This document shows, piece after piece, positions 1 to 64,000 of a DNA stretch of 64,000 nt. Made by a program: the position numbers and the translations under genes. Where the stretch lies: contig OU015566.1 of NCBI GenBank assembly GCA_907165135.1, positions 11,842,001 to 11,906,000 on the forward strand, written 5' to 3'. The DNA is from Oikopleura dioica (lineage: Eukaryota; Animalia; Chordata). Every line of letters starts with the position of its first letter. Position 1 is the first letter of the stretch. The notes under the pieces are model-generated. The model ran no database searches, had not been told where the DNA came from, and worked only from the letters and a program-made list of their open reading frames with translations.

Positions 1-1034
1 GTTGTGAGGTGGCCTCCGTGCGGTTTTTCAACAGCCGCGCCACAACGCTTCAACACACACACACGCGCACAACGACTACCACACAACACGAGAAAGCGAC
101 AGGTTTGAAACTCGATCGCTATCTCCCTCTCCCCGCACATCACGCACGCGTTTTCGATTTTTTTACAAACACGATAACATTTTTTCAAGCGCTAAAGATA
201 AAGTTTAAATATTTTTTTATAAAAAAAAGAAGAAGAAAATAAAAATGTAGAGAGCTGTGGCGAAGAAGATCACATATAAAAATAACGTAAGATTAAAATA
301 ATTAATTCAAGGAATAAAATTTCACTGACAGTACCTTCGGAACCAAAATTTAGGTTCAAGTTTACCGTGAAAATCCACTGAAAATGGATATAAGCCACTT
401 AAATTTTAATAAATAATATTCATATCGTCTATAACAAAGATTGAGTTCACGTCAAAGATTATGGTTCTAGATATGTTCATTCTTCAAGAAAATATTCAAT
501 AAATTGAATAACACGTGCATAAGTGCTAAAAACAGAACTTTCAGGAAAGTTGAATTTGTGTGAGCGGGAGAAAACGGCAAGTTGTTTGTTTTGATTTCTG
601 AAGTCGATCGGCTGTGTGGCAACGTTGCTTTGTTTGCTATGTTTGGTTGTTGACGAGAGGACTCAAACTCAACAAGAAAGAAGAAAAAGAGAGATCCAAA
701 ATCACCGTAACAAAGAGCGCGCTTTCTCTAATCTGCAAATTACAACAACAGAAGAAGATGGAAATTGACAGGAATCGGATTTAACAGCTTTGGTAGATAT
801 TTCGGTCACCAAAATTTTTAATTTCATCGACCATCATTGACGTAAAATGAATATTTTTTGGAGACACATTTCTTGAGGCCCCAAAATCATAAAAAAACAA
901 GAGGATCTAAAATCCAAAAATAAGCATATTTAAAATCGATGCAGCTGTAAAAGGTGCTCCGGACGGTGTCAAGTTTTTATCGACCGTCTTGAACAAGCAG
1001 CTAGGATTGAAATCGACTCATCTGCTGGACAAGG

Positions 1035-3203
1035 ATGTTCTTTTTGGTAAGGCTAATTGTTTGTCGACAACATTCGAGGACATGGTTTATTTTAGATAGT
1101 GGCAAGATGGAGAAGCTGTTCCTCGACCATGTGTTGCTCCTCTGGAGCGTGAAGGAACGCGAGAGCTGGAGGGAGAAAGTTGAGGAGTATTTACGCGATC
1201 GATTGAAAAATATACCAGTGCTCAAGTACACGGATAAGCTCGGAAAACAGGCTGATGGAAACTGGGTCTTCTCGAACAAGGCTCAATTTTATTCCAATGG
1301 GTAAGCCGCACCTTATTTTGATCGAAGACAAATCCTAAAGCTCTTATATAGAGCTCAAATACCAGAAGACATGACTCAATTCTACCATCCATCGAGCCTC
1401 GACGAATCCTTCCCAAGAGAGTCTTCTCAAGAAGATCATCTCCGAAACTTTCTTCTTTCGGTTCGAAATGCCCACAATGGCTCGATTGCTCCAGCACTTC
1501 TCTTCTCTGCTTTCGTGTTGAAATTCCACGAGCCCGTTTTTGAAGTCTTGCGGTTATCCAGCGGTGCTGCGAAAGCCCCAAAATTTTTGTCGTCGAAGAA
1601 GGCTGGACTTCTATGTAAAAGCTTTTCGAACATCACGAGCATAAAGGATGGAGTCAATGTTGTTGAGAACGAAGAGCACATTGTCGATTTCTTGAATTCA
1701 AGCGATGGAGATGTTTTCGAAAACGTTTTGGTCGAGATTCCTTTTAGCGAAAACATGACAAGTTCCGCGAATTCAAAAGGTTTTTTCAATTCCCATGTTC
1801 GATCACTATCTAATTTTTTTTCAGAATTCGTCAAGAACTGGGTAAAATCACCAAGCTCCAAGTACAACTGCCTTTCACAACTCATCAAGCTTGAGAAGGC
1901 TCTCTCGGCTGACTCGTTTGACGAACGCTTCCGAGGATGGCTAGAGCTTATAAACAAAAAAGACAAAGAAATTAAGATCAATCTAGCGATTCTGTTTGCG
2001 ACTGTGGAGCTTCTCGGTGACATTCACGGAGATTGGGACAAAGCAAAAGTCCAGGTTGCTATTTTTATTAAAAGATATTTTGAAAAATATGATTTTAGGA
2101 ACTCGCATCAAAAATTTTGGGCGACGACTTCAAATCACCGTTGAAAAGACCTGCTCACAACGGATTTCTTTCAACAGTTGCAAATAAGCTTCCGCGAATA
2201 GAGTCTGTTCCGACTGTTCAGTCGCACCTTGGAGCAGTAGCACTGGCAAATTATCAGCCACAAGTATCGTCTTCCTTTCCTTCTTCATCCCTTGCATCAT
2301 CGCTTCTGAAAACGACGAGTTCGTCAGTTTCTTTCACCGGAGAGCATGAAAACCTTCCGCCCATTGATGGATTAGGTCAGTAAAATCATAAAATCAATGT
2401 TTTAATTGAATCAAGGAGGGCTAATATATTCATCACGACCGGAACAAAAATATCTTCTCTTTCTCCACCTGCCCCGCCCGGACAGAATTCATCGACTGTG
2501 AGCTTTTCCGGTGACGCGGAACCCCAGAAAGAAGAAATAGAAGGTAGGACTACCTTGGAGACAAAGCCTTAGTTTATTTAGCTTTGATGCAGAATCCACT
2601 GACAACCGAAAACATGCATAAAATCGTCAACGCAATAATCGCTTTCTTCCTCGGACAAATTCCGCCGAATCGAGACCCAAAAGACTTCATTCGCAGCTCT
2701 TACAGAACAAGAGACAGTACTGAGGTCTACCTCGCTCTTCGACTTCCGATTCTTCGGCGGCTGCTGGATGCGGAGACAAGGAAGGTATTCCGCGATATTT
2801 TGGACAGCTGTGGAGGACAAAGACAACAAACAAGATTTGGCTCTGATTCGACCTCGGCGCAGCTTATTCCGCGAGATTTGGTTTCCAAGACGAATTTGGA
2901 CAGGATCGAAGTGATGATAAGAAATAGAGCTGGTAAGTTGATCAAGACAAGTCTTACTTGAATACTGTCTGTGTCAGATTTTCATCGTTGATTTCAGAAC
3001 AACGAAAAATGCTTCAAACGACCCGTCCTCTCGGAATGCCCTCGATGGTCCATTCTGGACTCAGTTTGCTACCCGAAAACCTGCAAATGCTAAACGACTG
3101 CCCACCGCAAAAACAGCTCAAGCTCGGAGATATCCTGACAGAGGAGAACTCGTTATCGTTTGATGCCGAAGAGTGTTCTGTAAAAATTGAAGGTGTTGAG
3201 TAG
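1035..3203 (+). CDS. Hypothetical multi-exon protein, no recognisable domain
   Basis: ORF-track segments 1035-1304, 1371-2144, 2117-2383, 2584-2961 and 2958-3203 can be joined through short GT-AG introns (e.g. gtaag near 1301, gtagg near 2544, gtaag near 2932). The start codon is uncertain. Confidence 0.5.
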
Positions 3204-3642
3204 AATTATTTATTGCAAACTATTTATATAATAAAAGAGAGCTGATTTAGAGTTGTCATGATCTGTTTTTGCAAAAAAAGAGAGAGCAACCAAGAGAATC
3301 AGTGGACTAAGGCCTAAGCATGAAGGCTTTTCAGTACGACGTGTTTACCAAAAATCTGACCTATCAATTCGTAAATTTTTTAAGTGAATTCAAGGCAAGA
3401 GAATCTCCTTTGAATAGATTCCTTTCGAAATTATGATTAGGTTCGTTAACCCCGTGAACCAAAACCGGCATGTGAACATGCCCCTTTACCCTCCGATAGC
3501 ACAGTTTCAAACGAAGGTATCGATGTTCGCTACTGTCTCACGGAAAATTATCAGTATTTATTGCTCCCTGCTGCTATTCTCCGCCCCGATCGACTAACGG
3601 TTTTTAACTAACGGGTCAGAAGTATTTCTGCTCATTTTCAAA

Positions 3643-5556
3643 ATGAGCATCCCGGCTTTCGCTGTGGCCTCTGCCCTTGAGGCCTCGAACGTGCTGGTCG
3701 ACAAGAAAGAGAGTTTCACGATCAAAGCAATCTTCAAAACTGATCGTTTTGTAACGAATGCTCTGACTGCCCTGCCTGCTATCGCCTTGGCCTCCCTTTT
3801 GGTAAGAGGTTTTTTCAGCAGAGTCATTCAAGAGAAATTTAGATTATCAAGCCGTCGAGTTTTACGACGGACATAGTCACTTGTACCATCAGGACCAAGC
3901 CTGAAGCGCACTCTCTCTCTGGTCATCTAATCCACGATAACTCCCAGCTCGCCGACCAAAACTTCATCAATGCCTACTGCAACGCCAACTTGAAGAACTA
4001 TACAGTCGATGCAAATGGAATTGTTGCTCCTACCAAGCCGATGTCTTACAAATTCGTCAAGATGTTTCCTTTCCATTTGCTGACTCTGATCATAATTGGT
4101 GGCTGGGTAAGCAATCTTCAGAAAGATTTAGGTCACATGTAAAATTTACTCAAGACTGGACTTTGCTGGGAGATAACGAGTAAAAAACGGTTGAGCCAGG
4201 CTGAGTATCTTTTCGATGGCTTGGAAGAAGCAGCAGGAGACCTTATTAATGCTCTCCGCTCGATTTCCCATCTTCTGGCTGCGAAAACCACGAAGAAACT
4301 CAAAAAAACTTCTCAGAGTGGTGGAACTTTGGCGAGAATGAAGGCGAATCGTAACGTTTAGGGTTAATTACTTAGCTATAAGTATATATTTTACGTTGAA
4401 AACTGAACCCCGAAAAGCGAGAATGTCTCATCGAGAAACTCAAGCCATGACCCTCTGCAAACTGGACTCCTACCCGGCTGATGCAACAATCACACGAAGA
4501 AATAATAATGGCTACGACCACGATTCTGACAAAGAAGATACTGAAGCCTTTATTGTTTGTAACTTACGGCGAACACCTAAGAGTAAAATTCAATTTTAGA
4601 AAAATGACTCTCAAGTGGACATGAACGATGAAGAAATCCAATCTTTCCGAAATCTTTCGCATAAAATTCAGGAACTGGAGGTCAGATCGAGAAAAGATAG
4701 GAATTTATAGCCACATGACATCCTTTTGTCAGACGTCTCTCGACAAGTACTACGCCGAGAACAATATTTATGCGAAATTCATCGAGTTTGATGAGTATCT
4801 TGAGACCCGCGCATCCTCGAAACAATTCATCAGAACCGTTGATCTGAACAGATTGAACTCGTTTCTGATGACTTTGGTTTGTGCTGGGACTCTAGGATAC
4901 TTCTACATCTGGCGACTTCTCTGTAAGAAACAAACTTGATTCAAATAATCTGAATATTGCAATATTTTAGTCGTTTCGAAGGGTATCAATTGCAAACTGC
5001 CTGAGGTCTACTGGTACAAATACATGCCAAAAGCCTTGAACATTTCGGAAGGACCCCAAGAAGAGCAGACATGGACCACGACCAAATGCTACTTCAAGAG
5101 CTTGGGCACTTGGGAACGATTCGCGGAGATTCTCTTTGTCCTCTATGTTTTCATGGCTTTGTTTCAGGTAGAGATAAATTTTTGCCGACTCAGCCAACAG
5201 AGCTTATTCTAGATCTTTTTTGCCCGCAGCTCATCTCTAAATTGGAAGAAGGCTGATCGACTCATCAAATATCTTCCTCTGAACATTGCCCTCAAACGAA
5301 ACTCAGTGACTGACCTGCATCTTTTGATTGCAAAAGTTTCTGAAAACGAAAATGCCAGAAAGGTAAAAAAAAATAAGGAACTAAAGATTCAATATTTTAG
5401 TCAATTGCCATGTGCGACAAGGTTCTCTCGGCCTTGGAAAAATACGAGCAAGAGGAAAAATTCCTGCCTGTTCTGATGGAAGTCATCGTTTGGTCTGCGA
5501 CAGACGAAAAGGTTGGCGATATCGTCAAGAAAGTCCTCCAGCCGAAAGACAAATAG
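3643..5556 (+). CDS. panx: Pannexin/innexin-family channel protein (multi-exon)
   Basis: Spliced translation shows four TM-like segments. Loop 1 has two Cys (DIVTC...NFINAYC) followed by KMFPFHLL (cf. pannexin KFFPYILL). It also has DEYLETRASSKQFI before TM3, loop 2 GINCKLP...TKCYF, and a C-terminal NSVTDLHLLIAKVSEN (cf. NDLSLYNLFLEEN). The exon junction near 4600-4710 is unresolved. Confidence 0.8.
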
Positions 5557-6006
5557 AAAGCCTTCTTTATTCCTGCAACTCTTATCCTGACTTTCGCATT
5601 TGCAGTAAAAATACTCCTGCCTGGCCTTGGAATCATGTTAATTAAAACTTTACCAAGATTCCGAGGTCATGTCGGGAGCCATCTAATACTAACCCTAGTA
5701 GACTTTTTTGCTCAAATAATCTCCTCTGTACCCTTTCTTCCTTATTCTTACGTGAGCATTAAACTAACTTTCAAATAATAAAATCGACAAAACTGATGTT
5801 TTCAGATATTGTGTATAATTGTAATGAATAAGGGAAAATACCCGAATAATGAAAATAAATCAAAATGTCAAGTCAGGCTGACTTAGTCAGCGAGAAACTC
5901 ATTCGCAACATTTCCTTTTTACGGCGTTAGAGGGAAAAGTTTCCTTATTTGATTATTATGATTTCTCGCTCACCAGCTTATTTACTATAAACAGAAAAAT
6001 AACACG

Positions 6007-6430
6007 ATGAACATTGACCGTTCCACAAGAAATGACCAGATAATCAGGATCGCAGATCCACCTTCCTACGAAGTCTCTATGTCTACAGCTCAGTGGACAT
6101 CAGGTAAACTTAAGCTAGCAAAACCAAATTGACTTAAAATAAGTCCCGATTCCGCTTTCTCCAAGCCAGTCCTATACTCAACCTGCAACTCAACAACGAT
6201 TATCTCAGAACAAAAGAAATTTTATGAGAGAATTATGGGCTAGTATTTATTCGCTACTTAGATATGCAGCTGCTTATGTTCTTTGCTTATTTTTTCTGCT
6301 GATCTTTGCAGCAATTCCAGTTATCTTTATTCACCTCGTAACTTCCAAAATAAGTTCATTTTTTAGTTTCTTATTTATTCTTGTGTACTGTGCTTTTATT
6401 TTTCGCATAATTTATGATTGCACAAAATAA
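6007..6430 (+). CDS. Small PPxY-motif protein with C-terminal hydrophobic segments
   Basis: MNIDRSTRNDQIIRIADPPSYEVSMSTAQWTS, then an intron (gtaaac...aag), then VPIP...LRYAAAYVLCLFFLLIFAAIPVIFIHL. Paralogous to 25131-25517. Confidence 0.55.
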
Positions 6431-6700
6431 TATCTGTGCTGCATCTTTTTTCAATTTTTCCTTTTACGGACACTGATCTTTTTGTTTCTTTTATATTTTC
6501 CTGCTCATTTTAAGGACAAAAAACATCGAAAAATTATGATTTTTATGTTTATTGATTGATTTGACTAGAAGGAGTTGTTTCAACAACTCACAGTGAAGTG
6601 TATAAAGAGAAATGGTTGAAGGAGAAAGAGAACAGGGCAGAAGGTTGTACGAGCTTTTGAAGCTTACAGCCAGTGAGAGGTTCTGCCATCGGCGGTTTGA

Positions 6701-7675
6701 TTAGTTTCCATAGACGACTTGGGAGTTGGTCTCCTCGTTGACGAGAGTTCGCTCACCGGTGACGGGGTCGACTTGCCAGGTGCGGAAGACGGTGTCGACG
6801 GTCTGTGGCTGCTGGACGATGACTGGCTCGGGCTCGACGTAGGTGTAGACGGGCTCGCATCGGGTCTGACCTTGGGTCATCATCATGTAGAAGATGAGGC
6901 TCTCGTTGTTGTCGGAGGAATCGTCAGACATGAGGAGGAGAGGAAGGAGCATGTTGGTGGAGAAGGCGGTGTTGGGAGCCTGGGACTGGAGGGCGAACAT
7001 GACGAGGAGCAAGTCAGTGTCGAGACTATCGTTGGACGAGTTGTTGTCGTCGTCGAGGAGGACAAGTGGGAGGAGCATGTTGAAGTTGTTGTCGAATCCC
7101 TGCTGGGTGGTCATGCCGCCGGTCATGGAGTTGAGAAGGACCATGAGGAGGATGTTGTCGTTGTTGTTGCTGCTGCTGTCGTCATCGAGAAGGAGCATGT
7201 AGGGAAGGATGTTATCCATGCCGAAGGGTTGGTTGCCCATGGTGGTCAACATAAGCATGAGCATCAAGTTGTCAGAGGAAGAGTCGTTATCATCGAGGAG
7301 GAGAAGGGGCAAGAGGTTGCCGAAGACGTCGTCGGTTCGGACGTTGCAATCGTTCTGCATCATTGTCGAGTAGAGGAAGAGCGAGAGGAAGTCAGTGCCG
7401 TTGGAGTTGCTGTCATCGTCATCGAGGAGGAGGAAGGGAAGGATCATGTTAGTGTCGGCCATGTTGTTGTTTCCCTGCATCATCATCATCATGAGAACGA
7501 GAGCGTTGTCGGTGCTGGTAGAGTTGTTATCGTCATCGAGAAGAACGAGAGGGAGAAGCATGTTCATCTGGTTGGTCTGGGTGGGAGCGATCTGCTGCTG
7601 CTGCATCATCATCAGGGCGAGCAGGGACGAGTCGATCGCCTGGGCAAGGGCGAAAAAGAGGGCGAAGATCTTCAT
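6701..7675 (-). CDS. Secreted acidic, Met/Leu-rich repetitive protein (oikosin/house-protein-like)
   Basis: Intronless 324-aa ORF with signal peptide MKIFALFFALAQA and about 7 modules of LLPLLLL-DDD-(N/S)n-LLMMMM. Codon usage is strongly C/G-ending. The functional label is inference. Confidence 0.8.
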   Translation of the reverse strand: MKIFALFFALAQAIDSSLLALMMMQQQQIAPTQTNQMNMLLPLVLLDDDNNSTSTDNALVLMMMMMQGNNNMADTNMILPFLLLDDDDSNSNGTDFLSLFLYSTMMQNDCNVRTDDVFGNLLPLLLLDDNDSSSDNLMLMLMLTTMGNQPFGMDNILPYMLLLDDDSSSNNNDNILLMVLLNSMTGGMTTQQGFDNNFNMLLPLVLLDDDNNSSNDSLDTDLLLVMFALQSQAPNTAFSTNMLLPLLLMSDDSSDNNESLIFYMMMTQGQTRCEPVYTYVEPEPVIVQQPQTVDTVFRTWQVDPVTGERTLVNEETNSQVVYGN

Positions 7676-10170
7676 CTTGGCGGTGGTGCTGGTTAGCTCT
7701 TGAAGAAGTGAAAAAAGTTTTTTTTTGCTCCTTTTCTTTTAGCTCGTTTGAGTAATTGAAAGTTGGAGATTGATGATCTCTACCGGTTCTGGCCGCGGTT
7801 AAATATTGCGATGGCCACCTACCGATCGGTTCGTTTCACGCTCGGGTAGAATTCACGGCTGATCGGAATCGCGAAACGTACCCATTTGCGTTCTGCAAGA
7901 CTGAACAGGGATGAACTCGGGGAGCTGATCTGAGGGGATGAAAGAGACACGTATTTATGGGCTCATAAAGACATCAGCTTCTTTATGGATAGATTGATTC
8001 CTGCTCAGCTGATTTTATATTCTCCATGATCAGACTCTGTTTTATCGCTTTGAGTCGGGACAAGAAGATGGTAACCATGCAAATCGAATAGATGGTATTT
8101 CAAAATTTATTCATAATAAATGCTATACCAGGCAACAAAGATAGATAACAAAATAGTGACAGTGATTAAATAGGTTTGAAATCTTATATTTTCACTTTTA
8201 TGTGCCCTTTTAATATTTTTTTTCAATGAAATGGAATAAGCGAGAAGCAATTCAGCTACCCGTCGAGTAATGGCACAAATGGAAAAGAAAATTCTAGCGA
8301 AGATAATTGAGTGTATATCTTTTGTTTAAATTGAGTAACTTTTTGAAAAACTGGTTGACAGGTGGTAAATTAGGATAGTGAAGAGTAGAAAATAGGAATC
8401 GTTTTCCCGAGAAGAGGCTGATTTTTATCTAGCCAAGGCCAAATGTCTTCCAGAGCCAGCCGACGAGCATGAGAATCAGCAGCGTGCAGCAAGCGAGAAT
8501 TGCAAGTTTTTTCTAAGGGAATAAGTTTAAAAAAAAAATTGAGTAAAAATATTGAAAAATCATAACATTGATTTTCTTGGTGACTAAATATAGTTTCTTA
8601 TCATTCTTTCAGCGAATATAGGAATTTAAGTGCAGCAATTTTGTCTTTGAGCAAGAATCTTTTAAATTTATAAGTTGCAAATTTGAAAATTATGTTGATA
8701 CCAAAATATCCACCCCTGGTCTAGTCGATTTTAGATAAATAAAAAAATTATGTAAAATTTCATAATTTTCATTGATATTATAATTTTGCACGAAATTTTC
8801 GCCCCTAAAGGATGCATTAAACCATGGCTCAACTAAGAAAAGGCTCGATCCGAGGAAGAGTCTTGATTGAAGGGGTTCAATCAGTCGGAACGTATAATAA
8901 CAAGAGTGGAAGTTCTTGGGACCAAGTGGTGCATAAACGCGGGTATCTAAAATTTCACGGAACTGGACTAATACAACACAAACAAGTGCTCTTTGGAGGA
9001 TTTTAAGCTCCAGTGATTTTGGATGATGCAATCTTTCGAGCAGCTGTTCTCCCAACTTTGGGCGAGAAATGCACTCCTTCTCGATTGAATTTAGTGAATT
9101 GAAAGTTCAAGTTCGATCCTCCACGAGGATTCTGAGACGCGGCCTTAGTCCGGCTGCAATTGAAGATCGACGTGGTTAGATTGCTCGTGGCTGTTAGTAG
9201 CCATGATATTGAGTGGTAGATCGATACGTGTCAGTTTGGCTAATTTATTTTTCGCCGAACAGCTCACTTGCTTGATTAACAACCCAAACACACTCTGTTT
9301 TAACGTCTGTCTAATCAAATTATTTCGTCGAAGCTCTGAGCCAATAATGCAAAAATATACATATTATCGTCTTTATAATTCTATATATTATTATATAGAT
9401 TTATAATCTTTATTTTATAGTATAAAAAACCTGCCCTGCTTTCTGCAACAAATTGACAACATAAAACAAACTCAATGAATTTCCCAAAGAATTTTCTTTT
9501 CTTTCTCTTTTGGAAAATTCAATGACAGAATCACGTGACAAACAAGTACGAGACAAATACACAATTGAACTTTTTAAATAGTTTTAATAATTTACGAACC
9601 AGTTAAATAACTGTGTTGTGAAATTTCAGAGCAACGAATGAAGTGGTTTTTTTTTGTCGAGTGCGAGGGGAAGGAAATAAATTAGGGTTGTTTTAAAGCG
9701 ACGAATACAGCTAGTTTGTTTAAATTTTCTTGACAGCGCGTTTTCAAAACGACCAGGGCCACGAAAAAGGCCGCAAGGAGGAGAAGAAATAATGTCAACT
9801 GGGCTGCTTTCAGCTACAGAAAATTAAAGTTAATTTATTCTAGCGCTTCTGTCTCAAAAATGCTATAAAAGGTACGAAAATAAATGGTAGTAATAAAAGC
9901 ACTCTTCAACCCCACTCACACTCAAGCAAACAGAACAAATGGTAGGTTAGCAGATGAATGAAAATCACAAGACATGAATGATTGAAGACATTTTTGTTAG
10001 GTGAAGACATTATTTACAATATTTATATATAAAGTAAACACAGAGTTGATATCCTTGGAACTGCGAATGCTAATGGTTTTGGCTTTTTTAAATACTTTGC
10101 TTCTAGAGGTTTTTGACGGACTTTGAAAGTATCATTCTTTTTTTTTTGATATTGACTTTGACTTTGAATT

Positions 10171-13100
10171 CTAGTTTTGAGTTTCTGCGGTGTCGTCTTT
10201 GGGCGCGAATTTAATCGCCAAAACGATGACGATTATGCAGAGTACGAGGACGCAGATCGAAATCAAGATGATCTTTTTCTGGAAAAAATGTTAAGATGGA
10301 GGCGAAAAATTGAAAAATTCTAGGGAAAAAGGGAACTTGTTGAGCGTTGAACTTCTTCAGCCTCTCAGAGGACCAGGATCAGAATAAGGATGACTGTAGC
10401 TTTGGTTTCTTTTAGAGTCAACTTAGGTCAATTTAAGAACCAGAATCAGGACCAGGATGACTTTTGTTTTGGTTCACAATAATATTGGTAGCTTTCCAAA
10501 AATATTTTCTTATTGCTAATTTAACTAAGAATCTTAGTCTAAGATAGAACTTTCGAATCCTTTTTTATGAAGTCTTCAATTATTCCTAAATTAGTACAAA
10601 CCAGTCCCTATCGTTATGATCACACAAATCGTGATGGCAATGCATTTCTTAGGAAAAGAAAACAGTTAATATAATGCCTTCATATGTTAATCAATCTTGT
10701 AAATCAATAGAATCACAAATCAAATCATCGTATCACGCTCATCCGAGGTCACCGCTGAGAGTTCAAGGGGCAACAATCACTTTGTCCCTTTCTCCTTCTG
10801 TCCGGTTATTTTAACCCTCCTCAGGCGAGAGTTAAAATAATCAGACGAGCGTTGATAATGGTAGAAAACACGCGCTCAAGCCAAATCACGAACTCGAGAC
10901 TTACGGAGATCCAAAAATACAGCGCCAGTACAATCACGAGTACTGAAAGCGCCGCCGCGATTTTTAGATATTTCTGAAAATCGCATTCAAAAATTTTTAA
11001 AATAAAAATCGTGAACCGCGGCGAAAAAATAATGCATCAGTGACAACTTTGGTGTTTAAATTCTTGTGCAAAATTACAATTTTTGACGGGACGAACGTAT
11101 ATTTAGGCGGTAGATTGCAGGCTGCAATTTGCAGCGAATAAAAGTTCACTGAGGAAGGGATGTGCTGATTTATTCACGCAGTCTACCGCCAATTGTGTGG
11201 CGTTATGCGGCTTAAAAGTCTATCTATGCGGGCATATTTTTGAGGAAGGGGCAGATTTTCGACCGAAATTAACAGTATGTCTCGAATTTAAAGACAGGGT
11301 CAGGGCTGTCGATTTCGGAGCGTTTGCGATTCTCCGCGATTTTTAGCGGAAAATCCGCTGATTTTCTCCGTTTCTCCGCGCTATTCTCCGATCGTCCGAT
11401 CGGCCGATTTTATCCGCGCGCGCGGATCTTCCGCATTCTCCGCTACCCATTTTTCTCGAGCCAATCAAACGAGCCAGCAAAATTAGAAAGCCAATCAAGC
11501 GAGCTTTATTTTCGCGGATCTTCCGCATTCTCCGCTACCCTTTTTTCCGCTTCATTCCGCACGGATTTCCGCGCGGATCATCCGCGAAAAAAGTTGTGGA
11601 TTTTCCGCGGCGAAATCGCGGAGAAAAAAGAACGCTCCGAAATCGACAGCCATGGACAGGGTAAGAAAAGCTCACGACTTTTTCAGTAGTCACCTTAAGA
11701 ACTAACAATCGTATTTGAATAAATTTGGATAACTGCTATATAAAGAATAAGAAAATTGCTCAGTTATAAAAAGATTCGTTCTATTTTTTTAATTTGGTTG
11801 ACTAAAATATTAGAATTATTAATGCAAAGATAGACTTTTAATCTGGAAGCAGCCTTGGTTACGACATAAAACTTTACCCGTCTCGCTTTGGACTGGTACA
11901 TGATCGCCTTTTTAGTGTCACTGACGGCACTCGAGACGTAGTTGACCGAGTTCTCGACATTGTACTCGATGCGGTCTACCATTTCGCCCTGAATGTTAAG
12001 GTTTAATTACTTTGCGACTCTTCGTTTGGTATTCGACGGCCTTCTTCGTCTGCTCCACCGCCTTTTCGACGTAATCTTGGGTTTGGAAGACGTTATTTTC
12101 AATCCTATCGACCATATCACCCTTTAACAATTTAGATACAACGATACTGACAACAAAGAGAACTACCAAGAAGACCTCCTTTTCAAAGAAAAGTTCAGAT
12201 CTCCTTCGTAATCAAAACAACAAATAAGTACCTGCTCTTGGACAAGCTGGCACATATCCATGAATAAATCGTGCAGCTCCTTGATCGACTTCTCCAATTG
12301 TAAAATATCGTTGTGACGTGCCTCGATTTCACGCGTTTGCTGCGCGTCCATGTTAATCTAAATCCATGACTAACTACAAAATAAGACTTGAGAAGGCAGT
12401 TACCCCCGTGAACATTTGTAAGTTTCCATCTTTCGACTGTTCGATCATTTCTTCGATTTCGTTGTCTGTTGCTGCTTTTCCGATGATTCCCAGTTGTCTT
12501 TCGATCCTCTGTTTACATCGATCCCTGAAATTCAAATTCTCATTAGATTCAGGATTCTCAAGCCTGTGGCTGACCTGTATAAGTTTTGCTCCTGGTTATA
12601 CTCGTTCATAACTTTTATGAACGTCCTCGATAACGTCGAATGCTGAACAAACACGGTAAGAAATGACTGTAAATGGGCTAAGAGCACCTGAGTTTTCTTG
12701 ATACGGAAGTCTGCGGATTGGTTCTGAGTCGACTCTTCTTGCTCGATCTGTTGCTGGATTGCTTTTAGCCTCGACCGGACGCGATTTGCCGTTCGTTTGA
12801 TTTCCGCCATCAGCTCTTCCAGCTGTTCATTCAGTTCTAGATTGGTACATGAGCAAATGACTGTATATATTAATTTATCTGAAGAGATGGAAAATTGATG
12901 AGGCCCTTGAGAAAAGCAAGGGAGGTGGCTGATGGAGCGATGCTCGAAAATTGCGCTTGCTGTGTTTTTAGTTTAATCAATGGCCTCGATAGGGTGATCT
13001 CTCTCCAGACTTGACTTTTTAGGGAAGATTTAATTGGGACGGGGCTAAATTGGATAAACTTACTGTCATCTGTCTGGGCACTACTCAGGATCGTCGAATG

Positions 13101-15658
13101 TTTTAACTTGACATCTTCTACTTTGGCTTGGATTTTGTCAATGTCGGATTGGATTTCTTCGACCTAAAGAAAATTGACATTCAGCAATTCACTCACATTT
13201 ACATATATTTGAAAGAAATGGGGAGCAGTTGTCTTTGAGTCAGATTTGGACCCAAAACGGACAGATAATCATCTTCAAATAGGCATGAAAAAGAATGTCT
13301 AAGAAGAACTGTAATTTCCTGAAGATACCCCATATTTTCAGTTTGAACTTGGAACTTTCAAGGACGAACATGTCCTTGGAACTTAATCTAAGTTGATCCG
13401 GAGGATGAAAAATTAATCATCGTTGATTTTGGAATAAATCCCGCCGGCAGGCCAGGAAGAACGCTTCGTTGGAGAAAAATTAAACTTTTAGAAACGCATG
13501 TCACCGATCAAGTTCAAGTTCTTGAAACACAATAGAGCGTTGGTTTGAAAATGCGGATATTCACGTGACCGCACGACCTTGCTAAAGCCAGATACAGTGT
13601 CACAACTATGGCGCAATCCAAGAACTGCGGCTTAGTGCCCGTTACAAGCGATGAGCCCGCGTCCAGCTCGGGAAGAGCGATATTATTCTGTCTGACGAGG
13701 AAGAAAAAAACGGGCAGTAAACTCTGTCAATATATCGATTTCAACATGCGCGAGCAATACATTTGAAAACTACTTGACACCTGTCTCATATGAACCCTTC
13801 CCCTTTTTTCTCACTGTCCGTGTAGCTGTATTGACAAATTATTAATCTTGCTCTTTTTAAGACCCTCGATTTTAAGGCAATTTTTCATACAATCTTTCTG
13901 ATTCGCTGGAGGCACTCTCACTGGCTCAAGATTGGTATAATTCCTAAGTAGAGGATCTCTTCATTATCGCCGTTTTGTCTGGTAGACAATTTTAAAAAGA
14001 TCCTCCTGCAATCAATCTAAAACTCGCACCGATAGATACTTTTAAAATTTAATAGCATAAGTTTGATGAAAATTGATTTTTACTTCAAAATGACGTCATT
14101 TCGAACTGATTGCTTATTTTTAGCATATTATAAAATTAAAATGTGCGAATGACGCATATAATCTAGTGAAGATGTGTCCGAGGAACCGTTATAACTCGCC
14201 GTTAATGTATCTGGTGAATAATTAATATTGTCAGCTCACATTATGAGAATTCTTTGGGAAGGGATCAATTTATCGATTCGAAAAAAGTAGCTACAGTTAT
14301 GTTGGATAAGCTCCCTACTTTGCTAAGCCCCCTCATCGCTTGCAACCCCCGTGAACTTGGAAAGCCTCTAAGTACTGTATGACTACAAACAGGAGGTTCG
14401 TTGAAGAAGATTCCTCCTTGATTTCAATTAAAATAAAATCGGTTTTTCTAATTTCCCGAGCCGGATCAGAACGCACTTTTTGTCCGAACCTAATCCGGCC
14501 CGAAGAAATCTAGGAAATTATCTACAGGTAGATAATACCCTCTGCATCCTCTTATGATGCAAAACCAATCAGTCGATTTAAAAGCCGTCTGTATTATTAC
14601 TATTCAGGTCAGTGGGGGCCCAAATCTGATCAAAGGTCTTTTTAGTTACCTGGTTGAAGAAATCCTGCATAAAGTTTGAATTCCCATCTGGAATTGAAAC
14701 AACTGTGTCTGTAGGTTCATCGGGCCCTCGCGCCTAAAAGTGTTAATTATGGGATAAGCACGTGATAAACGAAAGGGTTTATTTTTGGTCGAAGAAATAA
14801 GCTATTCTCAAACTAAGGAAAAAAAACAGAGCTAAAATAATGAGTAGAATATTGATGCGTCTATATTTTGAAAGTTAAACTAATTTTAATATCGGCTCAA
14901 CGCTAGAATGCGTATGTTTAGCTTTCGCTTCGAGAGGAGCATTAATGTTTCAGCTTCTGAAGAGCCGGTGCCAGGTCGAAACAAAGCGCCGCGCTCAACT
15001 GCGGAAGGAAGGAAATAAAATCAAAAGTGACTCTTTTCAAAAGTCCACTTTCGAAAGACACAGTTCAGAACTTCCTTAGGCAAATAATAAAAAGAAGCGT
15101 TCCACGTGGGTAATTTTAAATTTGAGGGGCAATTACTCAAAACACAGATCATAATTTTTGATTCATAAAGATCAAATCATTCTTTTTGATCTAGCAAAAT
15201 TTATGAAGAAATTTAAATTTAGCAGCTCGAAAAATGAAAAATTTAGTGTATGAATATTTTTTCAGTATGACTTGTTAGAATAAATATTTAAAAATCTAAA
15301 AATGCGACTTTTTTCATCAGCTTATCAAAAGAAAATTAATCAGAGAATGCATTTTCGGACGTATTTTGCATTCCATTCAAGATCTTCATCAGAATAATTT
15401 TTGATAAAAGCGAGCAAAAACGTAAGTTATGACCGAAAATTTAATATTAACCCCGTAACATGACTTTTTATGAAAATGTTGACTTCGAATTCATGCTTTT
15501 TTGGCATAAAAATAGACAAAACTGGCCATTTTCCTAATAAACGTTTGTGAATAAATTTGTGAATCGCTATTTATTCTGTATCCTACGATTTCCTTAGCCA
15601 TAAAATGACCGTAATTATTAGTAATTACCGTTACAAGCTCGGCGAGGCGATCCCTCAT
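10171..15658 (-). CDS. STX1: Plasma-membrane syntaxin (STX1/2/3 family Qa-SNARE) with alternative exons
   Basis: Exons: 15658-15629 ([10 protein letters not shown]), 14733-14650 (...NFMQDFFNQ), 13163-13064, 12835-12688, 12642-12574, 12524-12404, 12357-12232 ([26 protein letters not shown]). SNARE exon A is 12121-12011 or B is 11988-11878. TM exon is 10973-10905 (+10797-10777) or 10278-10171. All junctions are GT-AG. Confidence 0.92.
11301..11654. mobile_element. Non-autonomous hAT-type MITE (354 bp) in a syntaxin intron
   Basis: 24-bp TIRs CAGGGCTGTCGATTTCGGAGCGTT / AACGCTCCGAAATCGACAGCCATG (1 mismatch). 8-bp TSD GACAGGGT at 11293-11300 and 11655-11662. Interior is built of CCGC/GCGG motifs. 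Confidence 0.92.
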
Positions 15659-16072
15659 TCTTTCTTCTTCACTTCTGCAAAATCTCTATTTCTTCTTTTT
15701 GTTTCTTTGGTTTTCGTGAGTGTTTTGGTTTGTGTTTTGTTTTATTTAATTTTCTCTATTTCTCGTCCTCCGTCTTTTTTCAGCTCGGATCTGGCTGGCG
15801 GCGGCGCTGCGCGATTCACAACTCGCCAAGGGCGCTCCTGATTGGCTCAAAACAGCGAATCCAATTCCGACTGAATTTATCAATTATGACTCATTCTAGA
15901 ACCATATTACTCATCCTTGATGAATCATTTATAGTAAAATATTGATTTTAGGATTTTTTCTTTATTTTTCTTTTTGAAAATATTCTAGAAATAACAAAAA
16001 AATGATAAAAAAAGATTTTAATTTAAATTTTGTCTCCGACAAATTCTTAAAAATATAGATAATTTCTTACAG

Positions 16073-18212
16073 TTAGAGTCTTCTGAATTCAAATTCAAAT
16101 CGATATTGTCTGATTTTCTCTCTGTGCCTCTCTTTCTTGTTTGAGTAGTGTATAAAAATAGTAATGGAATTTTCAAATAGGCTGAGAAATACAGTATCCT
16201 TTCCAAAACACGATGGCATCAGCCCTCGAGCGCCGCCACCTGTCCTGGGCACTTGGCCGCAGGGCATTACTTGGCGCCCACGTGGATTGGAGAAATCCCC
16301 TTTATATTCAAATTTTATTTATTGCGACTTTATGGGCAGGGGCAATCTGTACAGGAGTGAGGTTGGCTTGTGCAAAGTTCTCCGGATGGGCAGTGTACGA
16401 AATTCCATTCCACTCGCAGGCTTCGGAAACGTGACTTTGGTAGCTGGTTTCGGCGGAACGGTACGTCGAAATTTTGCGAAGAATGGGTTCTGAGTAGCTG
16501 AGGGACTTTCGCTGGTGAGCATCTTTTTAAAGGCTTCAAAATATTACTGTATTAGTAATACAGTATTACTCAACTCATGTTATTCCCTTAATTTTCTTTT
16601 TGAAGCCCTTGCCTACTAGCTCTGGCAAACTAGAATCCAACACCAACCGAGCAGTCGCCTTACAAGCTCCTTCGCAAGAAAGTGGCCGTTTCCCACGTGA
16701 TTGATTAACACAGCCGAGATAAGCTACAATCCCTGCCTTACAGTAAGACAGAGTTTTCAGCTTGTAATTGTAGACCTTTCCCTCCACTTCTATTCGGAAT
16801 ACCAAGCCCCTGAAAAGCACGAATAAAAACGAAGAAAATTCTTGAAAAAAAGAAAGTAAGAAGCAAATTCTTACATGACGGTTATTCTTCCGTACTTTGA
16901 AGGATTCCCTTGATTGAAGGAAATATCGCGGATGGTGCCTGGAGAGTTGTATTTTCTGACGCCACTATTGACCACTTCGCCGGTTCGTCTGATTTGCGGA
17001 CTGAGTTTCAAGGTCTGCATCTGTTTTTGATACTCAAGAAGTCGTTGTATTTGCAGAGCTGTATTCGCCTGAGCTTCTGTATCTAGCTTCTGAGGTATTG
17101 CTATAGGAGGTGGGGGCTCTGACCGCTAAAAATGACATAAGATCTGTCTTCTTTGTTATTTCATCAGTTCACTTACGATTTCCTCGATTTCTTCGTCATC
17201 TTCTTCGATTAGCTCGACTTTGACGTCTCCGGTATCGTCATCGCTATCCTCGACGGTGTGGACTTTATTGCTATTGGAAACATGAAAGCTGTCAATGACA
17301 GGTTTGTCATCATCATCGTCGATATAATTTTCTTCTTTGTTTTCAGTTGACGGTTTTCCTTTTGGGAAGTCACGGGTGAAGCTTTCTTCGGCGCTCTTTT
17401 GCTTTTTCATTTGCGGGTCTTTTCACGGTTCAAAAAATATAATCATTGAAAATTTTACTCAAGGAAAATCCTCGAACCATCCCTGGATCGACATTGATAA
17501 CCTGAACTGGCTCTCTCGGCAGCGCTCTTTTATTCGCGGGAACGATGTTCTTGTTCATCGAAATTTTCTGCATGATTCGGGTATTTTCGCCGACTTTTTT
17601 GACGAATTCGTATGCTTCTATCACAGATGTAGCGTAGGTCTTTGTCGATAGATTCTTGATTTGGCAGAAGTGAGTGAGTTCTTGGTTTGAAAGTAGCTCG
17701 CCGATCAGTTGGCCGGGGGAGATTCGACGGAGGACGGAGACGGAAGAGACGAGGAAGGTTCCTCGGCGGAGTTCGGAGCCTCGTTCGTGGAAGGAGACGA
17801 CTGTTCCGGTCTTTAGAAAAAATGGTAGAAAGGAAAGTAGATCATTATGAATTTTACCTGCATTGTAGCAATTTCTTGATGGCTGAATTTTCGGTCCGAA
17901 AGATCGCCGATTCCATAAAGATCACTCGTGATTATCTTCCGAAACTGCCTCGAAAAAGGCACTCCTACTGTCATCGTATTTTCTTCAATGAGATGCCACA
18001 TGATCACTGTTTACTGTACTTGTTATACTCAAAATTATTCTCTATCGACTCAAAAATGCTATTTGAATCTTTTTGGAGGTGTTTTGGCTCAAAAAAAGCG
18101 CGCGATATCGATTTGGCTCGAAATTAGGCAGTTGATATTTTTGAGGGCGCGGGCTCTGGTTGGTTCAGACACGCCTCCGCGTTTCCTCGCTTTTGACTCG
18201 GGGCGGCACCAT
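16073..18212 (-). CDS. Hypothetical multi-exon protein with acidic low-complexity middle
   Basis: Chain of minus-strand open segments (17813-18007, 17430-17800, 17156-17410, 16575-16820, 16320-16520). Exon structure is not fully resolved. Confidence 0.35.
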
Positions 18213-18527
18213 TAATTTTATGGTCCAAGAAATCTGTTTTTGAAGCCAAAAATTTTTTTGGAAAAGATAAAAGAATTCATTTCCAATCAAAATATATTTT
18301 TAGAAGAATAAAAAGATAAATTTTAGCGGTAAAAGAGGGGATCCATGTAATTGATTAATTAAACTAATAAAAAGACTCAAATATGACTAGAAATACCGAA
18401 AGTTAATTTGATTATGGTCTTGAAAAATCGAACATCTCGCTCGAGAAAGTTCTACCGAGCAAATCTCCTCGTGTCCTGATTGGCCTCTGCGCAAGAAAGC
18501 GTTTGGGTCAATTTCGAGTTTCTAAAA

Positions 18528-19561
18528 ATGCGTTTTACAAAAATTAACCTTTTACGGCGAGCAGATGCCATCAAACTTTTGGATCTTCCTCTGGAGCAGA
18601 GAATTTTCCCACAGAAAGAATTAAAGAAGGCTTACAGGTAATTTAAAAATCATAACATTCTTTCTTCATCAGTTTTTGTTAGAGAAAAGGCGCGGAAGTA
18701 CCACCCAGATGCACCGGAAGGAGATGCGGAGAAATTTAAGAAAATCGGAGAAGCTTTCGAACTTTTATCAAAGAACGCGACAGAAAATGCGGCGAGGCAT
18801 TCTGGGCCGAGGAGAAAATATGATGATTTCAAGTTTGACGATTCTGATGAGGAACATCGCTGGGCGCAGATGAAGAAAGGTACTTATTGTTTCCCACTGA
18901 ACATAGGGACAGTCGATTCTTTCCTATCTGCCCGTATGTCAAGCTGGTTGCATTTCAATAGTAGATCTACTATCTTGATAAAAATCAGCTGACGGTTTGG
19001 CCTACAGACTGTTTGGTACAGCTGTTTCTCAATATAAATAAGAATGATTAGAAGCATTTTTACTTATTGAAATGAAACTCAAAGCGATGGAATAGTTAGA
19101 GCCTGCGCATCAAATTGATGACTATTATAGACTATAACTAAAAAAAACTATAATTAATCGTTTTTTTTTCTCAAAATACTCAAGTTCTTATCTCCTGAAA
19201 ACTGTCGATATTTTCAAATTAACCTGTTAAAACGTTTAAAAAATTGAGTATCTTTTATCGCAAACAATCGACTAATCTTCTAGGTTACAACAAAGGAGAA
19301 GAACGAGAAGAGTTCAATTTCCAACCAACTCATCACGAAACACCACCTAGCGAAGTCAACCAAAAATACTTCCATCTCGTAGCCCTAACACTTTCCTTCA
19401 TAATCATTATCTTCCGGCGCCAGATTTTCCCCGAAAGCTTCTTTCCCAAAGCCAGTTATTTGGAAGAAATGGAGCAGCTGAACGAAAAGTACAAAAAAGA
19501 ACACCGCGAAGTTTTAGAAAAAGCTATTCAAAGACGTTTAAAAGAAGAAACAGACAAATAA
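18528..19561 (+). CDS. DnaJ (J-domain) protein with one TM segment, possibly mitochondrial
   Basis: MRFTKINLLRRADAIKLLDL...KKAYR, intron, EKARKYHPDAPEGDAEKFKKIGEAFELL (HPD motif). A later exon has the hydrophobic stretch HLVALTLSFIIIIF. Confidence 0.75.
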
Positions 19562-19600
19562 ACATTTTATCTATAAAAAGTTTTCCCTCATTCTTTTAGA

Positions 19601-20605
19601 ATGAGATTTACGAGACTCTTACTTGACATCGGGAAGAAGTACTCGAATGCGCGAGTTCTGTTGGGAATCGAAAGCGGAGCGTCAAAGAAAGAAATTCATT
19701 CGGCTTATTTGAAAATGGCGAAGCAGTATCATCCGGATAGGGCGCAAACAACAGATCCTGCAGAAGCAGAGGCGAGATTTCAAGAGATCGGAGATGCGTA
19801 CCAGCTTCTTATCGGAAAGTCTGAGGCGAATCAAGGCGTGGGATTTATTTATTTTCAATTTACTAAAATTCTTACATGGCATTAAATCGAATCGACTGAA
19901 ATATAATGATCATCTGGCTGATGATGTTAAAATATTAATATTCATGCCAATTTTTTAATTATTATAGTCTTTCAAAGAAAAAAAACTTATTCTTTCGAAA
20001 ATGAAAATTTCTATGAAAATCCCTTTTTACAGATTTCTCTGACGAAGAACTAACTCAAGAAGAAGCCATCAAAAACGGCCACGCTCTGAACGATGAAGGA
20101 TACCCTCTCGTTGCCGATATCGCGTATGCTAAAAATATTCTTGGAGTTGAACCCGATGCGACCAAAGAAGAAGTAAAAAGCCGATTTGTTGAGTTGTCGT
20201 TAAAATATCATCCGGATATCGGCGACGAAGAAATTCGAGACGCCGAGTATTTTAAAACTATTACAGAAGCTTACAAAACTTTTATGAACCAAGAAATTTT
20301 AAATCCTGGCCAAGGTAAAATCAAAATAAAAAATATAAAGCTCATTTTTGATAGTGACATATTCTGATGCTATTCACGCTGATCAATGGTACTCAGACGG
20401 GCGACGAAAAGTTCACAAAGTAGAAAACATGAGCAAAAGAAGGCACGAACAGTTCTTTGGATTTTCCCCTGACGAGATAAAACCTGCATCGGTGCTGAAG
20501 AAAATGAGAAACTATTCTGCTGATGCTGGCCGACCATTTGCTGTCAGAAATGCTACTTATCAAGGAATGCTGCCTAGAAGTGATGATTCAAGGAGAAAGA
20601 AATAG
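19601..20605 (+). CDS. DnaJ protein with two J domains
   Basis: J1: LLGIESGASKKEIHSAYLKMAKQYHPD...RFQEIGDAYQLL. J2 (exon about 20034-20313): ILGVEPDATKEEVKSRFVELSLKYHPD...YFKTITEAYKTF. Confidence 0.8.
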
Positions 20606-20687
20606 AAAATTGTGTTCTTACTTTATTGAATAAATAAGAGTATCTATTTTACATATTACATGTTAGAGGATCGTTTTCTTCGTTTTC

Positions 20688-23606
20688 TTAGACGCAATCA
20701 TATTGACCGGTTGTTAAAAGAACTGGTCTTTTGTATCTGTAACTCTGCAGGGGTGACCATTTGGGCAAAAAATCATCGTCGGGCCGACCAATTGCCCGCC
20801 CAATACCAAAAATCAAGACCCGGGCCGACCAAATGCCCGACCAGTCCAATGTGCCCAGAATGCCCAATCGGGCAATTGGGCAATTTTTCGGGCAAAAATT
20901 TTCCCGACATTTCGGGCTTGTTAAAACTTTAATTTTTTAAATTTCTCTCAATAATTTATTACAGTTGAAGATTTAGAAGGTTTGAAATATATTTAAAAAG
21001 CGGTTAAAAATAATTTTGTAAAAGATCGATCAGGTTGTCAAGAATAGACAGCTAACCATTAAGGTCCACTTCACACACTCTTGCATAACCGTCTCGAAAA
21101 GAGGTTCAAAAATGGGGTTGGAATTTACAACTTGGAAAAATGAGGGATAAAAAGGATCTGGAGGTCAAGGGTAGACAGCTAACCATGAAGGTCCACTTCA
21201 CACACCCTTGCAGAACCTTCTCCTTATATCTTTTTTCTTGTTTCTGAGCTTAACGACCAATAAGCGGACAGGAAAACGCCCACGTTCATGATTTCCCCCG
21301 GTGGGCATTTGCCCAACTGCCCGATGGTGCCCAACTGCCCAGAAAATGCCCAAATGCCCGACTTTTCCAATGTTGCCCAGCCTATTTTCACGCGTTGAGC
21401 CGACCAAATGCCCGCCCAAAAGCGTTTTTGCCCGAAAATTGCCCGATTTGCCCAAATGCCCAATGCCCAAATGGTCACCCCTGAACTCTGCATGTAACTT
21501 TGGGATGGAAGCGTGTAGATCATGCTCGAGGTAATTGTCGATGTAGAAATGTCGATGCGTTCTATCCCCAAAATAGCTCCGTTGTAGAGAGATGTACTAA
21601 ATATGATGTTTCCGAAAGCAAGGATAGAGTTGTATTGCTTCATCGGTTCAAAACTTGAAACAAACGGAAAATTTGAAATAGACAATTTCAAAAAGAAAAA
21701 AGTCTTGAACCGTCCGTGGGACGCTTGAAGAGTCCCGGCATCAGTCCACACGTCTGTCAAGGTTTCGAAAATGTAGACTTGGTTCGGGTTGTCGTCCCCT
21801 CCTATTTTGACCACTTTTGTGTCTACATTCACGCAGCCACCGTTTTTGCTATTTCTTAACAGTTTTATATCATATTTTCACAATTCAATGTCTCCATACT
21901 CTCCAGGATGATCAGCAAGATAGTTCCACCCGGTTGTTGCCGAGTAGTAGGCCACTTGAACGCCACTGTAAGTTCCCACAGCTAAAGGGTACCCCTTGTA
22001 ATTGGCGAGACAAGCACCATCGTGGTCGTAGCTCGCATCAGAAGTGATCATGCTAACACTACTTCCATCAAACATCTGACATGTCTTATATGGACTAAAG
22101 TTGAAGCAAAGATACACTACAAGCATTTTTTCCTGAAATAAGTTGATGAGGTTAGCTTACCAGCATTATCATCAATATTCGCTATTGCTGTTGATTCATC
22201 AGCAGTTTTTTCCAAAGAAAGTGCCAAGGAAACAACACCACAGGACTCGATTTTTGAGATCTTAAGAAATCAATTTATCTACGGACACAGTGAAATCAAA
22301 CCGTGGTCCCGCAAAAAGGTACGTAAACCCTTGAAACAACGTATGCGCGCACTCTTGTAGATCCTGGAAATTATAACTATAACTCCGATCTGCCTTTTAT
22401 CGACAGTCTTGCTTATAATCTTGATGATTTACTAAAAGCATTCGACTCTTTCCTGGAAGGTTCCATCTTCAGAAATAACGAACGTCAAGTCACGTGCTTT
22501 TGCATAATCGTTGTCGTCATCTGTGTACTCAGCAAGAACAGTGAAGTATCCCGAAGCACTCGGTGTTGTTGTCGAAGTTGTTGTTGTCGTAGTCGTCGTG
22601 GAAGTCGAAGTCGTTGTTGTTATCACAGCAGAATTACTATTTGTGGACTTGAGAATCACTGAGCAAGAAACATCGAAGGCAGTTGCTACATTGAAACGTA
22701 GCGAAAACCGTTTGAATTGAAGCTCCGAAGCTGACAACAACGCCCCCTTCAATTTGACTCCAGTGTCCGTTATTGCTCCATTTTCAAGAATTTGAACTTT
22801 GAAAGGGTCGCAAAATGTCTGATAAAATAACGAGCTTAGTTTGACAAAATAATTTATGCGATAATTGCTGAACCCTGAAATAAATGACCTTCTGATGTGA
22901 CGTTGCAGTCAACTAGCTCTTGGCTGTAAAGTTCATCGTCAGTCACACTTTTAACCGAGACATTCACGTAACTTCCGAGCGTGTCTCCGCCTGAAATAAT
23001 TTGATATTTTTTGGTAGTAGTTCATTAGCTCCATAGCATGAGCTTCATACCGTTGACTTCGATTTGGATGACGGGTGCATTTTGTTGGGGCTGGCTACCA
23101 ACGATTTTTTTCTCAGAAATGAGCATCGCTAGAATTTAATCAACGAGTATAGGAAGACAAACTATCAACCTTTCTTCGAGTCATCAATAGAAATTCTGGG
23201 CTCGCAGAAAACTTCGCCATATCGGGCGATTGTTAAGTTTGTGCCATCGATCGTCATGCTATGGACTATTTCAGCCGTATAGTTCGCTTCAAAAATATTT
23301 AAAATTGAGATTCAAAAGTAAACTCATACTATCAATTTGACCTGAAGCATCTTCATTTGCAGTAAAGCATTTGTAGTACTCAGCAAGATGGGAGCCAGCA
23401 ACGATGCAATCCCCAGAAACTGTACTTTCGTTATGACTTCTGGCCAAATAAACTCCAGAGAGATCCGACGAAAAAGATACATCGGAGGTACTGTTATAGC
23501 AAGCCGTATCTAAGGTGAATTGAGCACCGGTATCATGACATTCGATTGTGAATAAATCACAAGTTCCATGAACTCTTTGAAAAAGCGAAAGCACAGCTAA
23601 AAGCAT
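20688..23606 (-). CDS. Secreted protein with Cys-containing N-terminal domain, Thr-rich linker and Kelch-like repeats; last exon interrupted by a MITE
   Basis: Signal peptide MLLAVLSLFQRVHG, poly-Thr at about 22560-22620, and propeller-like segments (YKGYPLAVG, VVKIGG, VYIFETLTDVWTDAGTL). Removing the 20748-21483 element restores ...SYMQSYRYKRPVLLTTGQYDCV*. Confidence 0.65.
20748..21483. mobile_element. Non-autonomous hAT-like MITE (736 bp)
   Basis: 20-bp perfect TIRs CAGGGGTGACCATTTGGGCA / TGCCCAAATGGTCACCCCTG. TSD AACTCTG at 20741-20747 and 21484-21490 (AACTCTGC if read as 8 bp). Subterminal GCCC/GGGC arrays, and an internal ~55-bp imperfect direct repeat at 21037 and 21164. Confidence 0.92.
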
Positions 23607-23970
23607 CTCTGCAAGTGATCCAGTTTTCCGAGCGAAATCTAGGGTCATTTTCAAACATTACGACCGCAGATTATAATTGCGACAAGTGATTTAGTCTTTA
23701 GGAAATCTGTTTTTCAGTTGAAAAATAACTCAACTGCAGGTTCGCTCATAATAGCAGACGTTATAAGTGTCAATGTTGAAGATTAATAGATGCGAGCAAG
23801 TCGGTAAAGTGTTTGAAAATGACAGTGTTTCGTAAAAAATCTTCATTTACCGTCTTTTATTACAGACAGTTTCATATATTTGCTCTTCAGAAACTCATGT
23901 GCAAACACAGTCTTCTTTTGCTGACATTTTTGTCTTTTTTTTCATTTTAGATCGCGAAAAAAAACTTACG

Positions 23971-24690
23971 ATGACAGAAATTGGGACAAGTTTTAAGCTT
24001 CCAGATGGGAAAATTATCGATAAAAGTTTTGAAGCGTACTTTTATCGAGACGTTTTTGTGTTTATGAAAGAGGATAAAATTGTAGAAGTCAGACCGAAGG
24101 ATTCATTTTCAGAGGTAAAGCTGATGATAAACAAGAGAAACACTAATTTCAAAAAAGGGAAATTTGAAGGCCTCGTGTCTTATTTGCATGGGAGAATTCT
24201 ATGAAATCAAGGAGGACACAGATGTTGTTGTTGACGGTGTTGGCTCGTTGGTTGTCGATATTTTGAGGGGATTTTTCGCTTGTGCTAAAGGTGAAATTAT
24301 CGAAATTTCCAAATTTTTATAAATCGATTTAGAGGTCAAAACAATGCGAGAGAACAAGAAAGCCAGAGAATACGGACAAGAACCTCAAACCAGAACAACA
24401 ATGGTCAACAACGACGACTACGGAGAGCCATTCAATCCTCAAACTAGAGCTCATGAAGTGAAGCTCGATTGCAAAGGGAAAAATGTCAATATCAGGTAAC
24501 GAAGACAACGATGAGTAGTAAAAGCATTGACATTTACTCTAGCCGCGTCACGATTGTAAGTATCAACGTAAACAATCAGGAAGATCTGGAGAAGCTTGGC
24601 TTTGATCAGCTGCAGCAAAATTATGACGGGCAAAATGGATCCAAGTTAAGAAAGACAGTCGAAGAAAATGTTCACAAGGAAAGGGCTTGA
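23971..24690 (+). CDS. Hypothetical small multi-exon protein(s)
   Basis: Open segments 23971-24114, about 24190-24260 and 24330-24690. No recognisable motif. Confidence 0.3.
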
Positions 24691-25130
24691 AACTGATTTA
24701 TATTTTGATTCGTCTTTCTTACAAGGATTGAACAGTTTTTGAGTCCGAAAAGCTCATTGGTCGCAGTATATCATTGGAATCTTCTAAATCCGACATTTCG
24801 ATTACGAACTATGAACTGAACCACACTGCTTTATGATCTTGTTAAATAAATTATTCAAAAATCCAAAATTTCCATTGCTTTTGTCGGATTCTCTAAAAGA
24901 AAAGGAAAAAACCCGGCTGATGACACTAAGAATAAAATGAGTCAATCTTAATAAGTTGGCGGCATACCGCAGGCCGATGTCTCACGGAAAGTCGCTCCTC
25001 AACCCTCCTTATATATTTCGTCCAACCGGTCATGCAATTTACAGAACGAAAAAATTGCACTACACATTTTGAAAAAAAAAAAAATAAAAGAGCCTGATCA
25101 ACATGGCCGATCGAGAGAGAAACTTCCTTT

Positions 25131-25517
25131 ATGCAACAGGACGTAAATCCAAGAAAAATACCCAGATAAAAGGTATTGCGGACGCACCACCTTCATACGA
25201 AGCTTGCATGAAGATTACAGCTCACTGGACATCCGGTAAATTCGAGCTATAGAAATTAAATTAACCTAAAATTAGTTCCGATTCCCCGTCCTCCTCCTTA
25301 CTTCAATTCAATTCCAAGCGAATCTGATTTTGAACCAGCGCCATCAACAGAACCATCTGATGTTCTCCAACGATTTTCTACTAGAAGAAGCAATTTCTGG
25401 AGTAAATTGCGTGCCTGCAGTTGTTATGTTGTTATAGCAATTTGTTATATTGTAATGATGATTCTTGTAGCAATTATTCTGATCTGCATCACTTATGTGA
25501 GAGATTTGAAAAAATAA
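25131..25517 (+). CDS. Small PPxY-motif tail-anchored membrane protein, paralog of 6007-6430
   Basis: IADAPPSYEACMKITAHWTS, then an intron (gtaaat...tag), then VPIPRPPPYF...CYVIAICYIVMMILVAIILICITYVRDLKK*. The start region is ambiguous. Confidence 0.5.
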
Positions 25518-25730
25518 TCCATGACAACTATTTCCACACAAATCTTGTTGCCTCAAAAATTAAAGTTAAAAAAATTTTAAATAAACCACCAGTGTTATTA
25601 AAATATTTTTATTTATTGAAAAAGGCCTTGAAGATTTGTCAAAGTCATTTTGAGGCCAATATTTATTTAGAAATTTGCGTTAGAAACAATCTTCTTCAAA
25701 AAACATGCCAGAACTAGTCAGAATCAGAGC

Positions 25731-26436
25731 CTATAATTTCGAGAGCAAGTTCGAGCTTCTTCTTTTTCTTGATGATTTTCTTCATTTTTTTGCCAAGCTT
25801 GTCGTTTGTAGCCTGAGCAGCATCGATTCTAGGAACGATTAAACAGTCTGCAAAATGATCCCCTACTTTGATTGAAGCTCTGTCTTTTGAATATCAAGCT
25901 CTTCTTTTTGCTCGTTGAGTGCGTCTCGTTCGGCGGCTTTGCCTTCTGCGGCTTCGATGATTGCCGCTAAGCTTGCGTTTTCAGCGCCAATTGCTTCGCA
26001 TCTAAATATTTTTGAGAACCTTTTTTATGGAAATGAAACTAACTCTTCTTCGATTTTTTCTTTGATTGCTTGAATTTCTTCATTTTCGAGTCCCAGTCGC
26101 TCGATAATTTCTTCTAGTTTTCCCTGAAAATAATTAAGAATAGGGAATCATATTTCTTTTACCTTGATTTCCTGAAATTCCTCCATTTCAGCTTGCTTTG
26201 CCTCTTGCTCAGCTTGCTTTTCGGAGATTTTCTCGCGGATCACTTCTTCAGCTCGAGTCATGTCAGAAAGTTTCGTCGCCAATTCATCCCTTTCTTCTTC
26301 CAACGCACCTCTAGAATTTTATAAAGGACAAAAACCCTCTTAAAATTTACTTGTCCCCTCCATTTTCGACTGCGGAGTCCCAAGCTCCCTTTAGCAGGTC
26401 CAAGGCTTCGTCAAAAGCGGCAGTTGCGTCTTCCAT
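25731..26436 (-). CDS. Coiled-coil protein (E/K/A-rich, multi-exon)
   Basis: MEDATAAFDEALDLLK...EEERDELATKLSDMTRAEEVIREKISEKQAEQEAKQAEMEEFQEIK, intron, GKLEEIIERL..., split by short GT-AG introns. Confidence 0.55.
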
Positions 26437-28158
26437 GATTTCTCTTTTTAAAGATTTAAAAGAGATTAACTGCTAGACAATTGTGCGGAATGTCGCTCCA
26501 GGTTAATTATTACAGAGTCGCCGTCAAACCGTGCGAATCATTATATGTACATATTTGATGTAGACTTTTAGCACGTTCCGCAGCTTTTTATTATTACCCA
26601 AGTAAGGATTTTAAGTGCATGTTGGTCGATTAGGAAAAAATAATTTGGAAGTCGAGTTTTATTTTTCTTGGGAAGACAGTGTTTAGTTTAGATAATCTGA
26701 GTCTGAGACGGGTTCACGTTTTCTTGGAAAGGTTGATTTACACCGCAAAGCTGGCCTCGACTGTGGTCTGTTTGCATTTTACGAGTTGTGAATGTGCAAA
26801 TGTATATTTATGCGGCGTTATGTGGCTGGTCGGAAGATTGAGGCGACCAGGCGACGCGGCACAGGGGCGGCGGAGTTGACATCAGCACCGCCAGCACCAC
26901 CAGAAATTACACCAAATCGCGCAGATTACCACCGCCCGCCTCCTCTACAGCAGCACAACACAACACTCAAAACACACACGCGCGCGATATCATCTTCTAA
27001 AGGGATTAACATCGCCACAACAATTGTCAGACCTTGTACGCGCCGAAAATAATTAGCTAAAGACGAGACCTCATCGGTTTTTTTTTTCTCAAGAAAAGTA
27101 TAACGAAATTTCAATAGTAAAAATTTCTTGAATTTCAAAATTTCATACTCACTTGAGTCCATTTCACTATTCAAGAGCGTTAGGTATAAACTCGTCCATG
27201 TTTACACCATTTCTTGTTTATAAAAACTTCTACGAGCGAGCCACTAGAATTTTTTTCGATTTCCGGTTTGCTCGAGAAATTCCACGAGTACCCATGTATT
27301 TACATTCAATTTCCCAGCGTTGTTTATCCCGGACATTCCATTTCATTTCCGATTGAAATTTTTGGTCGGTTCGAGTATTTTAGAGGGAATTTTCGGGGCG
27401 CTGAGCCTGGCGCCTAAGATGGTTATTCTGTGGCTTGAGTATTATTGCGGCCATTTAACGGAGCTCGGGATTAGTGTCAAGACAGAGCTCAGTTGTTAAT
27501 CTGTTTTTGAGCGATTTGTCGCAATTCGTTTTGCATTTTAGATCTGATTGAAGTTACGCAAACTCGAAGAGTGTTTATTTAACCCATTGGCGGAGCAGCA
27601 GCTTTGATTCCTTGCTCGATGCTATGTAACTCTTTATCCAGCGCGGGCTTACAAAATTAAATCGCCGTCAAATGCCAACTACTTCCGGGGGTTAATCGAG
27701 GGCCATCGAGCGCACAAATAAGCGACCGGCGGTCGATCTTAGCCGGTGACGGCACAAAGTGCCAGTTTTGGCGCCACTTCCGGAATGTAAACCTTCTCGC
27801 GCGCCGGAAATCGAAAGGAATTTGCCCGTACCAAATTTCGCAGTTGCTGGGAAATTAATCCAAATACAACTTGATTCCCTGAGAGCTGTGTTCTTCAAAA
27901 CAGGATGCAACGATTCTTTTGAAATACCTATTTTCAATGCTTTTGGCCCCCTGTGATCTTAAATTGACCGGTTACTGTAGAAAAATGACGAGGAAAAGAC
28001 TTTTCACATTGAACTTTTATTGAAGAGTTATTTGATTTTTACAGAACGAGTAGTTTCACAATAGAATAATTTTCATATTTTATGAAATAGTAGAAAGCTG
28101 TAGCAAGTTATATACAAAAACCATTGGTTCATAAATATTAAAAGTAGCAGGTTAAAAT

Positions 28159-31113
28159 TCACTTCTGAATGCTTGTTTGTCGGGCGAGTTGGGCAATGGT
28201 CTCGCGGCTTTTTAGATACAATGCTGTGGCGTCAGAGTAAAGAGAATACAGGTTGTTGGGAGGGAAGGCTCCGACAGAAGGAAGTGGTGATTGAAACATA
28301 TTGAACGAAGGGTTGAGGAGGGGACTCGTCAGACCCATGTTGAGGCCGATCGGATTGAGACCTCCAAGACCAAGGGGACTCGTAATAGCAGGATTGAGAG
28401 AAGGTTGAACGAGTTGGCGAAGATACAGGAGAGTTTCTACAGAGACATCTTTCTGAGGCGTTGGAAGGGATGGAAGGAGTCCAGGGATACTGGTCTGGAG
28501 AGTTTTCTGAGCGGGCAGAGGAGAGATTGCGCTCGGAATATTCAGAGCAGGGATGTTGCCGTCAACGCTGCTAGTTTTTGCTCGCTCAGATCCAGAAGTT
28601 GAGGATGGACTCGTACTTGTCTGCTGTATGGGTTCGGACTCGACAGATTGTTTGCGAGACTGGGAGGGAACTGTTTGGTCGCGGGAAACTATAATTGGAA
28701 GTTCAGGCTTCGGTGTCAGCTCAAGTTGAGGTGATGCTGTCGTTGGCTCAGTTTCGTCATTTGAGACGACATCGATTTCTTCCTCATCAACGACTAAAAA
28801 TAGGGTAAAAAGCTGTTTTTGTGTGAAGAAAGTTTCTTACCAGATGAGTCGAATTTGCAAATTTTTGCAGGAGGTGGCAAACTCTCTCCTAGCGCTCTCT
28901 TTGCCCGTTCCATTTGGCCTCGGATGATTGAAGCGGATCGTTTTTTGTCTCTTCTGATGGAGCCTGTATCGCGGAAGCCCTTAGCAAAGGGGTTGTTGTC
29001 GATCTTGAGTCTTGTGATCTTGTCGTTTTGGTAAGCAGTGACGGCGATGAACTCCATTTCGGGAAATATGAACGACCTAAAAATGAAAATAAGGGGCTGC
29101 TTAGCAAGTTTTAAAAAACGGTCGTTTTGTTTAGCGTAAACAAAAAAATGGGATGAAGAGGTTGATTTTTGAAATTGGCTCGAGTGGGTGTTATCAAGTG
29201 GTTCACGTACTTGACAAGGTTGGAATTCAGGAGCGAGGGGTACTGGATCATAGATGGGTCGGAGCATCGAACCAGTTGGAAGCGCGGCTGGTACTTGTGC
29301 ATACTGTTCAGCACGGTCTAAATGCTGCAATTAGTAACTTATTCTTTTGCTGGAATTCTTACATGTCCGCCCGACTCGGCAATATTGTTGGTAAGCTTCA
29401 TTTTTCGAAAGCAAATGTTGGGCTTTGTCATCCAATGCTCTCCCGAGGCAGGCGAGTCCGGATGCGGAACCCACTTCTTCTGGATTTCCGGATCCGCTTT
29501 TCCGGCCACCATCCATCGCGAATTGTGAAATTTGTATCTGTGATCGTCTGCCGGCACAATCTCCATGAAGAGGCAGTATTTCGCGGTCTTCGAGAGGCCA
29601 GAGATGCGAATCTGAGGCGAAGGAAACATTCTCCTGAAAAAAATCGAGGTTAGATTAGAAAATCAGTTTGTTTCACTAAGATTCTGATAAGATAGCAATT
29701 TACGAGAATATTTTCGGCGGTAATTGTGGCGGTACGATTGGCGCCAATGCGGCTCAAAAATGAAATCGGGGGATGATCCGGCGGCGGGAGACCTCAAATT
29801 TGCTCAAAAAAGTATTTCTCAGTGTGCTTATAAGTGCCATAATCCCCCAGCTCATCGCATTTGTCCGGTTCTTATTCGGAAAATCGGTTTCTAATTAGAT
29901 TTCCGCACCGTGTTTCCGGTTTGAAAAAGAAACGAAGTGAAATCTGAAACGAGTCTAGTTTCGACTATTTTTAGAAGCGCATTCATTTGAATTTGAATAT
30001 TTGAAGAAAAACGAGAAAAAAAGGCGGAGTTTGGAGGTGCCGTCTGTCTAGTAATCCTCGGCGCTTTCCGGTGTTGGCGCCAACACTCGGAAGCTCCTCT
30101 CAGAGTATTCGCGCGCTCCTGATCGTCCGGTGAACCTAAGTAAGTTGCTAAACCCGCGCTTCCGAGCCCCCGGGAAGCCATTTCACCTTGTTTTGCGAAA
30201 TCAGGTTTTCAGAATCGGGGAAAATGAAAACATGTGAGCTACGTCTAGCCGTTCCAATTTCAACCTGTAATAAATGCTTCACAGTTGAATGAATCACACG
30301 TGCGAGAGCGTAAATTAGCTAAAGAATATATAGTTTTTTTGCTATTCAAATTGCCTCTAATCGAGGTATTTTAAAGTGTCAATCGAAAAACCTATTCAGG
30401 ATACGAAAGATTATGAAAGCCTTTTAACAAGATAGTGAGAATCGTAGCGAGTCGATAGGAGTTAATTCTAGTCGAGGTTTAGTATCATAAATTGTTAGCT
30501 TTTCAATTTGGGCTGAGACTTGGCGCTGCATACTTTGTCCTGGCGCGCGCCACAATGTCGCTGAAATTTCACACTGACATCAAAATTAGACCAGAAATCC
30601 TCTGGTACATTTTAAAAGGATTACAACATGGGGCTTAGGTTTCAGATTCAGCGGTCAATCTGACGCCTCCAATGCTCTATGCTTTCAAAAGAAAGAAAAG
30701 GAAAATCTAAGTCTATTTTTGAATAATTTCTAGTATGCTGCAAGTCCTTTTTTGGCACTTGCAACGACAAATTAGACCGTTTAATTTTGTTTTAATAACA
30801 TATATAAACACTTGAATCAAATCAGAATCTGCTTTCATTTTATACAAATGCCTAGTTTACAATAAATCCGGATTAGCACATACCTTCCGTTTTTAGTGAT
30901 GACCATTTCAGTTCCGATCTTCGCGAATTCGTCCCAAAGATCTTGATTTTCCAGCGTCGCAGTTGGATTGTCGTCGACTTGCTGCCCGTTTTCTTGCAGC
31001 ATCTTGTGATGGAAGTTCTGAAGTGCTGGAGGACCAGAAACTGGGGTCCCCAAAAAGGGCCTCTGAGATGCAACTGGAGGGTGGCGGGAGAGAAAGGGCG
31101 AGATGATGCTCAT
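28159..31113 (-). CDS. TBX2/3: T-box transcription factor Tbx2/3 (omb-like)
   Basis: [19 protein letters not shown], intron, MFP...[17 protein letters not shown]...HPDSP...KMKLTNN, intron, [12 protein letters not shown]...[46 protein letters not shown] is characteristic of the Tbx2/3 subfamily. Confidence 0.93.
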
Positions 31114-34100
31114 CCTTGGTTCTTTCTGTATTTCTAGCTTTTTGGTTTATCTCTGTTTTGTTTTCTTGTTTTTCTAGCTCTTTTGGATTTTTTTTTCTTT
31201 TGTAATTTTAGTGTGATGTGTGAGCTGTAAGATGTTCTATTGAGTAAAGATTGCTAGGTGTCGAGGGGAAGCGCGGGGCGAGAAAAAGTGTAGAGCAGGG
31301 AGGTGGCGCTAAACTCACACGCTAGGTAGCCCAAACGTGCGAGTTGAGATTGCGACGGCCGCCGATTGGCGACCAGCGGGCTCTAATCGCGGCGCCAGTG
31401 CGTCGCTCCACCCAGCTCCACTTTTGACACCACCAAAAAAGGGGATCAACGCGCGCTGACGAGCTAACTAACACTGTCCGCAGCACCCAGCCTGGCGCCG
31501 ACGCCTCGAATCAGCGGATTTCACTTGATACCCGCTCTGAAAAGACGGGGGTTTAGGAAGCCAAGTATCATCGCAGGAAGGAGCCTAAATCATTCCTTGC
31601 ATAAGATTTCAACGAAAAATAAGTCTTTCAAGCAAAAATCTTTCCCTTTTACTTTCACGGTCGATATATAGTAAGATATATTTTTCAGTACTAAGAAGAC
31701 TGACAAGATTCGTTTACATTTGCGATAATTATTGGCCCCAAAACAAGAAATCGCTTTATCTACTTGTTTCAATTAATTACTCAGCGCCAGAGTGGCACCT
31801 CGAAAGTGCTAATATTTACACCAGAAATTATATTTAGTGTATTGTATTGTGGTGATACACGACAGGGAGGGGTGCGGGCAGCAATAATGCTGGTTAGATT
31901 CGGCCCTCCAGATTCTCGCGGGGACGAGAGAGATACTTTCCAGGCGTCAAGGCGGCACCAACAAGGCGCGTACGCACCACCACCGCACCACTGCGAGAAA
32001 GCTTATTCTAGAAACAGAATCATTAGCTGGATGAGCTACAGAAAATACTCATTGTCGCACTACGAGAATCTCAGCTCCCAATTCTGCCGGAGTCGCAGTA
32101 GAATATTCTGATGGATATTATTTACAGCCTATAAAACAGGTTATGTTTCAGTACACTTGGCCTCATTTTACGACTTCCTAAATATGTTCATTCATTGTGA
32201 AAAGTTGCGTGGATTAGGTGGAGCGGATTTACGCCGCAAAAAGCCAATCGAATGATGGCTAATCCACGAGCTATGAAAAACAATTCACTCAAAATTGGAA
32301 ATTGAAAACTGAAAGTTTCTCAGATCTCCATCCAAAGCTGTTTCTTTCCGAAGAGCGTGTTTGAAAAATATCAAACTTCAATCGACTTGGATTTACGGAT
32401 GTGCCTTTGTTATCACTAGACAAGCTCAATTTTGCATTCAACAAAAGATCCTTCAATCCAGCTCAATATTGCTAAAACAAGTCAATCTTTGATTCAACAA
32501 TTCAACGAGTTAGAGTCTCAAGCTCATAATTAGGTAACTAAGGCTGATATCTGATGAAAATCTCGGTCGATTTCCCGAAATTGGGTGTTATTTACTAATG
32601 CGCGAAATTTTAGCCTGAGATAATTGTCAACGATCAGATAGCGATCGAGGATGAGTTTACAAATCGAAGTACCTTCTTCTCAACTCCATTGACCTCGATC
32701 TGCTACTTGTTTATTTGCAAATTAGACGAGCATGAAGAACTCATCTGATTTTGGAGGAATTCTTAAAACCATCTTGTTTATATGTTAGTCAAACTATATT
32801 GTAAGCCTAACTAATGTAAGGAGCAAAAAGGAACGCCGACTAATTTCATCGATTAAATCGAGATTAATTAGGATACTTAATTTTACAAGCGTAAAGATTG
32901 TACCTTGAGCTAAATCGGAACGAGGAGTATTCTCATTGTTCCAAAAAGAATTCAGAGCTTCTTAGATTCACAGAAGAATGATTTCATGAAGTTACCAGAT
33001 GAAGCAAGATTTCTTGTTAAAATTAGTTTTTAGCAACAAGGCAATTCTGACTTTTCAGCACATCTTCGCTCGATTCTCCAAAATAAACATTAAACGACAA
33101 CTAGCGACTTTGATTGGAATCACTTTTCGTTGTTTTGGGAACAACGCTTGGGACACATTTTCTTGCCCACTCTGACGCGTGCCAGAGACAGTGGCTCTTG
33201 TGTATTGTAACCACGAAGAGCATCAACACGAGCAGGGCGAGAAGTGCCAGGCTAGATGGCTATCGCTCTTCGTCTTTTTTTTTTTCTTGGCACGGGACAT
33301 TTTTGGTGCTAAAAGCCACAACAACACTCGGATGAAGACTACCAGGCTCCTCCTAGTTTGGTACGATCGAACATGATTATCACTTTCTTTCTAGTTGGTA
33401 AACAAACAAAAAATCGAGCTGTGATAGAATCAACCTTTTTTCTTGTTCTTTTTGGCAAGGATTGTTCAAGAGGAGGCATTATAGCCAATTATCGGCCAAA
33501 ATCGAAATGAAAACTGTTCATTTTTTTCGAAAATGCACGATAGATACACAAGAAGCGGGCGGGATAAAACCTGGAGTGCCAGCTCGCGAAGCTTTATTTT
33601 ATCGTCGGCGCCAGATTAGGCATCGTTCCGACACCCTGCTTCAGAGAGGAGCACCGAGACAGACTTGTCAGATTTGACACCGAAAAAAGAAAGCTTATAC
33701 ATTTTTGAAACTAATATTATTCAACAAGTTGGAGAACAACTGGCTTTTTTGAAGGTTAAATTTACAAAACGAATAGTTAGTCTTTTGTGCTCTTGGAGAT
33801 ATATCTCGTAAGAAGGTCTAATTAAGGGTATCTGCCGCGCGTTTTGGTGAGATTTGCGGTGCGCGAGAACTTGCACCCAGATGCTCGGTGTCAATTAGGC
33901 CTCCACTTGAGCGTTGATAGAGCGAATACTTCCGGTCTCGGAGGCCGCACCCGCCCTGCCAAGACTTTGAACCGATTGTCGCACTCGCATATCTAGGAAG
34001 CGAATACCCACTTTGATGTGGGCCCCTTTTCCTGTGCACTGGAAATCGTGCACACACATCAACCAAAGATACAAATTCCACACCCCTCCAAAATGTCCGA

Positions 34101-36080
34101 TTTGAGAAGAATGCTCAAAAAAGTTCTTATTTTTCCATCAAAAGATGCTCTTTTTCTGGAGCAAGAAGAAGTCGTCTTTTCAAGAAATGCGGTAAGAAAA
34201 TCTTGGTTTGCGTGAATTTGCGTCTAACAAGATGATGATGTTCTAAACGACCACTTGTAGGGTTGGAATTAGCCTGAGCATGTATAAAATGTCAATGCTT
34301 GCGCTGTTGATCGCGTTGAGGAAGTGCCTTGTGGTCTAGACATCCGGGTAGTAATCGGAAGCACTCCACCGAGCTCAGGTTCACATTTCCCAAATTCTTA
34401 CCCATTTTTTTGCCCCGTGAGATATTCTTCGCGAAATTTTGACAAATTACCCGATTACATGACAGTTTCCGGTGTTAATAATCTCCCCCGCAATTAGACA
34501 AACAACAGCCCTCACGGTCAAATTTTCTACCGATTTCTTTCAAAACCCCTGTCACGGAAAAAGAGCCAGACGGCGCCCGGCAGGAGGACGATCCAAGCGG
34601 ATCATTATTATTGAGACTGAGGTGGACGAGGATTTTTGAAATGTGATTATGGTCGAGGGCATCGTTCCTGCTGACAATGGTGCGTCGAACATAATCCGTG
34701 ACGGCGCAGACAGACTTGGCAACTTTATTTTGACCGACAAGCGTATTTTCTGGAATTGAAAACGATTCAGCTTTCAAAGTGCAGTTCTCAGCTTTCTCTT
34801 CTTTAGATTTTATTTTGGCAAATATTGAGATTATTCAAGGAAAAAATGAAAATTATTGAATCTTTTTTTTTTGTTATAAATTCAAACTGCCTCCTGGTTC
34901 AAAATATTTAGTATTCAGTAAACACATTTGTCCACTATTTCTTTCAACAATCTTGAGCCCTAAGAATGCGCCTTCCCAGGCTAATTATCTCCTTTTTCGT
35001 CGCCTTGGCGTCTGTAATTATTCTTTTTCTGGAATATCCACATGTTGGTTATTTCTTTTTCACTTTCCCGTTGACCTGGGCTGACCCAGAGGCGGCTAGT
35101 AATTTGTGAATTCAACATTTTTAAGTTGGCACTTGGCGGGGTAGCTTCTTCAAGTGCCCAAAATGGAGGATGGAGGCGCGGCCGGAAGTGGCGGCGACTT
35201 GACACCACCGCCATGGCGCCGCCGCGGTGTAATATTTGTCGCCACTACCAAGTAACCGGTCATTTCAAATAACGAGCATGTGATGACTTTCTACAACATT
35301 ACCGGAAGTACCCCAGACGTCTAAGGGATTCAATTTCGCCACCGCTTATTTTGACACATATTTATGCAGCAAGGACTTACTCATCTTTGAAATATTTGAA
35401 TAAACTTTATTCATGAAATCTATTCCAAGATATTTTCAGATAGAAACAGGATAAATCATAGCAGTTCTATGATAGAACTATTTAATTTTCTTAGTCAACG
35501 ATTGGTCTTTGCACGAAGGTGGTTTATCCGCTGGAGATAATTCCCCGACAGGACCTTGCGTTTTCTTCTCGCTAGCTGGCACTGGAGTCGGACAACCCCA
35601 AATGAACATTTTTTTGACGATGAATTCAAGTTCTGAAACTGTGGCTTGGAATCTCTAGTAGTTGATTCAAATCTTTTCAATGGTTTCATGACCGGTTGGG
35701 TAGAGTTTTTATGGAGAGTTTGTGAATCATTTTCCCTTCATTCGTGTTCAAACTTGTCGAGGCAGCGTTGGAAAAAACCCACTCTCAGAAGACAAAAATG
35801 CGCTGAAACACCAAGAGTCAATTATCTACAGACGTCTTGAAGCTTTCTTTATCAATTACCCATGAATGAACAAAAAGGGAAAATGTTTCTGATGCATGCG
35901 GATGCAATTGATCTATTTGTTGAATTGAGGCGATACCAACCGTTAAAATTCACAAATTTCCAAAATAATCTGATAATTTACACTTCATAATCTACAGCCA
36001 TCAATCTGCTGTGTTCCAAAACTTTTGCAATAAACTCTTTCTCATAGAAAATATTGGTATTTTCATTAATTTTCATTTAA

Positions 36081-36829
36081 GGGTAATGGTATACATCGGC
36101 GCGGCGCTGCTCGCTCGATCCGCGCTCCGCCAGAACCTATTTCTCACGAGACCGTAAAATCTGAACGGATAAAGATTTTTTCGAAATTTAAAAAGATTCT
36201 GAATAATCAAAATCACCTCTATTAACACAGCAAAAATCGTAATGATTGTCAACGAGGAACTATCTGAAAATTGCCAGTTTCCTTCAAACGACATTTTCTT
36301 TGACATTTCTCATCCAAAATTTTTGAAAATTAGACTGTCTTGTAAAGAATCGTCAGCTCTACAAATCCTGTTTTTCAGATTTTTGTTTTGAGCTTTCATT
36401 AATTTTACATCGCAATTTGGAAAGAGCGCTACTTCTTCTCCCGCCTCTCCGCTCTCTATTTCTCACGCCACGCCTTCACAGCGCTGATTTCAAGGTCGCT
36501 TATTAAAATCCGAAGAGCTTGAAACAAAAATCTGAAAAACAGGATTTGTAGAACTGACGATTCTCTACAAGACAGTCTAATTTTCAAAAATTTTGGATGA
36601 GAAATGTCAAAGAAAATGTCATTTGAAGGAAACTGGCAATTTTCAGATAGTTCCTCTTTGACAATCATAACGATTTTTGCTGTGTTAATAGACGTGACTT
36701 TGATTATTCAGAATCTTTTTAAATTTTGAAAAAATCTTTATCCGTTCAGATTTTACGGCCTCGTGAGAAATAGGTTCTGGCGGAGCGCGGATCGAGCGAG
36801 CAGCGCCGCGCCGATGTATACCATTACCC
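36081..36829. mobile_element. Foldback/long-TIR non-autonomous element (~310-bp arms, ~120-bp spacer)
   Basis: 36081 to about 36390 is the reverse complement of about 36520-36829, with roughly 9 mismatches by manual alignment. Termini are GGGTAATGG...CCATTACCC. No clean TSD. Confidence 0.8.
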
Positions 36830-37569
36830 GAAAGTTTTCATTAAAGAAAACTCTAATGATCGTTTTTTCTTCACTCGTCAGATCTGTCATTTGTCGCGCG
36901 TAAAGGTGAAAAACCGCGCTGCCACTCGACAAATATTTACCACAACCGGACGGTACATCATTCTTACTGGCGCCAGGCGGTGGTCGCATCATTCACCACG
37001 GCGGCACTTCAAAAAACGAGACTCACACGAGGCAGAAAAGACTGACAAATTTTTCTTTTACTAATTATAACTAATCATGCTAAAATGTTTTAATCCGGAA
37101 TAGCTCTTTCATCCTCGCTTTTATTTCAGTTGAATAAGTCTCATTCAATAAGGCCTTTTTGAGTACAGTATTTTAATTGAAATTATGGATGATCTTATTC
37201 TGGCCGCAATTTTGCCGCCCTGAGAAAGAAAAAAAAGACGAAGCATTCGACTTCCGGAAGTGGTTGCGCGAAAGTAGATCTGAAGTGGTCAAGGGATGAT
37301 CCCGTCCGGCACAAAATAATTTATCGCTTTTGGCCTTGCACCAAGGAGAGTGTATATTTCACCGAGCGGCCGTTTGATCCCTCAATTACGGTTTGATCCG
37401 CCGCGACCGCGCTCAGACAGTCTAATACGTGGTCAACTTATCTGACAGAAATTGTGAAACATAATCGATTCTTGATACTTTCGAAAGTTGAATACAGCAG
37501 TTTTTATGCAACAAAACGTATATTCATTCTAGAGCGCTATATATAAAGCTATTTTCGACTGCTCCCCAG

Positions 37570-37651
37570 GACTGGATGGCCGAGCGGTCTAAGGCGTTGG
37601 ATTAAGGCTCCAATCTCTTCGGGGGCGTGGGTTCGAATCCCACTTCAGTCA
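37570..37651 (+). tRNA. trnL-AAG: tRNA-Leu (anticodon AAG)
   Basis: Acceptor stem GACTGGA/TTCAGTC, D-loop TGGCCGAGCGGTCTAAGG, anticodon arm TTGGA-TTAAGGC-TCCAA, long variable arm, T-loop GGTTCGAATCC. Confidence 0.97.
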
Positions 37652-37654
37652 AAC

Positions 37655-37660
37655 TTTTTT
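37655..37660 (+). terminator. Pol III terminator (T6) of tRNA-Leu
   Basis: TTTTTT begins 4 nt after the discriminator base. Confidence 0.85.
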
Positions 37661-38103
37661 CCTTTTGAGCAAAGACATCAACCCTTTTTGAGTCTTTGCT
37701 TGTCCATTTTGATAATCATCAGAACTCGATAACACCCACGAACGATGCTTTTAACGAAATGTCTTTGGCTTTAATTAAATAATGACCCTGCCACGCAATA
37801 ATCCCCTCGGATAAGCACAGGTAATTTCGACTTGTCTGTCAAAAAACAACTTCCCACTGCCCAGGTCCCTGTCAGCGTGCGAAACTCGCTGTCTTGTTTT
37901 ACATAAGTCCAGGCATTGTCAAGTTAAACGACCGGCAATTAGTAAATAATCGGAAATAGAGAGCAAGCTTATTACTTCTTCCCAGCGTATCATCCTGCCA
38001 AAATACTGCTTTCTGACCAATATTTTTTGAAGTCATAGAAGAAAATGCAATAGAGTCTATTGAATAGACACTAACAAATGAAGAAAATATCAACCTCCAT
38101 CAT

Positions 38104-40398
38104 TCAGATTTCATAATTTATTTGATAGTCTTTCAATCTTTTTCTCAAGTCAGTATCTAAGCCAGGGTTCAAAATCACCTCACCTAAAGGTGCACCTTGT
38201 TCAATTTAGGTGAGGTGCAAATTGTCACCTCACCCACCTCACCTAAAATTTTTCAGATTGAAGCTTTTTTAGGTGCACCTAAAAGGTGCACCTTTTTTGA
38301 AATCATCACCTCACCCACCTCACCTAAAACTTTGAAGATTTGGGCCTTTTCTAGGTGCACCTAAAGGTGCACCTTTTTTGTGATCATCACCTCACCTCAC
38401 CTCACCTAGGAATGTTTTGATTTTAGGTGCACCTTTTTTCTCGGTGAGTTGTTTTAAAGTTTGAAATTAAAACTTAGCTGTTGATTTCGAGTTGTTTGGT
38501 TATACCCGGCATTTTTACTGGGCAACCCGCAGATTTTTCAACGGATTACTCGCGCGTAGAGCAGAGTTCGAAATTTGTTGGCAGTACTGCCACGACTGCC
38601 ACTGGCAGCTGCCAATTTCGGCAGTCACTTGGCAAGAGCAGCTACAAGAGACTACCCGCGGAGAGTCTTTTCACGGGCTACCCGCTCTACTAGTTTTATC
38701 ATTTCTGCCGAGTAGCTCGCGATTACCCGCAACCCTTTTTCTCGAGGCAATCAGACGAGCGAATTTTCTTCTTTCTAGGCGAAATTTTCGCGAGTAGCTC
38801 GCGATTATCCTTTACCCATTTACTCGATCTACTCGCGCGGAGACTCGCAGAAAAATCTGCGGATTACCCGGAAGAAATTTGAGAGTAACTTCAAAGGACT
38901 TGAAATCGAAGTCAGGAGCAAAATCCGTGCCCACACTTGATCAATTATCACCTAAATTTCACCCACCTCACCTAAAAAAACTTTCAAAATCCGTCTTTTT
39001 AGGTGCACCTAAAAGGTGCACCCTTTTTCAGAATATCACCTCACCCACCTCACCTAAAATTTTTCAAAAATTTGCTTTTTTAGGTGCACCTAAAAGGTGC
39101 ACCTTTTTCCAATCTATCACCTCACCCACCTCACCTAAAATTTTTCAGATTTGGGACTTTTTTAGGTGCACCTAAAGGTGCACCTTTTTTGTAATCATCA
39201 CCTCACCTCACCTCACCTAAAAACTAGGTGATTTTGAACCCTGATCTAAGCTTTCAAAAGAGTCAACAGAATCATCATCCTCTTCTGTCAAAGATCTTCG
39301 CATTTGCCCCTTCACTTCTTCTTTAATTAATTTTCTGTTGAAGTCATCTCGTAGAGCAGCATCCAGACTTGGGAATCGAAAGCTTTTTTTACGATACAGA
39401 AAATTTGATGAAAGAATTGGATCATCTTCATCACTAAAAAAGATTTATTTTGAGGTAAGTTGACTTTATTCTTACAATTCTAGCTTTTTCGATCGGTCGA
39501 GCGTATGAAAACTGAAGCCAAAGATTCTATTCTGATGAATCGGATCGTACAAATCATCATAATCCGGCTTCGTCCTCAGCTGCGCAATTGCTCCAGTAGC
39601 GACAAATCTTAGCCTAGCTTTCTCCAAGTTGTTCAAAGTCGGCTGATTCGTGATTGTTTGGACTTTTATTCGATCTCTTCCGTAGATGTCCCGGACAAAT
39701 TTCGTTAGATTTTTCGTCGTGTCGAAGTACTGGGAATATGCTTCTTTGGAATATGGAAATTCATCAGGATTTTTCTACGATCGGATTTTAAGAGCTTTCT
39801 GATCAGTTGAAATCAGTACCTTGGAAATAAAGTCGGTGAAAAACACTTGCGTGCCCATTTTTCTTGAGCTGACTTTAGCTAACCCAGCGGAGGCCAGTTC
39901 AGAGTCTTTATTGAAGTAGACGCTGTGAAGAAGCTTGTGCACGAGCACGTGATTCTCGTCAGCAGCACCTGGAAGAGCAGGGATCATCGTTTGAGCATTA
40001 ATTTCATGTCTCTTCATTGAGTGCTCCACTTTAATGTCTTCATCTGTTCCATAGCAAGTTTCGACGACTTTTCGATCGTAAAAACGCACTGCATGAGCGA
40101 AGCCAGTAACTGTGATTCTGAACCCTTCTGGAGGTGGTGGTTCTTTGGAGAAATAATTGACATGGTGGATCTCTTCAAGCTGAAAATTTGATGCCTCCCC
40201 ACGATTTCCGACGAGGCGGAAATTTTCGTAAATTTCATCGCAAAACTTCAATGTATCGGTTTTCAACAACACGACGCCTGGTGCTGAGTCTAGTACTGTC
40301 CCTGTGAGCCTAGAACATACAGTCAGAATTGAAAGAAGATCTGAGTAGAACCTTGCAAATGTAAAATGTCTTTGACCAGCTGCTTTTAGTCGATTCAT
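38104..40398 (-). CDS. Hypothetical protein; last coding exon interrupted by a hAT MITE
   Basis: ATG at 40398 follows a TTAG acceptor. The exon runs to ...FISK, then a 45-nt GT-AG intron, KNPDEF...KKLE, an intron, and DEDDPIL...DSFESLD[MITE]TDLRKRLKDYQINYEI*. Confidence 0.55.
38163..39243. mobile_element. Composite non-autonomous hAT element (1081 bp)
   Basis: 18-bp perfect TIRs CAGGGTTCAAAATCACCT / AGGTGATTTTGAACCCTG. 8-bp TSD ATCTAAGC at 38155-38162 and 39244-39251. Subterminal CACCT/AGGTGCACCT arrays, with an unrelated repeat interior at about 38480-38900. Confidence 0.93.
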
Positions 40399-40526
40399 CG
40401 TTTCTAATAAAGAAAATTTTATTACTAGAACGCTTTTAAATTGAGCTTTTATATCTTTTAGTATGAAATGAAAGGAGGGCGAAGGAATTGAGAATTGGCA
40501 GAATGAAAAATTATAACGGAGTTGGG

Positions 40527-41953
40527 TTATTTCCTCAAAATGTCGATTTTGAATTTGGCGGCGGGGATTTGTGTCACTTCTACAGTTACATGAGCGTTTA
40601 CTGAAAAGATCAATCATTGCCGAAGAAAACGGAAAACTTACATGTAAGAGCGAAGAGTGCGCCACGTAAAAGTCCACAAGGATAAGCCAAAAACTTTGGC
40701 GCGTCTGTCAGATACTGTTTACCACTGCTCAACGATGTCAAGGTGCGGAATTCACTGTCTTGAATCACATAAGTTCCAGCATTATCAGTCTAGCGATAGA
40801 GATGAATAGATAGAAGAAGGAAGTTGCCTACTTTTAGTGAGTTTGCACTGCGGCGAAAACACAATTCCCAGAAATCGCGGCAAAGGAATCGAAGCACGTC
40901 AACTTCTTCCTTGAATCGTGGTCGGTCTTTGCACATATTCTCGCACAGCGATATCCCAACCTAGAAAAAGAACATCAATTTATCTCTTCGGGATCAGATA
41001 AACCCAAACGCTAGTTCTCTCAGCAGGGGACGAGAATTCTCCGGGCGGTATGCTCTCCCACTGAGCATCACTGTGCGCCCTCTTTTCAGGAAATTTTCGA
41101 CAAAATCGGACAAAAACAGTCAATATCATAAAAAAAGAATTTTAACTACAGAAAATAATCCTGGTCTGGGACGGTCAAAAATACGCCTGGTTCGGGACGG
41201 AGAAGATTCATCGACCGGAATATTAAAATGCCAGATACTGCGGGATCCTCACGGTTTTTGAACGAGCAAGGCCGTAAGTTTAGAGAATGGGTTTCTAACA
41301 GAGAAAAACAGCGAACTTTCACCGTAAGAGAGCTGCAGCTTCTACTTGTGGACTATTCTGAAGCAATGGACTTCGAAAAGCATGCTAACCATATGACGAT
41401 CGCCCGGGATATCATCTACAAGACCATCAAGTATCCGAAAATTTCTCGAAAGTTCGCCCTGGATAGCCTTTTGGTAAGTTTTATGTTATAAATGTCTATT
41501 TATCGCAATTTCTCAGCCTCTGATGACGATTGCCACACAGAACGATTACAAGGAAGCACTCAACTTCAACTGGGAATGCCACCGCCGGGAGATGCTGAAG
41601 CCGATCGATGGCTCTGAAGACAATTATGGCCGTCGACGATTCTACACGAAACGAGAAAGACAAGACGAATGGTGAATACGCAAATGGCCGAAGCAATGAA
41701 AAAAATAAACTGTATCGACTCAACATACCACTTCCCAACATATGAACACTCCATTGAATGAAAATAAATTGAAAAAAATTATAACCCGGCTCATTAATAT
41801 TTGCAGAAGAGAATCCTTTCCGTTCAATCACTTACAACTCACCTTGTATCCAATATCCTCTAGTATAGAAATATGCTCATCTTTATCTGCACTGAAACCT
41901 TTCCAATCAGCAAGCTCATTGTGAAAAAATTCGAATAGCGCGTACGATTCCAT
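40527..41953 (-). CDS. TRAPPC6: Trafficking protein particle complex subunit 6
   Basis: Exon 1 (41953-41843) MESYALFEFFHNEL...ILEDIGYK, then VGISLCENMCKDRPRFKEEVDVLRFLCRDFW, then TDNAGTYVIQD...GKQYL...AYPCGLLRGAL, then ...AAKFKIDILRK*. Matches TRAPPC6B motifs from memory. Confidence 0.9.
41228..41675 (+). CDS. Hypothetical ~135-aa protein nested antisense in TRAPPC6 intron 1
   Basis: Exons 41228-41473 and 41517-41675 are joined in frame by a canonical gtaag...ctcag intron. Confidence 0.55.
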
Positions 41954-42073
41954 TTTGATCTAAAAACGAGAAAATCACGGCCTGATTCAGACAGAGAGCG
42001 GAAGAAAAGGGTGTTAGAAATCTAAAGACTAATTCCAGTTTTAAAAGATTTCACCAAAAAAGAAGAAAAGATG

Positions 42074-42360
42074 TCAGTTAGGAGGTTTAGTCGGGTCAAA
42101 CATGGGTATCACTGGAGCAGATGGAGCTGTTTTCGCCTTGGATTTCTTATTCATGCGCATTGGATTCGATGTATCTGACTTTGCGATTGTCTTCGGAGGA
42201 TCATTCCAGCCAGCGGTAAATTCTAAGGCTCCATACAATAACTTTCTACGAGAAAAGCTTGACCTTTTTTGTCAGGTGATGGACCCGTTGGAATTTCTTT
42301 GGGAGGCCCCCGCTCGGACATTTTTGAAGGCAGAGGTGGCATCGGAGGCATTTTAGACAT
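42074..42360 (-). CDS. Small proline-rich protein with a GWNDPP motif
   Basis: MSKMPPMPPLPSK...PDKK, a 35-nt GT-AG intron, then ALEFTAGWNDPPKTI...KPPN*. The ATG follows TTAG. GWNDPP recalls SRA1/Sec31-type motifs (inference only). Confidence 0.5.
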
Positions 42361-42451
42361 TCTAACAAATATACACATCAACAACTTATTTTCTGATAGG
42401 TAGCGAGGGAATGGCGGAAAAGGCTGAACTGAAAACGATTTGTTTGAAAGT

Positions 42452-45400
42452 TTATTGCACAGTTATTTTATGTTCACAAGTATCGGTCCATTTTTCTAAA
42501 TCGAGCGAGCTGTGTTCCAGAAGATGCTCGCATGGAACTTGAGAGGAGCTCATCAGGAAGACGTTGGTGGACATTTTGGAAATCGCATCGCCATTTTCAC
42601 AGAAAATTCGTCCAAGTGTTGTCTTTTCTATTTCTCGGAGTTGTTGCGGGCTGAAAACAGTTAGTTTCCCCTTTACTTGAGTACCCAACCTGAATTCACC
42701 GGGCCTTTGATACCAAAATCGATCTCCGCTTCTCAACTTTTTAAATTGATCTACCAAAAGACATTGTAATGTAGGGCCGGTTCTTGTCCCGGGAATAGTC
42801 TTCTCCAAAACAAGCGCCGGGAACAGTTCTATATATTCCACCTGAAAAATTATATGATGAACACACCTTGCCGATTAGAAACAATATACGTACATTTGAA
42901 TATAATAACTTAAATTTATCTATCACATCTGTATCAAACTCATTTCGTAAGTCGTTCCAGTCTGACAAAGGCGCCAAGCCACAGTGCTCACGCCACTCAG
43001 CGTAAAATGGAAGCGCGTGATCTCTGCCTCGTTGGATATTCAGAGCACCTAAAAGAGAATATTTTATATAATCTTCTGTGTTTTCAAGACGTTACCTAAA
43101 TCAAGCGCTACTCTGTCTGAAGACTCGAATAGCCTCTCTATTAGCTGAGGATTCATGGGACCATTAAGTTCCATTCGTTTATCTTTGCTTCCAGTAAAAA
43201 CAAGCCCTCGGATAATCGGGTCGATTCCTCCTCGTTTGAACAATTGGTAAGGATTGAAAAATGCCTTGTACAGCGGAAGGTCACCGTATTGCCTGTGAGG
43301 CTGAAGATTTTCATCCAATCTTTTCACCACTGGTTTGATGAGACTGTGGCCAAAGCGAAACGCAGCAGTAGCAAAAACGTTCGTCACGGAGGGATTTTCT
43401 GTTGGATTGTAGCCAGTGTAATTGCCGAGTTTTTTCATACCCTCCTCGCCGAGAATTTTCGGCAGCCATTCTGAGTATGTTACTTTTTGCATGATCGCGC
43501 CGATGATTTTTCTGCTCTCAAGATATTTCTCTTCGCCAGACCAATGTGGGTTAATTTCATGAAGACGCCAGGCGATTCGATTGTGCTCGCGTAAGAAAAT
43601 CGTATGCATCGTTGTAAGGCCAATTTGTTCATTTGCACGAGCATCGCCTGCCATAAAACAAGCCGTTCTAGCTTCTTCTGATGGAACATGCTCAATTATT
43701 CCCCGACAATCCATTTCAACAGAAGCAGCATTCGCGGGGCCAGAAAACGGGAGCATTCCTTTTGGATATTCTTCAGTTCGCGTTTTCAATCTTCCGAGAG
43801 GATCGTTATCCATTCGAAGATAATTTGCCTTTTCTAAGTCAGAGCCGTAGACATTCGATGCGTCGATGAAGGAAGTTATTGAGTTGATTTGCTCACGACG
43901 AGAGAAGGAATCAACTAAAAGACTAGAAACGCCTTGAAGAGGGTTTAATAAAAATAATGATCCTTGATACAATCAGATAGATAGGACCCTAGCCTGAACC
44001 ACAGACAGAAGCAGAGCGAATGAACTCAAGACATCCATGTTGAATTGTGTCGTGATGAAGCCTGTCCGTTTCGAGCGTGGACTTCCTGATTGGAAAGCAC
44101 GGAGCAGCGTTGGTACATTCATCCCGACATAGAGTGTTCCTCCCAAAATGAGTAGAAGAAGGACTCATGGCCGTAAGAGTGATATCATGATCAAGAAATT
44201 GTCCCCATTGCATGAGAATCCCAGTGAAATCTGGATCAGGCTCCCAGGAATGTCCTTTGAGCAAAACAAGGGAGACTTCTCGTGAAGAGGGAAGGGGCTT
44301 TGACCCGTAGTTGATGTCATTCCAGCCGACTGGCTCGTTGAAATCATTTTCGTAGATGGGTTTTAGAATTCGCTTCAGAGGAGTGGTCGCAGAACCCCAG
44401 AGAGGATTGTTCAAATTGTTACAAGTGCCGAATAAGGTTTAACGAAAGCAATAAAAAAGAATACATAACTTATGTTACATAAGTTATGTAACATAAGAAA
44501 AAATATAATTGAAATTTCTTAAACCTTTACCCATCAACAGTTCGATACTTCTTATGAAAGCACATATTCTCCTCGCAGTTTGGCACAAGTTGATGCTCAT
44601 CACAACCGGCAAGTTCCCGGAGATCGTTGATATCTTGCTCTGTCAAATGATTAGCAACTTTTTTGATCTCTGCATCAGGATCAAACTTTTCTGGCTCCAA
44701 GTTATCAAGAGCAAGTCGAACAGTTTCTTCAAAGATCTCAGCTGCTACTGCTTTTTTCAGCCCGGGGCGAGAAGGAAATTTTGCTAAAGCGAAGAGGGTA
44801 CGAACAGGTACTTCTGGAGTTGATGAGTCTTTTTTGAGACGGGCGATGGTTTGATTGACAGCTTTTCGTACATTTGCAGCTGCTGTGACTACGATTTGTT
44901 CGATTTCGGGTCCTCCCATTAGGCCAAAATCGTGGATTCTCTCAGCGATACGGTTTGTGGAAGTGCTTCTTTTAAAAATAACTTCTATTGGCTTTGATTG
45001 AAGCCCGGCGTAATTCCGTCCATTGCAAATGTAAAGACCTGCATCTTCTTCTCTTGCTTCAAAAATGATCAGTTTCTTATCAATAACAGAGTAACGCCCG
45101 CCAGAAATGATCTTCTGTTGGTCTTTTGATAGCCACATGCTTGGAAAAGGATCACCGAAGACATCGCAAGGGATTTCGACGGTATCGCCTTCAAACGAGT
45201 TTCATACTTGAAAAATCTTCCTGACTAATTTCAAAATGTCATGTTTTGTTGAACTCGAGCCTGACTTAAAGCTGATATCGACCGTTGAAGATAAAATTAC
45301 AGGCTTGACTGGCTTTCTCATCTCTACTGTCGTCTCGCCAGAAGCATAGCCGTCAGGATTTCTAGCAGTACAAGTGTAGACCCCGGCTTCTTTCTGACCC

Positions 45401-46568
45401 GCTCTGTAAATTTTCAGCGTCGATTCGACTGTATATCTATTAACAGAGCCGGTTATTCTCACTCTTTTAGATCGTTTTAGTCTCTGGCCATCTTTGAGCC
45501 AGGTAACAGTGGCTCTTGGATTCGAAACAAACTTGCAGGTAATAACAATCACTCCACCGAGATATTTTTCTAGCTTTTGGTTGTTATCAGAGAGCAAAAC
45601 CGGCCAAGAGAGAACTTTTAGAGTTCCAGAAGCAGTAAGCTTTCCTTCCGAAGTTCTCACTGAACATTCGTAGACGCCTGAATCATCGAAGACCACATTT
45701 GGTATCTCAAGACCAACAGATGTTATTTTAACCCGGTCTGAAGCTTCAATATCGATTCCGTCTTTTGACCAGGTAATTTGATGATCAGCGGCGCAGGGAA
45801 AAAATACTGGTGCCCCAAAAGGAACAGTCACATCAGAAGGCTTTCTTCGAAAAGCATCTTGGAGGGCTTGGACAAGAGGAACAACTTGCTCTTCGCAATC
45901 GGCGAGACTGACCCCTTCAATAATGTTCATCGACTGTCTTTGCTGAGGACTCGCGCAGCTTGCCTTGGGCATTTCTTTTAGCGAAAACCTTCCAGAAATA
46001 AAATTTGTGAAGGGTTTTAGATCGCAGTCACATAGAAATGGGTTGCCGTCGATTTCCAACTCGTTGAGATGATTGAGCTCTCGGAACATTCCGGGCTCGA
46101 GGGACGTTATTCGGTTGTGTTCGATATTGAGTTTCTCCAAACTTTTCATATGGGTGAACAGATCTGTGGGGAAAGAACGAAGCTCGTTTTGATTGAGAAA
46201 GATGTTCTGAACTCTTTGGATGGAAATTATTAACTAGAACGCGGACGGAAAATGCGCTGAAATCAAGGAAGAGAATCTCCAACATTCCTTGAAAAGTGAT
46301 CAAACGCTCCGGGCTCAATCGTCTTGATGTTTGACGAAGACAGGATGAGTATTGATACACTATCTACGTTTGTGAAGGCACGAGAGGAGATAGTTGGGAA
46401 GTAGTTTTTACGAAGATCGAGGATTCGGCTTCCTTCTGGGAAAACATCGGGAATAGAGCGTCGTCCGCGACAGATGACGGTACTTTGAACACATTTGCAT
46501 TTTTCTGGGCAACCATCCGCTGTCAGAATAGGTAGTAACAGTGATACTGCCAATAAACGGCCTATCAT
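42452..46568 (-). CDS. PXDN: Peroxidasin (signal peptide, LRRs, three Ig domains, animal haem peroxidase; no VWC seen)
   Basis: CPEKCKC LRRNT, LRRs, NPFLCDC LRRCT, three Ig C...W...Y.C motifs, and the peroxidase motifs WGQFLDHD, DARANEQ, AFRFGHS, NIQRGRDH. Exon structure around 46150-46290 is unresolved. Confidence 0.93.
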
Positions 46569-46911
46569 TCTGAAAGAAATAAGTCTAGCAGCCATCTTGG
46601 AACAATAAAGCAAATTTTGAGGCACATTCGTGAAATCAATAAGGGGTAACTCAAAAAGAATTTGAATTTTAAAAGAATAAGAAACAAAAGAAAGATCAAT
46701 CAGGAATCGGCGTTAAGAAGTACAGTAGCACAGAGAAAAGTTGATACAAAGTTTTTCCTGCGGATGGTTGAAGAGAAGTCATTTTGTGCATGATTTAAAC
46801 GTTGATAGTAAAAATAAAACTTGGAATGAACAAAGTAACCAAATTAAAAAAATAATTTACAATAAATTATAAAGCGGGTCGTATAAATAAAAAGGTCTGT
46901 GAAGAGTAAAA

Positions 46912-49900
46912 TTACTCTTCGTTCGTCTTAGCATCCCAAACAAAGAGAGTTTGATCGTCTCCACCGGCGGAGATGATAAATTTGTCGTCGCAAGTCCAGC
47001 AAATTGATGTCACGGCTTCTCCGTGGCCGTAATGCTAGAATAATAAATGAGCGAATGAAGAAAGATTCGTGAGCAAGAATGATTCTTAGGATTATTTGTA
47101 GGATGAGAATGAAATGCGAAAATTCTGACGAATAATAATTTTTCATTAGCTACAAACTAAAAACTGATTGCGCTTTGTATTAGAAACATACCCAGTTGAC
47201 TTTTGCCTTTTGTTTCTTAATATTTTTTATATTATGTCTTGAATTAATAGACCCTTACCATCATTCCTCCCATAGTTTTCGGCGGGAATTCCTGGAGTTG
47301 AATGGATCCTTGATCATCCCCCATCGCGACATATTTTCCTGAAGTCGATACAGTGGCGCAAGTTGAGTTGAAAGGAGCGACAAGGGGATGGCGCGGGCAG
47401 TGGAATGTTTGCCATTTGAGCTGAGGAATTCGAGGATCTTCGAGGTCGAGAATTTCTGCCGATGGAACGATGCAAATGACGAAATCGTCATTGTCCAAAG
47501 CTACAGCAGCGAATCTAGAGAGCAAAAATAGGATAAGAACAATGAGCACTAGACGTACTTTTCGTTCTCTGAGAAGTCGACTGAAGTGACAGGAGCAGCG
47601 AGGCCTTGGGCAAAGCCTTCTTTAGCAAGTTTGAACTTGTTTTCCTGGTCGATTGTGAAAAAGATCAGGTTGTTATCTTGTCCTACTGCCACTTTGTTTC
47701 CGATGTTCTAAAGACTGATCAACAAAACGTTTTCTATAAGCAAGAACCTGGATAAAAGTGATGGGTTTTCCAGTATCTCTTCTCTTCGATAAAATTCGTT
47801 CGTTACATAACACGAGAATTTCCCCATTCTCTAGGCCGACGCAAATGAGCGCCTCGTCGTCAATATCCTGAAGATAAATTAAGCGCTCGTTAGCTTGAGC
47901 AAACACGGAAAACAAGGATTCTAAACGAATGAGTGACTTACTGTCAAGTTCAAATATCGAACAGCGGTCACACCAGCGGCAAAGTGGACTTTTTGAAGAA
48001 GCATCTTTGATTCAACATCCCAGACGCGCAAGGACCCGTCAGATGAGCCGGAAGCGATGAGATTTGCTTGAGTTGGATTGGCACAGACGCAGTTTACTCG
48101 TATTGGGATCTTAGATTCGTTAGACTCCCTCGTCCCCTAAGGTCACTTGCTTATCTAGATCGAGCTTTGCTCGGTCGCCGCCGTGTATTTCTCTCCATTC
48201 GGTAATTCACGCAGTTCGTGAATTAACCTCTATTTTACTCCAGCTCGAAATACAGACGTCAAAGATACTTTACTCGTTTTCTTCACTCGTCCAGATATAG
48301 AGAGCAGGCAAACTACGCTAGAAGTGGGAGATTCAGCAGAAGCTAGGATCCCTTCAGTGGTATCAGAGTAGTCCCGTTGGAGAAAAGGTAAATTTTCCGC
48401 CATCGACAACCGAAGTTTCGCAACTTGGACGCTGATTGGCCGTCAGCGGAGTCGAGGGGAACCGAATCACCAACCGCCACCGCGCCGCCGGAGAAACTCC
48501 ACTCAGAGAATTTTCCGCGCCGCACCACACCAACACCACCCCGAGCGAGCGCCACCACACGAGCGCCACCACGACCCACGCGCCGAAAGTCGCGCCCACG
48601 CAACCACGCACGCACGCCGGGGAAAACCTAAAATACTCAGAAAAACAGAATTCTTTCGCCACTTTTCACCAAAAATCGAGAGAAGTTTACGAAGAATCGA
48701 CCCTTGGACCAGACCTTGAAATTTCGACAATCGCTGGACAGAGAAATCGTCGGGCGTTTGCGCAAAAGGCACCTCAGCTCATCATATTGCGACTTTTAGT
48801 CGCAGTATTTTCTGAGGGCCTGAAAGGTAATCCAAGGCCCATAAACCCTTACTGCCGATATATTTCGAGCTATGGCGGCGAACAAATCACTGCTAGAAAC
48901 CGTCACCGAAATAAGAAGCATAAACGATCGAGTAAACTACCTCGAAGAACAAGTGCGAAATGACGAATCACTTAAGCCAAGCCTAGAGCCCTTGATCACA
49001 GAAAGCAGAGTAAAATTAGAACAGCTCAGTACAACGCTTCTTACCTGCGAGCTCGATCAAGGAAAAGAATCTACGAATGCTACAATGAGAGAAGAAGCAT
49101 GGGTGGCCACTACCTGGTCTCGTCACGTCCAAGACTTGCCGAAGCTGGACGCCGCATGCAACACATCTTTCAACACCTTCTTGGGCAGAGCCGACATTTA
49201 TCACCGCGCCTACGTCCGCGACAGACCTTCACGTGAACAGCCTTTCATCGCAGCAGTGTACAGCCACTTCGACTTGAACATCGAACGCTCACTTGGAACC
49301 GAATTTCTGAATTGTCAAGACTGGAAATCGGCCAAGGCGCTGCTAGAGAAATCATTCGCCGCGAAGAGTCACTACTTACTGAAGCTAAGCGAAGTTTTCG
49401 ACGTCGAATACGACCATTCGAAGCCGTTTGCACACTACACCGCCAACGTCTTGCAAAAGATGAACGAGGCGAAGCAAGCGACTTTGAACTCTTACCGACA
49501 AGAGAAGTCAGCCGACGCCGGGGTCGATGAAATATTCGACATATTCTCGACGATGATGCTGTACTTGAATCTTAGGAAAGAAGAACCAGACGTTTTCAAC
49601 GCAATCCTTCCAAGCCTATCAAAAGTTTACGATATCAACGAACTCTGCCGTCTCGCCCAATCCACAAGACAGAATCGAGTTGACAGCGCGACCGTCTCCC
49701 AGCACTTCAACAGAAATAAGAACAAAAAGAAGAAGAATGCTAAGCGCGCCAGCACCGATTCTAAGGATGGGAAAGACGATAAACAACCAGAATCCAAGAA
49801 GATTAATACGACTAAGAACGTCGAAGATTTCCAACCATTCGATGTTCACTTTTACACAGTGAAGAAGAAGCGACCAGGAAAGGCTTATTTCGCTTCGGCT

Positions 49901-52900
49901 ACCATCATTACGGGCTCTAAAAGTTTTGACGTATCGATGGAAGTCGACAGCGGAGCCGAGTCCTCCTGTCTGTCCGCTGCTTACGTTCCCGACAAATTTC
50001 TCCAGATGCTGAAGCCCTGCCCCTTCAAGGTCACCGGTTTCAGCCCAAATATCCCCGCCGAGCAGCCGAGGGGTATCCTTCCCTGCCGCTTATCATTCAA
50101 TGGTGGCCCTGCATTCTCCTTGAATCTCACCATCATGCCAGGCAGTAAATACCCAAGTCTACTGGGCCGCGATATACTAGAGAATGCGATGACGGACAGC
50201 TTCACAGTCGACAATAAGAATCGTACTCTCTCATTTTGCTACAACGAAGCCTTCACACAAACTGAGACTCAAGTGGTGAAGCTGGACGGAGTGAAGCGGA
50301 CCAAAATCAAGAAATACTTGACGACTAGATCAGCGGTCAAAGACAGCGATCGGTCCCGCACTCAACCACCACGAGAAGTCCCAAAGCTGGACGCGCCGAA
50401 CAAGAACGCAGCCAGGTGCCCCATTCAGCTAGCGAAGCAAAAACTCGGAATAACCCTACCAGCAGACGCAGACCCGGGGCAAAAGAAGATGGTCGCCGAG
50501 CTGTGTTTGGAATTCGACGACAGATTCGGCTGCGACGGTCAAAAAATGGGTGAATTCCCGTTCGAGATCGAAATCCCGACTGATGGTACGAGTCGAAACA
50601 TCAGTCAACACCCGATTCCGCAAGCTTTTCATGGTCAGGTCAGCGATCACATCTCCGAACTGCTCGAAACGAAAATAATAGAAGAGATCAAAGACCAGAA
50701 AGGGTTTAACAGCCCGGTATTGCCTATTCCTAAGAAATCTGGGGAAATGCGCTTCTGCATCAACTACAAAAACAGCCTGAACAAATGCCTCTCCGACAAA
50801 TCCGACCCTTACCATCTCCCAAGCATGGAGGATACGATTGCGAACATTGGACCGGGCAATAAGTTTTTCGCCACAGTTGATCTACGAAGTGGATATTGGC
50901 AGTGCCCTGTAAAGAAAAGCGACAGGTACAAGACTTCCTTCCAGTGGGGTGGGAAATCTTACGCCTTCTGCAGACTACCATTCGGTTATCGATGCTCGGG
51001 GAATATATTCTCGCGCGTCGTAAACACAATTCTCGACTCAAGCCCCACCAGGAAAAAGATGCTTTCTTATATCGATGACATAGTGTGTTTTGGGAAGACT
51101 TTCAGCTGCTATTACAACACTCTCCGAAACCTATTCATCGCGCTCCGCAAGTTTAACGCTAAACTCAAGGGCGAAAAGTGCTCTTTCCTACAATCCGAAG
51201 CTCACTTTTGGGCCGAATCATCAACGAAGATGGAATCAAACCGGACCCTGCGCAAGTCTCCGCTCTTCGTCAGATGAAACCCCCACGCTCCCAAAAGGAG
51301 TTAGCTTCATTAATCGGGTCATTGAATTGGATCCGAGGTTTTCTAGAAACGAAAATGGGCGAAGCTATTTCATCCGGTTGCTTCTCGAGCAGAATGAAGC
51401 CCATAAACGATGTTCGAAATTCGGCGAACGAAACAAATTGTTTCAAGTGGACCAAAGAAGCGGATTTGGCGCTCAAGGAAATTCAACGACGACTCTCCGA
51501 GACTCCAGTCATAAGTTTTCCTAACTTTGACGAGTCTTTTCATCTCTACACAGACGCGAGCCTGTACGCAGCGGGTGGCGTCCTGCTACAAGAGTATGGC
51601 GGGAGAGTGCACCTAGTAAGCGCGATTTCCCACACCTTCAACAAAGCTGAAAGAAAATGGAACACTTCAGAAAAGGAAATGTTTAGCATTGTCTGGTGCT
51701 GCGAGCGACTGGAAAAGCTCCTGAAAGGTAGATTCTTTCAGATTCACACAGACCACCGATCTTTGATCTTCCTACACAAAAAGAAGTTCAAGAATTCTAA
51801 AATAAGCCGATGGCAAAGCCGATTGGAAGAATTCGATTTTCACATTGTCTACATCAAGGGATCAGAAAATCAATTCGCCGACTTTATGAGCCGCAGACCT
51901 GGCGAGGACGACAAATCACTTGGATACGACTCTGAGTTTCCCGTTGGTCGCGAGTACGAAATCGACAAGAATTCACCAGTACGTGTCTTCGTCCCTTTCT
52001 GGAACGAAAATCAGTTTCCGGAGAAAATCACTTTATCAGAGGTGAAGATACATAAGGTAAACGTCAAGGCTATCGCGGCGCCAATGGAGATTCCGTTGGT
52101 GTCAGCGAATTATAATAACATTCTGGACTATCAAAGGGAGGACTCTGCTCTGAGTGCAATCATCACTTTTCTGGAATCTGGTAAGGAGCCACTGGACATA
52201 AAATCGCTGGTGAAGGACTCCGACCACCGACAATCGTCTCTACTCAAGATGGAAAAAGCTCTGTTCCTGGATAACACTACCGGGTGCTTGATGTGTCAAT
52301 TCAAATCTGGCGCGCGGGCGGTGGTACCGGAAGCGGTAAAAAGTCACTTTCTCTTTCTAGCTCACGACTTGTCCGGTCATCTGGGCGAGCCGCGGACTTT
52401 AGAGCGATTAGAGGACGTTTGGTGGCCTTCATTTCAAGACGATGTTTCTAACTACGTCCACAGCTGCGTCCCTTGCCTACGCAGAAAAGGATCTGCTGGA
52501 ACTCGTACCAAACCGCCACTTGGAACCCTTCGTCGTGGAAAAACAGCTGGCGAATCGATTCAGATCGATTTCGCTTGTATGCCTCCCGCTGGCGGATTCA
52601 AGTATTATTTGGTGGTGGCGGACACTTTCTCTCGCTACACTTGGTGCATTCCGACGCGGTCCGACACTGCTATCTGCGCTGCAAAAGCGCTCATCTACAA
52701 GGTCTTCCTTCCCATGGATTTCTTGCCGAAACATCTACACAGTGACAGAGGTACCCACTTCTGCGCAAGCGTGATTGACGAAATGTGTAAGCTTAACCAG
52801 ATAAAACATACAATAAGTACCGCATTTCACCCTCAATCAAACGCTTTCGCAGAAAGAGCGAATCGGACTATCAAAAACAGTCTATTCTGCATGGTCAACT

Positions 52901-55900
52901 CATCTTCCGGTCGAAAAACTTGGGCCGACTGCGTTCCCCACGTGATGCGCGCGCTCAATAGTGTGAAAAACAAAAGCACGAAAATTTCACCGCGAGAAGT
53001 TTGGTTTGGCCGAAAAAGTACTTTCACCCACTCTACTGGCGCAGAAATGACAGCGGAAACACCTCAGGTGTTTGGTCTCAATGTGGGAGCTTTAGCGAAA
53101 TCGGCGGAAGCCATTGTGAAAACTGCGATGGAAGCTGCTGACCGAGCCATGGAGCACAGGCTGAAAAACGAGCCTAAGCCGAGACCAATCCCCGCTGGCG
53201 CTGTCGTGTACATTAAGCGAGAAAACCTGACCGACGCTAAAAGCAAGAAGGAACGCTGGGTAGGTCCCCTGAAAGCCGTTTCGAGCAACGACTGGGTCGT
53301 CATGGTCGAAGATAAAAAAGGACAACGTGATTTCATCCATCGAGAACACGTGGTTCACGCCGCAGAACGAAATCACGACTTACGCTGGATTGATTACTAC
53401 GAGGCCGAGTACGTATTCCCACATTTAACCGAAATCGTTAAGTCGAAAGTCCCACAAAAATCGCCTGTTCCTACTTCCAAACCGATGGAAAAGTCCGGGT
53501 CGAAGTCGCATGGGGGGAGGAAATCTTCTCAGGTCGCGTCGACTCCGATGGTTGCTATGGAAAAACCGCCAAGATCATCTCTATCACCTATTTTGGAAAG
53601 TAGACGCCGATTGGACATGGAAAATCTGGGAGATACAACCGCTACATCTATTTTGGACTCGTCGGTAGCTCCAGCCGAGCCGTCAGATCGCTGGTACTCT
53701 GGTGGTACTCTTTATGAAACTGCCGAGGACATGTCAGCTGATGCTACAGTGATTTCGGAGGTTGCTGCGCCCGACAATAGCCATATGTCAGTCGATAAAC
53801 AAAATTCAACAGTAGTTGAGGGCTCAGCAACTGAAAACAGCAAGAAAAGAACCCGTCCAAAGTCTTCACCAGATCGTCAATACTCAGCCGGCGCCGATCC
53901 GAATGCGACTTTAACCGAAGTTGGAGCAGCTCATCTCCCGAAACATACAAAACGAGCACACCGTGAAACGAGGCCCGTCGAACCTCTAAACATCGGCACA
54001 AACTCGGGTCAGTCATACGACTAAGCGCAAGTACTGCCCCACTCAGGTCCCCTATTCATCGACCGGGGCCTGAAAAGGTACGGAAATTATCACAGTTTAC
54101 CGTCGCCGACGTATTTTGAGTTCTTCTACATGTGCAGCTACTCCTTCATGTCATCACCGCTCGGACATCACGAAAACTTCGCATCTGATTCAAGCTTTTT
54201 CCCAAAAAAGGGTTTTTTAACGCGAATCAGACTGCCTCGACGTTTCGAACCTGCCATGTTACTCATCTTACGCTTATACTCCTGCAAAAATCACACACTT
54301 TGGCCTTAGAGGACGTTTCAGTCTCATGGGGGGTATTGGGATCTTAGATTCGTTAGACTCCCTCGTCCCCTAAGGTCACTTGCTTATCTAGATCGAGCTT
54401 TGCTCGGTCGCCGCCGTGTATTTCTCTCCATTCGGTAATTCACGCAGTTCGTGAATTAACCTCTATTTTACTCCAGCTCGAAATACAGACGTCAAAGATA
54501 CTTTACTCGTTTTCTTCACTCGTCCAGATATAGAGAGCAGGCAAACTACGCTAGAAGTGGGAGATTCAGCAGAAGCTAGGATCCCTTCACTCGTCCTGGC
54601 GCAAAGTGGCCCATTGTCATCATCGAAACTTATTATTTTTATTTTCGAAAGAAAAAAAACTCTCTTACCTTCGCTTGTTTTTTCGTTTATCACAGCAACG
54701 GCGTTGTCTTTTGTTCCAACAAGGATCTTTCCTTTGACTCGGGCAACAGCTTTGACAGTTACGCTTTCTTTAGCGTCGTTCTCGATTGGAACATGGAAGC
54801 TCTTGCATTTCTTCATCTGACTATCCCAAAGCTTAATTGCGCCGGAGGAAGACTTTTCTTTGCCACCGGTCACGATCAATCCGTCTTTCAAAGTCGTGAA
54901 CATGGCAAAAACGGGACCATTGTGAGCTCGTTCGATGATTCTTTGCGCGTTTGAACCTTGCCAGACGATGACAGCTCCAGTTGCCATTCCAGTAAAAGTC
55001 ATATCGTCAGTGCCAAACGCCAAGCTCAAACATGTGCCGACTTGATTGAGGTTCAGACAACCTGGCTGGGCTTTTTTACAAAGCAAGACAGAACCAGCAA
55101 TTTGCCAGAAAAATAGAGCGCGTTCACCGACAGTCACGAATTTCGAATCAGAATCTGGTCGGAAATCTGCTTGGAAAATTTGACGAGGACCGGAGCATTT
55201 CGATGCAACTTTCTGGCCAGTTTGCCAGCGGTAAACGGAAACTGTGTGTTCGGAATCGAGTGACGCGGCGAGGATGAGCTTTCCAGATCCAGAGAAAGAG
55301 ACTGCGGATACTCCTCCTGAGAGACCAGAGATGATCGAAAGCGTCTCGGTAGTTGACTCATTGTCGTCGATATTCCAGACATGAACGCTTCCTCCAAGTT
55401 GACCAGTAGCGACTACAGATCTATAGTTTGGATGTTTATTCTGCGTCAGGCAAAGAATATCGTCGGAATGTTGGTCATAGAAGAACTGCTCTTTGGTTTC
55501 CATATCTTGGACGATCGCAACGCCAGCAGCGTGGTAAATGATCCGCGAAATGGTATCAGGGCCAGTAGCAGAGAGTTGAAAGTCCAGATTACAGCGAGCA
55601 TCATATCCTCGATAGCCGAAAACATGCTTGAGTGCGAGAGTGTCGATTTTATTGTCATCTTCTGAGTTGAAATTCGCCATGAAGTTGAGCTCGTCGCCTC
55701 CACGGGCAAAATGCGTCCTAGACTCTATTGGCTCTAGTTCGATTTCAGCTGCGTCGCCCTTGTTACGTCGCTGTTCTCGTCGGTTATCAGAGTTTGTCTG
55801 TCTGTCGTAGTCGATCTTCATCTCTTCGTCGACGTCGCTATCGAAGAAATCATCATCGTCGTCAGTATCTTCGTCATCCGACTCGTGGACTTCCTTGCTT

Positions 55901-58900
55901 TCAGGTCGTTGCCAGATCATCACGGAGGCGTCTAATCCACCAGTGGAAACAAGCTGGCTATCACCTGCTGTAAAGCGAACTTTTGTAATGTGCGAAGAAT
56001 GGCCGGTGTATTTCTTGCATTTCGCGTGCTTTTCCATCGAAGGATACTTGAACAGCTTCACCATTCCAAAATCATCACCAGTAGCGATGATGTTCATATC
56101 TCGATCAGTGCAGGCAGTGTTAATGTCTGTAACATTCGTATATGCAGGCCAGATTCCCTCAACTTCTGGACCTAGAACAGACGTCCACAGATGCCAGGAC
56201 ATCTTCGCAATGGTTGCTTTATCAGGAGTGATTCGCTTGCAGCTTGGAATTTCATAGAACAATCGCTCGCTTGCGCCGGAGTTTATTTGAATGATTTTGC
56301 CATCGGTAGTCCAATCTACGTGAGTAATGTAGCTAGAGCTTCCCTTGCAAATTCCGATTCGTTTCTTCTTCTGGATCGAGTAAACATCGACGAAGTTTTC
56401 GTGACTGCCAACAGCGACGAATCTGCCAAAAGGATCAAACTTGACATCCGAAATATTCTGCTTTCTATGTTGGAATTCTTTCACAATTTCCAGTGATTCT
56501 GCCTCAAGAAGCATGACTGAACCATCAAGGAAGCCAGCAACAATGATAGTTCCGTCGGGAGAGTAAGTAAGAGCTCGTCCAGCTTTGCCAAGCTCTTTTG
56601 CTGCGGTCATCTTTTGGTTTTCCACATCCCATACTCGAATGCTCTTATCGTCAGAAATCGTAGCAACGACTTGTTCCTCTGGATGAGTGGCCAAGCCCCA
56701 AACTTCGCCCTGCGCGTGTCCTTGGACGAGAACTTTGATCGGTCCTTCCTTGTCAAGTTCCATCAGCTCACCGTTCTTTGTACCAGCGATAAGGAAGTCG
56801 TCTCCCATGATGATTGTTCGAATCGATGGATTATCCGCAATTAGAGGACCATGCGAGTCTTCGGAGACATTTTCCGCTTTGACCTCGTAATCTCGTTGCT
56901 TCTCGGTCATGTCCTGGTCCCAGAGATAAATCCATCCGTTCTTTCCTCCGGAGAGAAAACCCTCTGGCAACTTGCAAAGCGTAAACACAGGGCCTTCATG
57001 TGAGTCGACGACTCGCTGGAGTTGATTTCCCTGCCAGCAGTAAATCTTTCCATTTTGCCCTCCTGAATAGAAGATGCCCTCGTCTTCGCCATGAGTGCCG
57101 CAGAGATGTGAAGTTGTTTCTCCGTTTGAGCCGCAGATACCTCGCTTTCCTTCAGCGCTAGCGCCAACAATCTTCCAGAACTTGATATGCTTGACTCCAG
57201 TGGACACAAATTTCAACGGATCATGTGGATCAGAGAGGACGCAGAAGACCTTGTCTTTCGACCCGTTGACCTTGGAAACGCATTCTCCTCGACGCCAGTC
57301 CCAAACAGCTATAACATGCTCGTCCGAGAGACCCACTGACAATAGTCGTTTTCCGTCAGAGGTAAAATCCAATGCACATACGCCCCGTTCGTGAACGCCG
57401 TTGAAGATCGAGATGGTCTGCATCGTGAGAGCATCCCAAACATGAATGGCTGGGTTACGCCCGATTTGACCAGTGGCGACAATGTCCTTTAGAAATGGTT
57501 AAAAAAGTGTGTTGAAGAAGAGTAGTCTGAATTGGGTTACCGCTCCGCGCGGCCTCGCTACATTGATCTCACATCGCTGGTCACCGGCTAATCCCAATCC
57601 TACTCGACACAACTGTCCCTCCCGAAGGAGATCGTCCAGGAAATGTGACGAGCGGAGAAACAATTTCTGGTTCCCGGTAGTGTCTTCCGACACCAGTCCC
57701 ATCACGAGACTAACCAGCCAGGGTGAACCTGACTGGTGACCTCTCAGACCTTCCCCGGGTGCAAATAGCCCCCGCCAGCAAGCTTACTTCGACGGCAATG
57801 ACGGTTTATTTCGCGGTTTATAAATTGAATATCGCCGGGAGCTAGTAAGCTGGGGTGTTATGGTCCCCATTTCCATCAAAGTTGGGGATGCGAAATTTGG
57901 GGTTAATTTGAAAACTGAGCACCATAACACCACCCCCACCAAGAAATCCCCCGATTTTCCTTTATAAGCCCCAAAATTGACCCTTCTCCCCCATCAAGGC
58001 CGGAAGGTTCGCTGTCCGGGGCCGTTTCGGCGGCACCGGGGGAAAGTCCCCAGTCCCGTGGCGGAGAGCGCCCATCCCGAATCTGGGATGAACGCTGCGT
58101 AGAGCCGAGCAAAGGCAGCGGTGACGGACTTGTCCGTAGCTGACGGTGAGGTAGCGTACTCGACACGAGCGAAAGTTATGCGAACAGCCCGAAAATGGTT
58201 TGGGTGAACTCAATGGGGCTTACTCTTCGGACTTGTATCTTTTTTACCATTTTCCTTGGTTGGGTGGAGAGTCAGGGATAGAATATCATCTGTGTGTCCA
58301 TAATAAAATCTTTGCGAATGCTCCTCTCGGTTGTAAACGATTCCAAGAGCTGCGGAGTGAAAGACGATTTCGCCAGCTTGAGTGTATTTGACGTTCTCTC
58401 GGCAATCGTGGCCTCTGTAACCTGCACACCATTTCAAAGTCAGACTGTTCTCTGGTGCACTTGGGCGCTTTTGGGAAACTCCTTCAGTTTTGGTGCTCTC
58501 GGACTTGAGTTGAATAATGTCTTCGTTGTACAGATCACGGGAATAAGTTTCTTCCATTTCCGCTTCCAGATCTGAGTCTACGTCGCGATCTGGATCGGAT
58601 GAATCCGAATCCTCTGAATTAGAATCGATACCAGAGTTCGAAGCAATGTCATCATCGTCGCCTTCGACAACTTCTACACCTTCGTCAATGCTTTCAGAGT
58701 CACCGACGAGCTTCCATTGAAAGAGAGCATGATCGGCGCCGCCAGTTGTAAGTAGATAATTTCCATCTAGAGTCCAGCGCACATTCGTAACATGCGCAGA
58801 GTGACCATTGTACTTTCTGAACTTGGCGCCACGCTTGGAAGCTGGGTAACGGAAGAGCTTCACGAGACCGAAGTCGTCTCCGGTCGCGATTAGGTCGTTT

Positions 58901-60489
58901 TCGCCACGCTTGTCTACCGAGTTGACATCGTTCAATTGAGAGTACTTCGGAAAAACTCCATCCACGTTTTCACCAACGACGCCTGTCGTCGTCGCCCATT
59001 CCAAGCCTCCAAGAACTTCTGAATCAGTCACGTGTTCACCACTAGCATCGTAAATTAATCGCTCTCCCGCTCCGTCACAAGCAGCGATGTGAGAAGAATC
59101 AGCTGACCAGTCAAGTTGAGTGATAAACGAGCTAGCCTTCGCACCAACAGCCGTATCAGCGTAATCATCGGCGACGGTGTAAATGTCGATCTTGTTGTCG
59201 TTCGATCCGACCGCGAGGAATTCACCAGATGGCGAAAATGCGCAACAATGACGGGCTTGTTTTCGATCATGAATGGCTTTCACCTCGCTCATGTCCTCCG
59301 CGTTGTAGATTTTCAGCGAGCCATCTTTGAAACCAACGGCGATGGTGGAACCATCAGGTGACCAGCAACAGCTTCGAGCTTCAGCCTCAGCGTAAGCGAC
59401 CAGACTTAGCTCGTGAGCTTCCAAATCCCAAACGCGAATTGATTTATCATCAGAAGCTGTCACCGCTTTCATTTCTTCCGGATGCGAGGCGAGGCCCCAA
59501 AGTTCTCCTTCCGAATGCGCTCGAGTAATCCAGGTGATTTCTTCATGATCAGCGTTGAGAACAAGAACATCAGATTGAGATGTTCCTACGAGAATTTCAC
59601 CATCGTCGTTGATGCTCAAAGATCGAATGTAACTAGTCGCTAGTTCGGCTTCTAGCTCTCCAAGTTCGATCTTCTTCGTGATTTCCAACTCGTTGTCGAG
59701 CATAATGATGCAACCAAATTTTCCACCAGCGATGTATCCGTCAGCGTAGGAGTGAATTGAGTAAATTGGTCCAGGCGCAGCGTTCGGAAGGGATTTGACG
59801 AGGTTATTTCCTTCCCATGAGTAGATGGATCCGTCCATCGTTCCGGACAAGACTCGGCCAGTTTCGTTTTCACGAGTGACACAAAGAACAGTTTGAAGGG
59901 ACCCGTTGTCTCCAAAGACACCTCGTTTCGACTTGAGCGTGTTTCCCATCAAGTTCCAGACCTTGATATGCTTCACGCCGACTGTATAAAAGCTTCCATC
60001 GTTGTTTGGCGTGAAGCAAGAGTCGAAAATGCGATCCGAATGGCCGGAAACGATACAGAGTTGCCTCGCCGATTCCCAGTCCCAAATTGCAACGAGACTT
60101 TTTGGGTCAATCCCAACTGAGAGAACTCTACTCCCGCATGTAGAAAAACCAACGCTTCCGACACCGTGAGTGTGGGTTCCTTCTTTCTTGAGAACAGATT
60201 TCGTCTTCATCGTCGTGGTATCCCAAATGTTTATTTGGGGATCTTTTCCAGTTTCGCCAGATGCAGCTAGCTTCTTGTTTGGATGCATTGAAAGGCAGAG
60301 AATATCATCATTGTGATGAAGGTAAAAAGCCTGCTTTTGATGATCTTGAGAAAAGACGATTCCAGTCGCTGCAACGAAGTAGACAATGTGGCCTTCTTCA
60401 TTGAAATGGCAGTTCGACCGACACTGGTGGCCTCGGTATCCGTAGACCCAGTTAAGCCGGAGGGATTGATCTGGTACTTTCTTACTCAT
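46912..60489 (-). CDS. EML6: Echinoderm microtubule-associated protein-like 5/6 (triple HELP/WD40); one exon interrupted by an LTR retrotransposon
   Basis: Three HELP motifs (LRLNWVYGYRG, LTLKWCAGYRG, LALKHVFGYRG), WD40 arrays, and GDDFGLVKLF/GDDFGMVKLF...GHSAHVT/GHSSHIT motifs. Removing the element restores MTMGHFAPGR-VNCVCANP. The protein ends ...GGDDQTLFVWDAKTNEE*. Confidence 0.93.
48101..48356 (+). repeat. 5' LTR (256 bp)
   Basis: TATTGGGATC...GGATCCCTTCA. No difference from the 3' LTR found by eye. Confidence 0.97.
48358..48368 (+). other. Primer-binding site, tRNA-iMet-like (TGGTATCAGAG)
   Basis: Begins after a 1-nt spacer following the 5' LTR and starts with TGG (complement of CCA). 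Confidence 0.8.
48872..54024 (+). CDS. Gag-Pol polyprotein split by a 1-nt frameshift within RT
   Basis: Protease VDSGA, RT LPFG...YIDD, RNase H TDAS...E...TDH, integrase H-H-C-C plus D-D-E (IDF, SDRG, AERAN). Adding one T to the run at 51206-51209 joins ORF 48872-51277 to ORF 51178-54024 (...EAHF-LGRII...). Confidence 0.9.
54334..54589 (+). repeat. 3' LTR (256 bp)
   Basis: Same sequence as 48101-48356, preceded by GGGGGG (54328-54333). Confidence 0.97.
57501..57506 (-). terminator. Pol III terminator of RNase P RNA
   Basis: T6 on the minus strand just after P1. It is also within the pyrimidine-rich region of the host intron acceptor. Confidence 0.8.
57511..57793 (-). ncRNA. RPPH1: RNase P RNA (eukaryotic nuclear)
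   Basis: Minus strand carries CR-I GGGAAGGTCTGAGA (57755-57742), a CR-II-like CCAGAAA, a UUCG-capped hairpin, CR-IV GTGAGATCAATG and CR-V AACCCAATTCAGACTACTCT (57538-57519). CR-I and CR-V are identical to human H1 RNA motifs as I recall them. P1 helix is GTCGAAG/CTTCAAC, followed by a T6 terminator. Confidence 0.95.
57818..57967. promoter_or_regulatory. Bidirectional type-3-like Pol III promoter: two divergent PSE-like + TATA modules
   Basis: ACCATAACACC starts at 57921 (+) and 57864 (-). TTTATAA starts at 57961 (+) and 57824 (-). The offset is exactly 40 nt in both modules, and the RNA 5' ends lie about 31-32 nt past the TATA start. Confidence 0.8.
57993..58239 (+). ncRNA. RMRP: RNase MRP RNA
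   Basis: CR-I GGGGAAAGTCCCC (GAAAGTCCCC at 58042-58051), GARAR-type pentaloop hairpin GGCG-GAGAG-CGCC (58060-58072), CR-IV-like AAGTTATGCG, and CR-V CAATGGGGCTTACTCT (58211-58226) able to pair with CR-I. P1 is CAAG.CCGG/TCGG.CTTG, followed by a T6 terminator. Confidence 0.9.
58240..58245 (+). terminator. Pol III terminator of RNase MRP RNA
   Basis: T6 immediately after the P1 3' strand. Confidence 0.8.
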
Positions 60490-60668
60490 CCCCTTTTGAC
60501 TTCTGAAAGAAATCGATGAATGAAAAAAGGGACATTTCTTGCGAGACGGTTTAAATAACAATTATTTATCAGTATCTCAAGCAAGCTGTGGAATATTTGA
60601 CAGTGAACGTTGAAAGAAATAAGGAGCTGTACAAAAAGTTAAACTAAAATATTTATTTTCCTTCGTTT

Positions 60669-63600
60669 CTATCCTTTTAGCTTTGGCCATCGCTGTTTGA
60701 TGTGATCAGCTGATTTGGCAGTAAGCTTCATGCCAGCGGCAGGATGAGCTCCTGGCATAACCTTTCGCATGTACACTTTTTGCGCGAAATCCTCGCTGCA
60801 GAAGAGAATTTCGCAGTCGTATTCTTTCGACGGTTTCCATGTTCTTTCATAAAGCGCCATTCCGACTTCTCCTGGCTCCTAAAACGAGTTATAAAAACGA
60901 AAAGAAAATTGAGAACTTACGATATCCCAATACATTCCACGGACGCTTTCTGACGATTTATCAACAAAGCTGATTTTTACCAATTGAGGCGATGAATTTT
61001 CCGGATCATCCGTCTCGAAGAAATCACCTGCTTTCAAATTGTCGAAGTCCAAATGCGCCTGGTACTTCGGCTTTGCTGCTTTCTCCGCTTTAGCCTTCTC
61101 ATTTGCTTCTTGTTTAATTTTCTTTTTCTCTTCAGAAAGGCGTTTTTCTTTTCGTTTTTCTTCGTCAGTCTTGACTTTTCTCTTCTTCTTCGGAGGGCTT
61201 TTCGCTTCTTTCGCAGCCTTTTCTGCTTCTCTTGCCGCTTTCATCGCTCTTTTCTTTTCCTCCCTTTCGATTTCCTTCGCTCGACGCTTTTGTTCTTTGA
61301 TGATTTGTTTTTCTTCGAATTTTTTCAAGTCCTGCTCGAGTTTTCTCTTCTTCTGAAGCTCACTCTTTGGCCCGGGCTTTCTCATTTCCTCCCTCTTCGG
61401 ATCATCCTTTCTCGGTCTTCCAACAAATTTCGGCTCTTCATCTTCGCCCATCATTTGAATCACCTTTTCTCTCTTTCTGAACTCTTTTTCTTTCTGCTCG
61501 ATGATCTTCTTATCGACACCTTGTTCACGAGCAGCTTCGAGTTCTTTGCGCTCTTGTTCAAGCTCTTCAAGTCGAGTTTCTCGCTCCATTTCAGTTTGAA
61601 CTTTATCTCTTTTTCGGGGGTAAACATTGCTGAAGACATAGATGAGAGCTTAATGAAAGAGAGATAGAGAAAAACTCTTCCAGTTTTCCTTATTTTTAGC
61701 CCCGCCCTGGTAATTTTAATTGCCCGTTGGATATTGCTCTTGACGGTGTTATCGATTTTCTTCGTCCAAGGATCATCAGAATTGAAGGATCCAATTCCCT
61801 CATCCTCGTTGCTTTCACTTTCCGCTTCACTTTCAGACTCAGCGCGCAACTTATCCTTTCTGACGTGCCACTGGCCCACTTGTCCTTTTTGGATTACTCT
61901 GCTTTCTACGTCAACGACAAACGGTCTTCCGCGTTTTATTTTCGTCGAGTTGGCGATCTCCACTAGATCCTGTAAACCAATTTGTTAAAATAATCAAATT
62001 TGACCTTTGCCGTTTAAAATTACCTTTGAGGGGTAGATACTCTTGTTTCCCTTGGGAAAGAAGCTTTGTTTCTCAACAAGGTGTTTCTGATTGAAAGTTT
62101 CGACGGTTTGATGCTTCCGCACAACAATTTTTCGTTCTTCTTTGCTCGGGCTCACTTGCTCATCCTCAGGTCTATCAATAGTAGCCACTGCACATCTAGC
62201 AACGCGGGATGTCTGGGCTGCATGGCGAATTCGCTGTCTTCGATTGTAGATGCTATTTTCATCGTCTAAACTCGGCACACCGGCGATGATCCGTTCCGTT
62301 TCTCTCGCCCTGTCCTGTAAAAGAAAATATTTACAAAGTGAATCAGATCGGTCTTATTTACGATTATACGCTGTCTTGTGCGGTCGACGATATCTGCCGG
62401 ATTATTGACGCACTTGTAGTAGATCATATCCGCATCAGGAGGGGTACACTCGTGAACTCGTTGGATCGTGGCTTTGTACGCGTCAAACGTCATTCGTAGA
62501 TTTTGCACGGCGAAGGAAAGCGACTCGTCGAAGTCGCCCTTATTGAGTTTTTTTTAAAGTTTTGACCGTGAAAAATACCGATATTTCGTCGACAACATTC
62601 AGCAGCGCTGGACTAACTTCGTCAGAATTAATCGCGTGTTGCCAAACATCTGATGTTCCAAGGAGCTTTTGTGTATGAGTTGTTGGAAATTCAAAAGCTC
62701 TGGAGGGAACAATATCAGAAATAAACATGAAATTCGAGTGTTTACCCAAGATGGTGTAATTGCCAAAAGACCGCATAAGTGTCCCTCAAACCGTATTCAT
62801 GGAAGCTTTCCATCGCAAATTCGTAAAGAATTTTGTATTGAGCAGGAGTCATTCGAATGCCGCGCTTGGTTTTGTTCGTCTGAGTTGTATAAAGAGCCAA
62901 AAGCATGTAGATACAGGTTGATCTCACCAAATGATCCGCCTAAATCGACATTCAAATGGGGTTTGTGCCACAAACTTTGTTGGAAAAACGGGCGGTGTTT
63001 TCGAGAACTGGGTGTTTGATTTAGCAAAAATTCTCTAGATGAGCCGGCGTGCTGTTGTCTTTTGCCAGAATTTGATCAGAGAGAGGTACGCCTGCTCCTT
63101 AAAGCAGGGTCCAGAAAGAGTGATTAAGAGGTAAGATTATTGCAAAAAGAACTTTTGATAACGCAAATTTTAGAGCATTGGCAACATGGACACAATGCAG
63201 AGCTGAAGCTCTTCTTCACTCCACCGATCGAGGAGTTCTCGCACTATCTCGACGGAGTCAAGTCCAAAAGGGGATTGGCACACGATTCGATTTCGTAAAA
63301 AACGAAGTCGTTGAAAATAACTGGGCGACATATCCAATCACCACGAACTGTACAACAGTTACAGCCTCGTATTCAGCTACTTTCTGCCAATAAAAGTTGG
63401 CTGCGCCAAATACAACCCTTATATTCAGACCCTTCCGAAAAGCTCTTTGTAGAGTTCTTTGGAAGATTTCTTGTCACGTCATTTCTTGCAGGCTATACTT
63501 ACATCCTTTAGCACTAGAAACTGAACGACGCAGGAATAGCAAGCATCAATAAAGTCAGCCTTGTCAGACTCACTCGTTCGTCCGTCAAAAATCTTGTACA

Positions 63601-63790
63601 TTTCCAAATCCTGCCACATGTGCGTGAATGCTAAAATATCTCAATTAAAAGCACGAATATCAAGCCTTTTCTTACTGGAATAGGTTCCCGCTCGATCTTC
63701 TCCTTCATCCTTGATTCTATGAATGAGAAAATCAAAGTCGGTCACAAATCCGGCCGCCTTTTTTCCGGATTCCATCGATTCGACCGTCTA
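60669..63790 (-). CDS. Large hypothetical multi-exon nuclear protein with a K/E-rich region and a possible C-terminal BAH-like domain; likely 5'-incomplete
   Basis: Chain of minus-strand open segments, including KRGRP, a K/E-rich coiled coil (60879-61589) and GDFFETD...VRGMYW...YERTW...EILFCS, which resembles a BAH pattern (inference). Confidence 0.45.
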
Positions 63791-64000
63791 AAAAGGAGAA
63801 AAGCTAGAGTTTCTTACGTTACCATAATAGTAAAGAACCAATATTGCACATAAATAGAGGACATTTGAACCTAGGGAGTTTCAGTTTGAAATGAATGGCA
63901 GAATGGGTGAAATTCTCGTCTTCTTTTTTTCTAAATTTCTTCTCGAATTCTAAATTCTCTTGGAAGCGTAATCTTCAATAGGTGAAAAATTCTCTGTAAA

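Follow-up and report, generated by a model that had tools for sequence, protein, structure and literature searches.

Here we show that the genes for nuclear RNase P RNA and RNase MRP RNA lie head-to-head inside a single intron of an EML5/6-like gene of Oikopleura dioica, that both are full-length, and that the intron which holds them is absent in three more remote lineages, whose orthologous exon is uninterrupted. The data also make it probable that this intron was gained, by insertion of a cassette equipped with predicted type 3 Pol III promoters of its own, as a GA-AG intron of the EML gene.

RNase P, which takes the 5' leaders off pre-tRNAs, and RNase MRP have most of their protein subunits in common, and their RNAs are ancient paralogues. 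To our knowledge, the genes for the two RNAs are unlinked in the model organisms that have been studied. The original prediction for this DNA, made from its letters, knew of no prior description of such a pair. A search of the freely available literature likewise yielded no description of P/MRP linkage (head-to-head, divergent or bidirectional, or in Oikopleura), and linked P and MRP genes are described in none of PMC5006418, PMC4287351, PMC2655684, PMC13184271 and PMC1796607.

Results

Two full-length RNA genes on opposite strands

All positions refer to the window, that is, the whole stretch of 64,000 nucleotides (64 kb) that was analysed, which was compared with L002, an ENA contig from a diverged relative. 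Motif sets of both RNAs had been noticed on opposite strands, with 5' ends about 200 bp apart, and a search with the Rfam covariance models RF00009 and RF00030 had been proposed as the check. Both models match over their full length and far above threshold. RNase MRP RNA is found at 57994-58235 on the plus strand, where it scores 122.0 bits (gathering score 50; E = 1.1e-33) and covers model positions 1-266 of 266. Nuclear RNase P RNA is found at 57793-57511 on the minus strand, where it scores 115.7 bits (threshold 28; E = 1.6e-32) and covers model positions 1-301 of 301. The two genes are transcribed outward, with 200 nt between their 5' ends.

57511-57793, minus strand: nuclear RNase P RNA gene (RF00009), about 283 nt plus a short 3' tail
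57994-58235, plus strand: RNase MRP RNA gene (RF00030), about 242 nt plus a short 3' tail
57501-57506, minus strand: T6 terminator of the P gene, read from the sequence; T5 at the same place in L002
58240-58245, plus strand: T6 terminator of the MRP gene, read from the sequence; T5A in organisms B and C, T4 in L002

The T6 run expected at the end of each RNA was located at 58240-58245 (plus) and 57506-57501 (minus), and a T-run follows both RNA genes in L002 as well as in the window. In the Rfam alignment, the P RNA matches the model consensus at CR-I (GGGAAGGUCUGAG) and CR-V (CCCAAUUCAGACUACUCU), the P4 pseudoknot pair, and ACCAGAAAU and AGCGAUGUGAGAUCAAUG, which stand for CR-II/III and CR-IV, also align with it. 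The GARAR pentaloop closing P8, a signature of MRP RNA (PMC4287351, PMC13184271), is present as GAGAG on GGCG/CGCC at about 58060-58072, and the L002 copy is identical.

A hint of expression comes from a marine metatranscriptome made with random primers: one of its contigs, 194 nt long, maps to 58001-58194 and is confined to the interior of the MRP gene. A species-labelled oligo-dT RNA run (X24) gave no reads over 56500-59500.

The RNA gene pair fills a GA-AG intron

The host is one EML5/6-like gene on the minus strand, recognized by the Pfam families Beta-prop_EML, Beta-prop_EML_2 and HELP with E values down to 1e-109; the product of its downstream exon is 71% identical to residues 745-1236 of the relative P0001.

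58255-60561, minus strand: upstream EML5/6-like exon, open frame (Pfam HELP, Beta-prop_EML, Beta-prop_EML_2)
57487-58254, minus strand: GA-AG intron of the EML5/6-like gene, 768 nt, the cutting of which yields HPTK|DIVATGQ
54466-57486, minus strand: downstream EML5/6-like exon, open frame (Pfam Beta-prop_EML, Beta-prop_EML_2)

Nesting of the pair in an EML intron at 57487-58254 had also been claimed, and these bounds hold up: as deduced from the protein reading, they restore HPTK|DIVATGQ, which is contiguous in intron-less relatives. Two other 5' splice sites were considered and rejected. A canonical GT at 58247 would add 7 nt and is out of frame, and cutting at 58248, as GG-AG, would keep the frame but add Glu-Asn, which is present in no relative. 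Splicing of the host transcript would accordingly be expected at the GA-AG bounds. Introns with GA/AG ends make up about 12% of Oikopleura introns and are threefold enriched among new ones, and a typical Oikopleura intron measures about 47 bp (PMC4122922). The P/MRP intron has some 16 times that length, and the cassette formed by the two genes (57501-58245, 745 nt) takes up 97% of its 768 nt. The P RNA lies on the host strand and the MRP RNA is antisense to the host. In L002 the P and MRP pair resides in the same intron, at the same codon boundary, and this GA...AG intron at the equivalent place is 766 nt long.

Relatives carry an uninterrupted site

Sequences of relatives were taken from marine-plankton sources, and P0227, a read-through lineage, came from a protein search centred on the exon junction. 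In three more distant lineages (P0001, P0019/P0041 and P0227) the reading HP(T/S)K-DI(V/C/A)A runs uninterrupted through the intron site, the uninterrupted codons being AAG GAT in L003 and AAA GAC in L001 and L081. The loci are orthologous, since synteny is conserved from the EML gene to an LRR/Ig gene. Two diverged lineages, along with near-identical genomes, have the intron, and the orthologous exon of the three distant ones lacks it; neither a P nor an MRP gene was found on the contigs of those three (P0001, P0019/P0041, P0227). The EML tree has the form ((L003,P0227),(L001,(window,L002))), with UFBoot of at least 99 and SH-aLRT of at least 98 at each fork. This tree can be explained by one gain or by two exact losses, and it thus favours a single insertion on the stem leading to the window and L002.

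The reverse history, in which the intron and its P/MRP pair are ancestral, is the strongest of the alternatives, though we regard it as unlikely. It calls for at least two precise deletions, one on the L001 branch and one on the stem of L003 and P0227, and for a P/MRP copy already present elsewhere. A possible route is recombination with reverse-transcribed spliced mRNA, by which massive intron loss has been proposed to have occurred in Oikopleura (PMC4122922); introns are often lost precisely in this group, two losses are conceivable, and an exact loss yields an empty site that is the same as one never occupied. Against this history stand the two exact losses required on a well-supported tree where one gain suffices, the GA-AG ends and the 16-fold typical length, which are traits of new introns, and the cost of each loss, in which both essential RNA genes would go too unless they had been duplicated beforehand.

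The ends of the intron are compatible with insertion. A direct repeat, AAGGA, lies across both junctions.

58253-58257, minus strand: direct repeat AAGGA, 5' copy, across the exon/intron junction; kept in L002
57485-57489, minus strand: direct repeat AAGGA, 3' copy, across the intron/exon junction

Any AG|G...AG|G intron would show part of such a repeat, and an empty site of this kind could equally come from exact loss. Terminal inverted repeats were considered as a transposon sign and set aside: they span 16 nt at 81%, consist mostly of two T-runs, and occur in the window while being absent in L002. No further copy of the cassette was found in the 64-kb window or in the fetched loci of relatives, nor was a transposase or a multi-copy family seen there.

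We infer gain rather than loss, and the mechanism that we propose for it is insertion. Most likely, a self-contained cassette of about 745 bp with the P and MRP RNA genes would have inserted whole into the EML coding sequence, at a site ...AAR|GAY..., in the common stem lineage of the two carriers. AAGGA would thereby have been left at both ends, and the host may have tolerated it in that the spliceosome would take out exactly the insert plus one copy of the repeat.

Each gene has a PSE-like box and a TATA box of its own

Either gene shows the same architecture, with the box ACCATAACACC, 29 nt, TTTATAA, 31-33 nt to the RNA start, and a T6 end.

57854-57864, minus strand: PSE-like box ACCATAACACC of the P gene, about -71 to -61; ACCATAATACC in the same register in L002
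57921-57931, plus strand: PSE-like box ACCATAACACC of the MRP gene, about -73 to -63
57920-57937, plus strand: conserved block around the MRP PSE-like box, CACCATAACACCACCCCC, unchanged in L002
57818-57824, minus strand: TATA box TTTATAA of the P gene, its start 31 nt before the RNA start
57961-57967, plus strand: TATA box TTTATAA of the MRP gene, its start 33 nt before the Rfam start
57828-57834, minus strand: mid-promoter box CGATATT of the P gene, from the four-promoter comparison
57952-57958, plus strand: mid-promoter box CGATTTT of the MRP gene, from the four-promoter comparison
57865-57920, no strand: spacer between the PSE-like boxes, unconserved against L002

Exact copies of ACCATAACACC number two in the 64-kb window and are mirrored; with up to one mismatch there are three matches against 0.49 expected. 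The one-mismatch match, at 12111, has neither a TATA box nor an RNA gene behind it and is attributed to chance. Two divergent modules of box and TTTATAA with an equal 40-nt spacing had been noticed, and TTTATAA is indeed found at 57961 (plus) and 57824 (minus). The distance from PSE start to TATA start is 40 nt in all four promoters (two genes in two lineages), which hold ACCATAAYACC, 29 nt, TTTATAA and the CGAT(A/T)TT box in one register, TTTATAA being invariant throughout.

A single mirror-image promoter, the form in which the arrangement had been described, does not fit the comparison: L002 shows two PSE-TATA modules that are invariant inside, with unconserved DNA between them. The spacer between the PSE-like boxes is 44% identical to that of L002, with 22 gap columns, and the boxes of L002 stand nearer each other (22 nt shorter); the distance between the transcription units differs by 24 nt. 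Between the window and L002 we found neither a conserved central element nor the fixed inter-unit geometry of a shared bidirectional core. Because the spacer is unconserved and changes in length, the two promoters are best read as abutting rather than as one shared core.

Most likely, each gene would have its own gene-external, snRNA-type (type 3) Pol III promoter. Its PSE-like box, with the core CACCATAAYACC, would lie at about -74 to -61, followed by a TATA box exactly 40 nt on and by initiation about 31-33 nt after the TATA start, and the two promoters would stand back-to-back and abutting, with no conserved central element in common. The 5' half of the PSE-like box presumably resembles the vertebrate PSE consensus. 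At genes such as U6, 7SK and RPPH1, Pol III is selected by a TATA box that lies downstream of a PSE, itself 40-70 bp before the start (PMC9652321). The position of the PSE-like box, a candidate PSE, agrees with this rule in four of four promoters. A SNAPC1 homologue is encoded in the 64-kb window, which gives the organism at least one SNAPc subunit. Use of Pol III, and of SNAPc at the putative PSEs together with TBP and Brf2, is what these signals predict, as they do the exact RNA ends. Any co-regulation, by which P and MRP RNAs may be balanced against their shared protein pool, would come from proximity (shared chromatin or local factor concentration), since the promoters have no common core.

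A metagenome scan for CACCATAAYACC, 28-30 nt and TTTATAA returned 73 loci, none of them related; most were bacterial coding sequence that recurred, and none had a motif of U6, 7SK, P or MRP behind it. A head-to-head scan (reverse complement of the P CR-I, 258-288 nt, MRP CR-I) gave no metagenome match; the collection evidently lacks the locus, so that the scan is silent on other taxa. Scanning for sigma-70 promoters and intrinsic terminators found nothing, which is irrelevant for a eukaryote.

The promoter elements bear directly on another reading, in which the P RNA is mainly processed from the spliced EML intron, as in insects and crustaceans, its PSE and TATA box being relics, and only MRP RNA is made by Pol III. 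The P RNA does lie on the host strand, and there is a precedent in Drosophila, whose RNase P RNA derives from intron sequence in a gene transcribed by Pol II (PMC4287351). We consider this reading improbable: insect RNase P RNA genes are without Pol III signals (PMC4287351), whereas here the P-side PSE, mid-promoter box, TATA box, 40-nt register and T-run are kept across lineages while neighbouring bases vary. Absence of a Pol III promoter and terminator, which marks the insect type, does not describe the P gene, where PSE-like box, TATA box and T-run are all conserved. The early suggestion of independent Pol III-type signals, unlike those of insect P RNA, agrees with a PSE-like box, a TATA box and a T-run for each gene.

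Both RNAs are under selection for structure

The pair in L002 scores 112.1 bits for RNase P RNA and 120.3 bits for MRP RNA with the Rfam models. Identity between the window and L002 is 88% in the MRP RNA and 85% in the P RNA, compared with the 44% of the inter-PSE spacer. Six base pairs of the MRP RNA are changed on both sides and none is broken; in the P RNA, on a structure predicted from the two sequences, seven are changed on both sides and again none is broken. With 13 pairs changed on both sides and none broken, the structure of both RNAs is under selection.

That the copies here are non-functional or redundant by-products of a segmental insertion, with working P and MRP genes elsewhere, is very improbable: the analysis covers 64 kb of the genome, and two MRP loci are possible in another tunicate, Didemnum (PMC5006418), but the 13 compensatory changes without a broken pair, the catalytic-core motifs, promoters and terminators kept across lineages, and the MRP-only contig in the metatranscriptome all argue against it.

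Discussion

The arrangement combines features of several known systems. The vertebrate genes RPPH1 and RMRP, of the type 3 Pol III class, encode the same two RNAs and share with the present pair a gene-external promoter and an oligo-T terminator; the PSE-like box lies about 55-75 nt and the TATA box about 25-33 nt upstream. Human RPPH1 and RMRP have unlinked map positions, and the two genes are unlinked in human and mouse; here they stand 200 bp apart and head-to-head, with no distal enhancer evident and no room for one. RPPH1, according to a reference cited in PMC4287351, has a bidirectional region in common with PARP2.

The intronic P RNA genes of insects and crustaceans (PMC4287351) resemble the present one in their sense orientation inside an intron of a protein gene, a location acquired by insertion. 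They differ in being without Pol III signals and dependent on host Pol II, with MRP located separately, while at the Oikopleura locus both RNAs have a PSE-like box, a TATA box and a T-run, MRP is antisense, and the cassette itself is the intron.

Introns gained by insertion of DNA with short flanking repeats, whether derived from introners or MITEs or from double-strand-break repair, offer a further parallel: the present intron is lineage-specific, has one 5-bp sequence at both ends, by which splicing would restore the frame exactly, has a non-canonical 5' splice dinucleotide, and faces an empty site in relatives. Unlike in those gains, the insert described here is not a repeated element; it seems to be single-copy, consists of two essential Pol III genes, and has weak, unconserved inverted-repeat ends. 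Divergent small-RNA gene pairs, with snRNA clusters among them, are also comparable. The head-to-head 5S genes of Trichoplax (PMC2655684) place two opposed Pol III genes within a few hundred bp. Those are copies of one gene with internal promoters, whereas the P and MRP genes are two anciently diverged paralogues with mirrored external promoters.

Being conserved head-to-head with mirrored promoters, the pair is a natural test case for whether linkage keeps P and MRP RNAs proportionate. The locus is also an unusually clear case of intron birth, with a functional, self-sufficient cassette standing where relatives have unbroken coding sequence, and it joins Pol III gene movement, intron gain and permissive appendicularian splicing, subjects that are usually treated apart. 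It differs in this from insects, where the P RNA gene was left without a promoter of its own once inside an intron; the two Oikopleura genes would have kept their promoters on entering theirs. A broader proposal, that the only copies of both RNA genes travel as one portable Pol III cassette which came to lie in a protein-coding exon and gave rise to a new spliceosomal intron, with a GA 5' end and splicing at the target sequence that had been duplicated, is put forward tentatively, and we hold its chances to be a little below even. If true, it would mean that introns can be born by capture of a functional pair of non-coding RNA genes, and that linkage of P and MRP RNA genes can be made or preserved by such moves.

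Results

Two RNA genes in head-to-head orientation

Apart from tRNAs, Rfam covariance models found exactly two RNA genes in the 64-kb window, nuclear RNase P RNA and RNase MRP RNA, both in the stretch singled out by the original prediction. That prediction had suggested such a search and had placed the genes head-to-head on opposite strands with 5' ends about 200 bp apart; both RNAs were matched from the first to the last model position, and their facing 5' ends lie 200 nt apart.

57994-58235, plus strand: RNase MRP RNA (122 bits, E 1.1e-33)
57793-57511, minus strand: nuclear RNase P RNA (115.7 bits, E 1.6e-32)
57921-31, plus strand: ACCATAACACC, PSE-like box of MRP
57864-54, minus strand: ACCATAACACC, PSE-like box of P
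57501-58245: cassette, T-run to T-run
57487-58254, minus strand: host intron

The aligned P RNA contains CR-I (GGGAAGGUCUGAG), CR-II/III, CR-IV and CR-V (CCCAAUUCAGACUACUCU). The MRP RNA carries GGGGAAAGUCCCC, a CR-V-like element (AAUGGGGCUUACUCU) and, on a GGCG/CGCC stem, a GAGAG pentaloop, an instance of the GARAR pentaloop that is an MRP signature (PMC4287351, PMC13184271). At 57717-57741 the P RNA has an extra hairpin of ~13 nt, absent from the second carrier described below; since it falls where the RNA has an insertion against the Rfam model, we read it as a lineage-specific expansion segment. At 37570-37651 (plus strand) lies a tRNA gene (57 bits) whose variable arm is long.

The box ACCATAACACC occurs exactly twice in the 64-kb window; with up to one mismatch there are three matches against 0.49 expected, the third, at 12111, having nothing behind it. 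As predicted, TTTATAA starts 40 nt past the start of the box at both genes, and T6 follows each RNA end, within 4 nt; from TTTATAA to the RNA start is 33 nt (MRP) or 31 nt (P). By its motifs, this upstream layout matches that of U6, 7SK and RPPH1, in which a PSE lies 40-70 bp before the start and a TATA box downstream of it selects Pol III (PMC9652321).

The host intron

The minus-strand ORFs flanking the cassette belong to a single gene of EML5/6 type, which encodes HELP motifs and paired EML beta-propellers; its best named protein matches are fish EML5/6 (~46% identity). Joining 58255 to 57486 gives ...LTLHPTK|DIVATGQIG... in frame, so that the predicted nesting in an EML intron holds; the predicted intron begins with GA and ends with AG. 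A canonical GT at 58247 was rejected as 5' splice site because it shifts the frame. In Oikopleura, intron length peaks at 47 bp, with only 2.4% exceeding 1 kb, and GA/AG introns, ~12% of the total, show a threefold enrichment among new gains (PMC4122922). The cassette occupies 745 of the 768 nt of the intron; the MRP terminator is 9 nt away from the 5' splice site, and the P terminator 14 nt away from the 3' splice site.

The arrangement is retained in two genomes ~97% identical to the window (organisms B and C), one contig spanning the whole 3 kb and another 57728-58338. Variants at 58245 and 58250 in these organisms (sequencing runs X6 and X8) change the host 5' splice region from GAAAAT to GAAAGT, nearer the GTAAGT consensus except at position 2, and leave a shorter MRP terminator, T5A; a single base pair here is subject to two constraints, on opposite strands. 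The EML frame stops at 54463, adjoining two long plus-strand ORFs (48872-51277 and 51178-54024).

A second carrier in a diverged relative

When proteins were searched with the upstream EML exon, the near-identical ORF P0055 pointed to L002, a 32-kb ENA metagenome contig whose locus is orthologous to that of the window. Its EML protein is 94% identical, and the gene order (EML, LRR/Ig gene, animal haem peroxidase gene) is the same. Between the same two EML exons lie MRP (120.3 bits) and P (112.1 bits), again head-to-head and 88% and 85% identical to their window counterparts. In L002 the EML ORF stops at 925 aa, and the LRR/Ig gene follows ~2 kb beyond. Directly before its 3' splice site L002 has ~23 nt more than the window (9905-9937, …CGCATAAATTAAACCATAAAAAG); the 3' end of the intron was therefore remodelled since the lineages split, with the AAG|GA junction kept.

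Over the 75 nt preceding each gene, identity between window and L002 is 75% for MRP and 65% for P. In all four promoters, those of two genes in two lineages, the same elements recur in one register: an unvarying ACCATAAYACC, 29 nt that include CGAT(A/T)TT, TTTATAA, and after it a C-rich/AAWT stretch. The DNA between the two PSE boxes, by comparison, is only 44% identical with 22 gap columns, and the distance between the transcription units differs by 24 nt. Since the register is fixed within the modules while the distance between units is not, each gene appears to have its own rigid promoter module, the two simply standing back-to-back. Of the "one mirror-image promoter" originally proposed, the mirror symmetry thus stands and the single shared promoter does not; the independent Pol III-type signals (PSE-like box, TATA and T-run) were found at both genes, with promoter motifs common to both lineages.

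Exons of a SNAPC1 (SNAP43, PF09808) homologue lie on the host strand at 62745-62930 and 63482-63619 (E 2e-7 and 8e-4), ~4.5-5.4 kb from the cassette, with a counterpart at 4577-4768 in L002, where this neighbourhood is kept; SNAPC1 was not seen upstream of EML in metagenome contig L003. Judged from these matches, the organism encodes a subunit of the factor expected at the PSE-like boxes, and its nearness to the cassette is probably coincidence.

Conservation and expression

In the predicted structures, six base pairs of MRP and seven of P changed on both sides with pairing kept, and none was broken in either RNA, counts that rest on two-sequence alignments and are of modest statistical weight. 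Together with the conserved catalytic-core motifs and promoters, these changes point to selection on both RNAs and argue strongly against the copies being pseudogenes. Within the 3-kb stretch compared, a 194-nt contig from a random-primed marine metatranscriptome (X13) matched inside the MRP gene only (58001-58194), a hint of MRP expression and not proof. Some 15 marine metatranscriptomes from several studies (among runs X13-X32) each contained 9-15% of sampled 31-mers of the 741-nt cassette, about what a single one of these RNAs, or just its conserved part, would contribute. X13 was the one run of this set aligned to the locus, with its match to MRP alone.

Lineages without the intron

In three further metagenome lineages the same EML region is a single uninterrupted ORF.

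Uninterrupted EML peptides and DNA across the intron site
P0001 (contig L001): ...LTIHPTKDIVASGQ; ACA AAA GAC ATT
P0019 and P0041 (contigs L003-L007): ...LTIHPSKDICATGQ; AGC AAG GAT ATT
P0227 (contig L081): ...LTLHPTKDIAASGQ; ACT AAA GAC ATT

No P or MRP gene was found on any of these contigs. The intron-less locus is orthologous, since L004 and L005 have the downstream LRR/Ig neighbour in common. On L003-L006 and L081, the end of the EML ORF is followed ~0.7-0.9 kb further downstream by a tRNA gene.

A maximum-likelihood EML tree was built from 830 aligned residues with fish, hemichordate and mollusc EML5/6 as outgroups; a second tree omitted two long-branch outgroup rows. The topology is ((L003,P0227),(L001,(window,L002))), with ultrafast bootstrap of at least 99 and SH-aLRT of at least 98 at each fork.

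Discussion

On this tree the intron was either gained once, on the stem of window and L002, or lost exactly on two independent occasions. Probably the cassette was inserted into the exon: this takes a single event, whereas an ancestral intron, which we consider unlikely, must have been lost exactly and independently twice, each time with both essential RNA genes. On the minus strand, AAG|GA marks both the 5' and the 3' junction in the two carriers. Such a repeat would be the expected trace of a 5-bp target duplication or staggered-break repair, and an origin of this kind would account for GA, not GT, at the intron start; we regard the repeat as supportive of insertion and not decisive, because any AG|G...AG|G intron should show part of it. 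A 16-nt, 81% inverted repeat at the intron ends of the window was not counted as transposon evidence, being largely the two terminators and absent from L002.

The components are standard, and we found no description of their arrangement: the full-text literature searched, a part of the whole that took in P/MRP RNA gene surveys and tunicate non-coding RNA annotations, says nothing of P/MRP linkage, and a prior description may exist. The nearest known case is the RNase P RNA that lies within an intron in insects and crustaceans; it differs in that it has no Pol III signals and MRP plays no part in it (PMC4287351).

Pol III probably transcribes each of the two RNA genes on its own, starting from a SNAPc-type promoter, and would stop at the T-run that lies a few nucleotides past the P1 helix. 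Host Pol II would read through the entire cassette, which the spliceosome would then remove. As P RNA lies in the host sense orientation, the excised intron could in principle be a further source of some of it, a route that the conserved P-side promoter speaks against as the main one. Linkage of the two genes may help to keep expression proportional between RNAs competing for a common set of proteins.

What the first reader, a model, noticed from the sequence alone, without database searches (positions are those of the whole stretch)
57485..58257. The P/MRP cassette looks like an inserted unit that created a GA-AG intron (TIR-like ends plus 5-bp direct repeat)
Seen: TCCTT occurs at 57485-57489 and 58253-58257 (AAG|GA at both junctions on the gene strand). 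Inside these are inverted ends AAATGGT(T)AAAAAAG at 57493-57507 and 58239-58252 that contain the two Pol III terminators. Keeping the conserved WD frame LHPTK|DIVATGQ requires a non-canonical GA donor at 58254 and the AG at 57487. Inference: the cassette moved as a mobile unit, or arose by inverted duplication, and the target-site duplication supplied both splice sites, i.e. intron gain carrying essential ncRNA genes.
Basis: partly seen in the sequence, partly recalled or inferred. Interest (0 to 1): 0.8.

Follow-up and report, generated by a model that had tools for sequence, protein, structure and literature searches.

The report
RNase P/MRP gene cassette created an intron
In the tiny tunicate Oikopleura dioica, the only genes for the RNase P and RNase MRP RNAs sit head-to-head and fill a species-specific GA-AG intron of a microtubule-protein gene; relatives without the intron show that the cassette was inserted into coding sequence, and a short duplication now supplies both splice sites.

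Summary
Window 57487-58254 (minus strand) is a 768-nt phase-0 intron of an EML5/6-like gene. It consists almost entirely of the genome's only RNase P RNA and RNase MRP RNA genes. These lie head-to-head, each with a U6-type PSE/TATA promoter and a T-run terminator.

The same cassette intron is present in four O. dioica-type lineages, including the Bergen reference. All four have a GA donor, an AG acceptor, a 5-6 bp direct repeat and complementary intron ends.

Five more distant larvacean relatives read straight through HPTK-DIVA(T/S)GQ. The two whose DNA was read carry a single copy of the repeat. Goby, amphioxus and sea cucumber have no intron here; their ancestral intron lies 21 nt downstream. 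A tree places one gain on the O. dioica stem.

The transposon reading is not supported. The terminal words are not repeated in the genome, and the ends are unlike the window's hAT MITEs. The two arms differ between lineages yet stay complementary, which points to a selected RNA closing stem.

Splicing at K|D rests on inference: synonymous-only change in the flanking codons, and the Bergen gene model. No junction reads were obtained.

The scan had already noted this stretch (s1-336576). It also noted hAT MITEs elsewhere in this genome whose target duplication builds GA-AG introns (s1-330331, s1-354853).

Verdict: a new variant of a known kind.

The parts
58255..60489 (-). Upstream coding exon of the EML5/6-like host gene. 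It runs from the ATG (MSKKVPDQ...) to the Lys codon AAG, ending ...LTLHPTK.
   Evidence: One ORF. Pfam HELP, Beta-prop_EML and Beta-prop_EML_2 with E down to 1e-103. Same N-terminus as the Bergen protein P0123.
58253..58257 (-). Upstream copy of the direct repeat (gene strand AAGGA). It holds the 5' splice site AAG|GA.
   Evidence: Conserved as AAAG|GA in L011, L015 and L016. Fits the O. dioica GA-donor consensus AG|GAA (PMC7072748).
57487..58254 (-). 768-nt phase-0 GA...AG intron, which is the inserted cassette plus one repeat copy.
   Evidence: Absent from L005 and L006-L010. The Bergen gene model splices K|D.
58239..58252 (-). 5' arm of the terminal inverted repeat / closing stem. It contains the complement of the MRP terminator.
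   Evidence: the repeat finder I7/I9. The whole-intron MFE pairs intron nt 3-16 with nt 748-762, with mean pair probability 0.90 over the end-to-end pairs.
57994..58235 (+). RNase MRP RNA gene, antisense to the host, with T6 terminator at 58240-58245.
   Evidence: RF00030 at 122 bits, full length. The only copy in the genome.
57794..57993 (.). Shared mirror-image Pol III type-3 promoter. P TATA 57817-57824; P PSE 57854-57865; MRP PSE 57920-57931; MRP TATA 57961-57968.
   Evidence: ACCATAAC at about -70 and TTTATAA at about -30, as upstream of all six U6 genes of this genome. These blocks are conserved in L011 while the spacer between them is not alignable.
57511..57793 (-). Nuclear RNase P RNA gene, same strand as the host, with terminator at 57501-57506 (T6 on the gene strand).
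   Evidence: RF00009 at 115.7 bits, full length. The only copy in the genome.
57493..57507 (-). 3' arm of the terminal inverted repeat / closing stem. It contains the P terminator, which doubles as a pyrimidine tract before the acceptor.
57485..57489 (-). Downstream copy of the direct repeat (AAGGA). It holds the 3' splice site AAAG|GA.
   Evidence: The empty sites carry it once: AGCAAGGATATT in L006, ACAAAAGACATT in L005.
54466..57486 (-). Downstream coding stretch, starting DIVATGQIGRNP... Its last roughly 40-45 codons are intron or retrotransposon sequence read through, not exon.
   Evidence: One ORF. Pfam Beta-prop_EML from profile position 23 onward. The first 10 codons differ from L011 only at synonymous sites.

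Best explanation
In the common ancestor of the O. dioica cryptic species, a DNA segment of about 760 bp was inserted into the coding sequence of the EML5/6-like gene, between a Lys and an Asp codon. This happened after the split from other Oikopleura-like larvaceans. The segment carried complete, divergently transcribed RNase P RNA and RNase MRP RNA genes, each with its own PSE+TATA Pol III promoter and T-run terminator.

I take the most likely route to be capture of a copy of the cassette at a staggered double-strand break. Fill-in of the break duplicated 5-8 bp of target (...AAAGGA...). The original locus was lost afterwards.

The O. dioica spliceosome accepts AG|GAA donors. Each copy of the duplication therefore contains a usable splice site at the same offset: AAG|GA as donor and AAG|GA as acceptor. 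Splicing removes the insert plus one repeat copy and restores the reading frame exactly.

The two outward-facing terminators (an A-run and a T-run in the host transcript) and the adjoining TGGT/ACCA core pair with each other. This closes the 768-nt intron into a stem that brings the two splice sites within a few nucleotides of each other. The pairing has been kept by compensatory change.

Shown: the presence/absence pattern, the exactness of the insertion, the conserved GA/AG, the repeat, the complementary ends, the Pol III promoter motifs, and single-copy status.

Inferred: the one-step origin, the break-repair route, actual use of the GA-AG sites, and a role of the stem in splicing.
For: - Rfam finds full-length P and MRP genes, each the only copy in the 64.3-Mb genome.
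- The host is EML5/6-like.
- The same cassette intron (766-772 nt) occurs in L011, L015 (Bergen OdB3) and L016.
- P0038/L005, P0002/L006-L010, P0023, P0136 and P0137 run through the site as one ORF. L005 and L006 carry a single copy of the repeat.
- The tree is (outgroups,((L006,P0023),(L005,(window,(Bergen,L011,L016))))). Support is 96-100 on every fork except the open three-way fork among Bergen, L011 and L016.
- Amphioxus, sea cucumber and a goby have an intron at ATGQ^VG, 21 nt downstream, and none at K^D.
- All four lineages have GA...AG. The 20 flanking codons differ only at synonymous sites.
- The Bergen protein reads HPTKDIVATGQ.
- This is the only intron in the first 1684 codons of the Bergen gene. 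The five others are 41-183 nt and GT-AG.
- The closing stem appears in the MFE of all four lineages, with pair probabilities 0.77-0.90.
- The PSE and TATA are shared with the U6 genes.
- Literature: GA-AG is common in O. dioica, with an AG|GAA donor. New Oikopleura introns are mostly GA-AG, and staggered breaks leave 4-12 bp exon repeats at the far end of new introns (PMC4202315).
Against: - No junction reads were obtained. The public RNA runs offered laid almost nothing on the stretch.
- The earlier location of the cassette is unknown. P and MRP could not be located in the intron-less relatives.
- Part of the direct repeat is forced by codons and by the splice consensus.
- A terminal inverted repeat plus a short duplication is also the signature of a DNA transposon.
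- The four cassette-bearing lineages are close kin, so the compensatory changes amount to few independent events.
- An earlier short intron at the same site cannot be strictly excluded.
Confidence: 0.55

Rival explanations
1. Two steps. A short new intron arose first at K^D on the O. dioica stem. The P/MRP cassette later landed inside it, and deletions trimmed the intron down to the cassette plus its splice signals. On this view the direct repeat simply reflects the AG|GA(A) donor and AG|G acceptor consensus.
For: O. dioica gains introns often, and new ones are mostly GA-AG. Its donor consensus AG|GAA, together with the Lys/Asp codons, already gives AGGA on both sides. Between 11 and 24 nt have clearly been lost or gained next to both terminators between lineages.
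Against: It needs two rare events at one site on one branch, in a gene with no other intron across 5 kb. In every lineage almost nothing lies outside the cassette: 9-22 nt at the 5' end and 14-40 nt at the 3' end, much of it forming the stem arms. No cassette-free intron was seen in any of the relatives sampled.
Confidence: 0.17
2. The cassette was the cargo of a cut-and-paste DNA transposon. The inverted ends are its TIRs and the 5-8 bp repeat is its target-site duplication, so this would be an introner-type event in the strict sense.
For: Inverted ends lie directly inside a short direct repeat. In Bergen the arms are a perfect 12-mer, TGTGGTTTTATT/AATAAAACCACA, and the repeat matches at 7 of 8 positions (ACAAAGGA/AAAAAGGA). 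This genome does hold MITEs in exons. Other notes of the scan report TSD-built GA-AG introns.
Against: The cassette is single copy. The terminal words occur 26 times against 17 for the control, and 9 against 21, so there is no repeat family. The termini do not match the CAGGG ends of the hAT MITEs in this window. The unconstrained spacer inside the cassette is already unalignable between lineages, so neutral TIRs should have decayed. Instead the arms changed on both sides and stayed complementary.
Confidence: 0.12
3. The intron and its cassette are ancestral, and the other larvaceans lost them precisely. A variant holds that the intron is the old ATGQ^VG intron, slid by 21 nt.
For: Larvaceans lose introns massively. 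The old intron lies only 7 codons away.
Against: At least two or three independent exact losses would be needed on the tree. Each would require the essential P and MRP genes to move elsewhere. All three outgroups lack an intron at K^D.
Confidence: 0.03

Closest known systems
Introners: transposon-generated introns in Micromonas and Aureococcus (Huff, Zilberman & Roy 2016, Nature 538:533). It appears in the reference list of PMC13326754, seen. I recall the details from memory; the paper itself is not held.
   Same: An insertion into coding sequence is removed exactly because the duplicated target sequence contributes splice-site bases. It has inverted ends and a short flanking repeat.
   Different: Introners are families of many near-identical non-coding copies. 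This is a single insert with no family in the genome, and its cargo is two functional, essential genes.
New introns from repair of staggered double-strand breaks in Daphnia (PMC4202315; Li et al. 2009)
   Same: A lineage-specific intron whose far end repeats 4-12 bp of the adjacent exon. Here the repeat is 5-6 bp (up to 7 of 8 in Bergen).
   Different: Daphnia neointrons are short, carry filler of unknown origin and are almost all GT-AG. This one is GA-AG, fixed across cryptic species, and its filler is a complete pair of Pol III genes.
Intron-embedded RNase P RNA of insects and crustaceans (PMC6797745)
   Same: The only RNase P RNA gene lies in sense orientation inside an intron of a protein-coding gene. 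That intron is long for its genome and has unusual splice sites. Flanking intron sequences are predicted to pair.
   Different: The arthropod gene lost its Pol III promoter and is processed from the Pol II intron. Here PSE, TATA and terminator are kept and conserved. MRP RNA lies in the same intron on the other strand. The event is independent and much younger.
Non-canonical GA-AG introns of O. dioica (Denoeud et al. 2010 as cited in PMC4202315 and PMC8008620; PMC7072748)
   Same: AG|GAA donor and AG acceptor, in a newly gained intron.
   Different: The median O. dioica intron is 49 nt. This one is 768 nt and contains genes.
Pairing between intron ends that aids splicing of long yeast introns (Goguel & Rosbash 1993; Libri et al. 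1995; recalled from memory, not checked here)
   Same: Complementary segments near the 5' splice site and near the 3' end shorten the effective distance between them.
   Different: Here the pairing partly uses the terminators of two embedded genes. Its function is untested.

Membership tests
Nuclear RNase P RNA (Rfam RF00009) | Full-length match to the covariance model above the gathering score, including the conserved GGGAAGGUCUGAGA and AACCCAAUUCAGACUACUCU strands | tested here: met
   115.7 bits against a cut-off of 28, model positions 1-301. 108.6-112.1 bits in L011, L015 and L016.
RNase MRP RNA (Rfam RF00030) | Full-length match above the gathering score | tested here: met
   122 bits against a cut-off of 50, model positions 1-266. 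120-125 bits in the three other lineages.
Type-3 (upstream) Pol III promoter genes, U6-like | PSE at about -55 to -75, TATA box at about -30, and a T-run terminator at the 3' end | tested here: met
   ACCATAAC and TTTATAA sit at the same distances as in six U6 genes of the same genome. Both are conserved in L011. The terminators are T6 runs.
Type-3 (upstream) Pol III promoter genes, U6-like | Actual transcription by Pol III with mature ends | not testable with these tools
   Oligo-dT RNA runs only. Reads on the MRP part were few and came from diverged kin.
Spliceosomal GA-AG intron of O. dioica | Donor AG|GAA, acceptor AG, and removal that restores the conserved frame | tested here: met
   AAG|GAA(A/T) and AAAG|GA in four lineages. 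The joined frame gives HPTK-DIVATGQ, as in the intron-less relatives.
Spliceosomal GA-AG intron of O. dioica | Junction seen in RNA | tested here: inconclusive
   No joints in four runs with near-zero depth. A search for short transcript-derived ORFs across the junction found only other species. The Bergen annotation uses the junction.
Introner / transposon-derived intron | Many similar copies in the genome | tested here: not met
   Single copy. The terminal words are not enriched.
Introner / transposon-derived intron | Inverted termini directly inside a target-site duplication that contributes splice-site bases | tested here: met
   Single-copy target in the empty sites.
hAT MITE | 8-bp duplication and CAGGG-type (YARNG) termini | tested here: not met
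   The window's hAT MITEs end in CAGGGGTG... and CAGGGTTC.... The cassette ends in GAAAATGG or GAATGTGG. The repeat matches at 5 of 8 positions in the window and 7 of 8 in Bergen.
Break-repair neointron | Lineage-specific presence with an exact empty site, and a short repeat of the adjacent exon at the opposite intron end | tested here: met
Break-repair neointron | Identified source of the filler DNA | not testable with these tools
One metagenome scan gave only an unrelated P RNA contig, L014.
Arthropod-type intronic RNase P RNA | Loss of the Pol III promoter and dependence on host splicing | tested here: not met
   PSE, TATA and terminator are retained and conserved. Dependence on splicing was not tested.

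The most novel reading that the evidence does not exclude
A complete pair of essential ribozyme-RNA genes behaved as a one-off introner. Its insertion into an exon was tolerated at once for two reasons: the duplicated target AAGGA offers a GA donor and an AG acceptor to a permissive spliceosome, and a head-to-head Pol III pair is self-complementary in the host transcript (A-run against T-run, antisense MRP against sense P). The intron therefore zips itself shut. The stem is now maintained by selection and is needed for splicing. With P RNA in sense orientation, this locus would also be a living example of the transitional state postulated for the origin of the intron-processed RNase P RNA of insects.
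Probability: 0.35. Interest if true: 0.78.

Novelty: new variant of a known kind. Interest (0 to 1): 0.62.

Why it matters
Mechanisms of intron gain are mostly inferred from anonymous filler DNA or from transposon families. Here the inserted DNA is identifiable and functional, and it holds the only copies of two essential genes. The empty site survives in relatives, so the event can be read base by base.

It shows how a relaxed donor rule (GA) widens the set of target duplications that can act as splice-site pairs. It gives a testable case of intron ends kept complementary across cryptic species. It is also a second, independent embedding of RNase P RNA in an intron, this time with its Pol III promoter intact.

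Practically, the public Okinawa gene model at this locus is wrong. It translates pieces of the MRP and P genes.

Tried and rejected
- RNA evidence. Of the runs offered, the four laid put 0-8 reads or 4 short contigs on 56000-60000 and showed no joints. This is uninformative, not negative. Both caps are used.
- A search with part of the Bergen protein (P0123:645-845), looking for transcript-derived ORFs across the junction, returned only other species.
- I never built or searched a joined exon model of my own. Exons were searched separately by reference, and the joined step was left out.
- One metagenome scan for P RNA of relatives gave a single unrelated contig, L014, with no MRP on it.
- Repeat-family tests on AAATGGT(N)AAAAAAG and TGTGGTTTTATT showed no enrichment.
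- A hAT origin was rejected on the termini.
- My guessed coordinates for two earlier MITE notes (L024, L025) showed nothing relevant.
- RNAalifold on the four introns did not report the closing stem, because MAFFT puts the Okinawa 3' end out of register. Single-sequence folds show it in all four.
- Denoeud 2010, Piccinelli 2005 and Huff 2016 are not held. What I say of them is second-hand or from memory.
- Pfam on the small ORFs upstream gave nothing.
- Human and chimpanzee proteins appeared in a hit list. No contig of theirs was fetched or used.

Full report
**What is there.** The window belongs to a 64.3-Mb assembly in 19 contigs. These figures match the Okinawan Oikopleura dioica assembly OKI2018_I69 (PMC8008620). 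A protein of that annotation is in the 90% cluster of the host-gene protein (P0122) and maps onto the window.

Rfam finds a full-length nuclear RNase P RNA at 57793..57511 on the minus strand (115.7 bits). It finds a full-length RNase MRP RNA at 57994..58235 on the plus strand (122 bits). Each is the only copy in the genome.

The 200 bp between them form a mirror-image promoter. ACCATAAC lies at about -70 and TTTATAA at about -30 from each start. The six U6 genes of this genome have the same words at the same distances. Both genes end in a T6 run.

**The host gene.** The minus strand encodes an EML5/6-like protein with HELP motifs and EML beta-propellers. It is read from two very long ORFs. 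These are separated only by 57487-58254.

**The observation.** All the stated words are at the stated coordinates.
- On the gene strand the upstream junction reads ...ACC AAG|GAAAATGGTAAAAAAG.
- The downstream junction reads CTTTTTTAACCATTTCTAAAG|GAC ATT...
- Only the GA...AG cut has an AG acceptor and yields HPTK-DIVATGQ.
- The rival GT (58247/58246) joined to the acceptor ending at 57450 would also be in frame. It would replace twelve conserved residues by two.

**Related DNA.** Searching the downstream exon alone, and then the clusters, led to genomic contigs of relatives.

Three further lineages are about 94-95% identical in protein: L011, L016, and L015, the Bergen reference scaffold FN653038.1. 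All three carry MRP and P in the same place, in introns of 766, 768 and 772 nt.
- All begin with GA and end with AG.
- All have the repeat AAAGGA on both sides.
- The ten codons on each side differ between lineages only at synonymous sites. They are therefore translated in this frame, which argues against the GT alternative as the main form.
- The Bergen protein reads HPTKDIVATGQ.
- In the Bergen gene this is the only intron in the first 1684 codons. The five others are 41-183 nt and GT-AG.

**Empty sites and polarity.** Five more distant larvacean sequences run through the site as one ORF: P0038/L005, P0002/L006-L010, P0023, P0136 and P0137.
- L007 is a Tara metagenome scaffold. These contigs hold neighbouring genes and other small introns, so they are genomic.
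- Their DNA reads AGC AAG GAT ATT (L006) and ACA AAA GAC ATT (L005). The repeat is present once and no coding base is missing or added.
- No P or MRP gene lies on these contigs.

A maximum-likelihood tree of the downstream exon gives (outgroups,((L006,P0023),(L005,(window,(Bergen,L011,L016))))). Support is 96-100 on every fork except the open three-way fork among Bergen, L011 and L016.

Amphioxus, a sea cucumber and a goby have exons running through HP..D..ATGQ. They share a phase-0 intron between Q and V, 21 nt downstream. No larvacean sampled has that intron at this spot.

One gain on the O. dioica stem explains everything. Retention would need several exact losses, each with relocation of two essential genes. 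An ascidian was not tested.

**The ends.** In each of the four lineages, the minimum-free-energy fold of the whole intron pairs nucleotides 3-4 onward with nucleotides ending 5-6 before the acceptor. Pair probabilities are 0.77-0.90. The duplex is better than dinucleotide shuffles: P = 0.021, 0.065, 0.0003 and 0.019.
- The core TGGT/ACCA is constant.
- Next to it, position 4 is A-U in Okinawa and U-A in the others.
- Position 5 is A-U in Okinawa, G-U in L011 and L016, and G-C in Bergen.
- The inner part of the stem is the A6/U6 terminator pair in Okinawa. In Bergen it is UUUUAUU/AAUAAAA, lying outside the terminators.
- The spacer between the two PSEs cannot be aligned between lineages. Neutral inverted repeats should therefore have decayed by now.

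I conclude that the complementarity is selected, most simply because it brings together the splice sites of an intron 15 times the median length (49 nt). This function is an inference. The sample amounts to few independent changes.

The cassette is also self-complementary as a whole in the host transcript: TATA against TATA, PSE against PSE, and antisense MRP 3' end against P 3' end.

**Mobile element?** The cassette is unique. Its terminal words are as rare as reversed controls. Its ends are unlike the CAGGG ends of the hAT MITEs in this window. I therefore prefer capture at a staggered break, which leaves exactly this kind of exon repeat (PMC4202315). A transposon remains a rival.

**What is known.**
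- GA-AG introns are frequent in O. dioica and have an AG|GAA donor (PMC7072748).
- Its new introns are mostly GA-AG (PMC4202315).
- RNase P RNA embedded in an intron is known from insects and crustaceans. There it has lost its Pol III promoter (PMC6797745).
- New here are the cargo (both ribozyme RNA genes, complete and unique), the exact empty sites, and the conserved closing stem.

**Limits.**
- No junction reads were obtained.
- The donor locus is unknown.
- The joined exon model was never searched; exons were searched apart.

Noticed in passing
window 57487-58254; protein P0122 (CAG5107267.1, OKI2018_I69 chr1 g3235): The public Okinawa gene model mis-splices this intron. It reads HPTK-ENGKKDTSPK-TGDQRCEINVARPRGA-DIVATGQ, so 26 extra residues are translated from the antisense MRP 3' end (58254-58225) and from inside the RNase P RNA gene (about 57590-57544). 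The Bergen models P0123 and P0125 have the clean K|D junction.
   Followed up: yes
L002:1503-1540 (G000:C1, about 8943693-8943730): A 38-nt copy of the 3' end of RNase P RNA (GGAGCGATAACCCAATTCAGATTACTCTTCTTCAA..., 2 mismatches) lies on another chromosome. Rfam finds no RNA around it. It is too similar to be an old relic, so it may be a recent captured fragment.
   Followed up: partly
window about 48000-54600 (pol ORF 51178-54024, plus strand): An LTR retrotransposon lies in the 3' part of the same host gene. The downstream ORF runs on past ...NEKTSE into non-homologous sequence. The Okinawa protein model lacks 25 residues (VSMMTMGHFAPGRVNCVCAHPSQPN) that Bergen has. The next exons resume at about 48013. 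This was also noted by the scan (s1-336649).
   Followed up: partly
window about 60675-63775, minus strand; L015:37-2841; L011:4577-4768: In Bergen, the gene directly upstream of the host carries a SNAPC1 domain, a subunit of the factor that binds PSE promoters such as those of the cassette. It is syntenic in the window (tblastn matches at 46-81% identity) and in L011. This is possibly coincidence.
   Followed up: partly
L012:26822/27256, L013:4448, L026 about 6097-6170; P0140, P0141: The old deuterostome intron at ATGQ^VG is absent from every larvacean sampled. Two further larvacean ORFs (P0140, P0141) start or stop at other points nearby, which suggests other lineage-specific introns.
   Followed up: no
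L014:741-1016 (JGI contig Ga0256838_1053496): An RNase P RNA gene of an unknown eukaryote (94.8 bits) has a TATA box at -30 and a palindromic ATTTATGGTTCC...GGAACCATAAAT element upstream. A second TATA faces the other way near the contig end, so this may be another divergent pair.
   Followed up: no
window 57753-57984: A contig from an oligo-dT marine metatranscriptome (X1), 95% identical, covers the promoter spacer inside the intron. It is either unspliced host transcript or DNA carry-over from a related population.
   Followed up: no
window 37570-37651: A long-variable-arm tRNA gene (Rfam tRNA, 57 bits) on the plus strand.
   Followed up: no
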